From: a virus
DNA length: 64,000 nt
Virus record (IMG/VR): IMGVR_UViG_3300031949_000012
Location: 1 to 64,000 of that record
Direction: 5' to 3' (one strand)
Below are positions 1 through 64,000 of the stretch, piece after piece (the stretch's first letter is position 1; the number at the start of each line of letters is the position of its first letter). The notes under the pieces are model-generated. The model was not told where the DNA came from, ran no database searches, and saw nothing but the letters and a program-made list of their open reading frames with translations. The translations under genes were made by a program, and so were the position numbers.

Positions 1-326
1 GCATCACGGGCCGGATAGCCAGGGCTTGCGGTAGAAAAGACCGGCGCCCCGGAATCAGCGATAAAGGATTGATTTATCCTTGTTTTCTCGCGTCCGTTTG
101 GCCCCTGGTTGGCTGCCGCTTCCCATTCGATGCGAGTGCCATCATTAACTTCAAAGATGCACTCACACCAGGTCGCATGTTTATCGCCGGGTTTTGTTTT
201 CCACTCCTTGGCAGCCGCATCCCGCCAGGTCACTTTCACACCATTGACGGTCAGCTTCGACCAGCCTTTTGAGGTGGAGTGGCTTTCGTTGCCCAGGACC
301 GCGCAAATTCTGATTTTATTCGTCAT
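1..326 (-). CDS. hypothetical phage protein, runs off left edge (MTNKIRICAVLGNESHSTSKGW...)
   Basis: Hand translation: open frame from ATG at 326 to window edge, overlapping end of upstream gene; not in ORF track. Confidence 0.7.
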   Translation of the reverse strand, partial: MTNKIRICAVLGNESHSTSKGWSKLTVNGVKVTWRDAAAKEWKTKPGDKHATWCECIFEVNDGTRIEWEAAANQGPNGREKTRINQSFIADSGAPVFSTASPGYPARD

Positions 327-507
327 CGTCAGGCTCCTCATCATCATATTCTTCCTCGTCATCGTAAACAACTTCCTCCCAGACCCATACTTCTTCATCG
401 CAGGTGGGACAGCCCTGCTCGCAAATGGGACAGGAAAGATACGAAAAACCACAGAAAGGACAGATGATGGTTTCCATCTCAATACCGTGTGTAGGACAGG
501 TACTCAT
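316..507 (-). CDS. small Cys-rich (zinc-binding) protein with highly acidic C-terminus
   Basis: CxxH plus three CxxC, then DEEVWVWEEVVYDDEEEYDDEEPDDDE; ATG coupled to upstream stop, GGAGG SD. Confidence 0.75.
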   Translation of the reverse strand: MSTCPTHGIEMETIICPFCGFSYLSCPICEQGCPTCDEEVWVWEEVVYDDEEEYDDEEPDDDE

Positions 508-782
508 TCTTCCTCCTTCCAGGCTTTGAAGGAAATGTTTCCCCGCCTGGCCTTGATAGTCCATTGCAGGCCGAACTCCTGCAGGGCGTCCATGACAGCG
601 ACGACGTTTTCGCGTCGTCGCACCAGGTCATAGTCCACATGGACACAGATTTCGTATTCGTCGTCGAATCTGTAAGAGACGCCCGACCAGGCCGAGCTCA
701 ACACTTTCAGATTGTAGATATGGTCGGCTAATTTTTCAAATAAGAGGCGACCGGTGGGGTTAAGGTTTGGGGGAATTCGCAT
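504..782 (-). CDS. hypothetical protein
   Basis: ORF, AAGGAG SD before ATG 782. Confidence 0.7.
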   Translation of the reverse strand: MRIPPNLNPTGRLLFEKLADHIYNLKVLSSAWSGVSYRFDDEYEICVHVDYDLVRRRENVVAVMDALQEFGLQWTIKARRGNISFKAWKEEE

Positions 783-829
783 CGTCAATCTCCTTTGGTA
801 CAAAATGTTTCAGAAGTAACAATCATTGT

Positions 830-1153
830 TCAGTCCTCCAACACAAGCGTAATGGGTCCAGCCATATCCAGGTCGAAGTTAAAAAGAGCCGCGAATGAAT
901 AGACCTCGCCCCCAATTTCAATGCCCGTGATTTCCTTGTTATTGTAAAACCAGGCAGTCGAATAAAACGCGCCTCCCAGGTTATTAAAGGTTCGGTCACT
1001 GTTCCGCGCCTTGTTCACCTGGTTGAATGTGCCGGTGTAAGCTGGGCGGGTAGGTTTCTCAATGCTGTAAGCGTCCCGGCCATCGGGTTTGCAAGACCAG
1101 CCCCAGCCCCACTTGCGAGTTCGATTTGGGTGTTTCAAGGTAACTTTTTTCAT
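830..1153 (-). CDS. hypothetical protein
   Basis: ORF, AGGAGG SD before MKKVTLK start. Confidence 0.7.
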   Translation of the reverse strand: MKKVTLKHPNRTRKWGWGWSCKPDGRDAYSIEKPTRPAYTGTFNQVNKARNSDRTFNNLGGAFYSTAWFYNNKEITGIEIGGEVYSFAALFNFDLDMAGPITLVLED

Positions 1154-1157
1154 CAGG

Positions 1158-1466
1158 TTAATCCTCCTTTTTGTAATGCTCAAGATAATGGCGGGCATCG
1201 GCCGCAATGATTTCGGCCTGGTCTGCTTTAGTCCTGGCTTTCTCGTACCGCTTATCGCACGAGGCGATGTAAGCCTCGACCGCCGCCCTGGGCGTATCGT
1301 GTAACCGGTCTTTGTGTTCAACGTGAAGCCAAATTTTCCGACCGCTGACTTTACCGGCCAGCTTTATTTCCCACTTAATGTCGGGCTCAAGTTCTTCAAG
1401 TTCCTCGACATAAGGGATTGGGTTTGGGCCTGGACCCAACCAGACCTCATAATAGAATTTGTCCAT
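1158..1466 (-). CDS. hypothetical protein
   Basis: ORF with AGGAGG SD, operon packing. Confidence 0.75.
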   Translation of the reverse strand: MDKFYYEVWLGPGPNPIPYVEELEELEPDIKWEIKLAGKVSGRKIWLHVEHKDRLHDTPRAAVEAYIASCDKRYEKARTKADQAEIIAADARHYLEHYKKED

Positions 1467-1663
1467 TATACCTCCTTACTTTTATTGTATTCCTTGCCTT
1501 CTGCAAGGCCTTCTTGATATGCACACTTCATCTGCTCAACAATCCCTTTACAAACCGAACAAAATTCATCGGTATTATGTGACAGCGGGCAGGCGCACAA
1601 GGCGCCTGTGTACCAGATTGATTTTTGGTAATCAATCCGGGTTGGCGTTTGATGATTGGTCAT
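1466..1663 (-). CDS. small Cys-containing hypothetical protein
   Basis: 3' part of ORF 1466..1825; fills gap in operon. Confidence 0.5.
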   Translation of the reverse strand: MTNHQTPTRIDYQKSIWYTGALCACPLSHNTDEFCSVCKGIVEQMKCAYQEGLAEGKEYNKSKEV

Positions 1664-1850
1664 GCTCAGCCTCTTTAGCTTCCCGCCAGACTTGCCACAA
1701 CCTGGCCTCGATTTTTTCAAGCTGCTCCCCGGTGAAATATCCCACCAGGGGCTCAAGGGCAAAGAACACCGCTTTTTCGGCCGGCGGCACTGATGGGGCT
1801 GGCAAGCGACCAGCCCACTTGCCATCCCGAAAGAATATATTTTTACTCAT
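1632..1850 (-). CDS. hypothetical protein, paralog of 3051..3311
   Basis: ORF, SD, shared FTG.QLE.IE...W motif. Confidence 0.75.
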   Translation of the reverse strand: MSKNIFFRDGKWAGRLPAPSVPPAEKAVFFALEPLVGYFTGEQLEKIEARLWQVWREAKEAEHDQSSNANPD

Positions 1851-2182
1851 TGATACCCTCCCTGGGCGATGTCAATAATTACCCCGTCCAGAGCGATTTC
1901 TTGCCCGAATGTGACGCGCCCCCATAAGTAGCCATAGAGACATTCCATAACCGTCTCATTAGCCCGGCGGAGCCGGCCATACAGCCACTCGCTAACAAAC
2001 CACCACTCAAGGATTTCCAGCTCATCATCGGGTGGATAGTTTCCAATATTTATTTCGGCCACGCCGCCGATTGGATTTTTCAGTTTCAGCAAATCCTCTA
2101 CCAGGTGGGTTGCGTTCATAAATACCTCAATTTCCACCATTTTTCTGATGTCAGCTTCGCGGCTGAGTTTATCGAAGTCCAT
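1847..2182 (-). CDS. hypothetical phage protein (LEWW.VS...WGR.TFGQ motif)
   Basis: ORF, SD, overlaps with both neighbours. Confidence 0.75.
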   Translation of the reverse strand: MDFDKLSREADIRKMVEIEVFMNATHLVEDLLKLKNPIGGVAEINIGNYPPDDELEILEWWFVSEWLYGRLRRANETVMECLYGYLWGRVTFGQEIALDGVIIDIAQGGYQ

Positions 2183-2543
2183 CGGTTCTCCTTTTGTTTT
2201 TCTCTCTCAGGTCAGTCCCGCCCTCGACAAATTGCAAGGTGATTATTTGAAGCGGGTTGAGCCGTAAGATGTCCGGGCAGTAGCCCAGTTCGCGGACAAA
2301 TTCATCACAGAGCATAACGGCGACAATGGCCTGTTCCGGTAAGACCAGAAAGTCTACCGAGCGAAAGTTCTTGTCGCAAGCCAAAAAGGCCCGGTTCATA
2401 ATGTCGTCAATTTGAGGCCAAATGTGTGGCGCTCTCAGGTCAACATTGACGGTCAGGGTGTGGGCCTCAAACTCACCAATCAATCCTTTTATACCATCCC
2501 GCCCCTCCACCTTGAGGTTCGAGAAGTTAAGTACCAGTTTCAT
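2169..2543 (-). CDS. hypothetical protein
   Basis: ORF, operon packing. Confidence 0.7.
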   Translation of the reverse strand: MKLVLNFSNLKVEGRDGIKGLIGEFEAHTLTVNVDLRAPHIWPQIDDIMNRAFLACDKNFRSVDFLVLPEQAIVAVMLCDEFVRELGYCPDILRLNPLQIITLQFVEGGTDLREKNKRRTDGLR

Positions 2544-2782
2544 GTGAGTTCTCCACTATCTTCAATTTCTTTAGCTACCCGCTCAAAAAGGCCGGGGATA
2601 GCGGTTATAGCCATAGTGATACGAAACCCGGCCTCCCAGGGATACTGGGCTTCCATAAGCCGGTTATATTTCTCCTCCACCGCTGCCGTCGAAAGCCCAG
2701 CCTCCAAAAACCACAGGAAAGATTGGCAAGGCTCATACGGCCGTCTGATTAGCACTGTAATCATAAAAGGGCGTTTACTCAT
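2540..2782 (-). CDS. hypothetical protein
   Basis: ORF, operon packing. Confidence 0.65.
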   Translation of the reverse strand: MSKRPFMITVLIRRPYEPCQSFLWFLEAGLSTAAVEEKYNRLMEAQYPWEAGFRITMAITAIPGLFERVAKEIEDSGELT

Positions 2783-3017
2783 TTTTTGATTTTTGCCCGA
2801 TCATGAGGGAGGCATCGGCGCCAAACACAATAAACTTACCTTGCGTAAAATGCAAGGTAACAAGGTCGGCTGTCCAGTCTACGGCCAACACCTCCCGGCC
2901 ATCGTAAAGGTCGCCTGGGATGACATCTTTGGCCTCTTTGATTACTTGCCACAGAACGGGCTTTCGTTTGAAAGTGAAAGCCGCAACACTTTTAAGAATC
3001 TTATTTTTTAGCCACAT
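2775..3017 (-). CDS. hypothetical protein
   Basis: ORF, GGAGG SD. Confidence 0.65.
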   Translation of the reverse strand: MWLKNKILKSVAAFTFKRKPVLWQVIKEAKDVIPGDLYDGREVLAVDWTADLVTLHFTQGKFIVFGADASLMIGQKSKNE

Positions 3018-3050
3018 TATTTGCCTCCGTTACTTTTTCGTATTCATCAG

Positions 3051-3311
3051 TTAGGGATAACTGGTAAGAGGAACACACGTATCCACCCAACGAGCTGGTT
3101 CCTCTCTCTCATTCAGCATAAAATGGATTTCGTTATTCTTTGCCTGAACCAGGGCCCACATCGCCTGCTCAATGGTTTCGAGCTGGTAGCCAGTAAAGGC
3201 ATTTTCAAGTTCGGCCAGCAGCCGGCCGACCAGTTCGTCATCTGGCACTTCCGGGGGCAAATCGTGATAAGCCCCGCCCCGCCAGAACTTGGCCTTGATT
3301 TCAGGGAACAT
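3051..3311 (-). CDS. hypothetical protein, paralog of 1632..1850
   Basis: ORF, GGAGG SD, shared motif. Confidence 0.75.
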   Translation of the reverse strand: MFPEIKAKFWRGGAYHDLPPEVPDDELVGRLLAELENAFTGYQLETIEQAMWALVQAKNNEIHFMLNEREEPARWVDTCVPLTSYP

Positions 3312-3612
3312 CTTTAGCCTCCCTTGCTCTATATTCTTTCTTCATCCTTATGGCCATCTCTTTGCGAGCGCGGCTGGCCATGTACTTCATCTGGGAAAGA
3401 ACCTCAGTCAAAGATAACCGGCAAGAGGGGCACAAGTATTCACCCTCGGAGCCAATTACAAATAGTTCAAGGTGGTGCAGCGGCCCCGTCGTATGACAAA
3501 CCGTACACTCTCCAAACTTTTCAAACATCGTTTTCCTCGCTTTCTTCACCATGGTATCCATGTAAACCGCTTTGTCTCCACTTTCTCTGATAACTCGCCT
3601 GCCACTCGACAA
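3301..3612 (-). CDS. small zinc-finger protein (CxxC...CxxC); start uncertain
   Basis: CTVC...CPSC. Confidence 0.6.
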   Translation of the reverse strand: MSSGRRVIRESGDKAVYMDTMVKKARKTMFEKFGECTVCHTTGPLHHLELFVIGSEGEYLCPSCRLSLTEVLSQMKYMASRARKEMAIRMKKEYRAREAKDVP

Positions 3613-4006
3613 AGTGGGCCTTCACTACCTCCGGGTCGTAGTAGAAGGCGTGAGGTTGGGCCGGTTGCTGATGGATGAAACGAACTATCAGCTTTTCTCT
3701 CGCCGCCCAGCCTAAAACGTTAGCCACCGTGACCCGGTGGCGGCCAACCACTGTCGCCAACTCCTTGGTATTCAGCCAGCCTTCCGGGGGGTCTGGCCGG
3801 GGCTTTTGTTTGGCCTGTCGCAGCGCGCACTCGTCCAGCGTATGAGGGCTATTGGGCTCCTCGACACAAATGGAAAGGCAGCAGGTCAGACAGACCTGTA
3901 TCCCAGCCAGGCGCAAATCATCCTCAAAATCCGGCGCCATTTCCGGGGCGTGAAACTCAAGGGCCAGCACCCAGGCCTGATCGACTGTTGGTTGCTTCGC
4001 TTCCAT
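3521..4006 (-). CDS. HTH DNA-binding protein (excisionase/MerR-like C-terminal HTH)
   Basis: WLNTKELATVVGRHRVTVANVL HTH-like segment; GAGG SD before MEAK. Confidence 0.55.
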   Translation of the reverse strand: MEAKQPTVDQAWVLALEFHAPEMAPDFEDDLRLAGIQVCLTCCLSICVEEPNSPHTLDECALRQAKQKPRPDPPEGWLNTKELATVVGRHRVTVANVLGWAAREKLIVRFIHQQPAQPHAFYYDPEVVKAHFVEWQASYQRKWRQSGLHGYHGEESEENDV

Positions 4007-4224
4007 CACGACACCTCGATAATTCTTCCCTTGGGGTCTTTCAGGCAGGCCCCGATGACCAGCGCCAGCGCCTCTTTGGAAACCCCGATGAGGCCGATAA
4101 CCAGATGACGGCCGGCAATAGAGGACAGGCAAACCGTCTGGATATGCTTATCCCTTGCCCTTAACGCCTCCATTTCAGCCGAGGTGAGGCTGATAACGTG
4201 AAAAACGTGGCCGGTAGAGGTCAC
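4006..4224 (-). CDS. hypothetical protein
   Basis: ORF, GGAGG SD, coupled. Confidence 0.6.
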   Translation of the reverse strand: MTSTGHVFHVISLTSAEMEALRARDKHIQTVCLSSIAGRHLVIGLIGVSKEALALVIGACLKDPKGRIIEVS

Positions 4225-4421
4225 AAGGCCTCCTCTTTGCTGGTCAAAAGTTGAAGTTGGTCATGCCGGTATCCAACAAAAATCACGCTCTCGCCCTCGC
4301 CAAAACGGACAATAACTGGATAATCTCTTTGGATGCCCCTGGTTGAGATATGGTCAACCACGCCAGTATAACCGGCATAGTGAGCGCCAATAATAACCCT
4401 CACCCTATCACCTGGTTTCAT
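4221..4421 (-). CDS. stand-alone KOW/SH3-fold protein
   Basis: MKPGDRVRVIIGAHYAGYTGVVDHI matches KOW pattern. Confidence 0.65.
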   Translation of the reverse strand: MKPGDRVRVIIGAHYAGYTGVVDHISTRGIQRDYPVIVRFGEGESVIFVGYRHDQLQLLTSKEEAL

Positions 4422-4891
4422 TCTTCCTCCTTACGGCAGACATACTTCTGCATTTCGGCCAGGAGACTCTCCGACTTATAGGTCGGCCCGGTACAGAGGT
4501 AGTCCAGATACTTGTCATCATGGTCGGCGAAGATGTAACCGTGGACGATTTTAGTCGCCCGTCCCATACGCCGGTACGAATTATCCGGCCGGTTGTAGTG
4601 GAAGAATTCATATACCCACCCATCGCGGGTATCAAAAAGTTTCTGACACATCTGGCGCACCTGCTCCGGCCAGATTCTAACGTCATAATGCTGCATCTCC
4701 CCCGGCCGGCAAGGCTCACCAAACGGGTTTGCTGGCGTGTTCCAGGCCCGGCAGGCCCAACCTGTCATCGTATTAGCTGTAATGTTTCCGGGACTGATAC
4801 AGTTCGTCTGCCGGTCAAATGTCTTATGGCCGGTTTCGACAATCATTCGATTGCCCCCTGGCGCCCAGACGGCTTTCTTAAAGCGGCTCAT
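4418..4891 (-). CDS. hypothetical protein
   Basis: ORF, SD, coupled. Confidence 0.75.
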   Translation of the reverse strand: MSRFKKAVWAPGGNRMIVETGHKTFDRQTNCISPGNITANTMTGWACRAWNTPANPFGEPCRPGEMQHYDVRIWPEQVRQMCQKLFDTRDGWVYEFFHYNRPDNSYRRMGRATKIVHGYIFADHDDKYLDYLCTGPTYKSESLLAEMQKYVCRKEEE

Positions 4892-5769
4892 TGTTTTGCT
4901 CCTTTCAGATAATTTTTCTCCTCCTCATGCACCCAGTAGTGAGGGTCCATCGGCAGGAGAAAGGAGAATCGGCCAGGCGATTGCAAAGCCAGCCCAGCCC
5001 GCCGCCTGGATGCTCCCTGTAAAGAAGGGGCAGCCGTAAACTGGCCAAAAACCCCGGAAGACGTATGAAAAGCCAGCACGCGTTTCAACAGGTCCAGGTT
5101 CACCCAAAAAGGTAAAACCGGAAAAGCCGGGTTTTCAACGCTCCAGGTTTTGACGCCCCCAGGATTATAGCCCCCATGAGACAAGTCTCCCTGAACCAGG
5201 ACAACACTCCCAGCGTTGAAATGAGCCGCGACGCTAAAATCTGTGTTCTTACGCGGCCCCAGCGCTTTCGCCCAGCCGTTCAAGTCAATGCCAGTCCAGG
5301 TCGCCCCCTGACCTTGTGGCTTCTCCTGAGCCTGTCGAAGGGCGAGTTCCGTCTTAACCTGCTCGACCACGGCCCGGTAGGGGAAGTCCGGTTGAGGGTT
5401 AGCCGGAAATTCCGGGCTAACCAGGGTGTGCAAAATGTAACTGCTTACCCCGGTATGAGCATTTCCTTCGGAATACCAGCCCAGCTCCGGCCTGCCGGCC
5501 ATCTGGCACTTCAGTCGCCAAGCGTCCTCAGCCCAGTCGCCATAGACCAACCGGAGCAACCGAATGATACGCTCTTCGGCTGGCAGCGAAACCGAAGAAT
5601 AATTCAGCGGGGGATTATTCTCATTGTGAACATCGGACTGAAGGAACATCTGCTCCTGATAGACGCCCAGGGTTGGCTCCCCCTGGTCAAAGTAAAGCAG
5701 CCGCCCGTCCTCAAAACGGACGGTCTCAGCCCCGTGTTTGGGCTTTGAAACAATAAAGGTGTTACTCAT
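4888..5769 (-). CDS. hypothetical protein (293 aa)
   Basis: long ORF, AGGAGG SD. Confidence 0.8.
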   Translation of the reverse strand: MSNTFIVSKPKHGAETVRFEDGRLLYFDQGEPTLGVYQEQMFLQSDVHNENNPPLNYSSVSLPAEERIIRLLRLVYGDWAEDAWRLKCQMAGRPELGWYSEGNAHTGVSSYILHTLVSPEFPANPQPDFPYRAVVEQVKTELALRQAQEKPQGQGATWTGIDLNGWAKALGPRKNTDFSVAAHFNAGSVVLVQGDLSHGGYNPGGVKTWSVENPAFPVLPFWVNLDLLKRVLAFHTSSGVFGQFTAAPSLQGASRRRAGLALQSPGRFSFLLPMDPHYWVHEEEKNYLKGAKQ

Positions 5770-5783
5770 TGTCAGTCCTCCTA

Positions 5784-6044
5784 TTAGTCAGGTGTCCAAA
5801 TTTGGACACCTGAGTTGTCGAACTTAAAGACCCTTTTGGTGAGCCAAAGAACCCGGCGAACTTTTTTGTAATTCACACCGGACCAGGGCCGCCCCTGGTC
5901 AAAGCTCACCATCGCATTATGGGGATGGATACCCAATAGTGTCGGGTCCAGCCCGGCCTCCCGGCAAAGGGAAAAAGCGCGCTGCCAGACTAAACTCTCA
6001 TAATCCCTCACCCGCTCTTTTAAGCGGGTATATAGACTTGTCAT
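5784..6044 (-). CDS. hypothetical protein
   Basis: ORF, AGGAGG SD. Confidence 0.7.
   Translation of the reverse strand: MTSLYTRLKERVRDYESLVWQRAFSLCREAGLDPTLLGIHPHNAMVSFDQGRPWSGVNYKKVRRVLWLTKRVFKFDNSGVQIWTPD
5788..5813. repeat. perfect 26-bp palindrome, core TGTCCAAATTTGGACA
   Basis: TCAGGTGTCCAAA|TTTGGACACCTGA. Confidence 0.9.
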
Positions 6045-6053
6045 TTCCTCCTG

Positions 6054-6458
6054 CTACCAGTAGTGAACGTTGATTTTGCCGGCCCGCTTCCACTTTCGGG
6101 CAGCTTCAATGGCCTGTTTGGCCGCGCCCAGGTCAGCTTGGGCCAGAATCTTGATAGAATAACCGGGCATAAAGTATCCCATTCCCTCAAAGCCATAGCC
6201 GCCACTTTCGGGCATGGCTTTAGCACTACTCCCGCCCCACGCAGACCCCAGCACTTGATCGACCACAACCAGGTCCTCATCACCCCAAAAGCGGGCAAGA
6301 AACTTGTCTGAGATCATGAGGAGTGCGCCCCGCACCCAGTTCGGATCGGCGCCACCAATAGTGACAACAATAACTTCCGGCGCCCCCTCCGGGCGCTCAG
6401 CGGCCTCCCGGATAATGCGGGGAAGGTCGGGTTCCCCGCGAAACGAATATTGAAACAT
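6054..6458 (-). CDS. hypothetical protein
   Basis: ORF, AAGGAG SD. Confidence 0.75.
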   Translation of the reverse strand: MFQYSFRGEPDLPRIIREAAERPEGAPEVIVVTIGGADPNWVRGALLMISDKFLARFWGDEDLVVVDQVLGSAWGGSSAKAMPESGGYGFEGMGYFMPGYSIKILAQADLGAAKQAIEAARKWKRAGKINVHYW

Positions 6459-6496
6459 TTCAGTTCTCCTTATAAGTTAAGAATATTCCCAGGCAT

Positions 6497-6544
6497 AGTT
6501 CGAGTGAGCTGAGTTCGACGAAGCTCACTCGAACTCAGCTCACT
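6497..6544. repeat. overlapping inverted repeats (16-bp and 14-bp stems)
   Basis: 6503-6518/6529-6544 and 6497-6510/6522-6535 are exact reverse complements. Confidence 0.9.
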
Positions 6545-6602
6545 AAACGCCCAGGCTGAGCCCGGCCTACGGTTTATTGCAGGTCGGGCCGTGTCCAGGC
6601 AT

Positions 6603-7412
6603 TTACCGGCCCAGGCTCTCCCAGTCAAAGTCCGCCCCGGCCGTCCATTCGCCAATGCAGCCGGGATGGTCATTATCATGATGAAAATGCTTCAGGTTAA
6701 TCTCCCTGGCCATGGTAGACCAGGCTGCGTCTTCCAGCCTGAGGTCGGAAAGCTTCCAGCCGTTGCCGGCCTGGGCAAAAACAATCCAGCGAGTCTCCCC
6801 GTTCATGGCCAGTTCTTCCCGAATGACGGCCGGCATCCCAATTGGGTGAACAACCAGGGTATCGCTCCTGGGCGACCACACATCCGACTTTCTGACGACG
6901 TACTTCTGGCGCTTCCCGGCCGCCTGCTCCACTTCCCCTTTATCCCCTATAGGCCGCTTGGGCCCGCCAGGCCCGCCTGCTCCCTTCTTCCCCTTAGATT
7001 TCGGCAGATGCCCCAGCCGGGCCTGCTCAAGCTCGGAGTTGGTGGTTTCCATTTCTGCGTCCAGACGTTTAGCCGCTCCAGCCACACGAGTCAAAGCCTC
7101 GGCCACAACTCCAAACTCGGCCGGGTCGAGATGGGCCAGGTCCCGACCGATAATGCCCAGCCGCTCGGCTTCGGTCGCGGCCGCCTCGGTTTCAATCTGG
7201 CGCAGGCGGGCCTCCAACTCCTGGACGGCCAAAATAACCTTATCACTTTCCGCCCGCTGCAAAACGCGGGCCCAAACCTCGGCTGCCAGGGCTTTCCAGT
7301 CGCCCAGGCCATAACCGGCCTGAGCAACCTCCTTGGCGATCTCCTCGAAACGCACCTGGTCGCCCAAAGGCAACCCATAAAAATACATCATCGCGCTAAA
7401 CTTTTCGGACAT
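6603..7412 (-). CDS. hypothetical coiled-coil protein
   Basis: long ORF; AGGAGG SD before MSEKF. Confidence 0.8.
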   Translation of the reverse strand: MSEKFSAMMYFYGLPLGDQVRFEEIAKEVAQAGYGLGDWKALAAEVWARVLQRAESDKVILAVQELEARLRQIETEAAATEAERLGIIGRDLAHLDPAEFGVVAEALTRVAGAAKRLDAEMETTNSELEQARLGHLPKSKGKKGAGGPGGPKRPIGDKGEVEQAAGKRQKYVVRKSDVWSPRSDTLVVHPIGMPAVIREELAMNGETRWIVFAQAGNGWKLSDLRLEDAAWSTMAREINLKHFHHDNDHPGCIGEWTAGADFDWESLGR

Positions 7413-7655
7413 TCTAGTATCCTCCTGTAATTTGCTCATAAAATAACTCAATGTCCCCGGTACGAGAGTCGAACTCTACGGGTGCATACCCTGGCGGGCG
7501 ATGATCGTCATCATTTTCGCGCCCTACCGGGGGGATAAGAACCCGCCCCCCGGCCTGGTCAGGGCCAGAGAACGGGCTCTCTCTCGACAAGCTCAAGACT
7601 AAAACTTTCCCAACCTTCAACCCTAATCACCTCCTCTCGACTCAACTGCTCCCCG

Positions 7656-7997
7656 TCAATCGTTTGCGGCCAAATTCTTGACTACATCTTCAAGGACGTG
7701 CCGTCCACAGACATAGCGGGCGTCGTCGTACAACTCCTTAGCCTCCTTCAAGCCGTTCATACCATCGGCCCGTAAAATCTTGATGGCGTCTATGGCCTTC
7801 CCATCGGCCAGCGCCTGGGCAAAGGCAATGGCCGCTCCTTTGACGGGCTCTGGGCCTAATCGCATGGAAATAGCAATTGGCTCAGCCTCCTCGCTGGGGT
7901 AGAGGGTCGCTGTCCCATCCCCCCAAATTGAAAGTTTCCAAGTCCCCACGTACCCACTGATTTTCAGGGTTTCATTGTCCTTTAATTCCACTAACAT
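7656..7997 (-). CDS. protein with ribosomal bL12 (L7/L12) C-terminal-like domain
   Basis: KAIDAIKILRADGMNGLKEAKELYD resembles K+.+IK.+R...G.GLKEAK.+VE. Confidence 0.6.
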   Translation of the reverse strand: MLVELKDNETLKISGYVGTWKLSIWGDGTATLYPSEEAEPIAISMRLGPEPVKGAAIAFAQALADGKAIDAIKILRADGMNGLKEAKELYDDARYVCGRHVLEDVVKNLAAND

Positions 7998-8077
7998 GGT
8001 TATGTCCTCCTAAGAGTAATAAGATAATAGTTGCGCCCCTGCCTCCCTCTTTGCAGAGGGGAAAGGGGAATCTTCTG

Positions 8078-8314
8078 CTATAGGGTAGGGAACAGACTGC
8101 CCATATCTAAGGGCAACATCCCCTGGACCTTTTCGCCCCACTCTGGGCTTGTCGTCCCAGTAATGACCTTCCCATCTGGGCTGACGTGGGCCGCCTCTGA
8201 AGGCTTGACCCACGTGGAGATGTGGATGTATGACCCGGCACTGTCCACCTTGTAGAAAATCTCTACCCCGGTCTCCTGGGGCTTATTCGTTGAAGCAATA
8301 ACCCATCCTGACAC
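8078..8314 (-). CDS. hypothetical protein
   Basis: GTG start with GAGG SD. Confidence 0.6.
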   Translation of the reverse strand: MSGWVIASTNKPQETGVEIFYKVDSAGSYIHISTWVKPSEAAHVSPDGKVITGTTSPEWGEKVQGMLPLDMGSLFPTL

Positions 8315-8548
8315 GTCGCACCTCTTGTTAGTTTTCCCGGCCCCCCACCCTCGAACCGGGTTTGCGCCATATCTAAAAGGCGCGCCCGCCCAATCTTACC
8401 ACAACGTCCGCTGGGCCTGGACTATGTATTTGTTTCGCCGCCCAGCCAGGCTGCGGCAACGAGCTGTGTAACGACTCGCTTCCCCACAGGACACAAAGCT
8501 CACCTTGCCTTATGCCCCCTGGGGGAGCGGGCCAGGCTCCCCACCCCC

Positions 8549-8776
8549 CTAACGCTTCGCTGCCCAACCGTACCCATTCACGGCTGGATAAATCGTGAAC
8601 TCGCCCATTCGATTTGAAATGGCGCGGGCAATGCGCCGGAGGGAAGCGGCGCCAGGAAAATATGAGTGCCGGCGTCCGCCACGCTGTACTCTCACCTCCG
8701 CGACGCCTGGAAAATATTCTACACCTACACAATAAACCTTGCGCTGGTCAACTACATCAGGCAATCGAATACTCAT
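8549..8776 (-). CDS. hypothetical protein
   Basis: ORF, GGAGG SD. Confidence 0.7.
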   Translation of the reverse strand: MSIRLPDVVDQRKVYCVGVEYFPGVAEVRVQRGGRRHSYFPGAASLRRIARAISNRMGEFTIYPAVNGYGWAAKR

Positions 8777-8785
8777 GTCGCCTCC

Positions 8786-8799
8786 GATAATCGGTTATC
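8786..8799. promoter_or_regulatory. candidate operator GATAAT-CG-GTTATC
   Basis: one mismatch to palindrome seen at 11276; abuts RBS of 8549..8776. Confidence 0.55.
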
Positions 8800-8866
8800 C
8801 CAAATATATCCCAAACTGGGCCTGTTTATCCCAAATTCGGGCATTTATCCCACACGTCAAACAAAG

Positions 8867-8974
8867 TTATCCACAGCCTGGGCATGGTTATCCACAGGTT
8901 ATCCACAGGATATGCCGTGACCCTTTTTGGGACTTTGCGGCCCATGTGGACTGTCATCCACATCCCAGTCCACA
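8867..8974. promoter_or_regulatory. DnaA-box cluster (possible origin or DnaA-titration site)
   Basis: perfect TTATCCACA at 8867, 8888, 8899; TCATCCACA at 8954; two CAGTCCACA-type variants at 8945(-) and 8966. Confidence 0.75.
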
Positions 8975-8979
8975 TAAAC

Positions 8980-9216
8980 CTAGCTATAAATCACTTCCAC
9001 CTGTTTTTCCCACTCCCCAGGAACGCCCCCAGGGGCGTAGCGGGTCCAGATGGTGTATTTGGGGTGAATGGAGGCCAAATACCAGTCTCCCTGGCCTGCC
9101 AGGAGCATGACACGGGCGGCCTCATGTTGGCCTCTGGTAGCTCGGCAAATAGGGCCCGCCTGCAAGCCTACGTACTGGGCGACCTCGATGGGCGCGCCCC
9201 CTCCTGATTGTAACAT
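8980..9216 (-). CDS. hypothetical protein
   Basis: ORF, AAGGAG SD. Confidence 0.65.
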   Translation of the reverse strand: MLQSGGGAPIEVAQYVGLQAGPICRATRGQHEAARVMLLAGQGDWYLASIHPKYTIWTRYAPGGVPGEWEKQVEVIYS

Positions 9217-9229
9217 TGCTCATTCTCCT

Positions 9230-9469
9230 TTACGAGTTTTCCCGCGCCCATTTCTGGGCTTGCGGAGTAGTTTCCCATCGCTCAAAGGCGGCTGGGACGA
9301 TGAAACAATAGTTCCCCTGGTCTGCCCGGAGATGTCGGGCCAGTCCCAGGGCTTTCCTGAATGGGTAGGTGGTGCCGCTGGTGAATGGCTGCCCCTCAAT
9401 GGCGCTGAACACGTGCCAAAGGTCTGGCCGTGGCTGCATCAGCCAGGGCTTACGGTAGTGATTTTGCAT
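9230..9469 (-). CDS. hypothetical protein
   Basis: ORF, AGGAG SD. Confidence 0.7.
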   Translation of the reverse strand: MQNHYRKPWLMQPRPDLWHVFSAIEGQPFTSGTTYPFRKALGLARHLRADQGNYCFIVPAAFERWETTPQAQKWARENS

Positions 9470-9518
9470 TGTCGTTCTCCTGTTAGAATTTGCTCCCAGC
9501 GTGCCGCATTTGGCTCTA

Positions 9519-9574
9519 GGGGTGACTTCTGACGACTAAGGTGTTAGAGTGCCCTAATCGCCAGAAGTCACCCC
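9519..9574 (-). other. long RNA stem-loop (about 23 bp) with G-U pairs on the transcribed strand
   Basis: three plus-strand A/C mismatches become G-U on minus strand. Confidence 0.7.
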
Positions 9575-9780
9575 AGAACGCCTTGTACAGCGTTCTGGGA
9601 GAAGATTTAGGCCTGGACAATGATTGTCCGAAAGCCCAGTTGTTGGGCACGGTGCGCCCAAAAGATGCTGTCGGCCGCGCTCATGCGCCGGCCGAGAAAC
9701 CGTAGGTGCTCCCCATCGATCACTATAATGCGCCACATAAAAATAAAACCTCACTTTCTTACTAGTACCAGTTTAACCGC

Positions 9781-9815
9781 AAACACAAAAGCCCTGGCGT
9801 ATGAGCTAGGGCTTT
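9781..9815 (-). terminator. probable intrinsic terminator after 9828..10334
   Basis: AGCCCTAGC/GCCAGGGCT stem followed by TTTGTGTTT on minus strand. Confidence 0.5.
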
Positions 9816-9827
9816 CCAAGTTTGGGG

Positions 9828-10334
9828 TTAAACAGTGACTTCAGCTAATTCTGCTAATCTTTCCAGTAATGGAAAGGTTTGCGCTTCAACGGCCGCAACT
9901 TCTACAACAGGCACTGGAGTTTCTTTGCCATTGCGCTTGCCATTGGTAGCCTTTGGCTTTTCCGCTTTAGCTTTCGCAGCGGCCGCTTGCTCAATGGCCT
10001 GGTCGAGTAACATTTTCCAAGAGGTAACAGGTGAAACGGCGGCGCGCAAGATAGCGATTTCATCTTTTGTGGCTGTACCATCAGCCACACTCTTAATCTT
10101 TGCGCCCATAGCTTCTTGGGCTTTGGCGGTATTGCCATTGCCATTGTCCTGATACGCCAGGGTAAAGGGTGTTTGTGCGCCAATTGCCAGGTCAAGCATA
10201 ACTTTGTTCCCTGTTGCGCTACACATCTTTTTCAGCTCTTTCAGGAACGCTTTTTCTTGCTCACTCAGGTTTTGTACCCATTCAAAGCTAATCATAGCCT
10301 GATCAAACGTTGTGATAGTCTTTCGTTCACTCAC
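9828..10334 (-). CDS. hypothetical Ala/Lys-rich protein
   Basis: ORF, GTG start, AGGAG SD. Confidence 0.75.
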   Translation of the reverse strand: MSERKTITTFDQAMISFEWVQNLSEQEKAFLKELKKMCSATGNKVMLDLAIGAQTPFTLAYQDNGNGNTAKAQEAMGAKIKSVADGTATKDEIAILRAAVSPVTSWKMLLDQAIEQAAAAKAKAEKPKATNGKRNGKETPVPVVEVAAVEAQTFPLLERLAELAEVTV

Positions 10335-10366
10335 AGTATTTTCTCTCCTGTTTCGTAAAAAATGAG

Positions 10367-10431
10367 TTTTGGGGATTAAAAAGAGCTACAAGGTGAATTT
10401 ATACCCTATAGCTCTTTAGTCATCCTCAAAA
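10367..10431 (-). other. long RNA stem-loop with G-U pairs on the transcribed strand
   Basis: AAAGAGCTATAGGGT/ACCTTGTAGCTCTTT plus outer stem. Confidence 0.65.
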
Positions 10432-10460
10432 GCCAAAAAAATGACGTTTGAGGTAAGATT

Positions 10461-11114
10461 TTAGCGTTTCTTGAGATACGCCAAACCTGCTGATTTAGTC
10501 ATATCACCACCAAATTGACTCGGCGGCCGTTTTTCAACGGTTGACTTAGCAACAGGTCTAGGCGTTTGGATACTATGCTCTAAACCATCAGGCTCACAAA
10601 CATGCAGAATGTGGCTATTCCCACATTTAGGACAATGATAAGCAACCTTTGTCCAAGATGCTCTACTGCGAATAGGGTAGCGTTCCGTTGCATGGTCATT
10701 GCCTTGCAAGTCAGAAAACATTGCCACTCCACTATCGGATACTTTCCTCTCAATCTCGAATGTACCAGTGTCAACGCTATTCTTGCTATGCTTCCACGTT
10801 GCAGCATGGCGTCTATCGTGTGATGTATCCGATTTGTCAATTTTGAAAGTCTTTGTTTCGCCAATTAAAACCTTTTGGATTATCTTTGGCTCACTATCGC
10901 CAGAAAAGCCAAAAGCCAAAGGCGATAAAACCGTATACCTTTGTCCAACACTGTGCATCTTGATACGATATGACTTTTTGAAGTCAGGTTTCATGTCACT
11001 AGGGTAAGCGACAAGATCATCTAACCGACTTTCTGCATTTTCCGAGAAACGATAATAATTAGCCTTCCGCCGCGATAAACTGCGACCCCCAAAATGTTGA
11101 TGCTTCTTAGACAT
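10461..11114 (-). CDS. hypothetical basic protein with zinc ribbon; first gene of leftward operon
   Basis: ORF, AAGGA SD, HCPKCG...H..C. Confidence 0.75.
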   Translation of the reverse strand: MSKKHQHFGGRSLSRRKANYYRFSENAESRLDDLVAYPSDMKPDFKKSYRIKMHSVGQRYTVLSPLAFGFSGDSEPKIIQKVLIGETKTFKIDKSDTSHDRRHAATWKHSKNSVDTGTFEIERKVSDSGVAMFSDLQGNDHATERYPIRSRASWTKVAYHCPKCGNSHILHVCEPDGLEHSIQTPRPVAKSTVEKRPPSQFGGDMTKSAGLAYLKKR

Positions 11115-11267
11115 AGTAATACCATCCTTTGAAGAATTTTAGCCTACCTTACTTAGTCCTGGCCTTACGACTATCCTGAGATTGATTCTCACTCAGCGCC
11201 CCAAAAGCCCAAACGTTTCAAGTCAAGCGTCTTAGTTTTGTTTCGCCATTGAAACAAAACTAGGGGT

Positions 11268-11296
11268 AGAATAACGATAATTGATTATCCTGTCAA
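11268..11296 (-). promoter_or_regulatory. sigma70-type leftward promoter with perfect operator palindrome in its spacer
   Basis: TTGACA-17-TATTCT; GATAATTGATTATC at 11276-11289. Confidence 0.75.
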
Positions 11297-11919
11297 TCAA
11301 TACGGTTTAATGTTATGTTGCCAAGATTAAGCTATTATCCTGTTCTGTAATTGATTATCCTGTTTCTCTCTAATCCCTCTAATCCCCTTTTTTTGGCAAT
11401 AGAGACGATTAAATAGAGGATAGGATATTATCCTAAAAGCCCGAAATATTGGTGCTCAATTCGGAAATAAATCTTTGAAAACTACACGGAAATATAGTAA
11501 GAAATAAAGGGTTACACGGTTTGTTTGACACAGAGTTATAACACTATGTAGTGTATTGATTAGTGATGTGTTGTCGTTTGTTCTATCTTGTTTGTCGCAA
11601 GATAGAATGAGGTTAAATCTCTATCCTATCCCCCTTTTTTCTTCATCCTGGACGATTTTATTTCGTTTGGGTACCTCAGTATCCAGGACATCTATCAATC
11701 GCCTTAAATGCCAATAAATAGGCGTTGTACACGGTTTGGCAGGGGTGGGTAATTTAGCCCTATACCGTGTAAGAACCTACGACTACCGCTTTCATTTCGC
11801 CCAGTCTCTCCCTCCCAATTATTATGTCAACGCACAATTTCAGGTATCAGGGCAGTGCATCTCTAGCGCATGGGCAGGGCAATCGGTTGAGCAGCGCGCA
11901 CTTCCCTCCCCTATCGCAA

Positions 11920-12119
11920 GGGAGGCGGGGTAGGGGAGGAGTTTGGTTTCTTCAGCAAGTGGGGCATCTCAATACAGAAGGTCAGGGAGGCGGGGGGCCT
12001 ATCAGGTTGGTGGGTTTTGTTGCCTGGCGAAAATGCTTTTTCCCAATAATTGATTATCACAATTATGAAAACAGGGGAAATTATGATAGAATAGGGGGTA
12101 TAAAGCAGGGGAGGCGGGG
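11920..12119 (+). repeat. three direct GGGAGGCGGGG repeats
   Basis: exact copies at 11920, 11985, 12109. Confidence 0.8.
12045..12092 (+). promoter_or_regulatory. operator copy plus extended -10 rightward promoter
   Basis: AATAATTGATTATC 12045-12058; TG-A-TAGAAT 12084-12092. Confidence 0.55.
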
Positions 12120-12148
12120 GTATAAATGGATAGAAAGGGAAGGTATTT

Positions 12149-12553
12149 ATGGATGACTGGCGACAAATATTACGTGATGAACATGCTAAAAGGTTGAGCG
12201 AAATAGAGGAAAATGAAATTCGCTATGCAATTAACAGTGACCGGGGATTGATTTGTCAACTCGTCAGAGAGCTCGATAGAGAGGAGCGTTTTTTCAGCGA
12301 ATGGCGCGAGAAGTACACACCCTGGTGGTTACGAATAATTCAAAGCCGGCCACGGCACGCTTACACCTGCCGCCTATTCAAGCGGGTAGACTACCTGCTT
12401 TTGTGGCTGCGTTTCAAGAAACCACATTGGCATGAAGGGTATCTAATCGTGGGCCATTTCGAAGCCGGCAGTATTTTTCCGTTATCTTGGTATCATTGGG
12501 CGGCAGAGCAACAGAACAAACGCATTTGGACCAGGTTGATATTTGATTTATAA
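12149..12553 (+). CDS. hypothetical protein
   Basis: ORF downstream of promoter, GAAGG SD. Confidence 0.65.
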   Translation: MDDWRQILRDEHAKRLSEIEENEIRYAINSDRGLICQLVRELDREERFFSEWREKYTPWWLRIIQSRPRHAYTCRLFKRVDYLLLWLRFKKPHWHEGYLIVGHFEAGSIFPLSWYHWAAEQQNKRIWTRLIFDL

Positions 12554-12566
12554 AGGGGGAAAACTA

Positions 12567-12920
12567 ATGGCAGAGAAATGGGTAGTAGGGGAACCGGGAG
12601 GGCCGGCTGGTCCGTTTTGGAGCGTGGTATCAAGTACCGGGCGGGTTATTGCTATGCAGATACCAGAAAAGGAGGTTGCAGAGCGAATAGCGAAGTTACC
12701 GGAGTTAGAAGCAATAGCCAGGGTATTACAGGAGAGGTTAGAGCCGAGACTTTACAGTTCGGAGGCAGAGCAAAAGGAATTACGATTGAGCGAATTAGCC
12801 GGCCGGATTACTTATGGTTTAGCATCAGAGGAGGAGAGGGAGGAGCATGATCGGTTAATGCAAGAGTTAGCGAAGGAGGTTCCCTGGATTGGGTTTTTGG
12901 CGGTTTTGCGGGGCAGTTAA
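12567..12920 (+). CDS. hypothetical protein
   Basis: ORF, AGGGGG SD before MAEKW. Confidence 0.7.
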   Translation: MAEKWVVGEPGGPAGPFWSVVSSTGRVIAMQIPEKEVAERIAKLPELEAIARVLQERLEPRLYSSEAEQKELRLSELAGRITYGLASEEEREEHDRLMQELAKEVPWIGFLAVLRGS

Positions 12921-13219
12921 TCAGCCTCATTATACTCTTGTCGGGTAGGCAGGTTATTATTCTTTAATTGTTGGTGGGCCTGGTATAGTTCTTCCAGGAA
13001 GACTTTCAGACCGGCCAGGGCCGCAAAATCGCCGGGATGGTCTATCCAGCTGGCCGGGTTTTTATCCAGGGATGGGATGATTTTATCGCCTATATATTCC
13101 CGGATAAATTTCTTTTCCATTTCCGGTGGCAGGTTTTGTCTGAGAAGTTCGATTTCAAGTTCCAGTCGCTTTGCCCAGGCGTGGATTAGCAGGGCGATTA
13201 TTGATTGGGAGATATTCAT
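12917..13219 (-). CDS. hypothetical protein
   Basis: ORF, AAGGA SD. Confidence 0.65.
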   Translation of the reverse strand: MNISQSIIALLIHAWAKRLELEIELLRQNLPPEMEKKFIREYIGDKIIPSLDKNPASWIDHPGDFAALAGLKVFLEELYQAHQQLKNNNLPTRQEYNEAD

Positions 13220-13238
13220 TGGGGGGTTCCTTTCAATT

Positions 13239-13685
13239 TTAGAGTGCTTTTATTCCTTCAATTAGCGTTTTAGTAGTTTGAGCGTTCATAATGCGGTCCA
13301 GGGCTTCAGCGAGTTGGGCCGCATTTTCTATATCTAAGAAGCCCATCTTGCCGGGGGCGATTTCATCGAGGACAGATTCATCTATAAATAGTTGTAGGGG
13401 AAAGCGTCGTAAGCCCAGCGGGGGCCAGACGATGCTAAAGAGTTGGTATTCATAGAGCCCTAAATTTGTAGCTTCTCCTGAGCTCGTCGAAGGGTCGAAA
13501 TTGAGCTTAAGGTTAAAGTCCACGTAGAGGAAATAGTCACCATTCTTCAAGACATTGATAACGCCGGTAGAAACTAAGGCTGTAATCTGGCCGCCTGTTT
13601 CAGTTTCGAGGCGTTCAATCAGGGGTCGGAGCAGCTCACCGTGGGGAAGATGCGTGACGAGTTGATGAGAAATAGTTTCATTCAT
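13239..13685 (-). CDS. hypothetical protein
   Basis: ORF; leader is the dispersed 13-mer motif. Confidence 0.75.
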   Translation of the reverse strand: MNETISHQLVTHLPHGELLRPLIERLETETGGQITALVSTGVINVLKNGDYFLYVDFNLKLNFDPSTSSGEATNLGLYEYQLFSIVWPPLGLRRFPLQLFIDESVLDEIAPGKMGFLDIENAAQLAEALDRIMNAQTTKTLIEGIKAL

Positions 13686-13700
13686 AATTCGACAGGCTCA

Positions 13701-14126
13701 TTAGTTCTCTTGTAGTCCTGAGCTGGCTGAGGGGAGATCATCACCCAGGTAAGCCACGTGGCCGATGTTATGCTTATCATTTTGGGTGGTCGCGCCGAAG
13801 GAGAAGATTCCCCCGGTTTTCTTGTAGAGCACATCAATCTGCCAGAAGCCGGGTCGGAGCCGGGTGGTCACTTCCCACAGTTCAGGCTCTGGCAGGGGCA
13901 TATTTTCTTCTGTGACTGGGGGAACAATCTTGAACTCAAGGCGTTCCGAGTGGCAGCGCATGCAAGAAACCAGGATGATAGCTAGTGCGCCGCCAAAGGA
14001 GAACAGCCCATTTTCGACGTGGGCAGCTTTGGCTGTGAAGTAATGTCTGCTCCGACACGGCCTTTCGCTTTGGTGGAGCCAGAAGTAGGTAGGGTCATCC
14101 ATGGGCAGGTTATCCGATATTGTCAT
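13701..14126 (-). CDS. hypothetical protein
   Basis: ORF, GGAG SD. Confidence 0.65.
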   Translation of the reverse strand: MTISDNLPMDDPTYFWLHQSERPCRSRHYFTAKAAHVENGLFSFGGALAIILVSCMRCHSERLEFKIVPPVTEENMPLPEPELWEVTTRLRPGFWQIDVLYKKTGGIFSFGATTQNDKHNIGHVAYLGDDLPSASSGLQEN

Positions 14127-14280
14127 AGATGCTCCGACTATATTCTATCTCGATACCCGGTGTATCCTTAGTAGCATCTGGGAAATCAGAATTGATACTG
14201 ACTAACTCTATTCCGGTCTTTAATATAATCTCCTGAGAAAAAACAACAATAACACCCATTTCATTAGTTGGCTTAAACAT
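14110..14280 (-). pseudogene. probable remnant of a PD-(D/E)XK nuclease
   Basis: P.NE.GV+..F...FPD...IE+EY.S motif compressed into 56 aa and ending right after. Confidence 0.35.
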
Positions 14281-15013
14281 GATTATTCCCTTTCCCATTC
14301 GTTTGTTTCAGCTCGTCAAGCCAGTTGTAAACCGTTTGTCGAGAAATGCCAAACTCTTTGGCGAAGTTGCTGACCTTGACATCGGGTTGGCGCCTTGACA
14401 ATTCTTGTAGCAAAGTCGCCTTGTCAATTGACGGTGACGCACTTGTCAATTGACTGTCCAATTTGACAGCCGGTTGGACAGCCGCCAACTTGACAGCTTT
14501 CTCCGCTTCTACCCTGGCCAGCCTTACGGTGAGGTTATCTGCCTGCTGCTTCTCTTTGAGCGTGTGGCTAAAGTCTACCTCTGACACTTGCTGACTTTGC
14601 GCCTCGAACTGGTACATGGTCATTGCGACGGCAATGTAGGCGATGAGGGTCAGGAGGGAAATAACTGTAGCAATAGCAGCAAAACGGATGCTTTGTCCAA
14701 AGACCCACAGGCCAATAATTTCCAGGACAATGTACCCGGCCACCAGCCACCAGCCACGGTGGTCACGCACCGCTGCGTAAGTTGAGGCAATGCCAACAAT
14801 GATGAGCCCCAGGCCGGCTGAGAGCCCGGCGACAATGCCAAAATAATCGCTGCCGGTAAACAACATCATAAACTGATAGAAGGCAAAACCGAAAGCAATG
14901 GCCGGAGCCAGGGGCACGATCCATGAGGCAAAGCCGGCAATGCGGGCGTGGTTCAGGCGATCCCGATGGTGAATGTTCTTGATTTTCTCATTGACAAGTT
15001 GTTGATAGTTCAT
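14273..15013 (-). CDS. multi-pass membrane protein with coiled coil and C-terminal HTH (Spd/DUF2637-like architecture)
   Basis: 4 hydrophobic helices; VSNFAKEFGISRQTVYNWL HTH. Confidence 0.75.
   Translation of the reverse strand: MNYQQLVNEKIKNIHHRDRLNHARIAGFASWIVPLAPAIAFGFAFYQFMMLFTGSDYFGIVAGLSAGLGLIIVGIASTYAAVRDHRGWWLVAGYIVLEIIGLWVFGQSIRFAAIATVISLLTLIAYIAVAMTMYQFEAQSQQVSEVDFSHTLKEKQQADNLTVRLARVEAEKAVKLAAVQPAVKLDSQLTSASPSIDKATLLQELSRRQPDVKVSNFAKEFGISRQTVYNWLDELKQTNGKGNNHV
14376..14496. repeat. in-gene array of TTGACA/TGTCAA/TTGGACA half-sites
   Basis: CTTGTCAATTGAC at 14420 and 14442; TGTCCAATTTGACA 14455; further half-sites at 14376, 14395, 14474, 14490. Confidence 0.75.
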
Positions 15014-15025
15014 TGTTTTTCCTAT

Positions 15026-15229
15026 TCACCTCAAAAACCGAAAACGTTTTACAATCGGCTTATGCCCGATTCTGAACATAATCCCCCAGAACCACAAACA
15101 AAATAAGCGCGTGCATTGATCGGGGCGATTTCGATGAATACAAATTATCGGCCAGCAATCGAGATCGTACTGTTCCCGGCGGTGGACCCATATTTGACCA
15201 ATTACAAAAAGGGTTTTGTCACCATTCAT
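15026..15229 (-). CDS. hypothetical protein
   Basis: ORF, GGAGG SD. Confidence 0.6.
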   Translation of the reverse strand: MNGDKTLFVIGQIWVHRREQYDLDCWPIICIHRNRPDQCTRLFCLWFWGIMFRIGHKPIVKRFRFLR

Positions 15230-15239
15230 TGGTTTCCTC

Positions 15240-15590
15240 CTACTCGAAGTGGGATATTAGTTTTGACTGTCCGCCACTAAAGTTAATTTGAACTGAAACT
15301 ATTGTTCGCCCGACATCCGTTTCTTCTGTCAATGTAGTTCTAACTTCCCTAAATATTTCAACTAAGCCAATATGTCTCTCGGAGGCTATGAATATCTCCT
15401 GATTGACGCCTGGTTTTCGCTTCACGTTTTCAACCCAGCCCCATATCTCTGGATCGGTCGAGAGACAATATTCCTGGCGCATATCTCTGGGATTATATGG
15501 ATTGATAACTTCCTTTGTCCAGATAAGCCGGCCGTATTTTTCGTCGGCCTCAGCCGTAGTCAGTTTCAATAGTTCTTCTTTCTCAATCAT
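15240..15590 (-). CDS. hypothetical protein
   Basis: GGAGG SD before MIEKEE. Confidence 0.7.
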   Translation of the reverse strand: MIEKEELLKLTTAEADEKYGRLIWTKEVINPYNPRDMRQEYCLSTDPEIWGWVENVKRKPGVNQEIFIASERHIGLVEIFREVRTTLTEETDVGRTIVSVQINFSGGQSKLISHFE

Positions 15591-15786
15591 TCGGGTCCCT
15601 CCAATTAGGCGGCGCAAAGAGAATATGGTTGTTGCTATCCTGATACCACGTAATCGTCCAATGTCTACGGCGAGCCTCGAAGGCAATCTCGGAGATAGGT
15701 ATTTGCCACTCGGCTGCCAGCTTATACAGGCTTTTTAGACCAGCCGGCGGATTGGCCCTGGGAACGATAACGCCATGGCCGGCCAC
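15583..15786 (-). CDS. hypothetical protein
   Basis: ORF fills operon gap. Confidence 0.5.
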   Translation of the reverse strand: MAGHGVIVPRANPPAGLKSLYKLAAEWQIPISEIAFEARRRHWTITWYQDSNNHILFAPPNWRDPND

Positions 15787-15824
15787 AAAGGCTTACCCTT
15801 GCCGAAGGATAAAGCATATATTCA

Positions 15825-16199
15825 TTATTTCACCTCAAAAATCGGCGTCGGGCCAAATTGCCTGTGTATTTGTGCCTGGTCGTCAAACATGATTTCAATG
15901 TTTAGCTCAAAACATAAGCGCTGTTTGAAACGGCCTACGATTTCCTCATTAGAGGATACTTTACCAATTAAAGCCCGTTCCATGCTATTGTAGAGATTAG
16001 TGCAGCAAAGTTCATCATAGAATACCCCTTTGCCGGTACTGATGAATGGGTACTCTTGTTCTTTCTGGGCTACTCCCTCAAGTCCCAGGCCGGTAATCAG
16101 GTAAACCTTGTGGCCTGCCGCTCGCCAGAGTTTACCTAGCTCGATGAAGAAGTCTGGGTATTTGGTTAAAGTGCCATCAATGTCAATACCGATATTCAT
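15825..16199 (-). CDS. HAD-superfamily phosphatase/nucleotidase
   Basis: DIDGTLT motif I, ITG motif II, K motif III, FDD motif IV; AGGAGG SD. Confidence 0.8.
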   Translation of the reverse strand: MNIGIDIDGTLTKYPDFFIELGKLWRAAGHKVYLITGLGLEGVAQKEQEYPFISTGKGVFYDELCCTNLYNSMERALIGKVSSNEEIVGRFKQRLCFELNIEIMFDDQAQIHRQFGPTPIFEVK

Positions 16200-16219
16200 T
16201 GGTTTCCTCCTGAAAAAAT

Positions 16220-16489
16220 TCAAGCATAAGGAAAGATTTCCTCACGTACTTTGCTAAACTTTGTGGCCTTGAATGTTACTTCATACATTTCCTCGACTGG
16301 CCCCATGCTGCCAATTTGCATTGGACGCCCGCCTACTTCAACCGTAATCGGGAAAAATTCATATTCGCCTTCGATTTCAAAGTGAATGAGCTGGCTCAAA
16401 AGAAAAGCGCCGCCATTTTTGAAGTATACTTCAACCCGGTCAATTTCATCTGAAAGATTTAATTTGCTCTTGGAAATACAGTTACTCAT
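16220..16489 (-). CDS. hypothetical protein
   Basis: ORF coupled to upstream gene. Confidence 0.6.
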   Translation of the reverse strand: MSNCISKSKLNLSDEIDRVEVYFKNGGAFLLSQLIHFEIEGEYEFFPITVEVGGRPMQIGSMGPVEEMYEVTFKATKFSKVREEIFPYA

Positions 16490-16712
16490 TAAAAAAGTCC
16501 CACTGCCCAGGCTGCCCACCATGCATAATGCTAGTTTTCCATTCCAATGGTCCAGGACTATCGGTGAAAACGCGTAGATTGACACAATGCTTGTTCCAAA
16601 CCGCTACCACTATTGCCGGTAAAATGCTGGCATGATTATATTTCATATTATCATTATCATTCTCGCTTACTCGATAAAATACGGTACGCCCTAACCAGAC
16701 TTCATCACCCAT
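16482..16712 (-). CDS. hypothetical phage protein
   Basis: ORF, GGAGG SD, PAIVVAVW...VNL.VF.D pattern. Confidence 0.7.
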   Translation of the reverse strand: MGDEVWLGRTVFYRVSENDNDNMKYNHASILPAIVVAVWNKHCVNLRVFTDSPGPLEWKTSIMHGGQPGQWDFFNE

Positions 16713-16758
16713 TAAATGCCTCCAATGTTCTCATCTTTCTACTTTCCTGTTTTAATTT

Positions 16759-17004
16759 TTAGGGATAGACCTGCTGACCAGTCTTGACCTGATATACCCC
16801 AACCCCACCGCTTTCCTGTTCTCTAATTTCCCAGGCCAGGCGCGAGAAATGATGACTTCCCAACTCCGGCTCAAACGCCTGAAAAAACAAACAATCTGAG
16901 TAACACTTCTTACAGCGCCGGATGCTCAGGTTCGGGTTTACGTGCTGTACCAGGGTAATGAACTCATGCCGGCAGCGGGAATTGTTCATGATGAGCCACT
17001 GCAT
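16759..17004 (-). CDS. hypothetical protein
   Basis: ORF coupled to RNR stop. Confidence 0.55.
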   Translation of the reverse strand: MQWLIMNNSRCRHEFITLVQHVNPNLSIRRCKKCYSDCLFFQAFEPELGSHHFSRLAWEIREQESGGVGVYQVKTGQQVYP

Positions 17005-18569
17005 TATAGGGCCACCTCACAAACGCCGGTTGGACAGGCGGCGGCAATTTGAGCCTGCGCCTCTAAAACCTGCACCTGCCGGCTGCCATCCCGATAAACG
17101 GTAATCCCCTTACATCCCTTGCGCCAGGCGTACTCGATTATTTGCCGGACTTGTGCTGGTTCAGTCTCATGGGGGATATTGATGGTTTTAGATACGCCGC
17201 TGTCACAAAACTCCTGCGCTGCCGCTTGAATGTCCAGGTGTTGTTTCCAGGTGGGCTGTTTATCCACTTCGTCATTCAGGGCGGAAACGAAATAAGGCTC
17301 GCCGGCCAAATGATGCTCAAAGATGTAGCTTTCCCCCTTCTCGTCGGTGCGTTTATAGACCGGGGAGAAAATGGGTTCGATGCCATGTGAACAGTTGCCA
17401 ATGAAGGCAATAGAACCGGTCGGGGCAACCGTGGTCACGGTAATGTTTCTCCTTCCTACATGGCTGCAACTGGCCGGGATGCCTCGTTTGGCGCCTAACC
17501 ACTCTGACATCTCTCTGGCCCCCTGGTAAATGGTCTGCATTACCCTGAGCAAAACGTCAATGCTGGCCTGGCTGCCATAGGCAATCTGCATTTTGAGGTA
17601 AAGGTCGGCCAGTCCCATAAGTCCTACCCCCACTGGCCGGTGGGCCTCGTACCAGTCGCTGAATTTGTGGTTGGGGAAGATATTCTGAGAACCAACATTG
17701 TCTAAGAAGCGGGCTACAAGGCCAGCTGTCTCGAAAAGTCGGTCATAATTATAGATGAGCTTCGAGAAGTCTAAGAAGGTCTCATGAGCGACATTGATCG
17801 AGGCCAGATTGCAGCTGCCATAGCTGGGTAAAGGTTGTTCGCCGCAGGGATTAGTAGCGTTGATCTCCTCAATGTAGGGTGTCTGGTTGTTGATGGTATC
17901 ATAGAACAATAGACCAGGTTCGCCATTTTGCCAGGCATTTTGGGCAATAGTGTCCAGTAAATTGTGCCGGCCGGTAATACCATCACGCATCCACTCGTCA
18001 GTCGCCATCACCGACTGGTTAAAGTTGTGAGCAAACCGCTCATTTTTGGTTTGCTTCAGGTTGATAAATTTCTCCAGGTCCGGGTGGTCGGAACGCATAG
18101 TGTACATCAGAGCTATCTGGCGAAAGTTTCCCTGGGTGATCATATCCAAGTAGTCGCTGACCCGGATAGCCCAGTTGTTGGGCCCGTAGGCCACACCGTG
18201 GACGCTGCCACTGACCGGCGCACCTTCTGCTCGAATATGAGTGCCGGTGAACCCACATCCACCGCCGCGTTTGCCGACAGCGGCAATGTCTCCCAGGGTT
18301 TCGACGTGATGCTCAAGTTCATCTCGGTCAGGTCCGACGACGAAGCAAGCAAATAAGCCGCCGTTTCGGGCCCCGGAGTTGGCCAGACAGGGCGAATTGG
18401 GCAGCCAGACCCGCTCGCGTAAGCTGGTCCTGGCCCGCTCGATATAAGTTTCTTCTGTCTCATTCTGGCAGACGTAATCAATGACCCGATTGACGAGAAT
18501 GGGCCAGCCTTCGCCGGGGTGGTAATATCGCTGTCTGAGTAATCTTTCCACATCTGTTTCAAGTTTCAT
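17004..18569 (-). CDS. nrdJ: class II (adenosylcobalamin-dependent) ribonucleotide reductase
   Basis: PNSP.L.N, ACFV, TNPCGEQPL, CNLASIN, APTG, SKTIN, KGITVYRDGSR, C-terminal CPTGVC; no beta subunit nearby. Confidence 0.9.
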   Translation of the reverse strand: MKLETDVERLLRQRYYHPGEGWPILVNRVIDYVCQNETEETYIERARTSLRERVWLPNSPCLANSGARNGGLFACFVVGPDRDELEHHVETLGDIAAVGKRGGGCGFTGTHIRAEGAPVSGSVHGVAYGPNNWAIRVSDYLDMITQGNFRQIALMYTMRSDHPDLEKFINLKQTKNERFAHNFNQSVMATDEWMRDGITGRHNLLDTIAQNAWQNGEPGLLFYDTINNQTPYIEEINATNPCGEQPLPSYGSCNLASINVAHETFLDFSKLIYNYDRLFETAGLVARFLDNVGSQNIFPNHKFSDWYEAHRPVGVGLMGLADLYLKMQIAYGSQASIDVLLRVMQTIYQGAREMSEWLGAKRGIPASCSHVGRRNITVTTVAPTGSIAFIGNCSHGIEPIFSPVYKRTDEKGESYIFEHHLAGEPYFVSALNDEVDKQPTWKQHLDIQAAAQEFCDSGVSKTINIPHETEPAQVRQIIEYAWRKGCKGITVYRDGSRQVQVLEAQAQIAAACPTGVCEVAL

Positions 18570-18622
18570 GCTTTCTCCTTAGAATAAATTCCCTTTAATC
18601 AACATAGTGTGACATGGCCAGC

Positions 18623-18970
18623 CTATGGCGCCTTGTTGATCTGCAATCGAAATACGTAGTATTCATTGTCAGTTACTTTGCCCGGTATCAATATTGATAC
18701 GGGTAAAATGGGTTGGCTCTCTCGGTGACACTCGCCTAATAAAATGAGATTGTCCTTGATGTCGCTGACACAATCTGGATCAACTGGAATAAACTTCTCC
18801 AAACCAATAATATCTAGGTTAATCGAGTAGCCATCGAACTCGCGTACCTCGAAGGTAATAGGGAATAAGATTTCCTTACCATCTGCCAGGCGAAAACCAA
18901 GCCGTACTTGCCTACCAACCTCAATCTGATGCCGGGTAAATAGGGTCTGTGCATCTTCAAAATCTCTCAT
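18623..18970 (-). CDS. hypothetical protein
   Basis: ORF, AAGGA SD. Confidence 0.65.
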   Translation of the reverse strand: MRDFEDAQTLFTRHQIEVGRQVRLGFRLADGKEILFPITFEVREFDGYSINLDIIGLEKFIPVDPDCVSDIKDNLILLGECHRESQPILPVSILIPGKVTDNEYYVFRLQINKAP

Positions 18971-18974
18971 CGTT

Positions 18975-19511
18975 TTATCCTTTCTTTAACCAACTGAATA
19001 TTAAATCGGCCAGAGTATGGCCACTGTCTGAGAGGGACATTCCCAGCCATAAGAAGAACAAGGCCGGAAAAGTGACATATTTCTCCAAACTAAAAAGCAG
19101 CACCGGCAAGGTCAGGAACAGCACCAGCAAAGCAAAGCGGGGAAGCGTGCCGATGAAAGGCAGATGCGAAAAGAACAGCAACCGCCACGGCTGGCGCAAA
19201 GCGTAATACCAATCTCTGGCTCTTAGCCCACTTCGATGTACGATTTGCTGGCGGTACATCTCAATGCCTAATGCTTCGCTAATCTTACTTTCCCCCCCGG
19301 CAATGTCCATATCTGGATTGAAGTAGATATGGACGTACCGGCCACGACTTAACTTCGACAAGCTCAGTTTGAATCGCAAGGGGAGCGTCGCCAAAACGCC
19401 ACCCCCGGCCAGGGCTGCATACTGCGCCGGCAGCCCGGCCAGGAGACATACCCCGGCAACCAGGGGGGCCAGTCCCAGGGTGATAGCGGCGTGGCCGATA
19501 CGACCGGGCAT
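18975..19511 (-). CDS. metal-binding membrane protein (DUF2227/YdjM-like)
   Basis: MPG..H, PD.D, HR, SH.PF.GT, H..AD motifs plus TM helices. Confidence 0.7.
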   Translation of the reverse strand: MPGRIGHAAITLGLAPLVAGVCLLAGLPAQYAALAGGGVLATLPLRFKLSLSKLSRGRYVHIYFNPDMDIAGGESKISEALGIEMYRQQIVHRSGLRARDWYYALRQPWRLLFFSHLPFIGTLPRFALLVLFLTLPVLLFSLEKYVTFPALFFLWLGMSLSDSGHTLADLIFSWLKKG

Positions 19512-19871
19512 TTACTTCACCCACTTCCGGGCTTCAAGTAAGCTGATAATGTCTGCCACGCCGACTGAAGGTGAGCTTGTCGAACCTTTGTCCCCAACGA
19601 CCCTGGTCGCCTTTGGCCTCTCCGCCAGACCTTCCAGTACCTTCACCATCTCTTCAGCTGTGGGAGTGTTGATGTTTCGCTTGATGTTAGCGGCATAGTT
19701 GATGAGGGCAACAATGCCGCTAGCTATAGCCAGAAATGCGGCCGGTAAGACGCTGCCCACTTCATCTACAATGGTCTGGTCAAAGCCAATGAGACTGAGA
19801 AGTATGTATACCACGATAGCGACTCCATTGAAAATTGTCAGCTTGTTCCGGTAAAAATCCTTAGTTGTCAT
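19512..19871 (-). CDS. small 2-TM membrane protein (holin-like or FtsK partner)
   Basis: MTTKDFYRNKLTIFNGVAIVVY... two hydrophobic helices. Confidence 0.6.
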   Translation of the reverse strand: MTTKDFYRNKLTIFNGVAIVVYILLSLIGFDQTIVDEVGSVLPAAFLAIASGIVALINYAANIKRNINTPTAEEMVKVLEGLAERPKATRVVGDKGSTSSPSVGVADIISLLEARKWVK

Positions 19872-21156
19872 CACCTGTTTCTCCTTTTTGAATAAAGGCC
19901 GGTGGGCTTTGCTGCCACTTGCCGGCTGAGATAAATTGTCTGAGCAGATCATAGCTCTGCTCAGGTCTGACTTTAAGAGTGTACGCCTGGCCTTTGGCGG
20001 TCGGCGCTTCCAAGATGGACGCATTAGCGTAGTTGCGGTAATAAACGGTGACATCAGCTGGTGAAAGCTCGCTTGAGCCTTTTTTGGCAATCTTATTGAT
20101 GCCGGGCAAACTGGCGCCTACTCTGAGTCCAGCAATGACCTGCCCCAAGAAATGAACCCGCTTATCTTCAATGCCTCTAGCCGAAAGCACCCCAAAGATA
20201 ACCCGGTCTACATCACCGGGCAAATTTACCCGCATCATTTTGCCAAACTGTAGTCCCCGTCTCCCTGGCTCGCGTAACAGGAACTCGCCGGGCTGTTGTG
20301 GTAATCTCTCCCCTCGCTGGGGTCGTCTCCGAAAAATGACATCAAAGGGGGTATCGCCATCTACGTGAAAACCAATCTTTCGGTCCATGTTATTGGTGAT
20401 AGCTGCATCAATTACGTCGGAGCGAGGGTGCTGCGTAGCCAGAAGTAGTGTCCCCCTAGAACGAAGTTTCTGAGCTAGCGTAATCAGCGTTGATTTAGAC
20501 CAGCTTTTCAAATGCCGGTCGTGAACCTGCGTGGTCAGGGCAGCTGCTTCGTCAATGACCACCAAGATATGCCGGCCCTTTTTACCATAATGGGCGGTGC
20601 GGGCCAGTTCATCCAATATCTCAATCGCCTGCTGAATGTTCCCGTCGCCGGTAAGAGAGATATAGTGGACGCCCGGAATAGAGCCCCACAAATGGAGAAA
20701 GTCTTCTTCTTCGCCCTTGAGGTCAAACAGATAAACCTCACAGACGTTGGTAAAAGCTGTGCCTTTGGCGAAAAGCTGAGTCATAATCAGGTTGATGAAG
20801 TTGGTCTTACCAAAGCCGGTCATTCCGGCGACCAGGGTGTGGTGACGGGCTAAATCAATCCGAATGGCTCTCTCTCCGGCGTGAGAGAGCACCACTTCCA
20901 GCGGCTTCAGCCGGAAACGGCTGATGTAATCTACTGGGCTTTCAATGGGCATTAGCACCCGGCGCGGAGTATTAGTTCGCTCTGCTTTGCGGCGTAAATA
21001 GCGATGGGTTGTAGCCAGAGCGATGCGCCGGGCGACCATCACTGTACCGAAAAGGATATAGAATAGGGGCACCAGAAGCGACAAATGGTTGCCACTGAAT
21101 ACCCGCAGCCCGATTTCAACCAGACCGAAAAGCCATAGAACGGTTGTCAGTTCCAT
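19861..21156 (-). CDS. membrane-anchored FtsK/SpoIIIE/TraB-like ATPase
   Basis: 2 N-terminal TMs; HTLVAGMTGFGKT Walker A; DLKG; VVIDEAA Walker B; LLLATQHP; PGEFL. Confidence 0.85.
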   Translation of the reverse strand: MELTTVLWLFGLVEIGLRVFSGNHLSLLVPLFYILFGTVMVARRIALATTHRYLRRKAERTNTPRRVLMPIESPVDYISRFRLKPLEVVLSHAGERAIRIDLARHHTLVAGMTGFGKTNFINLIMTQLFAKGTAFTNVCEVYLFDLKGEEEDFLHLWGSIPGVHYISLTGDGNIQQAIEILDELARTAHYGKKGRHILVVIDEAAALTTQVHDRHLKSWSKSTLITLAQKLRSRGTLLLATQHPRSDVIDAAITNNMDRKIGFHVDGDTPFDVIFRRRPQRGERLPQQPGEFLLREPGRRGLQFGKMMRVNLPGDVDRVIFGVLSARGIEDKRVHFLGQVIAGLRVGASLPGINKIAKKGSSELSPADVTVYYRNYANASILEAPTAKGQAYTLKVRPEQSYDLLRQFISAGKWQQSPPAFIQKGETGDDN

Positions 21157-21429
21157 TTACTTATCTTCCTTTATAGGCCCACTCCAATTTGTAATTGTTA
21201 TCGGAGCAGCTTTTGCTGACATTGGATAACAATAAAACCAATGTCCTTGAGCAATGATTAGTCCTGGCCATTTATCATCCAGGTATTTTGGTGTATGGTT
21301 CATCATAATCAGATCGCCGGCCGGTGAAATAATGGCTATATCGGCCAGAACGCGCAAATAATCATGGCTTGCAACTGTTGTTTTTATGCCAATCAACCAT
21401 TCTTTCCCATATCCATATTCTTCACTCAT
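21157..21429 (-). CDS. hypothetical protein
   Basis: ORF, GAGG SD. Confidence 0.6.
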   Translation of the reverse strand: MSEEYGYGKEWLIGIKTTVASHDYLRVLADIAIISPAGDLIMMNHTPKYLDDKWPGLIIAQGHWFYCYPMSAKAAPITITNWSGPIKEDK

Positions 21430-21655
21430 GATCTTCCTCTTGGTCTATAAATGGCGGATGGAAATACCACCAGGGAATATCTCTCCTTATCCGACAATGG
21501 GGTAGAATTGGTTTAGGGCGCTGCGTTATAGCAGCAAGTATCTTTTTTTGATAGGGGAGAAGTTTAATGGATTCCATCTCGCCTGTCTCCTTATTCTTCA
21601 TACAGCAATAATTTTCAATAAGCTCGGTTAATGATATGTCTGATAAGTCATTCAT
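21422..21655 (-). CDS. mini-protein resembling terminase large subunit N-terminus
   Basis: IENYCCMKNKETGEMESIKLLPYQKKIL vs TerL IENFCWIERKETREILPFIPYDWQWDIL. Confidence 0.55.
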   Translation of the reverse strand: MNDLSDISLTELIENYCCMKNKETGEMESIKLLPYQKKILAAITQRPKPILPHCRIRRDIPWWYFHPPFIDQEEDHE

Positions 21656-22323
21656 GCTCCATCTCCTAAGAGGAATCTTCTGTCCCACATCTCCTGCATA
21701 AGTAATTGTACCTTCCAGGGTGGCATAGTCCCGGAATTGCCGATTTCTCGGAGTTCCCGGCTTAGCTGCACCAGGGGTAAATCTTCTTCTATCTCCTTGT
21801 GCGGTGGTGAACCGGCTACATTTAGGATTGCCTTTTCTAGCTGCGCCGGCACTAGCCGGTTCTCGACTACGAATTTTCCCTGATGAGTGATGACTGTCCG
21901 CCTGACTTTTTGGCCGGTCAACCAGCGCCAGACGATAGCCCAGGTCGGCTCGAAACTGGTTGGTACTGGGTCATTAGTGCTGATAGGGATAGACTTCTTA
22001 GCGTAGTTGTAGAACCCGGTGAATTTGTAATATACCCCGCCCGCCCGGTACTCGTATTCGGTGACGACGTGGATTTCGTGCTTCCAGTTGAGCAAATGGA
22101 ATAGGAAATAGAATAGACCGGGAATACAAAGCAGGAGCAATACCCAGGCTCGTTCCCATTCTGTCCAGCGCCACAAATCATAGACGAAACAGGCCCACAG
22201 GAACGCTCCACCCAGACCCAGGGCTGCTTCGGCCACAACCTCAAGACCCAGGTGACGACACCAGAACTGCACCAGCTGGCCCTCACCTATTTCTTTGCGG
22301 ATGCGGGTAGGAAGTGTGCTCAT
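21652..22323 (-). CDS. 2-TM membrane protein with soluble C-terminal (bPH-like) domain
   Basis: R.H, two TMs, W....+VT, K.+G pattern. Confidence 0.6.
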   Translation of the reverse strand: MSTLPTRIRKEIGEGQLVQFWCRHLGLEVVAEAALGLGGAFLWACFVYDLWRWTEWERAWVLLLLCIPGLFYFLFHLLNWKHEIHVVTEYEYRAGGVYYKFTGFYNYAKKSIPISTNDPVPTSFEPTWAIVWRWLTGQKVRRTVITHQGKFVVENRLVPAQLEKAILNVAGSPPHKEIEEDLPLVQLSRELREIGNSGTMPPWKVQLLMQEMWDRRFLLGDGA

Positions 22324-22631
22324 ATAGCAACCTCGTCTGGGGGAATGACCTTGGCCCCGGTCAAGATAATCCGGCCGATGTAACGCCGGCCTTCTTTATT
22401 TTCCAGTATTTCAATCAGGCCGTGCTCCTGCAGCCGGTCTAAAGCGCGGCTGATAGTTACCGGGCTGATGGGCTGTCCGCCTCTTTGAGAGGCCAGGTAA
22501 TCGGCAATCTCCTGCAAATAGGGCGCATTACCCATCTTTTCTAGCCAAAACCAGACAACGTATTGGTAGACCTGGTTATCAAACTCCCGAAATTTCCCCT
22601 CTGCCGGGTATAGCTCCTCAAATAAGCTCAT
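22320..22631 (-). CDS. LexA-like winged-helix DNA-binding protein
   Basis: G.AP.+.EIA..L....S..T+.R.L..L...GLI. Confidence 0.75.
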   Translation of the reverse strand: MSLFEELYPAEGKFREFDNQVYQYVVWFWLEKMGNAPYLQEIADYLASQRGGQPISPVTISRALDRLQEHGLIEILENKEGRRYIGRIILTGAKVIPPDEVAI

Positions 22632-23071
22632 CTATTCCTGCCTCGTAATATGTAGTGAACGCCGTGAAACATCCCGCTTCTGCGTTTGCCCTTGAAAAGA
22701 ACTTCACTCCGAATGTCCTGATTTCGAGCAAATTCCAGGGCGACCTGGTAAACTTCGTCCGTTGAAAAGAGACTTTCCTTGTAGCCGGTTACAGGCAGTT
22801 CAGCTATCCCGGCCCAAAAGATACCGGCAATGAACAATCGGGCCTGGTTGGATTTCCAGGCCGCCCGCATGGCCCGGTAGACTTGCACATGGACATAACC
22901 GCCTTTCTCGTGAGCAACTTGTACTATCTCTTTCAAGGCTACCGGCCAGCTGCGCCGATCTTTGTATGCGCCCAGTATCCAACTCCAAATTAGATGCAGC
23001 TTGGGGGACATCACCGGCTCGTAGAAAGCATCATTGATGCGTATTTCTATCAGATCGCCCGGTAAACGCAT
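22628..23071 (-). CDS. hypothetical protein
   Basis: ORF, coupled. Confidence 0.65.
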   Translation of the reverse strand: MRLPGDLIEIRINDAFYEPVMSPKLHLIWSWILGAYKDRRSWPVALKEIVQVAHEKGGYVHVQVYRAMRAAWKSNQARLFIAGIFWAGIAELPVTGYKESLFSTDEVYQVALEFARNQDIRSEVLFKGKRRSGMFHGVHYILRGRNR

Positions 23072-23130
23072 CTGGTAGAAATAATCGAATGGCTTATATC
23101 CGCCGCCTAGTTCACGCCGGGCGCGTTGTT

Positions 23131-23649
23131 CTAAAGTTCCACCGAAGATTGAAGGAATCGGATGTCCCCCCCGTCTGTGATATAGTCTTCACCCTCTTTG
23201 AGCCCCAGTACGTCCAGGGCTTGCCAGGGGGTCTCGACGATGTGGTAGGGTACGCCCACGCTTACAAATCCATTCCGGCACTTCTCCTCACCCTCGGTCA
23301 AGGTCCAGCGGTTTTCTGGGTTCTTGATTTCAACGATATACAGCTGTCCTCGAAAGCCAACCAGGATGTCAAAGGAATTTTCAAGCCGGTGGGTGTCTAA
23401 AACGTAGGCTCCGGCGCGGTCTAAAATCTTCACAATGTCTGGTTGGTTCTTATCTATCTTGGCGGCTCGACGCATTAAGTTTTCAAAGCTCCGTTTGATG
23501 TAAAGCTGGAACGAGTAGGAAAAGCTGGAGAGATAATATCCCTTTCTTTCTCTCAGGCCGGGGTTTTCGATGAACCAGGCTTCAATCAGTTCTTTGGTTG
23601 CGCCCGGCTGTGCTCTTAAGTAATCTATCAGCACCTCATCGTCTTTCAT
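23131..23649 (-). CDS. VRR-NUC/PD-(D/E)XK endonuclease (Holliday junction resolvase-like)
   Basis: RRAAKID.NQ..IV..L...G; D+LVGFRG...VEIKN; LT..E. Confidence 0.75.
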   Translation of the reverse strand: MKDDEVLIDYLRAQPGATKELIEAWFIENPGLRERKGYYLSSFSYSFQLYIKRSFENLMRRAAKIDKNQPDIVKILDRAGAYVLDTHRLENSFDILVGFRGQLYIVEIKNPENRWTLTEGEEKCRNGFVSVGVPYHIVETPWQALDVLGLKEGEDYITDGGDIRFLQSSVEL

Positions 23650-23773
23650 TGGCCTTGGTCCTGTTGCTGATAAGCAGGGCGACTATGCCCAAGCCGACTA
23701 AACTGGCCAGTACGCCAAATCCAAAGGCCAGAATGATAACTGCGGTTAAACTGAGACAAATTGTACTTTCCAC
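23636..23773 (-). CDS. 45-aa membrane peptide
   Basis: hand translation; GGAGG SD, GTG start, long hydrophobic stretch. Confidence 0.6.
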   Translation of the reverse strand: MESTICLSLTAVIILAFGFGVLASLVGLGIVALLISNRTKANERR

Positions 23774-23785
23774 ATCCACCTCCGC

Positions 23786-23831
23786 GAAAATCAATTATCG
23801 CTATTGTACTCTACTTCGCACTGTCTGTCAA
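23786..23831 (-). promoter_or_regulatory. leftward sigma70 promoter plus operator over its start site
   Basis: TTGACA(23831-26)-17-TACAAT(23808-03); GAAAATCAATTATC 23786-23799. Confidence 0.8.
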
Positions 23832-23854
23832 GGGCTTCGATAAATTCTGCCTGA

Positions 23855-23883
23855 TTGACAGGATAATGGTTTTCCGGTATTAT
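23855..23883 (+). promoter_or_regulatory. rightward sigma70 promoter for packaging operon
   Basis: TTGACA-17-TATTAT; 16 bp identical to reverse complement of 11284-11299. Confidence 0.8.
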
Positions 23884-23906
23884 GTTCATAGTGAGTATGT
23901 CGAACT

Positions 23907-24380
23907 ATGATAATAGACTTGACGGATGAGCAAATAAAGCGGCTAGAAGATTATTACGTCTCAACTCCTGGGGCAACCTTATCCACTCTGGCTGCAGAGG
24001 CAAAGGCGCTAATTGGCCGGGAGGTGGACCGTTCTACGCTGAAAGGGCACTCAGGCAAGAGGCGCTGGGGCGTCATGAAGAAACGCTTCCAGATGGGTAA
24101 ATCCTCTTTGCCAGAAAGTGTGGGTGAGGAAGCAGATGATTTGAGAACGATTGTCTATGACAAAATAATGGACCCTGATGATCCCCCCTCAGTCCAGGAA
24201 CTGACTACCCTCATTGCTTCCTGGCAAAAACTACAAGAAGTTGCCCCCAGAACACGCAGCGCCAAAACCCCCCGCGAACAGGCGATTGCGGCAGCCCAAA
24301 AGGCTACCAGAAATGTAGTTCGTTTTCGCAAGGCCCGTGACCAGGAGCCGCCCAATGGCGCAGCTGACGATAACAAATGA
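23907..24380 (+). CDS. terS: terminase small subunit (putative)
   Basis: N-terminal HTH ending RRW, position directly before TerL. Confidence 0.65.
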   Translation: MIIDLTDEQIKRLEDYYVSTPGATLSTLAAEAKALIGREVDRSTLKGHSGKRRWGVMKKRFQMGKSSLPESVGEEADDLRTIVYDKIMDPDDPPSVQELTTLIASWQKLQEVAPRTRSAKTPREQAIAAAQKATRNVVRFRKARDQEPPNGAADDNK

Positions 24381-26151
24381 ACTGCTCCTGAATATGGGTG
24401 ACGAGAACCTGGTCGAAGCTGACTATGAGTTCATCTGGTCTAACGTTGGCCTTGACTACGAAAGCGAACTGAAACCATCTCAAATCGAAGAAATCGTTGC
24501 CTGTACCCTCGATTGCCGGTACTTTATCGAGAATTTCTGCTGGATTGAGCGTAAAGAAACCAGGGAGATTTTGCCTTTCATCCCTTATGACTGGCAATGG
24601 GATATTCTGGAACGACTGCAAAATGGAGAGTCACTTGTCATCAACAAGTCGCGTCGGGTCGGTATTTCCTGGGCTATAGCTGCCTATACTGCCTGGCTGA
24701 CTAATTTCTCCGAAGGGGCGCACGTTCTTTTTCTTTCGCGTACGGAAAATGACGCGAAAAAATTGCTGCGTAAAGTCAAGTTTATCCTCAGAAACCTGGC
24801 CTATCACGACGCCGACCACATCCGGGATGCAACCCCGGCCAGTTTTTTGATGGGCGATGTCGAAACTGATAACCAGCAATTTTTCTCCATCAAGTTCCGC
24901 GATGACAGCGGAAATACGGCCGGCTTCTCGGCGGCCGAGAGCCTGACGATGACTGTTGACGCCGGCCGGAGTGAAGGGCCGACGCTGGTCTTTTGGGATG
25001 AAGCGGGGTTTGCCAAGCCTAACGATGAGGCTACCTGGTCGGCTCTCATGCCGACTACGACCCGTGGCAGCCAGATGGTCGTGGCCTCAACGCCGAACGG
25101 CGTTGGCGGGGTGTTCTGGGGGCTAGTCCGAGATGGCCAGCGTGGGGCTAATTCCTGGTATCATTATCGCTTCATCCATTGGTCTGAAGCAGGGATGAGC
25201 CAGGAGCAAGTAGACCGGGTACGTGATGCTCTGAAGATGACCAATGAAATGTATCTTCAGGAATTTGAGGGGCAGTTCATCCAGCCCGGTACAAGAGTCT
25301 TTGATGCGACCTATCTGGATGCTTGTTACCGGCCTTTTGACCGCTACCCGGAAGTCAAGGATTACCTGGAACAGTATGACTATAATACCGGGCGCTATTA
25401 TCTTGGGGTGGATAGCGGCACCGGCTCTTACCACAAGAAGCGTATCCCAGACGAGAACGTTTTCCTCGCTGTGACCCGGCATGGCGTAGTCGCTTACGTT
25501 GAGCACAACCGAAAGCTCTTGGGAGACTGGGCTGGCAAGCCTATTACTATGGCTGACGGTACGACCGGCTGGCAGCAGGGGCAAGTTTCCAAACTTCATG
25601 CTGAATGGCCGGGGATTATGTATATCGAGAAGAAGATTGGCGGTGATACGGTTATCAATAACTACCAGGCCCCCGGAGACGGGCAAAGTCTGATGATCCC
25701 GGTCAACCCAGACAACAAATCTATCAGCCGAATTATGGGCAATCTCATTCTGGCAGTTGAGGGGTCGCAGGTTATCATCACCGATGATACCCTTTACCAG
25801 CAGATGTATGACATCCAACGGGGGACGCAGCCGGGTACATACTCGCCCCCGGATGGGGGTAGCAAGGACGTTTTGATGGCTTTTGCCTGGGCGTATGACG
25901 CTCTGCTGACTTATGGCGGCGAGGCTATCCCGGAGCAATTCAGATTACCTGATCCGAACCGGCCTTCGGCTACTGGAAGTTTTAGCCTGCCTATTCTCCA
26001 ATACTTGCCGGGAATGAGCACACCTTTGAATGTCCAGCACTTGCGCCAAACTGATATGATGGAAGGGCCAGGAAGACTGCCTGTACCTACAATCAATGCC
26101 CCGGTGCCGGTGACGAATTTAGATGGCTACCGGCCCAGGGACCGCTTTTAA
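24355..26151 (+). CDS. terL: terminase large subunit
   Basis: Q motif (YDWQ), KSRRVGIS Walker A, FWDEAGF Walker B, ASTPNG motif III, QEFEGQF, LGVD nuclease, D..MA..W. Confidence 0.92.
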   Translation: MAQLTITNELLLNMGDENLVEADYEFIWSNVGLDYESELKPSQIEEIVACTLDCRYFIENFCWIERKETREILPFIPYDWQWDILERLQNGESLVINKSRRVGISWAIAAYTAWLTNFSEGAHVLFLSRTENDAKKLLRKVKFILRNLAYHDADHIRDATPASFLMGDVETDNQQFFSIKFRDDSGNTAGFSAAESLTMTVDAGRSEGPTLVFWDEAGFAKPNDEATWSALMPTTTRGSQMVVASTPNGVGGVFWGLVRDGQRGANSWYHYRFIHWSEAGMSQEQVDRVRDALKMTNEMYLQEFEGQFIQPGTRVFDATYLDACYRPFDRYPEVKDYLEQYDYNTGRYYLGVDSGTGSYHKKRIPDENVFLAVTRHGVVAYVEHNRKLLGDWAGKPITMADGTTGWQQGQVSKLHAEWPGIMYIEKKIGGDTVINNYQAPGDGQSLMIPVNPDNKSISRIMGNLILAVEGSQVIITDDTLYQQMYDIQRGTQPGTYSPPDGGSKDVLMAFAWAYDALLTYGGEAIPEQFRLPDPNRPSATGSFSLPILQYLPGMSTPLNVQHLRQTDMMEGPGRLPVPTINAPVPVTNLDGYRPRDRF

Positions 26152-26184
26152 GTTTGTCGAAAAGACAGGAGATAATTAAGTAAG

Positions 26185-26379
26185 GTGCAAATGTTGACCA
26201 AAATCGTAATTCAATTGGATGGCTCAGAACGCTCAGCCCTGGCTAAATTGGCTGATAGGGAACGCCGGGAACTGAGCGACCAGGCCGCTTTTATTGTTAG
26301 ACGTTGGCTGGAGCTAGCCGGCTATCTACCGCCCGAATCACAGGAGGTTACTACCACTAATGACCCCGACTGGAAGTAA
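26185..26379 (+). CDS. ribbon-helix-helix-like regulator
   Basis: IVIQLD..E..AL..LA.RE.R.+S.Q...+V. Confidence 0.6.
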   Translation: MQMLTKIVIQLDGSERSALAKLADRERRELSDQAAFIVRRWLELAGYLPPESQEVTTTNDPDWK

Positions 26380-26560
26380 ACCAATCAACTTAATTGCCGA
26401 AATGGAACAACTTGAAACCATGATCTCAAATGTAGCGCAGATACTGGGTGAATATTATAAGACCCTGCTGCAAAGTGGCTTTGATGAAAAGACAGCCAAA
26501 GAACTGGTAATTGCGTTTCAGGGATATTTTTGGCAGCAAATTATCGGTTCTAAAAAGTAA
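26360..26560 (+). CDS. hypothetical phage protein
   Basis: ORF; YY..L...GF....A.EL pattern. Confidence 0.65.
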   Translation: MTPTGSKPINLIAEMEQLETMISNVAQILGEYYKTLLQSGFDEKTAKELVIAFQGYFWQQIIGSKK

Positions 26561-26580
26561 GTCTTGAGGAGAATAGGACA

Positions 26581-29283
26581 ATGAAAACGGCTGATGAATT
26601 TATCGAAACGATTGTTACCGCTCACGCCAGCGGGCGGGTGAAGGATGAAATCATTGTACGTCTGCAGGCCGAGGCAGAAGTATCGAACCGCGAACCACCT
26701 CCGTTGCCAGCCCTTAATAGTCGGGGGCGTACCGAGGGGAACTGGGTGCTAACCCTGGGTGGCAAGGACTTGCGCCCGGATAGTGAACTCTCCTTCGACA
26801 TCATTGACGAGATGCTGCGCGATGGTATGGTGACATTCGTACACCTGATGAAACTGGCGCAGATTATGACCGTATTTCGTTCCTGGCGTGGCTGGAAGGT
26901 CGGTTCAGCTTCGACAGAACTGGCCGAAGTTGCCACAGCTAACCTGAGAACCGTTTTGCCTCAAATGATGCTGAACGCCGGCTACCGTTCTCTGGCCGAT
27001 GGTGTGGCCATGATGGAACTGCTGTGGAAGAACGTCACCAAATATCAGTTGGGCCTGGCCCGTTCATCCGGCAACCGGACGCTGTGGACTGTGGCCGAAC
27101 TGCCACACCTGGTAGACCCCCGGCATGTTTCCCAAATCAAGCGTAATCAGAAGACTTTTGAGTATGAGGGCTTTGTCCAACAGAGCCGCTATTTTAGCGA
27201 ACGGGGGCGGCTTGAAATTACGGTCCCGGCTGAGGAAAGTTTGCTAATGCCCTACAATATCCAGTTCAGAAATATGTGGGGTAAGAGTTTCCTTGAGCCG
27301 ATTTACCCGTATTGGTTCTGGTTTGCTATTACCTTACGCTCGGCCGTGCGCGGGATGGAACGGCTTGGCCGGTCGGATATTATGGTAAGAGCGCCAATGT
27401 TTGACACTTTGCCGGACCCCAATAATGCTACGGGCACAATCCGAGCGATGGATTACATGGGGAATGTGGCTGCATCACTGGCTTACTCCAACTATGCAAT
27501 TCTGCCTTCCGACCGGGAGCGAGAAAGCCAGCAGTACAAGTACGACTTGACCTATCTCAAAGGCGACGCTCATACTGAAGCGATTGTGGGGATGCTGCAA
27601 GAGTTGGCCCAGCTGATGCTCAGGGCCGGGCTTTCGGCAGACCGGGCATTGACCCAATCATCGGGGGGCGTGGGCTCTTACAATATTGGGGAGCTTCATG
27701 CAGCAGCAACCTCGATGCACAACCAGCTTATCCTTACCACCTGGATGTGGTATATCAACAAATACTTTATGCCCTGGTACTCGACATACAACTACGGGCC
27801 GGATGGTCCCCCAATTTGGCTGGAAGTTCGGGCGCTGGACCCGGAATATAAGAAGACAACCCAGGGCTTGATGGGTACGATGGGCTCTACCCCGGCTGGC
27901 CAGGAAGCCTGGTGGCAAATTGACACCCGCACCCTTTTTGAACTCTCTGACATCCCCTTGCTTTCGCCGGAGGAAGCGGCGAAACGCAAAGAGGAGATAA
28001 ACCAGGAGGCGCTAGAGAAGCAGGAAATGTTCTTGAAGCAGGCCCAGGCAGCCAAGGCCGAAAAAGATGCGACTGAACCGGCACCAGCCGAGAAAGAAGA
28101 TGAGGAAACCGTAGCTGAGGAAGCATACCGGGAAGCAGCAGCCATTCTGCTGGGGCAAAAAGAGGGACGTATTCCAATTTATTTGGCTGAACAGGTGATG
28201 AGTGATTTAATTACTTTACGAAGCGGGGCGTATGAGGAAGGCTTACATCCCCGTGATGAAGGCGGCAAGTTCAAGTCCAAGCCTAAGAGCCAGAAGGTTA
28301 GTGAAAAAGGCGGTGAGGCTGCACCTGCTTCCCCTCCTAAACAGAAAAAGGGGAGAGCAAAAAGAGTTGCTACAACTATCCTGAAAGGTGGTGTTATTGG
28401 CGGCATCGGCGGAGGGCTGATTTTTACCGGGCTCCTGGCCGCTGGAATAGCTGCCAAGAAGCAAAAAGAGGGCGAAGGGATAGACCCAAACGAAACCGAG
28501 GGCTGGCCGAAACCACAAAATGAGGCGGAGGCAGCAGCCCTGGCCAAAAGTACCCTAGCCGCTATTGGCATTGATATTGGCTGGAATATAGATATTGTGG
28601 AAGGCGGACAACATGCAGATGCGTTTGGTAACTTCGATCCGCGTGAAGGAGTATTGCATCTTTCTCCGAGAATGGCCGAACAACTTAAAGAAGGAGACCC
28701 AGGCGCAATTATTGTTTTATTGCATGAAGTTGCTCACTCCAGACAGCAAATAGAAGGCTCGAATCATCCTGATAAAATTGAAATCCCAAATGAGGCCACC
28801 ATTACCAATACGGATATACAGGCTTTGATGGGAAACTTTGAGGGCAATAACCAGTTGGTAACACTTATGGCGGCCAGTAAATTGTATGGGCGAGAAATCA
28901 ATGACGAAACGATTTCTGATATGTCCCTTGCACTTATAGGCGACAATATCGAAGATTTAATTGGGACTGGCGGAGTTGGAGTTATGCAGATTGCCAAGAA
29001 CCCATATAAAGAGGAAACAGCAACCTGGGCTGGTCTTGCCTCAAAATGGCAAGAGGAAACGGGCGAAAACAAATATGCCTTTATCTCCGAATCGCACGAT
29101 AACGCTTTCAGTATTTCCTATAATCGCTCAGTTTTACAACGCCTATTTCCAGAGCGAATGGAAAACTTCTCAGGTGAAAATCAGCTGCCAGCGCCCAGTA
29201 CAATTTTGGATTGGTTAAGTGAGGATGGCATTGATGGAGAAAAGGAATTGAGTACGATTTTACAGGAACAAATCAGTGACTGA
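26581..29283 (+). CDS. portal protein (Mu gp29/DUF935-like) fused to TM helix and zincin-like peptidase
   Basis: follows TerL; G.S.L...Y..W, E+.G, GGVGSYNIGELH; then HPRD..GKF, hydrophobic helix, LLHEVAH and downstream EG. Confidence 0.8.
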   Translation: MKTADEFIETIVTAHASGRVKDEIIVRLQAEAEVSNREPPPLPALNSRGRTEGNWVLTLGGKDLRPDSELSFDIIDEMLRDGMVTFVHLMKLAQIMTVFRSWRGWKVGSASTELAEVATANLRTVLPQMMLNAGYRSLADGVAMMELLWKNVTKYQLGLARSSGNRTLWTVAELPHLVDPRHVSQIKRNQKTFEYEGFVQQSRYFSERGRLEITVPAEESLLMPYNIQFRNMWGKSFLEPIYPYWFWFAITLRSAVRGMERLGRSDIMVRAPMFDTLPDPNNATGTIRAMDYMGNVAASLAYSNYAILPSDRERESQQYKYDLTYLKGDAHTEAIVGMLQELAQLMLRAGLSADRALTQSSGGVGSYNIGELHAAATSMHNQLILTTWMWYINKYFMPWYSTYNYGPDGPPIWLEVRALDPEYKKTTQGLMGTMGSTPAGQEAWWQIDTRTLFELSDIPLLSPEEAAKRKEEINQEALEKQEMFLKQAQAAKAEKDATEPAPAEKEDEETVAEEAYREAAAILLGQKEGRIPIYLAEQVMSDLITLRSGAYEEGLHPRDEGGKFKSKPKSQKVSEKGGEAAPASPPKQKKGRAKRVATTILKGGVIGGIGGGLIFTGLLAAGIAAKKQKEGEGIDPNETEGWPKPQNEAEAAALAKSTLAAIGIDIGWNIDIVEGGQHADAFGNFDPREGVLHLSPRMAEQLKEGDPGAIIVLLHEVAHSRQQIEGSNHPDKIEIPNEATITNTDIQALMGNFEGNNQLVTLMAASKLYGREINDETISDMSLALIGDNIEDLIGTGGVGVMQIAKNPYKEETATWAGLASKWQEETGENKYAFISESHDNAFSISYNRSVLQRLFPERMENFSGENQLPAPSTILDWLSEDGIDGEKELSTILQEQISD

Positions 29284-29572
29284 CTTTACCTATGTACGCG
29301 GCGTTCTGGTCAGCCGCAGTACCATTGAACGTTACGAACAGGACATCGGGGGGCATCTTATCCCCGATAGCGAATGGGAACTTTTGCTTGGCCTGGATGA
29401 CCTGATCTTTCAGGTCTATCGTAAAACCGGGAAAGTTCCCCCCAAGAAGACGGTACAAATCAACACCGACTACTTTATCTTTCGAGACATCCCGGTGGAC
29501 GTGCCGGGTTTAGGAGTTATCGAGGCCAAAGGGCCAAAAAAAATGTGGTTTAGACGACGGAGAATATTCTAA
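29276..29572 (+). CDS. hypothetical protein
   Basis: ORF, coupled both sides. Confidence 0.65.
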   Translation: MTDFTYVRGVLVSRSTIERYEQDIGGHLIPDSEWELLLGLDDLIFQVYRKTGKVPPKKTVQINTDYFIFRDIPVDVPGLGVIEAKGPKKMWFRRRRIF

Positions 29573-30951
29573 TGCTGAAGGTAAATATGTGGACGGATCA
29601 CCCGTCCACTACGACCGGCTTTGCCAATGTCAGCCGGCCATTTGCAGACTACTTTATGGACCTGGGTTGGAGTGTGCATATCTTGGGCCGGCTTTCGCGC
29701 TTTGTGCCGGACAGTGGCTTCTACAAAGTTTTTCCGGCCAATGAGTTCGACCAAGATGGTATGGAGATATTGGAGAGCTTTACCATCACCCGCTGGCCAG
29801 ATGTTTTTTGGATCATCGGTTCGCCTGGTTCGCTCAGGCGCTGGTTCTTTGGCGGGCGGCGGGATATGGGGCCAATTGACGTTGGGGCTATCACTGATAA
29901 GTTCACCGAAAAGAAGTATCTGGGTATCAACAAGCTCTTTAAGATGGTCGTCTACATGCCAATCGAGGGTAGACCTATGAGCCGGTTACAGGAACCCATC
30001 TTTCGCTTCATTCAGGATGTCAAAGGGAAGGTGGTTTGCTACAGCCCTGGTTCCCGCCAGCTTCTGCTCGATACCTTTCCTCTGGTTGAACCGGAGACGG
30101 TTGAGTTTGTCTATCACGGCCTGGACCACGCCAATTTCCGATACTATGACGAGGCGGATCGTAATATTTTGCGTAAGATGTGTGGGTTGGCTGATAAGTT
30201 TGTGGTGGGCTCAGTGGGGGCTAACAAGGGGGTGAAGGGTTTCCCAGACATCATCAATGTAGCCAGGATTATTCAAGCGCGTAGGGAGAAGGACATCATT
30301 TTTTACCTGCACACCGATGCTGAAGACCCTCTGACCGGCCAGTTTGCCGGCCACGATTTGAAGGGGTTGGTCTACGAGCTTGGTCTTGAGGAATATGTTG
30401 TTTTCAAACCCAACAAAATCAACAGCGAAATGATGGTCAATTCCCAGTGGATTGGCATAGCCCGCGACCGGGAAGTGCCAATGGCTCAGACCTTGCGGGA
30501 GCGATTTGAAAGCCGGGGGTACGTGCCTGTGGACCCTTATGCGCGTGGGGAAATCTTCTCCTACTACAGTTACATGGACATTATGAATGTCTGCGACCTG
30601 TATCTGGATTTAGCCACAATCGAGGGCTGGGGTCTTCCTATTGGCGAGGCGATGGGATGTGGCTTGCCGGTATTGGGCATTGCCGATGGGCATATCCGGG
30701 ATGAAGTTTATGGTAACGCCCGGCAAATTATCCAACCTCTGCCAGAACGACTATGGGCCTGGCACTCGACCGGGGCATTACTTCCCAGGGCAGACCCAGA
30801 AGTTGTAGCTGATGAAATCATTCGCCTGAAAAATGATAGCCAGCGTCGAGAGGAGTTGCGCCGGCTTGGTTTTGAGTGCGCTGGCCGCTACAAATGGGCG
30901 GACAGCTGCGAGAAAATGGCCAGGATTATCGAAAATGTCCAAACTTCCTAA
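29572..30951 (+). CDS. GT-B glycosyltransferase (GT4-like)
   Basis: TGFA.V, YHGLD, VG.N...KG, EGWGLPIGEAMGCGLPV. Confidence 0.9.
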   Translation: MLKVNMWTDHPSTTTGFANVSRPFADYFMDLGWSVHILGRLSRFVPDSGFYKVFPANEFDQDGMEILESFTITRWPDVFWIIGSPGSLRRWFFGGRRDMGPIDVGAITDKFTEKKYLGINKLFKMVVYMPIEGRPMSRLQEPIFRFIQDVKGKVVCYSPGSRQLLLDTFPLVEPETVEFVYHGLDHANFRYYDEADRNILRKMCGLADKFVVGSVGANKGVKGFPDIINVARIIQARREKDIIFYLHTDAEDPLTGQFAGHDLKGLVYELGLEEYVVFKPNKINSEMMVNSQWIGIARDREVPMAQTLRERFESRGYVPVDPYARGEIFSYYSYMDIMNVCDLYLDLATIEGWGLPIGEAMGCGLPVLGIADGHIRDEVYGNARQIIQPLPERLWAWHSTGALLPRADPEVVADEIIRLKNDSQRREELRRLGFECAGRYKWADSCEKMARIIENVQTS

Positions 30952-31438
30952 GAACATTCCCCTGGAGCATGTTTGCCCGGCGTGTACCAAAAAATTTCTA
31001 TCCGTCGAGAGGCGAGAGGCTGATGGCCGTTGCCCCCATTGTCGGGTTTCTCTCAAACTGGACCGGCGCAAAAAGCAGTCAGGTACCGGTTTCGAGTATA
31101 TCTTCACCATAGACGAAGACTTGACTGCGAAACGGTCTGAAACCGATGGTCCCGGTGATGCTTTGCGTTACGAAGTAATTGAGACGCGAGGCCAATACCC
31201 CCTGATTGTCACTGAGAAGCTGAAGGAACCAGATGACAATTTGCCACTATACCGGGTGCATTATCGGCCGGCTTCGGCTTACACTAAATGCTACTGCCCC
31301 CGCTGCAGCGCCTATATGTTCACTAATCAGGTTCTTAGATCGGGTGGCAGTAGCGGAACGGTGCTGGTCTGCCGGGCGAAAAATTCTGATCTCTTTGATG
31401 GACAATGCAAAACCAAAACGGCCTTTATATTCGAATGA
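30935..31438 (+). CDS. double zinc-ribbon protein
   Basis: CPAC..CPHC and CPRC..C..C; ATG at 30935. Confidence 0.65.
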   Translation: MSKLPKNIPLEHVCPACTKKFLSVERREADGRCPHCRVSLKLDRRKKQSGTGFEYIFTIDEDLTAKRSETDGPGDALRYEVIETRGQYPLIVTEKLKEPDDNLPLYRVHYRPASAYTKCYCPRCSAYMFTNQVLRSGGSSGTVLVCRAKNSDLFDGQCKTKTAFIFE

Positions 31439-31818
31439 TGAAACCCAAATTATCAAACAAATCCGTAAATCTGCCGCTTCAAACGGCTGAAACACAGCCG
31501 GACTACTGGCGGCTGGTCATTACTTTACTTGTCATGCTGCTCTTGTTTTTAGGAATCCCTCTATTGATGCAAATGCAAACTGGCCTGGCGGCTGAAGATG
31601 TATGGCATAGACTGCCAGAGGAGCGACCCGGCAATGGGCGGCTGGTTTACATTCCTTTAGGGGACTGCCTTCATTTAGCTCGTTTTCAGTTTGGCGTTGT
31701 TTTTTATGACCAGGAGAGTGACCGGGTTTTCCCAGATGAAACTCGTTGGCTGTACCCGGCCGAGTATAATCTGGCTGCAATGCCAGCCTGTCGTAAGGAG
31801 AGCCATGAAACTGGTTAA
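31435..31818 (+). CDS. single-TM protein
   Basis: hydrophobic LVITLLVMLLLFLGIPLLM. Confidence 0.6.
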   Translation: MMKPKLSNKSVNLPLQTAETQPDYWRLVITLLVMLLLFLGIPLLMQMQTGLAAEDVWHRLPEERPGNGRLVYIPLGDCLHLARFQFGVVFYDQESDRVFPDETRWLYPAEYNLAAMPACRKESHETG

Positions 31819-32590
31819 AAGTCAGCTAATCAATATGCCAGATTTATGGTTCAGGGAAAATACAATGGACCATCTTATATTCGAGCAAGTCTGGCTGCGT
31901 GACGAGTATAAAGTGCGCCCAATTTTACCGTTCCTACATGATGACTATAACATTGTAGATATTGGCGCTCACGCCGGTTACTTCACCCGGTTTGTGCTGG
32001 AACATAGTCGGGCCAGAGTTATCGCCTTTGAGCCGCATTGGGAGAATTACCAATTGGCTTATCTGAACAATGAGAAGTTCATCAAAGAAGGGCGCTGTTT
32101 TCTCTATAACCTGGCTGTGAGCCGTTCAGATGTCTCTACTCCCCAGTGGTTGAGTTATGAGAATAAGCAAATCTGGACTGAGGGGGCTAATACAGGCGGG
32201 TTTACCCTCTTTCCGCTGACTTCAGCATTGAGCGGTGAATATGTTCGGGTACTGGCCGTTGGTCTGGATGCTATCATTAAAACCTTTGGCTCGATTAACC
32301 TGCTCAAGATTGATGCTGAAAGCGGCGAATGGCCAGCCTTGCTGACTTCCAAACATCTTTCGGACATCTCTATGATCGTGGGGGAATACCACGAAATGGG
32401 TGGCGTTTATGATGAGCACGATCCAGGCGTCTTTTGCTTGAGCTACCCACAGCTGACGGTTAAGATATTGCAAAAGCATCTGAAGCAATATGGTTTCAAC
32501 TACTTTCTCTTTGACCGGATGATTAAACCTCATCCAAACCTGGGGCATTTCTACGCTCGAAAGGAAGCCGATGCTCTCTATCTATTGTGA
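31805..32590 (+). CDS. FkbM-family SAM methyltransferase
   Basis: VDIGAHAGYF, AFEP..EN, LLKIDAESGE, GEYH. Confidence 0.9.
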   Translation: MKLVKSQLINMPDLWFRENTMDHLIFEQVWLRDEYKVRPILPFLHDDYNIVDIGAHAGYFTRFVLEHSRARVIAFEPHWENYQLAYLNNEKFIKEGRCFLYNLAVSRSDVSTPQWLSYENKQIWTEGANTGGFTLFPLTSALSGEYVRVLAVGLDAIIKTFGSINLLKIDAESGEWPALLTSKHLSDISMIVGEYHEMGGVYDEHDPGVFCLSYPQLTVKILQKHLKQYGFNYFLFDRMIKPHPNLGHFYARKEADALYLL

Positions 32591-33386
32591 AACCGATAAC
32601 GTTTCGCTTACCATCTACCGTATTATCAGCCAGGTCAAGCAGACTGCGCCATCTAATATTCAATTCGTCAAAGCTATTGAAGACGCGGACTATGCTATTC
32701 TGACAGCTATTGGCATTGATGGGGTGAAGGAGTTCATAGATCGGCTGCCCTGCATCTTACTACAGCTATGCCACAAAACAGCCGGCCCACAGGAGTTTTG
32801 GGACTATGCTTGGAGCAAGGCGAAGCTGGTGGGCAGCTATTATGACCTGAAGCCACCCTGTCCTTACGTACGCTTTCCGGTTGGCTTTGATGAGAAAGTC
32901 TTCTACAATAATTTTAATGGTGCGTGGAAGGAGCGACCTTATCCTTGCGCTGTGACCGGCCGGGTAGACGGACCAGAGGAAATTCGCTCCGTCTATGACG
33001 GTTTTGGCGTTGTGGTTCATCTGGGACGTGACTTTCGCTATGGACCAGGCTATATCCATTTCAACACCTTGACCGATGACGAGATGCGTGGCGTCTATTC
33101 CCGAAGCCAGTATGTGGCTGGACTAAGGCACATCGAAGGGTTTGAGCTGCCGATTATCGAGGGAGCGGCCTGTGGCTGCCAGCCGATTGCCTTTGATATG
33201 CCCTGCTACCGCTATTGGTTCGATGACTTTGCTACATTTATCCAGCCTAATCTACCGGTGACAGCACAGTTAGAACGCATCAGTCGGGAGAAACCATATC
33301 GGGAAATCAAGCCAGAGCACCTGGAGCGGTTTAAGCTCCACAATGCCTGGGCGCCGTTTTGGGACGCTTTTTTGGAGGTGGTTTGA
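32571..33386 (+). CDS. GT-B glycosyltransferase
   Basis: EGFELPIIEGAACGC EX7E motif. Confidence 0.85.
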   Translation: MLSIYCETDNVSLTIYRIISQVKQTAPSNIQFVKAIEDADYAILTAIGIDGVKEFIDRLPCILLQLCHKTAGPQEFWDYAWSKAKLVGSYYDLKPPCPYVRFPVGFDEKVFYNNFNGAWKERPYPCAVTGRVDGPEEIRSVYDGFGVVVHLGRDFRYGPGYIHFNTLTDDEMRGVYSRSQYVAGLRHIEGFELPIIEGAACGCQPIAFDMPCYRYWFDDFATFIQPNLPVTAQLERISREKPYREIKPEHLERFKLHNAWAPFWDAFLEVV

Positions 33387-33493
33387 CACTTGATTTCTGG
33401 TTTGGTTTTCTTTGTGCGGGTGCGTTGGCGATTGTTTTCCTGGCCGGGTACACGTTCTATCTGGCCTACTATTTCTATAAAAGTTTGGAGTGA
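33383..33493 (+). CDS. 36-aa membrane peptide
   Basis: hand translation MTLDFWFGFLCAGALAIVFLAGYTFYLAYYFYKSLE; GGAGG SD, fills gap exactly. Confidence 0.55.
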   Translation: MTLDFWFGFLCAGALAIVFLAGYTFYLAYYFYKSLE

Positions 33494-33495
33494 CT

Positions 33496-34152
33496 ATGGA
33501 TGTTGTGATTATTGGTACGGGCGGTATGGCTAAAGAAATTTGGGGGTTATGCCAGATAACAGGTTATCGTGTCTTGGGGTTTGTTTCCGAACAGGCTGAT
33601 TACCAGGACATGTTTATGGGCTTGCCGGTCTTGAGTTCAGACCACGAATGGCTAAGAGCAAGACGGAAAAACTGTGTCATTGCTAATGGCTCACCGGCTA
33701 TCCGGCGCAAAATTGCCCAATTTTATCAGGATTCTGCGCATCATTTTCCGCATATTGTCCCAGTCGAGGCTATTATTTTGACCCACCTGAAAGAGATCGG
33801 CAATGGTACAAGCATTATGCCGGGTGGGGTCATTCAGCCTGAAGTCTCCCTGGGCGCGTTTGTTCATATCAACATGGGCGTTACCATCGGCCATGATGTA
33901 ACGATTGGCGATTATTCGGTGGTGAACCATAATGCTGGAATTTCTGGTAATGTTACCATTGGTGAGGGAGTGCTGATAGGGGCCGGGGCGACGATTATCG
34001 AAGGGCATACCATTGGCGACTGGGCGATTGTTGGGGCCGGGGCGGTGGTGACGAGAAGTATTCCGGCCGGCGAAACCTGGGTTGGTGTTCCGGCCAAGCC
34101 GATGGAAAAGGAGCGCATTTCTTTTGCTGAACTTTACAATATCAACGAATGA
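33496..34152 (+). CDS. NeuD/PglD-family sugar acetyltransferase
   Basis: IIGTGGMAKE Rossmann start, hexapeptide repeats, GHD, VGVPAK. Confidence 0.9.
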   Translation: MDVVIIGTGGMAKEIWGLCQITGYRVLGFVSEQADYQDMFMGLPVLSSDHEWLRARRKNCVIANGSPAIRRKIAQFYQDSAHHFPHIVPVEAIILTHLKEIGNGTSIMPGGVIQPEVSLGAFVHINMGVTIGHDVTIGDYSVVNHNAGISGNVTIGEGVLIGAGATIIEGHTIGDWAIVGAGAVVTRSIPAGETWVGVPAKPMEKERISFAELYNINE

Positions 34153-34756
34153 GCTCTGGCAGCCGGAAAATACCGGCTACGTCCGGTATATCTTATCCCT
34201 GCTGGAAGCTGACCCACATACCGCAAACATCCTTGCCATGATGGACCAAAAGGTTGTTTCTATCTGCCCATTGTTGGCTTATTTGGCTATGGAAAACAAT
34301 CTTGCCAGCTATATGGAGCTAGGTGTCCGGCGTGGCTTTTCAATGGCCATGATTGCCGGGCGCAGGCCATTCTGTCACCTGGTTGGTTTTGATAAATGGG
34401 AAGCTGACTATGGTAAAGCTCCAAACCCTGGGCCTGATTTCGTGAGGACAGAACTGGCGAAAGTGGGGTATATCGGCAAATTGGAACTCATTACCGGCGA
34501 TACGGTTGAAACCTTGCCTCAGTACAAGCCAAAGGCTCTATTCTCCCTTATTCTGGTGGATGCGGATCATACCCAGGAAGGTGTCTACAAAGATATTCTA
34601 AATGCTATCCATTTCCTGCATCCAGAAGGGGTGATGATTGTGGATGATCTGCAAGATAAGGATGTGAGAGCCGGTTTCGACCGGGCTGTTTCACTCATCC
34701 GGTTAGCTCATTGGAAACAGGACCGGGTAGGAGCGATATATTTTGAACCAGTCTAA
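34082..34756 (+). CDS. class I SAM methyltransferase (Methyltransf_24-like); start uncertain
   Basis: ELGVRRGFS, GDT, VDADH, G.++VDD. Confidence 0.85.
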   Translation: MVFRPSRWKRSAFLLLNFTISTNELWQPENTGYVRYILSLLEADPHTANILAMMDQKVVSICPLLAYLAMENNLASYMELGVRRGFSMAMIAGRRPFCHLVGFDKWEADYGKAPNPGPDFVRTELAKVGYIGKLELITGDTVETLPQYKPKALFSLILVDADHTQEGVYKDILNAIHFLHPEGVMIVDDLQDKDVRAGFDRAVSLIRLAHWKQDRVGAIYFEPV

Positions 34757-35468
34757 AGTAGCGATTTGGTCACTCTTTCGAGATGACGAAAAAGGGGATT
34801 ATCTGGATCAGTATCTTTACCGTATTCGTTGTCTCAGTTGGCCCAGGGATAAACTGCGTTTTTATCTGGTTGAAGGGGATAGTAAAGATAATACCTTTGA
34901 AGTTCTGAAAGAAAAAACGGCTGGGAATAGCCGGATAAAGGTGCTCAAATGTGATAGTGGGATGCCAGATCACGGCTCTAAAGTTCACCCGGAACGATTT
35001 GCAGCCGTTTCCCGACCAGGGAACTACGCTGTGGATGAAATTGTGCACGACGACTGGGCAGATGTAGCAATGCTCATTGAAAGCGATTTGCTTTATGCGC
35101 CAGATTTAATCGAGCGGCTTTCATCCCATCTACCTGATGAAGACGCTGTTATTGCTCCGATGATCTGGATTTCATATCCCGATGGTAAGCTGCGTTTTTA
35201 TGATATTTGGGGCTTTCGATTTGAGGAAAATGACCTTTTCCCGCCAGAAACGCCACAGTGGTTCGAGGAACGATTTGGGGGAAATGTTACTGAGATATGG
35301 AGTGCGGGAAGCGTGGTGATGTTTCCCTTCAGAGCTTTAGCTGAGGGAGCCCGATATTCTGAAGTCTATCCAGAGGCGATTATGGGCTTTACCCGCCAGG
35401 CAGCGGCCTTGGGTTGCCGGATATATTGTGATCCGGCTACACACGTCACTCACCCTCCGCGTCCATAA
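34743..35468 (+). CDS. GT-A glycosyltransferase (Anp1/GT2-like)
   Basis: SLFRD, EGDS.D.T, ESDL, FYDIWGFR, SAGS, CDP...H. Confidence 0.75.
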   Translation: MNQSKVAIWSLFRDDEKGDYLDQYLYRIRCLSWPRDKLRFYLVEGDSKDNTFEVLKEKTAGNSRIKVLKCDSGMPDHGSKVHPERFAAVSRPGNYAVDEIVHDDWADVAMLIESDLLYAPDLIERLSSHLPDEDAVIAPMIWISYPDGKLRFYDIWGFRFEENDLFPPETPQWFEERFGGNVTEIWSAGSVVMFPFRALAEGARYSEVYPEAIMGFTRQAAALGCRIYCDPATHVTHPPRP

Positions 35469-35507
35469 CTGTCCAATTTTGGACAGCTATATTCGACGGG
35501 CTCAATA

Positions 35508-35543
35508 CAAAAAGTCCCTGGCTGCCGGTCCAGGGACTTTTTG
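35508..35543. terminator. bidirectional intrinsic terminator between convergent GT genes
   Basis: CAAAAAGTCCCTGG-8nt-CCAGGGACTTTTTG. Confidence 0.85.
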
Positions 35544-35627
35544 CTTCTCAGGAGGTCCAACAAAACAAAAAGGAGGAAAACAATGTTTACGGGCTAAATT
35601 ATATATGATGGTTACATATCTGTCAAG

Positions 35628-36338
35628 CTAGAACGGATATTGCAGCCAGTTGGCGTCGTAGGTCAGAGGACCACCTGGCACGGGATGATAGACAATGGTG
35701 CCTGGGTCGCACCAGATTGTTAGCCCAAAGGCCATTCGCAATGAATGGCAAAGCCCCTGTACCGCGTCTGCCTCAGTCAGTCTTGCGCCGTCATAAAGAG
35801 GGCCAGCCGGAAAGAGAACAACTGCTCCGGCTGTCAGTATCTCAAATGGTTCTGTCTTCTCCTTTAGCCAACCGGGGTGAGAGGGAAAGTTGTCGCCGTC
35901 CAGTTTGCGAAATCCCCAGATGTCATAGAAAGAAGGGCCGGCCATAATCAGGGGAGCGATGATCTCTTTCTGATGGGCCAGGAGCCGGGCGAGCAAAGCG
36001 GAGGCGTAAAGTAAGTCACTATCCAAATAGAGAACATAATCAGCCCAACCGTCTTTTGCAGCTGCATCGAGAGCGGCGTTATACGATAATGCCAGGCACT
36101 TGAAGCGCTCTGGGTGAACGACACTGCCATAATGCTTAATGCCGGTATGAACTATTGAGATGGATATATCGGGCAGAGCAGCGGCCAGGTACTTCTCCGA
36201 TGGCAGGGAACTATCCCCAACAGTAACATAGGGGCGGACTTCGATACTGCCGTAGTTGAGGGACTTTACCCGGTTGATGTAACGATGGCAATATTCCTCA
36301 GTGTTGTTTCTGAAGATGCTGATAATGGCGACTTTCAT
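35628..36338 (-). CDS. GT-A glycosyltransferase, paralog of 34743..35468
   Basis: SIFRN, GDS, HPERF, DSDLLY, FYDIWGFR, CDP...H shared. Confidence 0.8.
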   Translation of the reverse strand: MKVAIISIFRNNTEEYCHRYINRVKSLNYGSIEVRPYVTVGDSSLPSEKYLAAALPDISISIVHTGIKHYGSVVHPERFKCLALSYNAALDAAAKDGWADYVLYLDSDLLYASALLARLLAHQKEIIAPLIMAGPSFYDIWGFRKLDGDNFPSHPGWLKEKTEPFEILTAGAVVLFPAGPLYDGARLTEADAVQGLCHSLRMAFGLTIWCDPGTIVYHPVPGGPLTYDANWLQYPF

Positions 36339-36397
36339 TTTAACCTCGCTGAATATTAAAAAATTGCCTCAATTTATTGTAAACCAGCCAGGCGCAC

Positions 36398-36426
36398 TTG
36401 ACAAGTTATGCGGCTTATGTTATATT
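36398..36426 (+). promoter_or_regulatory. sigma70 promoter for head/tail operon
   Basis: TTGACA-17-TATATT. Confidence 0.8.
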
Positions 36427-36494
36427 TGACTGGAATGTCGTCCTATATGTAGGGCGTGGGTTGAAACTAATTATAGAGAACGGGTGATGTGGCT

Positions 36495-36532
36495 TAGGGC
36501 TGCGGTAGTATAACCGCAGCCCTATTTTTTTT
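36495..36532 (+). terminator. intrinsic terminator within the leader of the head operon
   Basis: 12-bp stem TAGGGCTGCGGT/ACCGCAGCCCTA plus T8. Confidence 0.85.
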
Positions 36533-36550
36533 GGCTGACAGGAGAAAGTA

Positions 36551-37876
36551 ATGCCCTGGGATGTCTTCAAAAAGGACAATGAATACTGCGTACACAAGAT
36601 AGATGATGATGGCGAGATGATGGGCGAGTCATTAGGCTGTCACAAGAGCCGCAAAGAAGCAATGGCCCAAATGAAAGCCCTCCACGCTAATACCGATGAG
36701 AAGTTTGAAGATGAGCCGATTGGCTTCGGCTGGACTCTCCTGGCCGTAGCTGCCACCAACCGGCCGGGGACGCAGCAAAAGGGACACGAATTATCCCTGG
36801 CAACGATAGATGGTAGAACCTACATTCGTACCCCCATAGTCAAGAAATCCGTAATCCGTAATCGAGGCAAAGTTCACCGCATTGACCAGACCGTTTTTGA
36901 CCAGGTTCTTCGGAACCACACCAATGAAGTCTGGGATAGTGCGCCTTATTTGCGCGTTTCTCATGAAGAGGGGGAAACCCGGCCGCCAGCCTTATGTTGG
37001 TTTGATAAGGACTCAGGCGGCTTTTTGCGCCAGGAGAAGAACTGGCTGGTCGGTTACGCATTGCCAGCTGATGCGGAAGTGGAAGATGCCATTAAGAAGA
37101 AGAAATGGCGCTATGCCTCAGCAGACCTTCACCCCGACTATACCTCAAACCAAATTGCGGTTTTAGAGACGGCAACGTTTGAATATCTTAGTGACAATCA
37201 GTTAAAGGAGATCAAGATGGATGAAAAAGAGAAAGAGCGCCTGCTTCAGCTTGAGCAGGAGCGAACCGACCTGCTGACCCGTCTGGAAGCGTCTGCGAAA
37301 GATCAGCTGCGCTTGCAAGAGCAAGTCAAGGAACTTTCAGTTAAGTTGTCCGGGACCTCTCAACCCCAGCTGGATGATGCGCCAGCTTGGGTAAAGGAGA
37401 AATTGGCCCAGCTTGAGAAGGAAAATATGGCCCTGGCCTTCGAGCGCGAGCAGGAGCGCAAACAGGCGCAGCTGGAACGCCGGGTGGCCAAGGCTGAGGC
37501 AATGGTCGCCAGACTTACGGCCAAAAGGGATAATGGCTATATTCTGCCGGCCGTGGTTATCGAAACGGCCAAGTCTTTGGTATTGGCTCAACCCATTGGT
37601 GAGGGGGACCGGGTTATTCAACTTGAAGCAACCCGTCCGCCCACAGTTGAGGAGCTGATGGATTATTACTTTGAAGGTGTCCAGCAGTTGGTCAACCTTA
37701 TTCCGCCGATGGTGCGGTTAGAAGGGCAAACCGAGACGACCGATGTCCGCCTGGAAACCCTGACCGGGCCATTTGGTTATAGCCCGGCTGAGCTGGCCAA
37801 GAAATATGCAGAGAAGGCTGAGAAAATCTGGAGCGCATCACTGCCAGCCAAACAGGCCGGAAACAACGCAAATTAA
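36551..37876 (+). CDS. capsid maturation protease/scaffold (Mu gpI/Z-like)
   Basis: position before decoration and MCP; H...A..W, Y.S motifs; coiled-coil C-half with internal AAGGAG-ATG at 37217. Confidence 0.7.
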   Translation: MPWDVFKKDNEYCVHKIDDDGEMMGESLGCHKSRKEAMAQMKALHANTDEKFEDEPIGFGWTLLAVAATNRPGTQQKGHELSLATIDGRTYIRTPIVKKSVIRNRGKVHRIDQTVFDQVLRNHTNEVWDSAPYLRVSHEEGETRPPALCWFDKDSGGFLRQEKNWLVGYALPADAEVEDAIKKKKWRYASADLHPDYTSNQIAVLETATFEYLSDNQLKEIKMDEKEKERLLQLEQERTDLLTRLEASAKDQLRLQEQVKELSVKLSGTSQPQLDDAPAWVKEKLAQLEKENMALAFEREQERKQAQLERRVAKAEAMVARLTAKRDNGYILPAVVIETAKSLVLAQPIGEGDRVIQLEATRPPTVEELMDYYFEGVQQLVNLIPPMVRLEGQTETTDVRLETLTGPFGYSPAELAKKYAEKAEKIWSASLPAKQAGNNAN

Positions 37877-37908
37877 CTCCCCCGTAAGGGGAAAGGAGAA
37901 AGAGTAAC

Positions 37909-38322
37909 ATGGCTAATCCGACTTCCTGGGTCAGCAAAGGCCCGAAATTCATGTCGCCGCTGGCCTCAACCGATAACCTTGCCCGGTTGCTGCCCCGCAT
38001 GTTCGACATGGCTTACCCCCAACTTACTTTTGTTGACGCCACTCACGTTCATGGTGAATATGCAACGCCTGGCCTGGTGGTTGCTCTTAATAGCGTGACC
38101 AACAAGTATGTCCCCTGGGTTACTGACGCCTCACACGGGGCGGGCAGTGACACGGCGGTTGGCATCTTAGTTGAGCTGCTTGAGATTACTACCTGGGACC
38201 GGGCCTGTACACCGGTTTATCATGGCGAGATGGTGGAGCAATACTGCTACACCGAAGCAGGCGCAATCGGCACAATTCCGGCCGGGGTCAAGACTGACTT
38301 GCCCGACATTCAGTGGAAATAA
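37909..38322 (+). CDS. head decoration protein
   Basis: G.V+A......YVP....G...AVGIL pattern, directly before MCP. Confidence 0.75.
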   Translation: MANPTSWVSKGPKFMSPLASTDNLARLLPRMFDMAYPQLTFVDATHVHGEYATPGLVVALNSVTNKYVPWVTDASHGAGSDTAVGILVELLEITTWDRACTPVYHGEMVEQYCYTEAGAIGTIPAGVKTDLPDIQWK

Positions 38323-38334
38323 GGAGAATAGAAA

Positions 38335-39525
38335 ATGTCTCAATATGCAAATCTGTGGTTGCATCGGACCTTCCTTGAGGAAGTTCTGAAGAAACGGCCG
38401 GATCGGAGCAAGGTTGGCTACCTGCAAAACTTCATCTGGCGCGAGTTCTTTCAATGGAAAATGTTTGACTCCCGCAATATCCTGATGGAACGCGGTCGCG
38501 GCCAGAACCAATTGGCCGGTCTCTCCTCACCAGAAGGCCAGGCATTGCCTCGGCCGAAGGTGAGCGGTGACACCTTCCTCTCGACCCTGATGGATGTCAA
38601 ATCTTATGCCCTGGTCAAGCCCGACATTGTTCAGGCTGACCTTCAGTTGGGCGAATTGGCCGTAGCCAGAGCCACCGGCACATCGGTTGCCCGGCAGATG
38701 GAATCTAAAGTTACCGACTACATTACAAACGAGATGGCTGAAAATGAGGATGTGGTAGATAACATGTTGGAATATCTGGCTGTGGGCGCACTCAAGAACG
38801 CCGTTACCTGGCCGCCAGTGACTAATGCCGGCGCTGCTATTACACCGGCCCCACGCTACTGGGGTTCAGAGATTGCCGGTACCTGGAATGTGGGCCTGGC
38901 CGCCGAACTCAACCAGGTGATTACTTCTCTGGTGGATAACGCTGGTTCTGCGGCGACAGCCGACCAGCGCAAAGTCTGGTCCGACGCTTCGGCTGACATC
39001 ATTGGGGCGCTGGACGTGGTAGACCAGATTTGTCGCCAGAACCACGCTTTCACTATCCGGGGTGGACAGATTATTTGCCGCAGCACGCTGATGAAACACC
39101 TCATCAAAAATACGGCCATCTTGAACCTGCTGCGAGGCGATACACATGAACAACCAGGGGCCAGCGGCTTCATTACTACCAAACAGCTAGAGGACTGGTT
39201 TGCCACCGGTCTGGACTACAAGTTCCGGTTCTATGACACCTTCTGGACATACGAAGCGTTGACCAAAAATGCCGACTATACGCCCTCAGTTGTCTATTAC
39301 CTGAACGAAAACGAAATTATCTTTATCCCTCCGCAAGGAATCAGCGGTTGGATGGGCACAGCGCCGCTGGAAACCGAAGATGGCTCCTACAATGAAGGCG
39401 GCCCGATGCCCTGGCTTTACCGGCGGCCAAAACCGCCTTACGAGCGGGAGATGGGTGTTCACACAGTCGCCTGGCCAGTATTTGCCGACAACCTCATGTG
39501 GGTTCGGCTTCAGGTCTTAACCTAA
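38335..39525 (+). CDS. major capsid protein (lambda gpE-like, HK97 fold)
   Basis: size, synteny, E.+...AL, W....ADI+..L, YD..., P+ C-terminal motifs. Confidence 0.85.
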   Translation: MSQYANLWLHRTFLEEVLKKRPDRSKVGYLQNFIWREFFQWKMFDSRNILMERGRGQNQLAGLSSPEGQALPRPKVSGDTFLSTLMDVKSYALVKPDIVQADLQLGELAVARATGTSVARQMESKVTDYITNEMAENEDVVDNMLEYLAVGALKNAVTWPPVTNAGAAITPAPRYWGSEIAGTWNVGLAAELNQVITSLVDNAGSAATADQRKVWSDASADIIGALDVVDQICRQNHAFTIRGGQIICRSTLMKHLIKNTAILNLLRGDTHEQPGASGFITTKQLEDWFATGLDYKFRFYDTFWTYEALTKNADYTPSVVYYLNENEIIFIPPQGISGWMGTAPLETEDGSYNEGGPMPWLYRRPKPPYEREMGVHTVAWPVFADNLMWVRLQVLT

Positions 39526-39536
39526 AGGTTTATTTT

Positions 39537-40178
39537 ATGGCAGCGCCGGCCGCGCCTTTTTGTACCACAGCTGATGTAGCCAGTCTGCATCCTCAGCTGT
39601 TGAACCAGGGGACAGACTTTACCGATGGACCAAAGGCGACTTCACCGGCCAAGTCGGTAATTACAGCCTACATCACGCTCATCTCGAACCAGGCCTTGAT
39701 GAAGTTTCGCCGGGCCGGTTACAAGATACCTTTTGTGGAATTGGCCGGCGAAACCTGGCCTACAGACCAGACAGTTTACATGCAACTCCTGACCATGTTG
39801 GGAGTATCTGGTCTGATGGCCGGCCCATCCATCTCCAATCCGGGAGTACGTGGGCGGCAGAACAATGTCTTCAAGGAAGAGTTCCTGCAAGCCCTGAACG
39901 AGATTTACGACCCGGCAACGGATGTGGCGATGCCCTGGCGGGCGCAATATTACTCGCGTACCGCCGCCGAGCGAGCTATTGGGACACCGGCGCTGCCAAT
40001 GACCGACTATTTGAACGAAACTTATGACCCGTATCTTCATTATAGTTTCTACGATCTAACCACCAAGATACACTCCGTTCATCGTATCTTCAAGGATGTC
40101 CTTGACCTTGACTGGGATTACAGTTGGGGGCTGAACGACCTTAACAAAGGTATAGGGCGAGAGATACGTGAGTTATGA
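39537..40178 (+). CDS. head-tail adaptor (putative)
   Basis: follows MCP; FCT.ADV start, GY.+P. Confidence 0.6.
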   Translation: MAAPAAPFCTTADVASLHPQLLNQGTDFTDGPKATSPAKSVITAYITLISNQALMKFRRAGYKIPFVELAGETWPTDQTVYMQLLTMLGVSGLMAGPSISNPGVRGRQNNVFKEEFLQALNEIYDPATDVAMPWRAQYYSRTAAERAIGTPALPMTDYLNETYDPYLHYSFYDLTTKIHSVHRIFKDVLDLDWDYSWGLNDLNKGIGREIREL

Positions 40179-40726
40179 TCAAAGACCTGATTAACCAGGC
40201 CGTAACTGCCATTGTGCCGGCGCCCACCGATGCAGTCCCGGTTAATATCCTGATTGTAGACGATGACTATAGCCAGGTGCAGGCCATTCATCGTCTGATT
40301 AGCCAACGGGGAATCAAGGTAGAGCCGGCCGGAGGAGCCAGGGAAGCTCTGGAAAAGCTGGATTGGGCGGACATTGTTCTTCTGGATTGGCGATTGCAGG
40401 ACAAGGATGCTCAAGTAGTCATAGACCGCTGGGTAGACCGGAAGCAAGATGGGCCGCTGGCTATTATCTCCGGTTACATTACCCCGGAGCTCAGACAAAA
40501 GTTGCTCAAAGAAGGGGCTCACATTGTTTTGGAGAAGCCGGTAGACCTTGAGCTGATGGTGCGAATTTCTGTGCGCTGGATAGAATATATTCGGCGCGAG
40601 AAAGAGCTGACCCAACTCAAGAAGGATATATACCGGCTCAAAACAACTGGTCTTTTAATCCTAATCCTGGCCTTGGCTTCAATGCTTGCTTCTCAGGCTG
40701 GCCTATCACTGGCAGATTTATGGTGA
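40175..40726 (+). CDS. response-regulator receiver domain with C-terminal coiled coil and TM helix
   Basis: ILIVDDD, VLLDW, ISG, GA...L.KP all present; TGLLILILALASMLA. Confidence 0.85.
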   Translation: MIKDLINQAVTAIVPAPTDAVPVNILIVDDDYSQVQAIHRLISQRGIKVEPAGGAREALEKLDWADIVLLDWRLQDKDAQVVIDRWVDRKQDGPLAIISGYITPELRQKLLKEGAHIVLEKPVDLELMVRISVRWIEYIRREKELTQLKKDIYRLKTTGLLILILALASMLASQAGLSLADLW

Positions 40727-41028
40727 CAATTATTTATTTGAGCCTGGTTTTCTTATACGCTTGCTTTACTATTTACTATATAACTCTTTTTACAATCATC
40801 ATAGTCTCACTAATGGAGAGGCCAAAGAACAAAGATGGCTGGTCTATTGCCCTGATTTATCTGATAGACTGTGTGATTACCGGAATTATTGGTTGGTTAT
40901 TATTTGTAAGATGGTATAACGGTACTCCACTTATTCTATCTGGTCATTTCGCCATGTTAATAGCAAACATTATCAAAATTCCTATTGCAACCTGGTTCTT
41001 TTATCGCTTCTTTATCTTGAAGAGGTAA
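40720..41028 (+). CDS. 3-TM membrane protein
   Basis: three hydrophobic helices, AT-rich, basic C-terminus. Confidence 0.65.
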   Translation: MVTIIYLSLVFLYACFTIYYITLFTIIIVSLMERPKNKDGWSIALIYLIDCVITGIIGWLLFVRWYNGTPLILSGHFAMLIANIIKIPIATWFFYRFFILKR

Positions 41029-41102
41029 GACATGCAATATCTGATTGAAACCTTACTTATGTTTAACTTGCGACGAATATTTAGCTTGCGACGAAAACGG
41101 TT

Positions 41103-41591
41103 ATGACCAGAAAACTGGTGGGCACAAAAAAGTTAAGTTTAAGCGACGATTTTCTCATCAGGTTGTCCGAACGGATGCGGGGGACGCTAATTCAAACTGC
41201 TTCAGCTCAGGACACGCTTGAACCTAGCGCTAAGGTAGTGGCAAAAAGCACCGGTGACATTGCCTCGATTGCTTCCGGCCTTGAGAAATTGGCTGAGATT
41301 GCCAGGGGGACAGAACGTGATTTATCGGCCGTTTCCGGTCATCTGGCCGAGCTGGATATGCAAAGCCTGGTTGATAGAATGGCCGTTGATTTGACCAGGA
41401 TGCTCAACTTTAAGGAGATTGCCCGTTATGATGCCGGGTTGATAAAGGATTTACTAGTTGCCGCCGACCGGCCCATCCTATTTGACGCTTTACGCCAGGG
41501 GGAGCCGGATTTGGTTGAGAAGCTAAAGGGCATCATTGTAGCAGTAGAGCAAAATCGTATCGAGAGGAGCCGGCTAAAGAATGGCCTTTGA
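41103..41591 (+). CDS. hypothetical helical protein
   Basis: ORF. Confidence 0.65.
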   Translation: MTRKLVGTKKLSLSDDFLIRLSERMRGTLIQTASAQDTLEPSAKVVAKSTGDIASIASGLEKLAEIARGTERDLSAVSGHLAELDMQSLVDRMAVDLTRMLNFKEIARYDAGLIKDLLVAADRPILFDALRQGEPDLVEKLKGIIVAVEQNRIERSRLKNGL

Positions 41592-42219
41592 GGAAATCAA
41601 CCGCTTTCCTGAACTGAAGAGGGACTTGAGCGCCGTATTTGACCAGAAGCGAGCTTCCGATATTGCTGGAAAGTATCTGCAAAGCCCGGCAGACCGCTTT
41701 ATATCAGCCGTTTTAGCCTGGGCCCCGGAAGGGATAAATGCTCCAGTTGGCAACCAGCCATCGCAGCGAATTTGGGGCAAAACCTTTGCGGCGTCTTGGG
41801 CACATCCGGTAATGGTTGGTAATTCAGATCGCGCTTCCGGTAACACCGTACAAATTCCCCTGGACCACCCTTCGGTTAATGCCGGTTGGACAAGCGACAT
41901 TTTAGACTGGCTTATTTATGGTACTTATCCTCACGTTATCAGGGGCAAACCCAAAGTTCATTTTTGGTGGGGAGCGCCCTTGCAATGGCCGGCGAAGGAT
42001 GGTAAGCCGGCTGGGGAAAGGGTCTACTTCAGTGTTGGCTCTCAATTCGTTATCAACCGGGGCTATTGGGCCTCACCTGGCTTTGACTTTGTGACAGCAG
42101 CTATCCAGGCTACTGAGGAAGATTTCAACCAGGCCAGGGATGAAGCAGCCGATGAATTGCTCAATGCGCCGCTGAAAACAAGCGACCTGTTGAAATTTAT
42201 CCGAACTGAGGAAGCATGA
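41581..42219 (+). CDS. neck/tail completion protein (putative)
   Basis: YGT.PH.I motif, synteny. Confidence 0.55.
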   Translation: MAFEEINRFPELKRDLSAVFDQKRASDIAGKYLQSPADRFISAVLAWAPEGINAPVGNQPSQRIWGKTFAASWAHPVMVGNSDRASGNTVQIPLDHPSVNAGWTSDILDWLIYGTYPHVIRGKPKVHFWWGAPLQWPAKDGKPAGERVYFSVGSQFVINRGYWASPGFDFVTAAIQATEEDFNQARDEAADELLNAPLKTSDLLKFIRTEEA

Positions 42220-42752
42220 ACGATGCTCAATGCCGGCTAGCTGTAAAACAGCTGCTTATGGCCAACAATGAACACCTGACAGCCGGTTTAACTATTCAGG
42301 GGCAGCAGGTCTGGCTCAGGAGTGTGGCAGTTAGCGGCAACACGCCACCCGCAGTTTTCCCATTTGTTTCGGTGACAACACCCTCAGCCCTGGAAAACGA
42401 CGTAGGGGGAAACACCCTTTGGGCACAATCGAGAGCTGAGTACGAAATATTGGTTACGGTGCTGAATATGGCCGTAGCCCAACCAGAAGATACCACCGTT
42501 TATGAGGAAAGCGACCTGGTGCATACCCGGCTTTGTGATAGGATTATTGCTTTGTTCAAAGACCGGAATAATCGCTGGCTGACTGAAGATGAAAGTGAAC
42601 TCAAATTCGAGCTTAAACGAGGTGCAGCTATAAACCGGGTCAATTTTCACTCTGGCCTGGTTTGGGAGCAGGATACCGGTTATCACAGCCGGTTAGCGAC
42701 AGAAATCAGACTTACTCTTGAGCAGAGGTGTACCAGTGACACGACGCTTTGA
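42216..42752 (+). CDS. tail terminator (putative)
   Basis: P..FP.+.V pattern, synteny before tail tube. Confidence 0.55.
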   Translation: MNDAQCRLAVKQLLMANNEHLTAGLTIQGQQVWLRSVAVSGNTPPAVFPFVSVTTPSALENDVGGNTLWAQSRAEYEILVTVLNMAVAQPEDTTVYEESDLVHTRLCDRIIALFKDRNNRWLTEDESELKFELKRGAAINRVNFHSGLVWEQDTGYHSRLATEIRLTLEQRCTSDTTL

Positions 42753-43095
42753 TAAATTGCAAACGCCGGTTGAAATTGAACCCATCGAAATCACCGTAAC
42801 CGAAGAAACCGGCTTTCTAACTCATGAAGATGAAGTAATCCCTGAAAGCAACGGCTCACTTCCCCGGCCAACGGTTTCAATGGCCTGCATTTCTCGGCTG
42901 GGAAGTTATAGCTGCACCGGGCTTGTTACTGGCAGGTCTTATCATATTGAACATACCGGCACATCAGGTATAGACCTGGAAGATGCCGAAATTATTTCTA
43001 CTACGTCCATCACCATCCGGTGTAGGCGCACCGGAGGTTGGATCGATGTAATTCCGGCCGGAATTACATCGGATATTGAGTTTGTCGAAATATGA
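42736..43095 (+). CDS. hypothetical virion-region protein
   Basis: ORF; GAGG SD before GTG 42736. Confidence 0.6.
   Translation: MTRRFDKLQTPVEIEPIEITVTEETGFLTHEDEVIPESNGSLPRPTVSMACISRLGSYSCTGLVTGRSYHIEHTGTSGIDLEDAEIISTTSITIRCRRTGGWIDVIPAGITSDIEFVEI
43044..43071. repeat. perfect 28-bp palindrome
   Basis: CGATGTAATTCCGG|CCGGAATTACATCG. Confidence 0.9.
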
Positions 43096-43123
43096 TTAGT
43101 TAAATAGTTAAAGGAGAAAGATC

Positions 43124-43783
43124 ATGGCTGAGTTTTTTACCCACGCAGGACCGACCGCAACCTTACCCTACACCGCGGAATGGGAAAGCAGAGTTCGTAT
43201 TGGCACAGGCCAGGGCTATGCAGCCCTCTCTGTTACCGGAGACTTATACGTCGCCGGATATGATTATGCCTCGATTGGATTGCAGGCCAGCAAAGCAACC
43301 GACCTGGGCATTTTGGGGGCGGCGCCATCCATTGAACCCATTGCTACCTTTGAGGAAATTGAGGGTGGTAATGTCAAGAGTTCAGGCGAATTTAGCCTGA
43401 CTGAGGAAGGGTTGACGATTGGCCTCTCCCTCCGGGAGTGGAACCCCACCGTGATTGAAGCGGTTGTGGCTAACGGTTCCATGTATACGGTTGGGGCTGG
43501 CGGCACGCAGCGGCTGATTGAGGCTGGTGGTTCTTGTACCATTCGTAACCGGCCGCTTGAAATTTCAGCGTTCAATATCGGTTGTAACGCGCCGGCAGCA
43601 CAAGCTATTGCTGCCGGTATCCAGGGCTGGGTGATGACCGTTTATGGCGGGTACTTCTCGTCAGGTTTTAACATTGGCGAGCTTTCCCCGCGTGAAACCA
43701 GCATTTTGGAGCTGGAATATACGGCTATTCCGCTGTTGACCAAGGCCCTGGGCAACCGACTTTATAACATCTACATGTATTAG
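43124..43783 (+). CDS. major tail tube protein
   Basis: strong SD, synteny before chaperone and TMP, beta-rich. Confidence 0.75.
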   Translation: MAEFFTHAGPTATLPYTAEWESRVRIGTGQGYAALSVTGDLYVAGYDYASIGLQASKATDLGILGAAPSIEPIATFEEIEGGNVKSSGEFSLTEEGLTIGLSLREWNPTVIEAVVANGSMYTVGAGGTQRLIEAGGSCTIRNRPLEISAFNIGCNAPAAQAIAAGIQGWVMTVYGGYFSSGFNIGELSPRETSILELEYTAIPLLTKALGNRLYNIYMY

Positions 43784-43791
43784 GAGCTTTT

Positions 43792-44283
43792 ATGGCAGGT
43801 AAAAATCGTTTCAGAACCTCAAACAAGCCCAAGAAATATTCCGGGACGGTCACTATCCGGTCACTGGCCCTCAGTGAAACCTTCGAGATTGATGTGCCTA
43901 TGCCGGTTGGCCGGATGTGGTCTACTCTGGCCCTGGAAATGCTGGACGCAGTAAGCGCCTTCCAGAAGAACCAAGAAGTTGCCGTGAATGGCAACGGCCA
44001 GTTATCCGATATGGAACGCCAGGATGCCATGATGCGGGCAATCAAGGCTATCTTCAAAGAAGATGAATGGTGGGCGCGATTGATGCCGGCTGCCTTTGGG
44101 GTTCTGGACGAACCAGATGATACCGCCTTTTTACAAGAAAACTTTACCATGATGGAACTTATCACAGCCTGGTTTGAGGCGGCTGGTACTATTGCCTCGG
44201 TCGCCCTGGGAGGGGCTGCGGTGCAAGAAGCCCTGGGAAAATCTCAGGACGCCGAGGTAATAGCCGGAGTTCTGGCGGAGTAA
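43792..44283 (+). CDS. tail assembly chaperone (G-like)
   Basis: between tube and TMP; slippery G GGA AAA at 44235-44241. Confidence 0.8.
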   Translation: MAGKNRFRTSNKPKKYSGTVTIRSLALSETFEIDVPMPVGRMWSTLALEMLDAVSAFQKNQEVAVNGNGQLSDMERQDAMMRAIKAIFKEDEWWARLMPAAFGVLDEPDDTAFLQENFTMMELITAWFEAAGTIASVALGGAAVQEALGKSQDAEVIAGVLAE

Positions 44284-44723
44284 AGACCCATCTGGGTGTC
44301 TATGATATAGATGCCCTGCTCTGGAAGCACTTCGGCGTCAGCTGGAAATTCATCGAGTACCAACTTCCGGTCAGCGATTATTACTGCATGCTGGCCAAAT
44401 CCCTGGACTACGATGAGCTTGAGAACTATCAGCGCTGGTGTGAGCTTGGGAATAAGCCGGGCAAATTTAAGTGGCAAAGTCTGGATCATGCTGGCACCAG
44501 GCCGCTGCAAACCCAGTTACCGCCAGGTGGCTCAACCATAGATAGTCGTGGTGGCCCCAAGCCGCCTGTCTTTCAGGTTGGGGTTGGTATTCAGGCGATT
44601 GAGGCACTGGCCAACGCACAAGGACGAGTTGTCTGCTACATCTACTCGGATGGCCGGACGATAGACCGGGATGGCCAGCCATTAAGTAAAACGGCTGAAA
44701 TGATACCTTACTACATCAAATAG
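43792..44723 (+). CDS. -1 frameshift-extended tail assembly chaperone (GT-like)
   Basis: -1 frame from 44235 is open into ORF 44388..44723. Confidence 0.75.
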
Positions 44724-44730
44724 TGAGCCC

Positions 44731-47700
44731 ATGGCAATACGGTCCGTTTACGAAGCCCAGATTAAGTTCGAGCTGGACGAAGAACAACTGGATAAGTCAC
44801 TGGCGCGAGCGGCAGAAGCTGCACGAAACGCCGCCAAGAAAATTAGCGATACCCTTGGCGGCGTTTCTGTCAGTGGCTTTGGTATTGCCCGTGGCAAAGC
44901 TGGCGAATTTGGCGGGTTACAAGACCTTTCTCTCAAAGAGGCCAAACTTTTTATTGGCGAGGCCAGAGGTATTTTTAGAGAGCTTGAGAATGTCAGTAAA
45001 GAAGGGCTCCTAAAAGCCTTCGAGGAGATCGAGACCCAGACCGGCGTATCAACCAAGGCGATTATCGCCACTTTCGCCCGTATGAACCCGGAAATACGCC
45101 AGCTGTGGGTGGCGTTCAAAGAAGGCGGTATTGAGGAAGTGCAGCGCCTCTTTGATGCTGTGGTAGGGCACTCGATTATTCCAGACTTAATTGATAAGAT
45201 TGTTCTTGAGTTTGTCAAATTACCTGATTTGACAAAACCCCGCATTACCGAACTGCTGGATCAATTCCAGCGGTTAGACCGGGAAAGCACCGGCCTTGTT
45301 TCTGGTGCTGTATCCAAAGAAGCTCGTCAAGTTGAAAGAGAGCTAGAAGGGTTACTGCGCCGTGTCAAGGCAGAAAGCTCTTTAGCTTCGTTCAAGGTCT
45401 CTATCCCAGAAATCAAAATCCCAGATGTTAAGCAGCTATTTTCTCCTCTGGTTAATCAGGCTGCAAATGCCGGGCGACAGGTTGGAGATACCCTAAAAAC
45501 TTCTATAGCTAATAGCTTTGGTGAAATTAGCAAGCAAGCTGGCAAGGTATCCGGTTTCTTTGAGTTCTTAGACCCAAGACTGCTTAAGCCAGTGCTGGTT
45601 GATTTAGGCCAGGCTTTATCAGAGTTACCCAAGGCTTTCGGTCAGGTTGGGAAACAGGCTGGCCAGGCTTTGGCTGAACCGCTGCTTGAATTAAGCCGGC
45701 CGGTGGCCGATGCAGCCCGAAAATTGGGAGCTGACATCGGCTTGTCTCTTTCCCAGGGGATGGAAGTTTTAAGAACCGGACCAAGTGATGTCTTGAGGGA
45801 AGTAACCAGCGCGGTTACTTCCTTTGGCGACGCAACCAGGGAAGTCTTTGGCCAGGTAATAGCTCGGACGGTTGTGCCGGCGTCCGAACTGATGGTCGAA
45901 GTCATTGCCGAAGTTGATTCTAAAACGGCCGGTTTACAGCAAGCCCTTCGCATTTTGGGTGAAGGGATGAAAAGCAGCCTGCAAGGTGGCGGTCAGATTG
46001 CCACTTCTGCTTTGAATACGGCTGGTCAGGCCATTAGCAATTTTGGACAGCAGGTCAACTCCTTAACTACCAAGATTGGCGTCCAGGCACAAAATACGTT
46101 TGGCGCTTTTGCCTTGGGAATGAAGCAAAATATCACCCAAGGCTTTTCTCTGGCTGCATCGAGTATTGCCCAGGGCGCAACCAATATTGGTTCTTCTCTA
46201 AATAATGTCCTTCAGCAATCCACCCAATTTGCCACTATTTTTAGTCGGAATATTAAGCAGGCACAGATAGCCGTAGCTACGGCGGCTGTTCCGGCGCAAA
46301 CGTTTCAACTACCAGACCTTAGACAACAAATTGCTCACTTAGAACAGCAGATGTCCCGCTTCACTTCCAAGTCAGGTGAGGGCTTCAAGGAGCTTAACCG
46401 CCGTTTCACTGAGACTAGAGGCGAAGTTATCAAGCTGCAACACGAAGTCGATCAGGGGATCATCAATCCGGCCGTACTTACGACTGCTGAAAAAGGCTTA
46501 CAAGCGATTGGCGTCGAGATTGAAAAACTCAGGCGAGTCGAGATTGGCCGCATCACCGGCGAGTTCAACCAGGTTGGTAAAACCGCTGACCTGTCAGCTA
46601 AGGCGATAGGGGGATTTGGCACCGCGATGACCCTGGCCTCAGAGACTGGGGGAAATAAGCTCTTTGCCTTACGGTTGGCTCTGTTTGGTGTCCGAGATGT
46701 CGCCGGGCCGCTAGGCGGCATCTTCAATCGCTTTGGCCGGGACTTGGATAAAGTGGGCATTGCCGAAGACAAGCTGGCTCAGGCTTCGGTGAAGGTTAGC
46801 CAGACCTTGGCTAAACAAACCACAGCTATGAAGGGGCAGGTGGATGACCTGAAACGACTAGGTCAACTGGAGGGGGTTCGGGTTGAGGTTTTTTCGGACT
46901 TAGATGCTCAGGTCAGCCGGGTTGAAAAATCCTATAAGGATATGATTACAACCATTGAGTCCGGCGGTAAACCAACTGCTCAACAGCTATCACGAATCAG
47001 AACCGAAGCCAAACAGCTTGAGATCGAGTTTCAACAAATTCGGAAGTCCGGCCCACTTCCAGCGAATGTACTGAATGGTCTCAAGCAGCTTGAGCAAAGA
47101 ATAAAGTCCAATGTGCCGGCTACCCGGTTCTTGGCCGCTACGATGGACCACCTCTCCGGCGCGGTGGATAAAGCTAGGGCCAAGCAAAGCGGTCTAAGCA
47201 AAGAGACTGAGACAATCGGGCGGCGATTTAGCCTGCTACGGAGAGACACAAAACAAGCTGAGACCGGTTTGAATGAAGTCCGGCAAAGTGCCGAGAAGAC
47301 TTCTGGGGCAATGCGAACCATTGGCGGCGCATTGAACACTTTCAAGGCAACGTTCCTGGGCGTTTTTGGGGGGAATATCCTCTCAGGCCTGGTTTTTCGT
47401 CTACGCGATTCGATTGAGCAGCTGCCCTTCACTTTAATCAAATTAGGTAGCGATGCTGAAGAAAGTATGAGCAAGTTTGCCACCGTTTTTGAGGGTGGTG
47501 GTGTAGCTGGCGAACAGTTTGGTGTTCAGTTCACCGAGTTAGCTGAGAATACGTTCAGCCGGATTAGTGAGTTTGCCAAAAAGGTGGGCCGCAGCAAATT
47601 CGACCTGGCCGGTTTTGCGGCCACCTTACAAGATACATTTGTGCCACTGGGCTTTGCCTCTGAGCAGGCAGCCGAAATGAGTGGGGCGCTGACCAAGCTG

Positions 47701-50700
47701 ACTGTAGATATGTCTAGCTTTAACAATATTTCTGAGCCGGAAACGCTTCGTGCCATACAATCGGCTATTGTGGGAAACCACGAAACCATGCGACCGTATG
47801 GCGTGATAATCACCGAAACAACTCTCAAACTCGAAGGATTGCGACTTGGGCTTATCGCTGGCAAACAAGAGATGAGTGAGCAGCAAAAAGTGATGGCTCG
47901 CTTGAGCTTGATTATTGCCGGCAATGCGGCTGCTATTGGTGATGCTGAGCGAACTGCCGGTTCTTGGGCTAATCAACAAAGACAATTTACTTCGGTATTA
48001 AAGGATACCGGCACAACGTTGGGCCTGACCATACAACAAACATTGGCGCCATTCTTGAAAATTTTGGTTCAGATTACCCAACAGGTCGGCCCGAAAGTTC
48101 TGGCTTTTTTTGAGGGCTTAGACGCCAAAGTGCGTCCCTTTATGGCTACCCTGGCCGATGCTTTTGGCTCCGGCAACTGGTCACAGGTGATGGACCTTTT
48201 CGCTGGAGCGTTAGAAACCGGCGTTAATAACGCTCTGACTTTCCTGGAAGGTTTTATTCCTCAAGCCTTTGAATGGGGTTTTAATTTCGCCGTCGAGATT
48301 GCGAATGGCCTGATTGATGCTGCCTCATCGGTTATCATGGATGCGGTAAATTATATTGGCGAGCTCATCTCATCTTTCCTTGAGGGAAGCTCGCCACCAG
48401 AACAAGGGCCGCTCTCTACGATTGACCAATGGGCCAAGGGCCTGGTTGACACCTTCTCCTCCGGCTTCGATGATGCTGATTTCAGTTTTATGACCGATGT
48501 CTTAGGCTCGATTTCCGATGCGCTAACCAAGGCCAACTTTGACTCAGTTAAACAAGGGCTGGTTGGCCTGGTAGATGAGATTAACCGTACCGGCAACTTT
48601 AGCACCGAGTCATTCAATGCTCTGACCGCCCAACTTGGCGAGGGAAATGAAGAACTCAAGAAGACATTGGAATTAAACCTCGAACTCGAAAAGGCCCGTA
48701 AGAATGTCTTAGACGTTGAGAGTGAAGTGGCAGCGGCTGAGAAGGCTGGTTTTGTGCCTTCTGCTTTGCGAAGCAAGCTGGATGCAGCCAAAAAGGAGCA
48801 AAGCCAGGCCGAAAAGAATATCAAGACCCAAGAAGCATTTCTGAAGTTTCAAAAGTTAGGTTTGGACGACATTCAGAAGTCCAGCGCCTCGGCTGGTAAG
48901 GCCGCGGCCAATGCGGCCAAGGCTGGTACGAAGGCGGTTAAAGAGGCAGTTGACAAACAACTTGAGTTTATTCAAAGTGGTTTTGCCAGAGAGAAAGCCT
49001 TGCTTGATGAAAAGTTAGCCCGTGGCGCAATCTCTTACGAAGAATATCTGGGCGAGCTTATTAAACTTGAGGAAAAGTATGTTGACGCTTCGCTTGAAGA
49101 AGGGCTAACCGGCAATCTTGAAGAACATATCGCTAACCTGAATAAGCTCAGGGCCGAACTGGAAACGCTCAAGAAAACAGCTAAAGAAGCCGGAAAAGGT
49201 ACCGGCCTTATTCCCGAAGACCTATTGGGCAAAATCCTTGAGCCTATCGCCTTGCCTAAGCTGGATGAGGTTTCTACCAAGATTACGGCTGCCTTCAAGG
49301 ACATAGGCAGCACAATTGGCGCTAACTTCTCCGACGCCTTTGAGGTTTCGGTCAAACAAAAACTGCCTGAAGCGATGGGGCGTATTGGCAGTTCTATCCT
49401 AGAAGGCTTGAAAAGAATATTTGGCCGTTTGACTTCAGGCGAACTAACCGCTAAGGAGGGCATTATCGGCACGTTACTCTTGGGAGGTGGGGCCGCCGCC
49501 GCCTTGAAAGCCCTGGCGCCAATTGGGGTGTCGCTGCTAAAAATCTTGAGCATTGCCAAACGGTTTACCCCGGTTGGATTAGCTCTTTTTTTGGTCTTCA
49601 GGAATTGGGATAAGATTAGCGCGGCATTAACGGCAACCTGGGAATTTCTGACAGACATCTGGACCAAGTTTACCGGAAAACTTGGGGGAACTGAAGCCAC
49701 AATCAGGACTATCACCGGTATTCTCCAGAACTTAGCCGATGTCGCCAGAACTATTGGGGGTAATATCCAGGAACTTATCTCAAACATCCTGAAGGGCGAG
49801 CCAGTATCCTTTCAGGATTTCTCGAATGTTTTTGATTTTAGTGGATTAAATCTTGAGCCTATCAAAGTAGTCGGCCGGGCAATGTTTGACGCTCTGAAGG
49901 AAGCGATTAGTGAAAGGTTTAACACCGAGGGGTTAATCCCCAAGATGGACCCGGCCATTGCTGCCAACATTACCGGTATTCTGGACAAAATCAAGCAGGC
50001 TTTTGCCGACTTTATGAAAGAGGGGGAGCTGGGGGCAGAGTTGGCCCGATTGTTCAAGATTATCTCAGATAACGTGCCAGCTGCTCTGGCTTTGCTTGGC
50101 GCTATGGTTCCGGCTTTGTTGGCTATTACCAATACCACCGGCGCAGTAACGCCGGTTATTGGTTCACTCACCATTGGCATCAGCAAGTTTATTCCTATTG
50201 TAGCTGCAGCCATGGTAGTCATCCGGCATTTTGGCGAAATCTGGCCTTTTGTCAGTGATGCTTTAGCCGGTGTGGTCAGGGTTATCAGTGGCGCAGTCTT
50301 GGTTATTGGTGGCTTCTTCAAACTCTTTAGCGATGAAACCAGGACTGAGGGTATCAAACAAATCTGGCAAGGAACAGCTGATATTTTCACCGGTTCAGTG
50401 GATGTGATGCTAAACGCCGGTTCAGCCCTGGCTGTTTTCTTTGTTAATATGGTAGGTGATATTTCAGGTACTATTGCTAATCTATTGACAGCAATGGGAT
50501 TTGGGCCTGAAGTAACTCAGCCATTCCTGAATGTGCAAGAAGCAATGACCCATATCAGTACCGCCTTTATCAACACGGTAGCCCAGGTTAGAGTGACCCT
50601 GCAGCAACTTAATTTTTTGATTTCTTACTTCCTTGGCCAGGTCAACGACTTTATCATAGGCTGGGCGCAAAAGATTTACGATTATCTGGTAGGCAACTCA

Positions 50701-53028
50701 ATTATCCCCGACCTGATCAATGGCATTGTGGCTTTATTTGCCAGCTTGCCCGGTCAGTTAATAGCATCCTTAGCCGGTCTAGGTACAAGCATTGGCAAAA
50801 TCTTCATTGATGCGGTGAGTATTCTGCCTGGTCTTTTAGCGCCAATTTTGGAAGGGAAACTGGGTATAGTAGTTCGCGGCGCGGCAGCAGTCTTTGGTAA
50901 TCTCAAAACAATTCTTTCTACTATTTTTATGGGCAATATACCAACCGCTATTAACTCATTTGTGAGTAGTTTGGGCGGCGTCTTAACTGTGGTGCAGAAG
51001 TTAGGACCTGCCTTAAATGTGATCACAACGGTCATTGTCAACTGGGCTGATTTTATCCCCAGTTTAGAAAATATTAAGCAGGGGCTTTTAGCCATCTTTA
51101 CCGGCCTATCAAGTATCAGCCAGGGACTTTTGAATTTGCTAACTCCGGGCAAGATTTCGGAGGGCTTAACCAATGTCTTGACCGGTATTATCTCGATTAC
51201 AACTGGCGTGACCGATATTATCATTGGCGCAGGTACCGCCGTTGCTACCTTCTTTTTAGACCAGGCGCAAGGATTGGCTGGTTCAGCTGCCGGATTGCTT
51301 GAGTCTATGGGGTTGGAAAGGCTGGCCGAACCGTTCAGGAATGTAGAAACCTTCTTTGGTTTTATGGTGGAGGGTCTAAGCCAAAAAAGAGATGAATCTA
51401 TTGTTATCCTGAACGGGCTTTCAACCCAATTCCAAACCATTTTGGGTTTGATGGTTTCCTTTGGAACATCCTGGGGCAATGACCTGGTGGCCGGGTTTGC
51501 CCTAGGCCTGGACAATCTCAGGACACTTTTTGGCGGCGAGAAGCTGGTTGAAATCAAAGACGCCTTTATCTCCGGCCTTTTTCAGATGAAGGATGAAGCC
51601 TTGCAAATTGTGGCCGAGATGGTTACGAAATTCGTGGCCGAGATTGTCAGTATCCCCCAAAAGGTCAAGGAAACTGCCCTGGGTGCAACTGAGGGAGCAC
51701 GTGAGCTGGGATCATCAGTCAGCCGGGGGGTACAAGATGGACTTGGAAATATTGGTTCATTTATCTCTCAGCAGACTGACAGCATTACTGCCCCGGTTGA
51801 AACGGCAACCACTGGAATTATTGGTTTCTTTACCAACATGAAGAATCAATTGGTCGGTAACTCTGTTGTGCCGGACACGGTGACGGCTATCGTCACCACC
51901 TTTCAAACAATGACGCCACTAGTTTTGGCGGCAGTTGCACCACTGGCTACTAGTCTTGAGACAACTTTCAATCGCATTGGCCTTATCTGGCGTACTAATG
52001 CCCAGGGAATGGTCACAAGTTGGGGAACAGCCATTGGTTCTATCCAGATACTCTCAACCGGGGCTGAGAGGGCCGGGCAAGCATTGGCAGTAGGGCTCTT
52101 GACCGGCAGCGAGAAGGGATTAAAACCGCTTATCAAACTCTTTGAGGACCAGGCCGAAGTCATCCTTGAACCAATGACCTTCATCATAACCAGCATTGAA
52201 AATCTATGGAAAACGATGGCAACCAATGTTAGTACAGTCATTATCCCAGAGATGGTTCTGTTGGTCTTGACCGGGTTCACCGAGATGAGTTTCCAACTCA
52301 CAACCATTATAGCTACAATGGCAACCGGCGTTGAAAATGAAATGACCAACCTGACAAAAGTCTGGATTGAAAAGCTCAACCAGATGAACACCGCCTTGAC
52401 TGCCTTTGCAAACCTGGCGAAAAGTACATTGGCCACGGTTACAGCTGCAGTGAATAGCCTCAAGAGCGCCCTGAACGCAGCCGAAAACGCAGCCGAACAA
52501 TTGGTAGACGTGCTTGAGGAACTACGCGATTTCGAGATGGATAGGCTCGTGGATGCAGTGAACGAGCTGGCCGGGGCGATTGCCACGGCTAGAGATTATA
52601 CCGAAACGCTCAAGAATTACATGATCGAAGCCAAAGAAGCAGCCGAAGCCTATCGGGATGCGCTTCAAGCGGCTAATGTGCCGCCGCCTTCCGGCACGGC
52701 CCCACCACCATTCCAGACCGGCGCCTGGAAGATACCACAGGTTATGACTGCCCTGCTGCACCCCGGCGAGATGGTTTTGCCACCCGATGTAGCCGAGAGC
52801 GCCCGGCAGATGTTTGAACTGGCCAGTCGCAGTGGCATTGGCAGCCGGGATTTTAGCATCTCTCAAACGAGGCCGGTAATGGCAAACAACACCGTCAACA
52901 GCGGCAGTACTGTTGTTATCAATGCCAACTTCCCCGGCGTCACTAACGCCAGGGAGATGCAAGGCATAGATCAATATCTTAATGAATTGGTAGCGCGAGG
53001 CCGCGCTTTTGCGGCGATAGGACAATAG
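44731..53028 (+). CDS. tape measure protein (2765 aa)
   Basis: length, Ala/Gly-rich helices, DMSSFNN...G..E.+..YG core, C-terminal LHPGE.VLP. Confidence 0.92.
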   Translation: MAIRSVYEAQIKFELDEEQLDKSLARAAEAARNAAKKISDTLGGVSVSGFGIARGKAGEFGGLQDLSLKEAKLFIGEARGIFRELENVSKEGLLKAFEEIETQTGVSTKAIIATFARMNPEIRQLWVAFKEGGIEEVQRLFDAVVGHSIIPDLIDKIVLEFVKLPDLTKPRITELLDQFQRLDRESTGLVSGAVSKEARQVERELEGLLRRVKAESSLASFKVSIPEIKIPDVKQLFSPLVNQAANAGRQVGDTLKTSIANSFGEISKQAGKVSGFFEFLDPRLLKPVLVDLGQALSELPKAFGQVGKQAGQALAEPLLELSRPVADAARKLGADIGLSLSQGMEVLRTGPSDVLREVTSAVTSFGDATREVFGQVIARTVVPASELMVEVIAEVDSKTAGLQQALRILGEGMKSSLQGGGQIATSALNTAGQAISNFGQQVNSLTTKIGVQAQNTFGAFALGMKQNITQGFSLAASSIAQGATNIGSSLNNVLQQSTQFATIFSRNIKQAQIAVATAAVPAQTFQLPDLRQQIAHLEQQMSRFTSKSGEGFKELNRRFTETRGEVIKLQHEVDQGIINPAVLTTAEKGLQAIGVEIEKLRRVEIGRITGEFNQVGKTADLSAKAIGGFGTAMTLASETGGNKLFALRLALFGVRDVAGPLGGIFNRFGRDLDKVGIAEDKLAQASVKVSQTLAKQTTAMKGQVDDLKRLGQLEGVRVEVFSDLDAQVSRVEKSYKDMITTIESGGKPTAQQLSRIRTEAKQLEIEFQQIRKSGPLPANVLNGLKQLEQRIKSNVPATRFLAATMDHLSGAVDKARAKQSGLSKETETIGRRFSLLRRDTKQAETGLNEVRQSAEKTSGAMRTIGGALNTFKATFLGVFGGNILSGLVFRLRDSIEQLPFTLIKLGSDAEESMSKFATVFEGGGVAGEQFGVQFTELAENTFSRISEFAKKVGRSKFDLAGFAATLQDTFVPLGFASEQAAEMSGALTKLTVDMSSFNNISEPETLRAIQSAIVGNHETMRPYGVIITETTLKLEGLRLGLIAGKQEMSEQQKVMARLSLIIAGNAAAIGDAERTAGSWANQQRQFTSVLKDTGTTLGLTIQQTLAPFLKILVQITQQVGPKVLAFFEGLDAKVRPFMATLADAFGSGNWSQVMDLFAGALETGVNNALTFLEGFIPQAFEWGFNFAVEIANGLIDAASSVIMDAVNYIGELISSFLEGSSPPEQGPLSTIDQWAKGLVDTFSSGFDDADFSFMTDVLGSISDALTKANFDSVKQGLVGLVDEINRTGNFSTESFNALTAQLGEGNEELKKTLELNLELEKARKNVLDVESEVAAAEKAGFVPSALRSKLDAAKKEQSQAEKNIKTQEAFLKFQKLGLDDIQKSSASAGKAAANAAKAGTKAVKEAVDKQLEFIQSGFAREKALLDEKLARGAISYEEYLGELIKLEEKYVDASLEEGLTGNLEEHIANLNKLRAELETLKKTAKEAGKGTGLIPEDLLGKILEPIALPKLDEVSTKITAAFKDIGSTIGANFSDAFEVSVKQKLPEAMGRIGSSILEGLKRIFGRLTSGELTAKEGIIGTLLLGGGAAAALKALAPIGVSLLKILSIAKRFTPVGLALFLVFRNWDKISAALTATWEFLTDIWTKFTGKLGGTEATIRTITGILQNLADVARTIGGNIQELISNILKGEPVSFQDFSNVFDFSGLNLEPIKVVGRAMFDALKEAISERFNTEGLIPKMDPAIAANITGILDKIKQAFADFMKEGELGAELARLFKIISDNVPAALALLGAMVPALLAITNTTGAVTPVIGSLTIGISKFIPIVAAAMVVIRHFGEIWPFVSDALAGVVRVISGAVLVIGGFFKLFSDETRTEGIKQIWQGTADIFTGSVDVMLNAGSALAVFFVNMVGDISGTIANLLTAMGFGPEVTQPFLNVQEAMTHISTAFINTVAQVRVTLQQLNFLISYFLGQVNDFIIGWAQKIYDYLVGNSIIPDLINGIVALFASLPGQLIASLAGLGTSIGKIFIDAVSILPGLLAPILEGKLGIVVRGAAAVFGNLKTILSTIFMGNIPTAINSFVSSLGGVLTVVQKLGPALNVITTVIVNWADFIPSLENIKQGLLAIFTGLSSISQGLLNLLTPGKISEGLTNVLTGIISITTGVTDIIIGAGTAVATFFLDQAQGLAGSAAGLLESMGLERLAEPFRNVETFFGFMVEGLSQKRDESIVILNGLSTQFQTILGLMVSFGTSWGNDLVAGFALGLDNLRTLFGGEKLVEIKDAFISGLFQMKDEALQIVAEMVTKFVAEIVSIPQKVKETALGATEGARELGSSVSRGVQDGLGNIGSFISQQTDSITAPVETATTGIIGFFTNMKNQLVGNSVVPDTVTAIVTTFQTMTPLVLAAVAPLATSLETTFNRIGLIWRTNAQGMVTSWGTAIGSIQILSTGAERAGQALAVGLLTGSEKGLKPLIKLFEDQAEVILEPMTFIITSIENLWKTMATNVSTVIIPEMVLLVLTGFTEMSFQLTTIIATMATGVENEMTNLTKVWIEKLNQMNTALTAFANLAKSTLATVTAAVNSLKSALNAAENAAEQLVDVLEELRDFEMDRLVDAVNELAGAIATARDYTETLKNYMIEAKEAAEAYRDALQAANVPPPSGTAPPPFQTGAWKIPQVMTALLHPGEMVLPPDVAESARQMFELASRSGIGSRDFSISQTRPVMANNTVNSGSTVVINANFPGVTNAREMQGIDQYLNELVARGRAFAAIGQ

Positions 53029-53043
53029 TGAGCTTGTCGAACT

Positions 53044-54447
53044 ATGGCAACTGGAATTTTCAAGATACATCCCAAGAACGGGCCAACGATTACGATAGAC
53101 TATCCCGGCCAGGGCGCTGGGCCTTACTTCTTTATCTTGGCTGACTTCAATGAGGGTAAGCGACAGGAAGTCATCTATTCTTCCGGTAAAGTGGGTGGCG
53201 TGGTGCAAGGGGTCAATTCAGGCCTGGTCGAGATAGAGGTAGTTATTCAGGTAGCCGGAAATTCTGAGGCAGAATGTTCGTCCTTAGTTCGGCCACTCAT
53301 GTACGCCCTGGGCGACAAGGATGGCGGCACGATTGAATACAAGCCGGTGGAGTATGCCGATAACGTCTTGCATACCTACTACACCTACTTACAAGCCCCA
53401 CCGCCAACAATCTACGCTGCTAAAACTACGGTTTCGGACAGCGACTATAAGCTGGGCGTAGCCTATCAATTCAAGATTAAGACGAAAGCCTGGGCGACAA
53501 GCGATCCGGCAAACCCGGTTGCAATTACCTCTGGATCAATAAGCGATGCTAATTCAAATTCGGTTACTGTTCTTTCAAGTGCATTAAAGGGAGACATTAC
53601 CTTTCCGAATTTTACGATTACGCCTACTTTGGATTTGCCAAGTGGACAACACGCTAAAGCCGTTTTGTTTTATACACGTGAAAGTGATGGCGCAGCAAAC
53701 CGAGAGGTTATGGATGGTACAGATTTTACCGGGCCAAATTCGTCAGACGGAAGCAACTATAAACTTATTACTGATGATACAATTCTAACAGCGCCAATTA
53801 CATCAGGGTTGAATAAGTTATATTTTGGTTGGGTTACACCTATACTTGATATATCAAGAAATAGTGCTGGATCACCTGGGCAAACCGTTGAGGTACGAGT
53901 TGGTATTCAAAGCGATAGCATGACCGATGTTATTGAATGGTCCTCTCCTATAAAAATTGTAATACCTGGGGATGCTGATAAAAAAGTATATTTTATCCCA
54001 GAGATACCATTTCCTCCCATATATCTTGGCTCCGACTTATACATCTCTGGTATTCTTGATGCCTTGAATATTAAAGTTCAATTTACTCTGGGAAACTCCG
54101 ACCCAATTCGGTGGTATTTCATGGGATTACTAAAAGCCGACGAGTATATAACCATGATCAAGGATCATCCATCTGGCCCTGGTCTTATTAGTCCAAATCA
54201 TATCAAAGTCAGTTCGCACGACGAAAGCGTTAATTGTTTTAACACCGATGACGCTATTATTTCTCCCTGGCATATAAGCGGGACACCTTTATCTGAATTT
54301 ATTATTTCGTCTAATAGATCGACCTCATTGAAGTTTTATCGGTTGAGAATTACGAATGAAGAATATCTTCTAATGGGAAGTGGAAGTATTTTTGGGGTCG
54401 TCGTTACAGGTGTTTTCGGAACAATCTATCCTTTTGATGAAGCGTAA
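53044..54447 (+). CDS. distal tail protein (Dit-like, putative)
   Basis: directly after TMP. Confidence 0.6.
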   Translation: MATGIFKIHPKNGPTITIDYPGQGAGPYFFILADFNEGKRQEVIYSSGKVGGVVQGVNSGLVEIEVVIQVAGNSEAECSSLVRPLMYALGDKDGGTIEYKPVEYADNVLHTYYTYLQAPPPTIYAAKTTVSDSDYKLGVAYQFKIKTKAWATSDPANPVAITSGSISDANSNSVTVLSSALKGDITFPNFTITPTLDLPSGQHAKAVLFYTRESDGAANREVMDGTDFTGPNSSDGSNYKLITDDTILTAPITSGLNKLYFGWVTPILDISRNSAGSPGQTVEVRVGIQSDSMTDVIEWSSPIKIVIPGDADKKVYFIPEIPFPPIYLGSDLYISGILDALNIKVQFTLGNSDPIRWYFMGLLKADEYITMIKDHPSGPGLISPNHIKVSSHDESVNCFNTDDAIISPWHISGTPLSEFIISSNRSTSLKFYRLRITNEEYLLMGSGSIFGVVVTGVFGTIYPFDEA

Positions 54448-56705
54448 TGATAAACATTGAAATCGAAACAATTGATGGTACACCCTATAATCTCAAACTA
54501 GAGGAGCTAACTGCTCTCTCCTGGTCATCGCACTATGGCGCCGAGGGCGGCGGCTTCGGCTACTGCCGCCTGACCCTGGCTCGTCAAATTGGGCGCAACT
54601 ACCCCGACATCGGCTACAACTATCGCCTCAAAATCAGGAAGTACCTGGCGACTATTCTCTTTGATGGGCAGATGCGTCAGATCGAAGAAGTTTCATCGGC
54701 TCAGGGAGATACCATCACCATCACTGCATTGGGATGGGTAAATGTAGCCGAGGACGAGGAGATTTTCAAGATATATTGTGACGGGCGTTTGAGCAAATGG
54801 CATCCTCATTCTGAAACGCCTACTGTCTTATTCAGGCCAGATTTATTTGCTACCGGAATCAATAAAGTTGGTTTTTATATTAACCCAGGCACCAGTGAAA
54901 TTCTGACCAATGGATATACGGATGTAGTTTATACCTTTGAACCTGACGAAGAAATTGCTAGACGTTTCAAGGGAAAAATTTCTTCATCATTGGGATTTGG
55001 GGTTTTAAGCGATGGCGATATAGCTGCAATTGTCAATGGCACAACCATTGATGCAGCTATGGATGTCACTCTGGCTTTTACATTCACCAATAGAATTTTA
55101 TGGAATTTAACCAAGAACGAAAGCCGGATTATTCTAAGTGTTTCCGCTCCGGGCGTCGGTTCACATCGTTTTGGATTAGATGCTGATATTTCCTCTTGGC
55201 TTATTGGGGATGATTTAGGTGTATTTGGTCCATTTTGGCAAGCTCAAATACAAAATATCGTTAATGATATTATTACCTTTTTTAATGTTGTTGGTTCGAT
55301 TGCTTCGCCGGGTAATTATCCAATATATAACCTGACAAAAAAATCAGTTGCAACTGTTTTGGTAAATAATGGCAGCTCGGTCCAAATGAGCGATGTAGCC
55401 GACATTTCGGATTGGCAAATAGATGATTTTATTTATATCGGCTCCCATTTATTTTATGCCTTTGTTGTAAGCGCAAATTCTGGCACCGGAGAATGTGTTT
55501 TTGCCAGTGGCGTCGGAGAAAGAATTGTTTCATCCTCAATAGATTGGGTCGTTTATAATCAAGACAAAAATCTGGTCGCAACAATTGCGAGTTGGGATAT
55601 ACCTAACAGCAAATTCTTCGTTACTGTCCCAGCCGATTTAACTGGTTGGGCTAACCTTGATTTTATTGTTATTACTTCCCCTTATGCCATAAGGGTACTG
55701 GACAGCAATGATATTCCCTTATGGCCTACAGATTGGCGATTTGGAACTGTTCGACAATACAAAACAGATTTATCCCTATTAACTAGTGGGACGCCTAATG
55801 GCTTAAAAATTACCTACACCTCCTATATAGCCGGTACTGGCAATGATAGTTTTTTTGTTATATTTGAAAATCTTTCCGCTTGCTCGACAATCGAAAACCC
55901 AACCCCTGACTTTCTTGGCCGAGAAGTAGTAACAACTCTTTCGTTACCGGGTCACAATCTTAACAGTAACACTTCGGCAATTGAGGATTTGTCGGCTCGC
56001 GTTTATGAGCCTATGGTTTTTGAGTTCAAAACCCTAAAAGACGCCTTAACTGAAGTCTGCGAATCGGGCGACGAAAATCTGGACCCAATAGCCTGGGGTG
56101 TTAAGTTGGACGATACCAAAACCTTCTATATGGAACGCCAAGACAGAACGACCGTCTCATACATCATCAGAAGAACTGGCGGGGCATCTATCAGTTCGGC
56201 CGGCGACTTTCAAGAAACGGTGCAAAAAGTTAGGGGCGTATGGACTGACATATTAGGAAATCAGAAATTTACTACCTGGTACACATATATTCCTACCTTT
56301 ACGGTAGACCCTGACCAACCATATCGGGCCAGATATGTCAAATTAGATAATATCTTAACGATGACCGACGCCAATAATTGGGTGCAGGTATATCTTGAGG
56401 ACAACCAAAAACCGGCACCAAAAACGGGTTATCAACTTCAGGGCGGGGCAATTTTTACGCCTTATGGCGTCCCTATTCCATTTGACCAGGTTAAAGCCAC
56501 CGGTCGGATGTTGGAAATAGAGGACTGGCGCAACATCGAATCGTCCAGTCTTGGTCAGGCTCTATCAAATTCTTGGGCCAAAGAACAAATCATAGCCGTC
56601 GAGGTGGATTACTTTAGTCAGTCTATCACCCTTACCCCAGGCGGAGCCAAGAAAACATTCGATAAGTATATGGCCGAATTAGCGCGATTGGCGAGTGTAT
56701 CATAA
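54447..56705 (+). CDS. tail tip hub/Tal-like protein with inserted repeats
   Basis: N-terminal GG+G......F.G...I.A.G hub pattern; synteny. Confidence 0.65.
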   Translation: MINIEIETIDGTPYNLKLEELTALSWSSHYGAEGGGFGYCRLTLARQIGRNYPDIGYNYRLKIRKYLATILFDGQMRQIEEVSSAQGDTITITALGWVNVAEDEEIFKIYCDGRLSKWHPHSETPTVLFRPDLFATGINKVGFYINPGTSEILTNGYTDVVYTFEPDEEIARRFKGKISSSLGFGVLSDGDIAAIVNGTTIDAAMDVTLAFTFTNRILWNLTKNESRIILSVSAPGVGSHRFGLDADISSWLIGDDLGVFGPFWQAQIQNIVNDIITFFNVVGSIASPGNYPIYNLTKKSVATVLVNNGSSVQMSDVADISDWQIDDFIYIGSHLFYAFVVSANSGTGECVFASGVGERIVSSSIDWVVYNQDKNLVATIASWDIPNSKFFVTVPADLTGWANLDFIVITSPYAIRVLDSNDIPLWPTDWRFGTVRQYKTDLSLLTSGTPNGLKITYTSYIAGTGNDSFFVIFENLSACSTIENPTPDFLGREVVTTLSLPGHNLNSNTSAIEDLSARVYEPMVFEFKTLKDALTEVCESGDENLDPIAWGVKLDDTKTFYMERQDRTTVSYIIRRTGGASISSAGDFQETVQKVRGVWTDILGNQKFTTWYTYIPTFTVDPDQPYRARYVKLDNILTMTDANNWVQVYLEDNQKPAPKTGYQLQGGAIFTPYGVPIPFDQVKATGRMLEIEDWRNIESSSLGQALSNSWAKEQIIAVEVDYFSQSITLTPGGAKKTFDKYMAELARLASVS

Positions 56706-59700
56706 TGACCATCAACACAATTGCAGAAGCGGATCGAGAGATGAAACGCCTGGGCCTTAAACTGGGCGATTTATTCACTGAGACACGTTTGCTACGTGAG
56801 CGAACAAATTACATTGTTGGCGGCGCAGCAGCCGGTGCATTGCAATACGGTGGCAGTATTTTGACATCTCACAATATTATTGGCAATAAACACTTTGGCA
56901 CCGGCGCAAACTTCGACCTGGTTGGCTTTACCGCATCCAATATCTTAGGTATTATCACCCCTTCGGCGGATCCGCTCACTACCTCAAAGGTACTCAAAAC
57001 CGATGCCACTGGCCTCCTGATCCTTGACGAGCTCAAGATTACTGATGTTCTCTATGGCCCACAGAATAAAGTCTACTCCTTTATGGACTTTGACCAGGGT
57101 GGGGCGATAGCAATTTCCAGTATCGCCAATATTCTGCTTACCCTGAACGCCGATGCAACCGGTATTGGCACGCTGTTCAAGATTGATCATATCACCGGCG
57201 GCGGCCCGGTGGATTTGCTGACTATTTCCAGCACCGTCAATATCTTGCACGTCGAGTCGCGTCTTTACAATGCCAGCGATTTAATCCTTTACTCCGACGT
57301 TGGCATAACTGAGAGAGGCCGTTGGGATGGCGCAACCGGAAACATCACTATCAATGACCTGACGATGACCGCTTCTAAGTCGGCCAATTTGTTCCTGGGC
57401 AGCCCTTCCGGGGGGGCGGGGGTACCGGCTTTTCGGGCTATTGCTACCGGCGATTTGCCGGCTCACGTTTTGGCTACTACTGCCGGTTTAGGCGCGCAGC
57501 ATACGACCTCTGGGCTTGCCGCCGGTCAGGTACTACGGGCGACCGGAGCCACAACCGCCGCTTTCCAGGCTTTACAAGCCACGGACTTGGCCGTTCACGC
57601 TCTGGTTGGCGCACAGCACAGCGCTGCGGGGTTGACTATCGGTCACGTCGTTAGAGCGACTGGCGCGACGACTTTTGCCTGGCAGCAGCTTCAACATACC
57701 GACGTGGGGGGCGTGGGGGGCGACCAGCATCACGCCCAGGTACACGTGTTGGCGACCACAGCCGGCCTTGGCGCAGACCATACGACCTCCGGGCTCACGG
57801 TTGGCCAGGTGCTTAGAGCAAGCGGCGCAACTACGGCTGCTTTCGCTCAGTTACAGCATAGCGACCTGGGAGGAGTAACGGCGGATCAACATCACGCCCG
57901 TTCTCATACTATGTCAAGCTCGGCCGACCATACGGCAACGGCCTGGCGACTGTTCTATAGTAGCGACACCGGCGTTGTAACCGAATTTGCGCTGGGTGCA
58001 TCAGGTTTATTTCTTAAAACCAATGGCGCAGCCGCAGCACCAACTTGGGATACGCCTACAATCGCTACACACGTTTTGGCCACTACTGCCGGTTTGGGGG
58101 CGCAACATACTACATCCGGTCTGACTGCCGGGCAAGTTCTTCGGGCCACCAGTGCGACCACAGCCGCTTTTGCCTCCTTGGTTGCCGGCGACTTACCAGC
58201 TCACGCTCTGGTGGGGGCGCAGCACAACGCCTCTGGCCTGACCATTGGAAATGTTGTCCGGGCTACTGGGGCGACAACTTTTGCCTGGGCGCAATTGCAG
58301 CATACGGATTTGGGCGGAGTTGGGGCGGATCAACATCATGCTCAGAGCCATATATTGGCAAACACTTCTGGTCTTGGCGTAGACCATACAACTTCAGGAC
58401 TTACTGTCGGTCAAGTATTGAGAGCGACTGGGGCGACTACTGCCGCGTTCCAAGCGTTACAAGCGACTGACCTGGCCGTACATAGCATCACCGGCGCACA
58501 ACATACGGGTACCGGCGCAGCTTTTGACGTGATAGGCTTTACCGCAGTAAATGTCTTAGGCATTCTGACGCCTTCCAGTGCTCCAGCTGCAACCGAAGCA
58601 CTATTGAAAACTAATACCAGTGGGGGTTTAACCCTGGTCAACCTGGCTGCAACAGGCAAAGTTTTTGGCCCCAATTCATCCACGAATACCTACGTGGACT
58701 TTGATGACGACACAGTTTTGGCTGATTCTGTTACACTCGCCTCCCAGGCCAGCCTTTTCTTTATTATTGACTCGAACTCAAGTGGGATAGACGCTAAATT
58801 TTCTGTCCGCAACAACGGCGTTACGCCGGTGCTGGGCACAGAACTTTTTGCCATAGATGAAAGCGGCATCATTACTATGACCGCCCTGGCAACCATAGAT
58901 AGTATGGACCCCAGCGTTCACATTGCCGATGCTAACGCTCATCATACTCGCTCCCATGCGGTAGCTTCAGCCAGTGACCATACCGCTACCGCCTGGCGAC
59001 TATTCTATGCTGCTGCCGCTGGGGCAGTTACAGAACTGGCCCTGGGCTCATCCGGTCTGGCTTTGCTTTCAGGAGGTGCTTCATCGGCCCCAACCTGGGG
59101 AGCGCCTACGCCAGCCGCGCACTCGATTATCGGCGCACAGCATACCGGGGTTGGTGCAGCATTAGACGTAGTTGGTTTCACGGCTACTAATGTTCTTGGT
59201 GTACTCACCCCCTCATTCAATCCTGGCGCAGCTTCGGCTTTACTCAAAAGCAGCACTTCCGGGCAATTGATTTTAACCGCACTTGGTATTGGCGGCGCAC
59301 CGGAGGCAAATTCTCACATCCATGTGCAATCAACCGGGGCGGTTAAGTTAATCCTTGACGCAGATACCGACAATGTAACCGAAACGGATCATCCCTCACT
59401 TGAGTTCCGGCAAGACGGGGGAGCCGTGGTGGGACAACTTGGTTATTTCAGTGGTGGTAATGACCTGACGGTTAAATCGAATTATACCACCGGAGATTTG
59501 GATTTAATCAGCAACCGGGATGTATATGTGCTGATTGATGCCAACAATGATGGCACAACCGGCAAATTTGCGATTGGAAAAGACGCCTCCTCGCCGGGTG
59601 CGGCTACAGAACTTTTCGCTTTAGCTGAAAATGGAAAAACAACCTTTTTGGCTCCTGAAGTAGCGCATGGCATGACCGATCATGCGGCTACTAATGTTTA

Positions 59701-60328
59701 TGCTCTATTGGAGAAAGATCAGGGAGGTGCGGTCGGCGGATTTAGCATTGTAGGGTTTACCGAATCTACGATTGGCCTGTCCCTATCTGGGTTTGCAATA
59801 GTCGAAGATATAACTGAAACAACATCCTCCACAGGCGCAATCACCGCAATCGGTCGGCTGAAATCCGGGGCGGGGGCCGGGGCGATGACCGCCGGAGCCA
59901 ATGTATTTGCAATAAAAAACTATAACACTGCTCTACTTTTACTTAAGGGAAATGGAAATTTAATTGTTGGGCCAGGCGGCGGCAATATCGGTGTAAACAT
60001 CGATCCGCTAGCTCGTCTGCATACTTACAATGCTATTGGCGGCACGCTTCATAACTGGGTATATGATGGCCTTAGCGGAACAACCCAAACCATTATTCCA
60101 GATGGCACTGGCGATGTGCTCTATGGCTGTCGTATCAATGTCGTTTTGCGAGATTCGGCCGGCAATTTCACGAGCGGCGTTCTAAGTATTGCCAATGGTG
60201 CAACTGTAAATATCACCGTTGGCGCAAATACCGTCGCCTTTGGCGTTTTGGCAAATGGGTCTTTAATCGTAGACCGCTCCATCGGTACAGATACAATAAA
60301 AATAAATCTTGAGGCTATCTGGTTATAG
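56705..60328 (+). CDS. tail fibre with Ala/Thr/Gly/His-rich repeats
   Basis: repeated TTSGL..GQVLRATGATTAAF and DQHHA..H; G.+G+G...P...LH+ motifs. Confidence 0.8.
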   Translation: MTINTIAEADREMKRLGLKLGDLFTETRLLRERTNYIVGGAAAGALQYGGSILTSHNIIGNKHFGTGANFDLVGFTASNILGIITPSADPLTTSKVLKTDATGLLILDELKITDVLYGPQNKVYSFMDFDQGGAIAISSIANILLTLNADATGIGTLFKIDHITGGGPVDLLTISSTVNILHVESRLYNASDLILYSDVGITERGRWDGATGNITINDLTMTASKSANLFLGSPSGGAGVPAFRAIATGDLPAHVLATTAGLGAQHTTSGLAAGQVLRATGATTAAFQALQATDLAVHALVGAQHSAAGLTIGHVVRATGATTFAWQQLQHTDVGGVGGDQHHAQVHVLATTAGLGADHTTSGLTVGQVLRASGATTAAFAQLQHSDLGGVTADQHHARSHTMSSSADHTATAWRLFYSSDTGVVTEFALGASGLFLKTNGAAAAPTWDTPTIATHVLATTAGLGAQHTTSGLTAGQVLRATSATTAAFASLVAGDLPAHALVGAQHNASGLTIGNVVRATGATTFAWAQLQHTDLGGVGADQHHAQSHILANTSGLGVDHTTSGLTVGQVLRATGATTAAFQALQATDLAVHSITGAQHTGTGAAFDVIGFTAVNVLGILTPSSAPAATEALLKTNTSGGLTLVNLAATGKVFGPNSSTNTYVDFDDDTVLADSVTLASQASLFFIIDSNSSGIDAKFSVRNNGVTPVLGTELFAIDESGIITMTALATIDSMDPSVHIADANAHHTRSHAVASASDHTATAWRLFYAAAAGAVTELALGSSGLALLSGGASSAPTWGAPTPAAHSIIGAQHTGVGAALDVVGFTATNVLGVLTPSFNPGAASALLKSSTSGQLILTALGIGGAPEANSHIHVQSTGAVKLILDADTDNVTETDHPSLEFRQDGGAVVGQLGYFSGGNDLTVKSNYTTGDLDLISNRDVYVLIDANNDGTTGKFAIGKDASSPGAATELFALAENGKTTFLAPEVAHGMTDHAATNVYALLEKDQGGAVGGFSIVGFTESTIGLSLSGFAIVEDITETTSSTGAITAIGRLKSGAGAGAMTAGANVFAIKNYNTALLLLKGNGNLIVGPGGGNIGVNIDPLARLHTYNAIGGTLHNWVYDGLSGTTQTIIPDGTGDVLYGCRINVVLRDSAGNFTSGVLSIANGATVNITVGANTVAFGVLANGSLIVDRSIGTDTIKINLEAIWL

Positions 60329-60340
60329 AAAGGAAACTTT

Positions 60341-60589
60341 ATGCTTACTCACGAAGAAATCGAGGAAACCGTTACCGAACTGAAAACGGCTAAAGAACAA
60401 TTGATGGCGCAGCTAAACTTTGTCGAAGGACAGCTTAGGGCTTACCAGTTGGTTCTTAGCGGTAAGCCGAAACCGGTTGAGGCTTCGACCCTTCCACAAG
60501 GTCAGGGCTCAGCCGATCCGGTCGAAGCCAACGGGCAAACGCCGGCCAAGAAATCCAAAGAGGCGGTTCCGGCCGACCAAATTAGATAA
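60341..60589 (+). CDS. small coiled-coil protein (fibre chaperone-like)
   Basis: ORF after fibre, AAGGA SD. Confidence 0.6.
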   Translation: MLTHEEIEETVTELKTAKEQLMAQLNFVEGQLRAYQLVLSGKPKPVEASTLPQGQGSADPVEANGQTPAKKSKEAVPADQIR

Positions 60590-60601
60590 GGAGAATAGAT
60601 T

Positions 60602-61207
60602 ATGGCAACAATTACTTTTGAAGGTTATATGGGCACTACGCCCGATTGGGCCGATTTGGCCGCTAACACGCTGGTCCTTAGTGGCTCGCTGACCGACCCG
60701 ACAGCAGCGATTAACACCGCTGCCTGGCAAGACGGCACCCACGCAGGTAGTGGAGACCCAGGGACGGATCAGTGTGGTACGAACCACATGCGTAACGTTA
60801 AGTACCTGACCGGCTCTACGATGTCGGTCAATGGTGGTGGTTCGGAGGCTATTAACGACACCAATCTGCTTACAACCGAATGTACACTGCGGGTTCATTT
60901 CAACCATACCAGTGCAGTGGCGGTCACTAATGCCCGCTTTTACTGCTACGACCAATCTGTGGGCGTCACTACAGAGTCGCCAGAGGTGGACTGTTTCGCC
61001 TTTGAACGTGGCGTTGCAGCCACCGCCTGGACCGAGATCAACAACGATAGTGGAAGTATCGGCGGCGACAACTCCGGCGAGCGGCTGGCGCTGGCGAACA
61101 GCGCTTCGGCCACCGACCATTACTGGTATCTGGCCCTGTCTATCTCGCCAGAAACGGTGGGTGGTAAACCGAATTTGGCCTTTGGCGTCAACTTAACCTA
61201 TAGTTAA
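60602..61207 (+). CDS. putative virion structural protein
   Basis: strong SD, Thr/Ala/Gly-rich beta protein. Confidence 0.65.
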   Translation: MATITFEGYMGTTPDWADLAANTLVLSGSLTDPTAAINTAAWQDGTHAGSGDPGTDQCGTNHMRNVKYLTGSTMSVNGGGSEAINDTNLLTTECTLRVHFNHTSAVAVTNARFYCYDQSVGVTTESPEVDCFAFERGVAATAWTEINNDSGSIGGDNSGERLALANSASATDHYWYLALSISPETVGGKPNLAFGVNLTYS

Positions 61208-61234
61208 TTAGCGCAAACGAAAGGACCTAGCGTT

Positions 61235-61636
61235 ATGGCTACTGGTCAAGAGGGCCCGGTGCATAGGGGGTGGATTGCCTCACTTAGTACCGGCGAAACA
61301 GTTCTGGAAACGCCTGATGTGCCGGGCGAGAAATCGGCCTGGCAAAAACTATGCGCCTGGTGTTACGAAAATAAGGTTCATCTAACCCAACTGAGATTAC
61401 AGTTGGGAACGGTGAACCTTATTGGCCTGTCCCAAAAACAAGCTCAGGGCTATTGCCAGCTCTGGTCTGTACAAAGAAACCTGATAACCGGTCAACAGTT
61501 GTTATCCAGAGGACTGGGTTCGGTGGTGGGCGACCAGGTTTACATTATTTGGGTGGCTCAAGATGGCCAAACCTCACTTGAGATTGTGCCCCTTCCTGAT
61601 ATGCGTATGCACTGCATACTGAGAGGGGGCGAGTAA
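61235..61636 (+). CDS. hypothetical phage protein
   Basis: W.A.LS.GE...W..L..+C pattern. Confidence 0.7.
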   Translation: MATGQEGPVHRGWIASLSTGETVLETPDVPGEKSAWQKLCAWCYENKVHLTQLRLQLGTVNLIGLSQKQAQGYCQLWSVQRNLITGQQLLSRGLGSVVGDQVYIIWVAQDGQTSLEIVPLPDMRMHCILRGGE

Positions 61637-62241
61637 TGGCTGTTCGCTTCTACCTTATGCCCACTATTGACGATGGCTTTGGCCGGTTAAGCCCAAAGTA
61701 CATTAGCACCCTCTATAATCCAGCCGGCGGCGATGTATTGAAAGTTCGGGCCGGTCTAATGCGCTATGGTTTCAACGAGGAAGTCTATCTGGCTGCTGCT
61801 GATGTAACTACACCGCAGCACAACGCTCTTGTCGCGCACGCTGATGTGACAACCGTTCCGGCGAACATTGATGGCAACATCAGCGCCGGCGCACTTCAAG
61901 CGGTCAAAGATGCGCTTGAAGTATTACGTATACCTGGGAACTGGGTAACAACCGGCCATACTTACCGCCAGGTACTTAGAACCGTGGCCGGACTGTTTCA
62001 ATTCTCCAAGCGCCATTTTGCTCTACATAACAAAATCCTCATTCCCACAGCCAATAATATGGATCATGTTTGGTCTGATTTGCCACTCGCGGTGCGCCAA
62101 GAATTGCAGGCCACAGCCGATGCGTTGGGTTATGATTACTCCGGCGTGACCGGTAGCACCCCCTTGCGAACCATTCTTAAAAGTCTTGCCGACCAATGGG
62201 GAAGCCAGCCATTTGATATGGGAGGAGTGACAACCCTCTAA
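61636..62241 (+). CDS. hypothetical virion-associated protein
   Basis: ORF, coupled. Confidence 0.7.
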   Translation: MAVRFYLMPTIDDGFGRLSPKYISTLYNPAGGDVLKVRAGLMRYGFNEEVYLAAADVTTPQHNALVAHADVTTVPANIDGNISAGALQAVKDALEVLRIPGNWVTTGHTYRQVLRTVAGLFQFSKRHFALHNKILIPTANNMDHVWSDLPLAVRQELQATADALGYDYSGVTGSTPLRTILKSLADQWGSQPFDMGGVTTL

Positions 62242-64000
62242 TGGCCTTACCTGCGAGTGAGAGTTTTGCCAATACCAATGGCGTCCAATTAGAGACGCAC
62301 AGCGCCAACTGGACGCGGCATAATGCCAGTTCTTTGATTGGCGATTTTGACATCCAGACAAATTCCCTGGCGCCTGATACAGTCAACACAACCGGCGCAG
62401 CTTGGTGGAACGCCGATTCCTTTGGTGCTAACCACTATGCCGAAGCAACAATTGTTGCTATTGCCAGCGGCATCTACATTGGCTTGTCAGTGCGAAATGC
62501 AGCCGGGACAAATAGTTATGTCTACAGTGTAGATAGCGCCGACGGCGGGTATTTCGACGAGTGGGTAAATGGCACTTACAGTGCCCTGGCTTCCGGTGGC
62601 TCGGTTGTAGCCGTTGGTAATGTTATTCGGATGGAAGCTGAAGGAACAACCATCCGGCTAAAAATCAATGGTACACAGAATATGTCGGTCACTGACACAA
62701 GTCTGGCGACCGGCGCGCCGGGGGTTGGGGGCTATCATGATGGGACTACCAGTCGTATTGACGATTGGATAGGCGACAATATGGGTACGGCTGTCATCGA
62801 CAGCCAGCCGGCGTACCTTAAAGGGCAAGCAGAGATCACCGATACGCAGCCAGGGTACGCCCAGGGTCAAGCTGCTACCACTGATAGCCAATCTGGATAT
62901 TTGGTCGGCCAGGCGGTAGCAACGGATGCTCAACCTGGATATTTGGTCGGCCAGGCGACTATCACCGGTAGCCAACAAGCCTATCTCAATGGCTCAAGCG
63001 GCGATACACCGGCTTCAGCCAGCCTACCGGGTTACCTGGTGGGACAGGCGGAGATTACCGATAGCCAACCGGGGTATACCCAAGGTCAGGCCGAGGCGAC
63101 CGGGAGCCAATCGGGATACTTGCTGGGTGGCATCCCATCCACCGGAAACTTCCCGGCTTATATGGTGGGACAGGCAACAGCGACCGATAGCCAACCGGGG
63201 TACTTGACCGGCCAGGTTATAATTCTCGATAGCCAACCTGGGTATTTGGTAGGACAAACTGTTCTCACCGCCTCGCAGCCGGCATATACCAGAGGTGGAT
63301 TAGCGACCACACCAAAACTCTTGAGCGTCAACCCGGCTAACGGTCGCTATTTCATTGATAGCGATGGCGCCACTATCTTGATGGCCGGCTCTCATTTCTG
63401 GAATAACCATCAAGACAACTCACCCGGTACATTCCCGCCAGACGTTTTTGACTACACCGCCTGGTTACAGTTTCTCTATGACTACAGCCATAACTTCCAG
63501 CGCTATTGGGTCTGGGAGCAGGCGCGCTGGTCGGTTTTTAATACCGAAACCGACTGGTGGTTTTATCCCGAAGGGCCTTTTGCGCGTACTGGACCCGGTA
63601 ATGCCCTGGATGGACATTTGAAATTTGACCTGGATACCTGGGACCAGGACTGGTTTGACCGCATGCGGGTCAGGGTCATCCAGGCGGCCGATTATGGCGT
63701 CTACTGCGCCGTAATGATGTTTGAGGGGTGGTCGCCCTATTTTCCCAAGGGTGGCATCAGCGCCCAGAACTCTTGGGAAGGTTGTCCGTTTCATCCAAGT
63801 AACAACATCAACTCCATTGATGGCGATACGGATAACGATAATAGCGGCGAGGAGACGCATACTCTTTCCATCTCAGCCGTTACCGCCTATCAGGAAGCCT
63901 ACGTTGAAAAGGTCATTGATACACTCAATGACTTGAACAACGTGCTCTGGGAAATCTCCAATGAGAGTGATGGCAATGCCGCTACCACTGCCTGGCAAGA
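62241..64000 (+). CDS. large modular protein (lectin-like beta-sandwich, 12 x 14-aa repeats, TIM-barrel glycoside hydrolase-like DUF6298/clan-A domain); runs off right edge
   Basis: hand translation from ATG 62241 open to end; NGRYF.D..G...+.GSH.W, RTGPG.A.DG..KFDL, NVLWEISNE; absent from ORF track. Confidence 0.8.
   Translation, partial: MALPASESFANTNGVQLETHSANWTRHNASSLIGDFDIQTNSLAPDTVNTTGAAWWNADSFGANHYAEATIVAIASGIYIGLSVRNAAGTNSYVYSVDSADGGYFDEWVNGTYSALASGGSVVAVGNVIRMEAEGTTIRLKINGTQNMSVTDTSLATGAPGVGGYHDGTTSRIDDWIGDNMGTAVIDSQPAYLKGQAEITDTQPGYAQGQAATTDSQSGYLVGQAVATDAQPGYLVGQATITGSQQAYLNGSSGDTPASASLPGYLVGQAEITDSQPGYTQGQAEATGSQSGYLLGGIPSTGNFPAYMVGQATATDSQPGYLTGQVIILDSQPGYLVGQTVLTASQPAYTRGGLATTPKLLSVNPANGRYFIDSDGATILMAGSHFWNNHQDNSPGTFPPDVFDYTAWLQFLYDYSHNFQRYWVWEQARWSVFNTETDWWFYPEGPFARTGPGNALDGHLKFDLDTWDQDWFDRMRVRVIQAADYGVYCAVMMFEGWSPYFPKGGISAQNSWEGCPFHPSNNINSIDGDTDNDNSGEETHTLSISAVTAYQEAYVEKVIDTLNDLNNVLWEISNESDGNAATTAWQ
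62796..63299 (+). repeat. 42-bp coding tandem repeat (TDSQPGYLVGQA.. x12)
   Basis: direct translation. Confidence 0.85.

Follow-up and report, generated by a model that had tools for sequence, protein, structure and literature searches.

Here we describe a conserved set of early genes that, judged from sequence, encodes a membrane dsDNA translocase and belongs to the core early genes of a clade of tailed phages. The set comprises an FtsK/SpoIIIE-type ATPase and two membrane proteins, one of 223 aa with two predicted transmembrane helices and one that is DUF2227-like. It is a genuine module, hitherto undescribed, and it probably works as an inner-membrane dsDNA translocase. It was found in a stretch of 64,000 nucleotides of the IMG/VR virus record IMGVR_UViG_3300031949_000012 (the window), where the original prediction had placed a possible TraB/Spd-like system for moving DNA between cells. 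The predicted open reading frames were confirmed on the minus strand at 18975-22323. The operon contains the following features:

18975..19511, minus strand: DUF2227-like protein, 178 aa; weak match to DUF2227, relatives carry PF09988
19512..19871, minus strand: small protein with two transmembrane segments, 119 aa; 11-nt overlap with the ATPase stop
19861..21156, minus strand: FtsK/SpoIIIE-type ATPase, 431 aa; profile and structure matches
21157..21429, minus strand: 90-aa protein between the ATPase and the 223-aa gene
21422..21688, minus strand: 88-aa protein (77 aa if the inner ATG is the start)
21652..22323, minus strand: 223-aa partner protein with two transmembrane helices
22320..22631, minus strand: winged-helix (Crp/MarR-like) DNA-binding protein, 103 aa, directly upstream of the 223-aa gene
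22628..23071, minus strand: 147-aa protein in the overlapping operon, no assigned family
23131..23649, minus strand: 172-aa protein, first gene of the operon; C-terminal half nuclease-like
23803..23831, minus strand: sigma70-like promoter for the operon, TTGACA-17-TACAAT, 11/12

From 23071 down to 18975, successive start and stop codons abut or overlap. Two divergent sigma70-like promoters, each with 11/12 matches, lie at 23803-23883, the plus-strand one facing terS, and this pair makes co-transcription of the operon plausible. The genes for TerL, TerS and the portal adjoin the module on the opposite strand. TerL (24337-26151) is a T4-like terminase; packaging is already served, as had been noted. 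The membrane-HTH gene (14273-15013) had been counted in the same transcription unit. It lies 4 kb beyond the module and behind a promoter-like site of its own (15521-15492, 11/12), which makes its membership uncertain.

The ATPase narrowly passes the PF01580 cut-off of 24 bits, at 24.1, and matches phrog_1358 ('FtsK/SpoIIIE-like') at 8e-23; PF01580 is matched by 48 of 64 family members, the best at 2.9e-19. Profile searches of the PDB returned TcpA (8e-15) and FtsK (6.5e-11). With Foldseek the order was TcpA (1.5e-9), FtsK (5.3e-8), EccC (1.9e-6), HerA (1.8e-5) and VirB4 (2.1e-5), so that TcpA and FtsK lead HerA and VirB4 by three to four orders of magnitude, and matches to DUF87 and HerA_C are confined to the Walker A region. 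By sequence and predicted structure, the protein belongs on the FtsK/TcpA side of the superfamily and not with HerA and VirB4, the grouping that the original prediction had named as counting against it.

Two N-terminal hydrophobic segments are predicted at residues 3-21 and 24-42, and such helices are present in 62 of the 64 family members. About 60 residues separate the second helix from Walker A. The protein has a single RecA-like motor with Walker A K117, Walker B D202/E203 and an ATQxP motif; K117 and E203 are invariant in the family, and D202, R232 and Q242 nearly so. The C-terminal domain of ~110 aa (about residues 315-415) is assigned a winged-helix fold by three routes and had no sequence match in the PDB. 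Together these features support, from sequence and models, the predicted layout of a membrane anchor, one FtsK-type motor and a C-terminal winged helix, which is the architecture of TraB and FtsK and agrees with the original description of the protein.

The recognition helix of this domain is highly conserved across divergent phages, and a common protein or structural ligand would fit that conservation as well as DNA would. An ATPase that does not pump DNA, and instead exports protein in the manner of EssC and the type VII secretion system (T7SS) or anchors replication at the membrane without translocation, could make use of such a helix, and EccC/EssC come next among the structural matches. 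We consider this most unlikely. EssC and EccC have two or three tandem FtsK-like ATPase domains and FHA domains, whereas the phage protein has a single motor and no FHA domain, and its scores against the EssC/EccC models are 15-18 bits where the cut-offs are 346-778. No EssB/EccB-type or other T7SS partner genes were found among the proteins scanned, the FtsK and TcpA matches are two to three orders of magnitude better than EssC, and the C-terminal fold is of the DNA-binding winged-helix type.

About 69 clusters, gathered at E<1e-30 and all full length at about 400-470 aa, make up a distinct family around the ATPase, and a sharp score gap separates this family from generic FtsK. In a phylogenetic tree whose backbone is unresolved, the family forms its own clade (SH-aLRT 92). 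TcpA, TcpB and two other matches form a separate clade (SH-aLRT 99). The Streptomyces plasmids were represented by a 534-aa FtsK-like protein (L092) rather than by a bona fide TraB, and this protein falls outside the phage family. FtsK-like genes of mycobacteriophages and Bacillus phages group with cellular FtsK, apart from the family.

The comparison with cellular FtsK and SpoIIIE gives a similar picture. The phage ATPase has in common with them the beta-domain motor with Walker A/B and ATQxP, an N-terminal membrane anchor and a C-terminal winged helix. It is about 430 aa long against 750-1350 aa, has two transmembrane helices and not four, and lacks the long linker and the alpha domain. Indeed, neither PF17854 (alpha) nor PF09397 (gamma) was matched, whereas the cellular FtsK proteins compared (P0008-P0012) carry both, and the winged helix resembles that of FtsK at the fold level only.

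The 223-aa protein, the ATPase and the DUF2227-like protein occur together, in fixed gene order, in 5/5 related phage contigs, and none of 88 control loci with generic FtsK-like ATPases carries either partner. The association of these genes across related phages that the original prediction called for is thus borne out. The count covers five IMG/VR contigs, apart from those of the nearest protein relatives (P0002, P0003, P0023). The controls came from a metagenome scan with the ATPase alignment; the scan keyed on Walker B patterns of a generic kind, and all the loci it gave were distant FtsK-like ones. In each of the five phages the ATPase gene has the 223-aa homologue upstream of it, as its immediate neighbour in L086, L087 and L101, and the DUF2227-like homologue 1-9 kb downstream. 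Parts of the module are separated by unrelated genes in L001 and L101. The five phages have TerL in common (1e-69 to 1e-110) and mostly the portal, and in every one of them the module heads the operon that diverges from terS. By sequence, the phages of this uncultured lineage are tailed and large (74-100 kb), and their terminases are T4-like.

This conservation bears on whether the module acts on DNA other than the phage's own, excluding superinfecting phage DNA or displacing or exporting the host chromosome during takeover. Predicted early expression at the membrane would fit such a role, and the ATPase has partial matches in a defence library (mad8 6e-12, HerA 1e-8), mainly over the P-loop region. 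Exclusion genes are usually accessory and variable, whereas this module belongs to the core genes, and its synteny is kept between phages whose TerL proteins share only about 38% identity. No known defence architecture was matched, and the 223-aa and DUF2227-like partners had no PADLOC match. Action on foreign or host DNA therefore appears very unlikely. Expression from the first early operon and retention in every relative suggest instead that the module acts on the phage's own genome.

The 223-aa protein is predicted to have a cytoplasmic N-terminus, two transmembrane helices, a beta-rich cytoplasmic domain and a helical tail. The overlapping reading frames, transmembrane counts and divergent promoters make the proposed set of co-transcribed membrane partners plausible. 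The label 'bPH-like' given to this protein is a tentative one; no bPH Pfam match was found in seven members and there was no PDB match. The leads come from a language model and a low-confidence structure; among named Atlas clusters, bPH_7, PH_40, bPH_6 and DUF2244 come nearest (scores 0.90-0.91, TM about 0.4, poor model). The beta-rich domain possibly has a PH-like fold.

The 178-aa protein is a polytopic membrane protein that matches DUF2227 at E 6.5e-4 and 20.2 bits, below the cut-off of 25; its relatives P0019-P0021 carry PF09988. Across seven sequences, H7, PDxD 66-69, HR 92-93, SH 115-116, D162, H165 and D169 are invariant, and the protein appears to be of a DUF2227-like or metal-binding hydrolase-like kind. 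No solved relative was found in the PDB search.

In the mechanism we propose, a two-helix hairpin would anchor the ATPase and leave its FtsK-type motor on the cytoplasmic side. On the model of FtsK, SpoIIIE, TraB and TcpA, the ATPase would form a hexameric ring that pumps dsDNA at the expense of ATP, and its winged helix would bind DNA or a partner. The linkage of the three genes suggests that their products interact, with the 223-aa protein as membrane partner or adaptor of the ATPase. In the same membrane, the DUF2227-like protein may contribute, through its conserved His and Asp sites, a hydrolytic or channel-associated activity that depends on metal. Early in infection, the set would work at the cytoplasmic membrane on the genome of the phage itself.

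The direction of pumping admits several readings. A pump owned by the phage might move the genome across the membrane without a virion, by export through septa or cell junctions, or might pull the genome in after the tail has opened the way; that it does one or the other is quite possible, if short of likely. Our leading guess, a tentative one, is ATP-powered completion of genome entry. A T4-like terminase usually means headful packaging and permuted ends, so the early operon would not always be first to enter, which weakens the idea of import. After entry, the next candidate is that the genome is held or segregated at the membrane or septum.

Such segregation or retention of a non-integrated genome, with phage DNA cleared or moved at division septa, or into spores, in a carrier or pseudolysogenic state, has been suggested before, for Bacillus phages with FtsK/SpoIIIE genes (PMC8597652). 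It is also consistent with the putative DnaA-box clusters remarked in the original prediction. No relaxase, VirB4, integrase or partition gene was recognised among the module proteins and roughly 40 other phage proteins scanned, nor was a repressor/integrase set found among the phage proteins scanned. The lack of an integrase suits a non-integrated genome, whereas the lack of partition genes or a repressor/integrase set argues against a maintained one. Scans of 185,579 species genomes with a 223-aa family motif, and with the SHxPxxGTLPR motif of the DUF2227-like protein written as degenerate DNA, were empty; these two motif-based scans thus gave no prophage copy and no clue to the host. The family also stands apart from the Bacillus-phage and mycobacteriophage genes that cluster with cellular FtsK, and segregation leaves the role of the two membrane partners unexplained. 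We regard it as unlikely.

The genes in question are annotated in the cluster J mycobacteriophage LittleE (gp198) and in the Bacillus phages Beyonphe (gp231) and A16R4. ATPases of this type are 25-30% identical to the window ATPase over the motor. Their genes have RDF/repressor or replication genes as neighbours, and neither the 223-aa nor the DUF2227-like partner accompanies them. Phage FtsK-like genes are often annotated, none to our knowledge with an established function. Our literature search found suggestions only and no FtsK-like phage gene with a characterised function.

The best solved match of the phage ATPase, by profile and by Foldseek, is TcpA of the Clostridium perfringens plasmid pCW3 (PDB 6o1w-6o1z), a conjugative coupling protein. 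Both have two N-terminal transmembrane helices followed by one FtsK-type nucleotide-binding domain, but TcpA lacks the C-terminal winged helix. TcpA works with the relaxase TcpM, the VirB4-like ATPase TcpF, TcpC/D/E/H and a peptidoglycan hydrolase, and in pCW3-type plasmids it is flanked by tcpM, tcpD, tcpE and the VirB4-like ATPase. These companion families were not found among the phage proteins scanned.

The original proposal was of spread independent of virions, in which the pump would drive the phage genome across septa, or from cell to cell, in a host that grows as filaments or a mycelium. The carriers of TraB, which moves dsDNA between cells, are conjugative plasmids or AICEs of mycelial actinomycetes, whereas the carrier here is a tailed phage with its own terminase. 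The likeness in architecture stands: TraB is a membrane-associated FtsK-like motor with a C-terminal wHTH that recognises the 8-bp direct repeats of the cis-acting clt locus (PMC4447253), and the phage ATPase has the same membrane association, single motor and winged helix. The operons are also alike, with overlapping small membrane-protein genes and a wHTH gene just upstream, as in traR-traB-spd (PMC4447253). TraB does without a relaxase and a type IV secretion system, and neither turned up among the phage proteins scanned. The match to TcpA and the co-occurrence of the module genes also favour such transfer.

Other observations speak against such transfer. The family joins neither TcpA nor the Streptomyces plasmid protein in the tree, and the 223-aa and DUF2227-like partners lack a known Spd counterpart. 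No clt-like cluster of at least three short (8-bp) direct repeats was found in 17000-24400, weak evidence given that the motif sought is undefined. Strand-polar 7/8-mers were only Shine-Dalgarno words, with no polar guide words, in a search of low power in 95 kb. In both transmembrane hairpins the predicted periplasmic loops are ~5-10 residues, so that nothing would reach the peptidoglycan or a neighbouring cell, and the module has neither a peptidoglycan-binding part nor a peptidoglycan hydrolase. A gene set that is core and early throughout a lineage of ordinary tailed phages is more in keeping with a role in the normal course of infection than with an accessory function in spread. Spread without virions is possible but unlikely as the leading reading, and in its TraB/Spd-like form we find it very unlikely.

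Cell division, sporulation and conjugation in Gram-positive bacteria all make use of FtsK-type pumps anchored in the membrane. We know of no description of genome transport in tailed phages by an export pump or an ATP-driven pull-in motor. The phages described here retain a separate compact ATPase family and two dedicated membrane partners though they already own a terminase. Should the module prove to pump phage DNA at the membrane of the host, then entry, retention or spread of the genome would gain a step driven by an enzyme. This bears on the old questions of how long genomes finish entry and whether phage DNA moves without virions, and the defined three-gene set is accessible to experiment.

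We asked whether a dispersed 13-bp motif, TGAGYNNRTCGAA, might be a recognition site for the winged helix, and rejected it as a polar guide. It has seven plus-strand and five minus-strand copies; many fall after the stop codon of one gene and ahead of the following start, and the relatives have none. Among the neighbouring genes, about 20 other early proteins of the phage gave no Pfam or PHROGs match, and the 90-aa protein has no homologue among the related phages. The 119-aa protein has two predicted transmembrane segments; a 62-aa protein of the same kind takes its position in L086, a position not conserved in the other relatives. A wHTH gene occupies the place of the 103-aa gene, upstream of the 223-aa homologue, in L086, L087 and L101. 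The first gene of the operon has a homologue in L086 (E 1.6e-9), and the 88-aa protein weakly resembles the N-terminal end of TerL from L001.

The window covers the first 64 kb of one 95,289-bp contig that carries an exact 127-bp repeat at its ends (1-127 and 95163-95289). Because the ends overlap by these 127 bp, the contig is a circular assembly and represents a complete phage genome. From 23907 onward the plus strand encodes terS, a T4-like terL, the portal and the structural genes, among them a 2765-aa ORF of tape-measure size. Two sigma70-like promoters lie back to back at 23803-23883, from where the operon containing the module diverges on the minus strand. The coordinates (18975-22323) and gene list of the module in the original prediction are correct, and from 23071 to 18975 successive stop and start codons abut or overlap.

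Genes of the module operon, in order, and the adjacent terminase gene
Gene 1, minus strand: 172 aa, nuclease-like
Gene 2, minus strand: 147 aa
Gene 3, minus strand: 103 aa, winged helix-turn-helix (wHTH)
Gene 4, minus strand: 223 aa
Gene 5, minus strand: 88 aa
Gene 6, minus strand: 90 aa
Gene 7, minus strand: 431-aa ATPase
Gene 8, minus strand: 119 aa
Gene 9, minus strand: 178 aa (DUF2227-like)
Gene 10, minus strand: 115 aa
Gene 11, minus strand: class II ribonucleotide reductase
24337-26151, plus strand: T4-like terL, the terminase gene next to the module operon

Linkage was followed in five IMG/VR contigs of 32-100 kb with a member of the ATPase family, namely the window phage and the related phages L001, L086, L087 and L101. 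The ATPases of the related phages are 26-40% identical to that of the window, and their TerL matches have E values of 1e-69 to 1e-110. A homologue of the 223-aa protein is encoded upstream of the ATPase in all five phages, and in L086, L087 and L101 it directly adjoins the ATPase gene or overlaps it by 8-25 nt. Downstream of the ATPase, and on its strand, all five also encode a DUF2227-like homologue, which is 1-1.3 kb away in four and 9 kb away in L101 because of an insertion of glycan genes. The operon is divergent from terS/terL in every case, and a wHTH gene is found just upstream of the 223-aa gene in four of the five. The remaining operon genes are not conserved among these phages, and in L001 dUTPase, exonuclease-like and methylase-like genes are interposed in the module. 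At 88 loci whose FtsK-like ATPases are more distant, neither partner was present. The original prediction implied that these genes should occur together in related phages; the triad of 223-aa protein, ATPase and DUF2227-like protein does so (5/5, with partners in 0/88 controls) and is thus a conserved core of the phage lineage, in which it is as conserved as the terminase.

Other regions of the related contigs differ from the window. Homologues of the glycosyltransferase/methyltransferase island of the window (32571-36338) are located at 12095-18082 of L101, between the genes for the ATPase and the DUF2227-like protein, and this different placement indicates that the island is mobile within the lineage. 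The portal ORF is 1479 aa in L101 versus 900 aa in the window. In L001, positions 6896-7685 of the same early operon, slightly upstream of the module, encode two small TM proteins and a 140-aa cell-wall-hydrolase-like protein, a set that by eye looks like a lysis cassette.

The 431-aa ATPase matches the PHROG 'FtsK/SpoIIIE-like protein' (8e-23) and scores at the cut-off for PF01580. Against solved structures, the family profile is closest to TcpA, the FtsK-like coupling protein of pCW3 (8e-15), followed by FtsK motors (~1e-10). The AlphaFold model (pLDDT 70; the structure models used here are of moderate confidence) gives the same order in Foldseek, with TcpA (E 1.5e-9) ahead of FtsK (E 5e-8), EccC/EssC (E about 1e-6 to 1e-5) and HerA and VirB4 (E about 2e-5). 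Since HerA and VirB4 trail TcpA and FtsK, the ATPase is not of the HerA/VirB4 type, an affiliation that the original prediction had named as contrary to it. Two N-terminal helices (3-21 and 24-42) are followed by an Arg/Lys run, which places the motor on the cytoplasmic side; helices of this sort occur in 62 of 64 family members. All TM assignments come from a simple hydropathy scan.

The C-terminal ~110 residues are predicted to adopt a winged-helix fold. The structure neighbours in the Atlas, a structure-cluster resource, are MarR, Rrf2 and PadR, and every top Foldseek match of a domain-only model is a GntR, MarR or ArsR wHTH (E from 8e-3 upward). An independent aligner returned GntR, Crp and Cdt1 winged helices (Z 6-7.5, rmsd 2.3-3.7 Å, 60-85 residues). 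These scores are middling but unanimous, and the three comparisons bear out at the fold level the wHTH-sized extension proposed earlier. No sequence-level match to FtsK gamma was found in this domain with Pfam or the PDB profile.

A word-indexed search recovered only six relatives of the ATPase, and an exhaustive profile search recovered ~69 family clusters at E<1e-30. These are 380-470 aa each and align end to end; beyond them the matches fall off steeply to FtsK-like proteins of the generic kind. PF01580 is matched by 48 of 64 members, and K117 (Walker A) and E203 (Walker B) are invariant. A tree was built with TcpA, TcpB, a Streptomyces plasmid FtsK-like protein, LittleE gp198, two Bacillus-phage FtsK-like proteins and cellular FtsK as references, no verified TraB being among them, and a VirB4-like protein as outgroup. 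The family groups with three relatives of 495-505 aa in a clade separate from the rest (SH-aLRT 92), TcpA and TcpB make up a second one (SH-aLRT 99), and the known phage FtsK-like genes (mycobacteriophage LittleE gp198 and those of Bacillus phage) group with cellular FtsK (SH-aLRT 92); the backbone of the tree lacks resolution. The ATPase belongs neither to FtsK proper nor to the TcpA-type coupling proteins, EssC or HerA/VirB4. The next-best protein matches after the family (P0087-P0090, P0095 and P0097) are giants that span 2400-3075 aa and contain 6-9 FtsK-type domains in tandem; in P0088, PF01580 is found in 7 stretches.

The 223-aa protein begins with a basic N-terminus, followed by two TM helices with a loop of ~10 residues between them, a cytoplasmic domain rich in beta structure and a helical tail. 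Its earlier description as a 2-TM bPH-like protein holds for the helices, and its nearest named Atlas clusters are bPH_7, PH_40, bPH_6 and DUF2244, but no Pfam or PDB profile match supports bPH, which we regard as a reasonable lead. The 178-aa protein is polytopic, and H7, PDxD, HR, SHxP, D162, H165 and D169 are retained throughout the seven sequences compared; PF09988 is detected in its relatives, its own score being below the cut-off. The 119-aa 2-TM protein has a positional counterpart in L086 only. The window (14273-15013) and L087 (11542-12219) each encode a protein in which four TM helices precede an HTH at the C-terminus, and in L087 its gene lies inside the module, between those for the ATPase and the DUF2227-like protein; the HTH alone aligns (33% over 45 aa).

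By analogy with FtsK, SpoIIIE, TraB and TcpA, the module probably works as a membrane DNA pump, and its features suggest a hexamer that pumps dsDNA and is held on the cytoplasmic side of the membrane. The first early operon would supply this pump together with a membrane partner of its own and a membrane protein that resembles a metal enzyme. Packaging is not the task of the ATPase, since the phage has TerL, as recognised previously. Nor is the module a type IV or type VII system, because it has a single motor domain and no relaxase, VirB4, VirB6 or EssB-type partner was found among the phage proteins scanned. The original prediction was of TraB-like spread, in which the phage genome is moved between cells without a virion. 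The architecture is apt and that part stands; however, no cluster of short direct repeats like clt, the cis-acting 8-bp repeat locus of TraB, was found at 17000-24400, no polar (strand-biased guide) words were found in the genome, the hydropathy scan gave no periplasmic or peptidoglycan-binding parts in the module, and the host lends no support. We consider such spread improbable.

Motif scans with the 223-aa family and the DUF2227-like motif found no cellular copies in 185,579 species genomes, and the phage proteins scanned included no recognisable integrase or partition gene. Both results count against a role in prophage maintenance, although weakly, because most early proteins are orphans with no Pfam or PHROG match. 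Together with the pump features, they lead us to prefer a role early in infection, in which the module would act at the membrane on the DNA of the phage itself. Our leading guess is that it powers the completion of genome entry. This idea is attractive because the genome is long and the tail is ~400 nm, as inferred from the tape measure, and it is weakened by the T4-like terminase. Terminases of this type usually produce permuted ends.

The ATPase family and its partner genes are apparently undescribed, as no description of them was found in the literature. Phage FtsK-like genes appear as annotations only, with suggested roles in sporulation (PMC8597652).

Among the products of the second early arm (genome 64001-95289; loci L082 and L083) are SbcC/SbcD-like proteins, a 5'-3' exonuclease, DUF5131, an RNA ligase and a methylase. 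This arm yielded no recognisable DNA polymerase or initiator, and only a faint DnaB-like match. The 88-aa protein of the module operon (21422-21688) is weakly similar to the N-terminus of L001 TerL (phmmer E 3.8e-4). The 13-bp word TGAGYNNRTCGAA has 12 exact copies in the genome versus ~0.2 expected (window 2164, 5327, 13479, 13688, 19354, 19572, 23892, 35492, 43077 and 53029; genome 84457 and 86482), and is not present in the loci of the four related phages. Several copies are placed after one stop codon and before the start codon that follows (23892, before terS; 53029; 13688; 84457), and 13479/13688 and 19354/19572 are inverted pairs spaced ~210 bp apart. GGAGGAA, from the strong Shine-Dalgarno word (A)GGAGGAA, was counted by genome segment (1-23750, 23750-66000 and 66000-95162). 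It has 6 and 18 coding-strand copies in the two minus-strand early arms but is nearly missing, with 2 copies, from the structural arm on the plus strand, which suggests that ribosome-binding sites differ between early and late genes.
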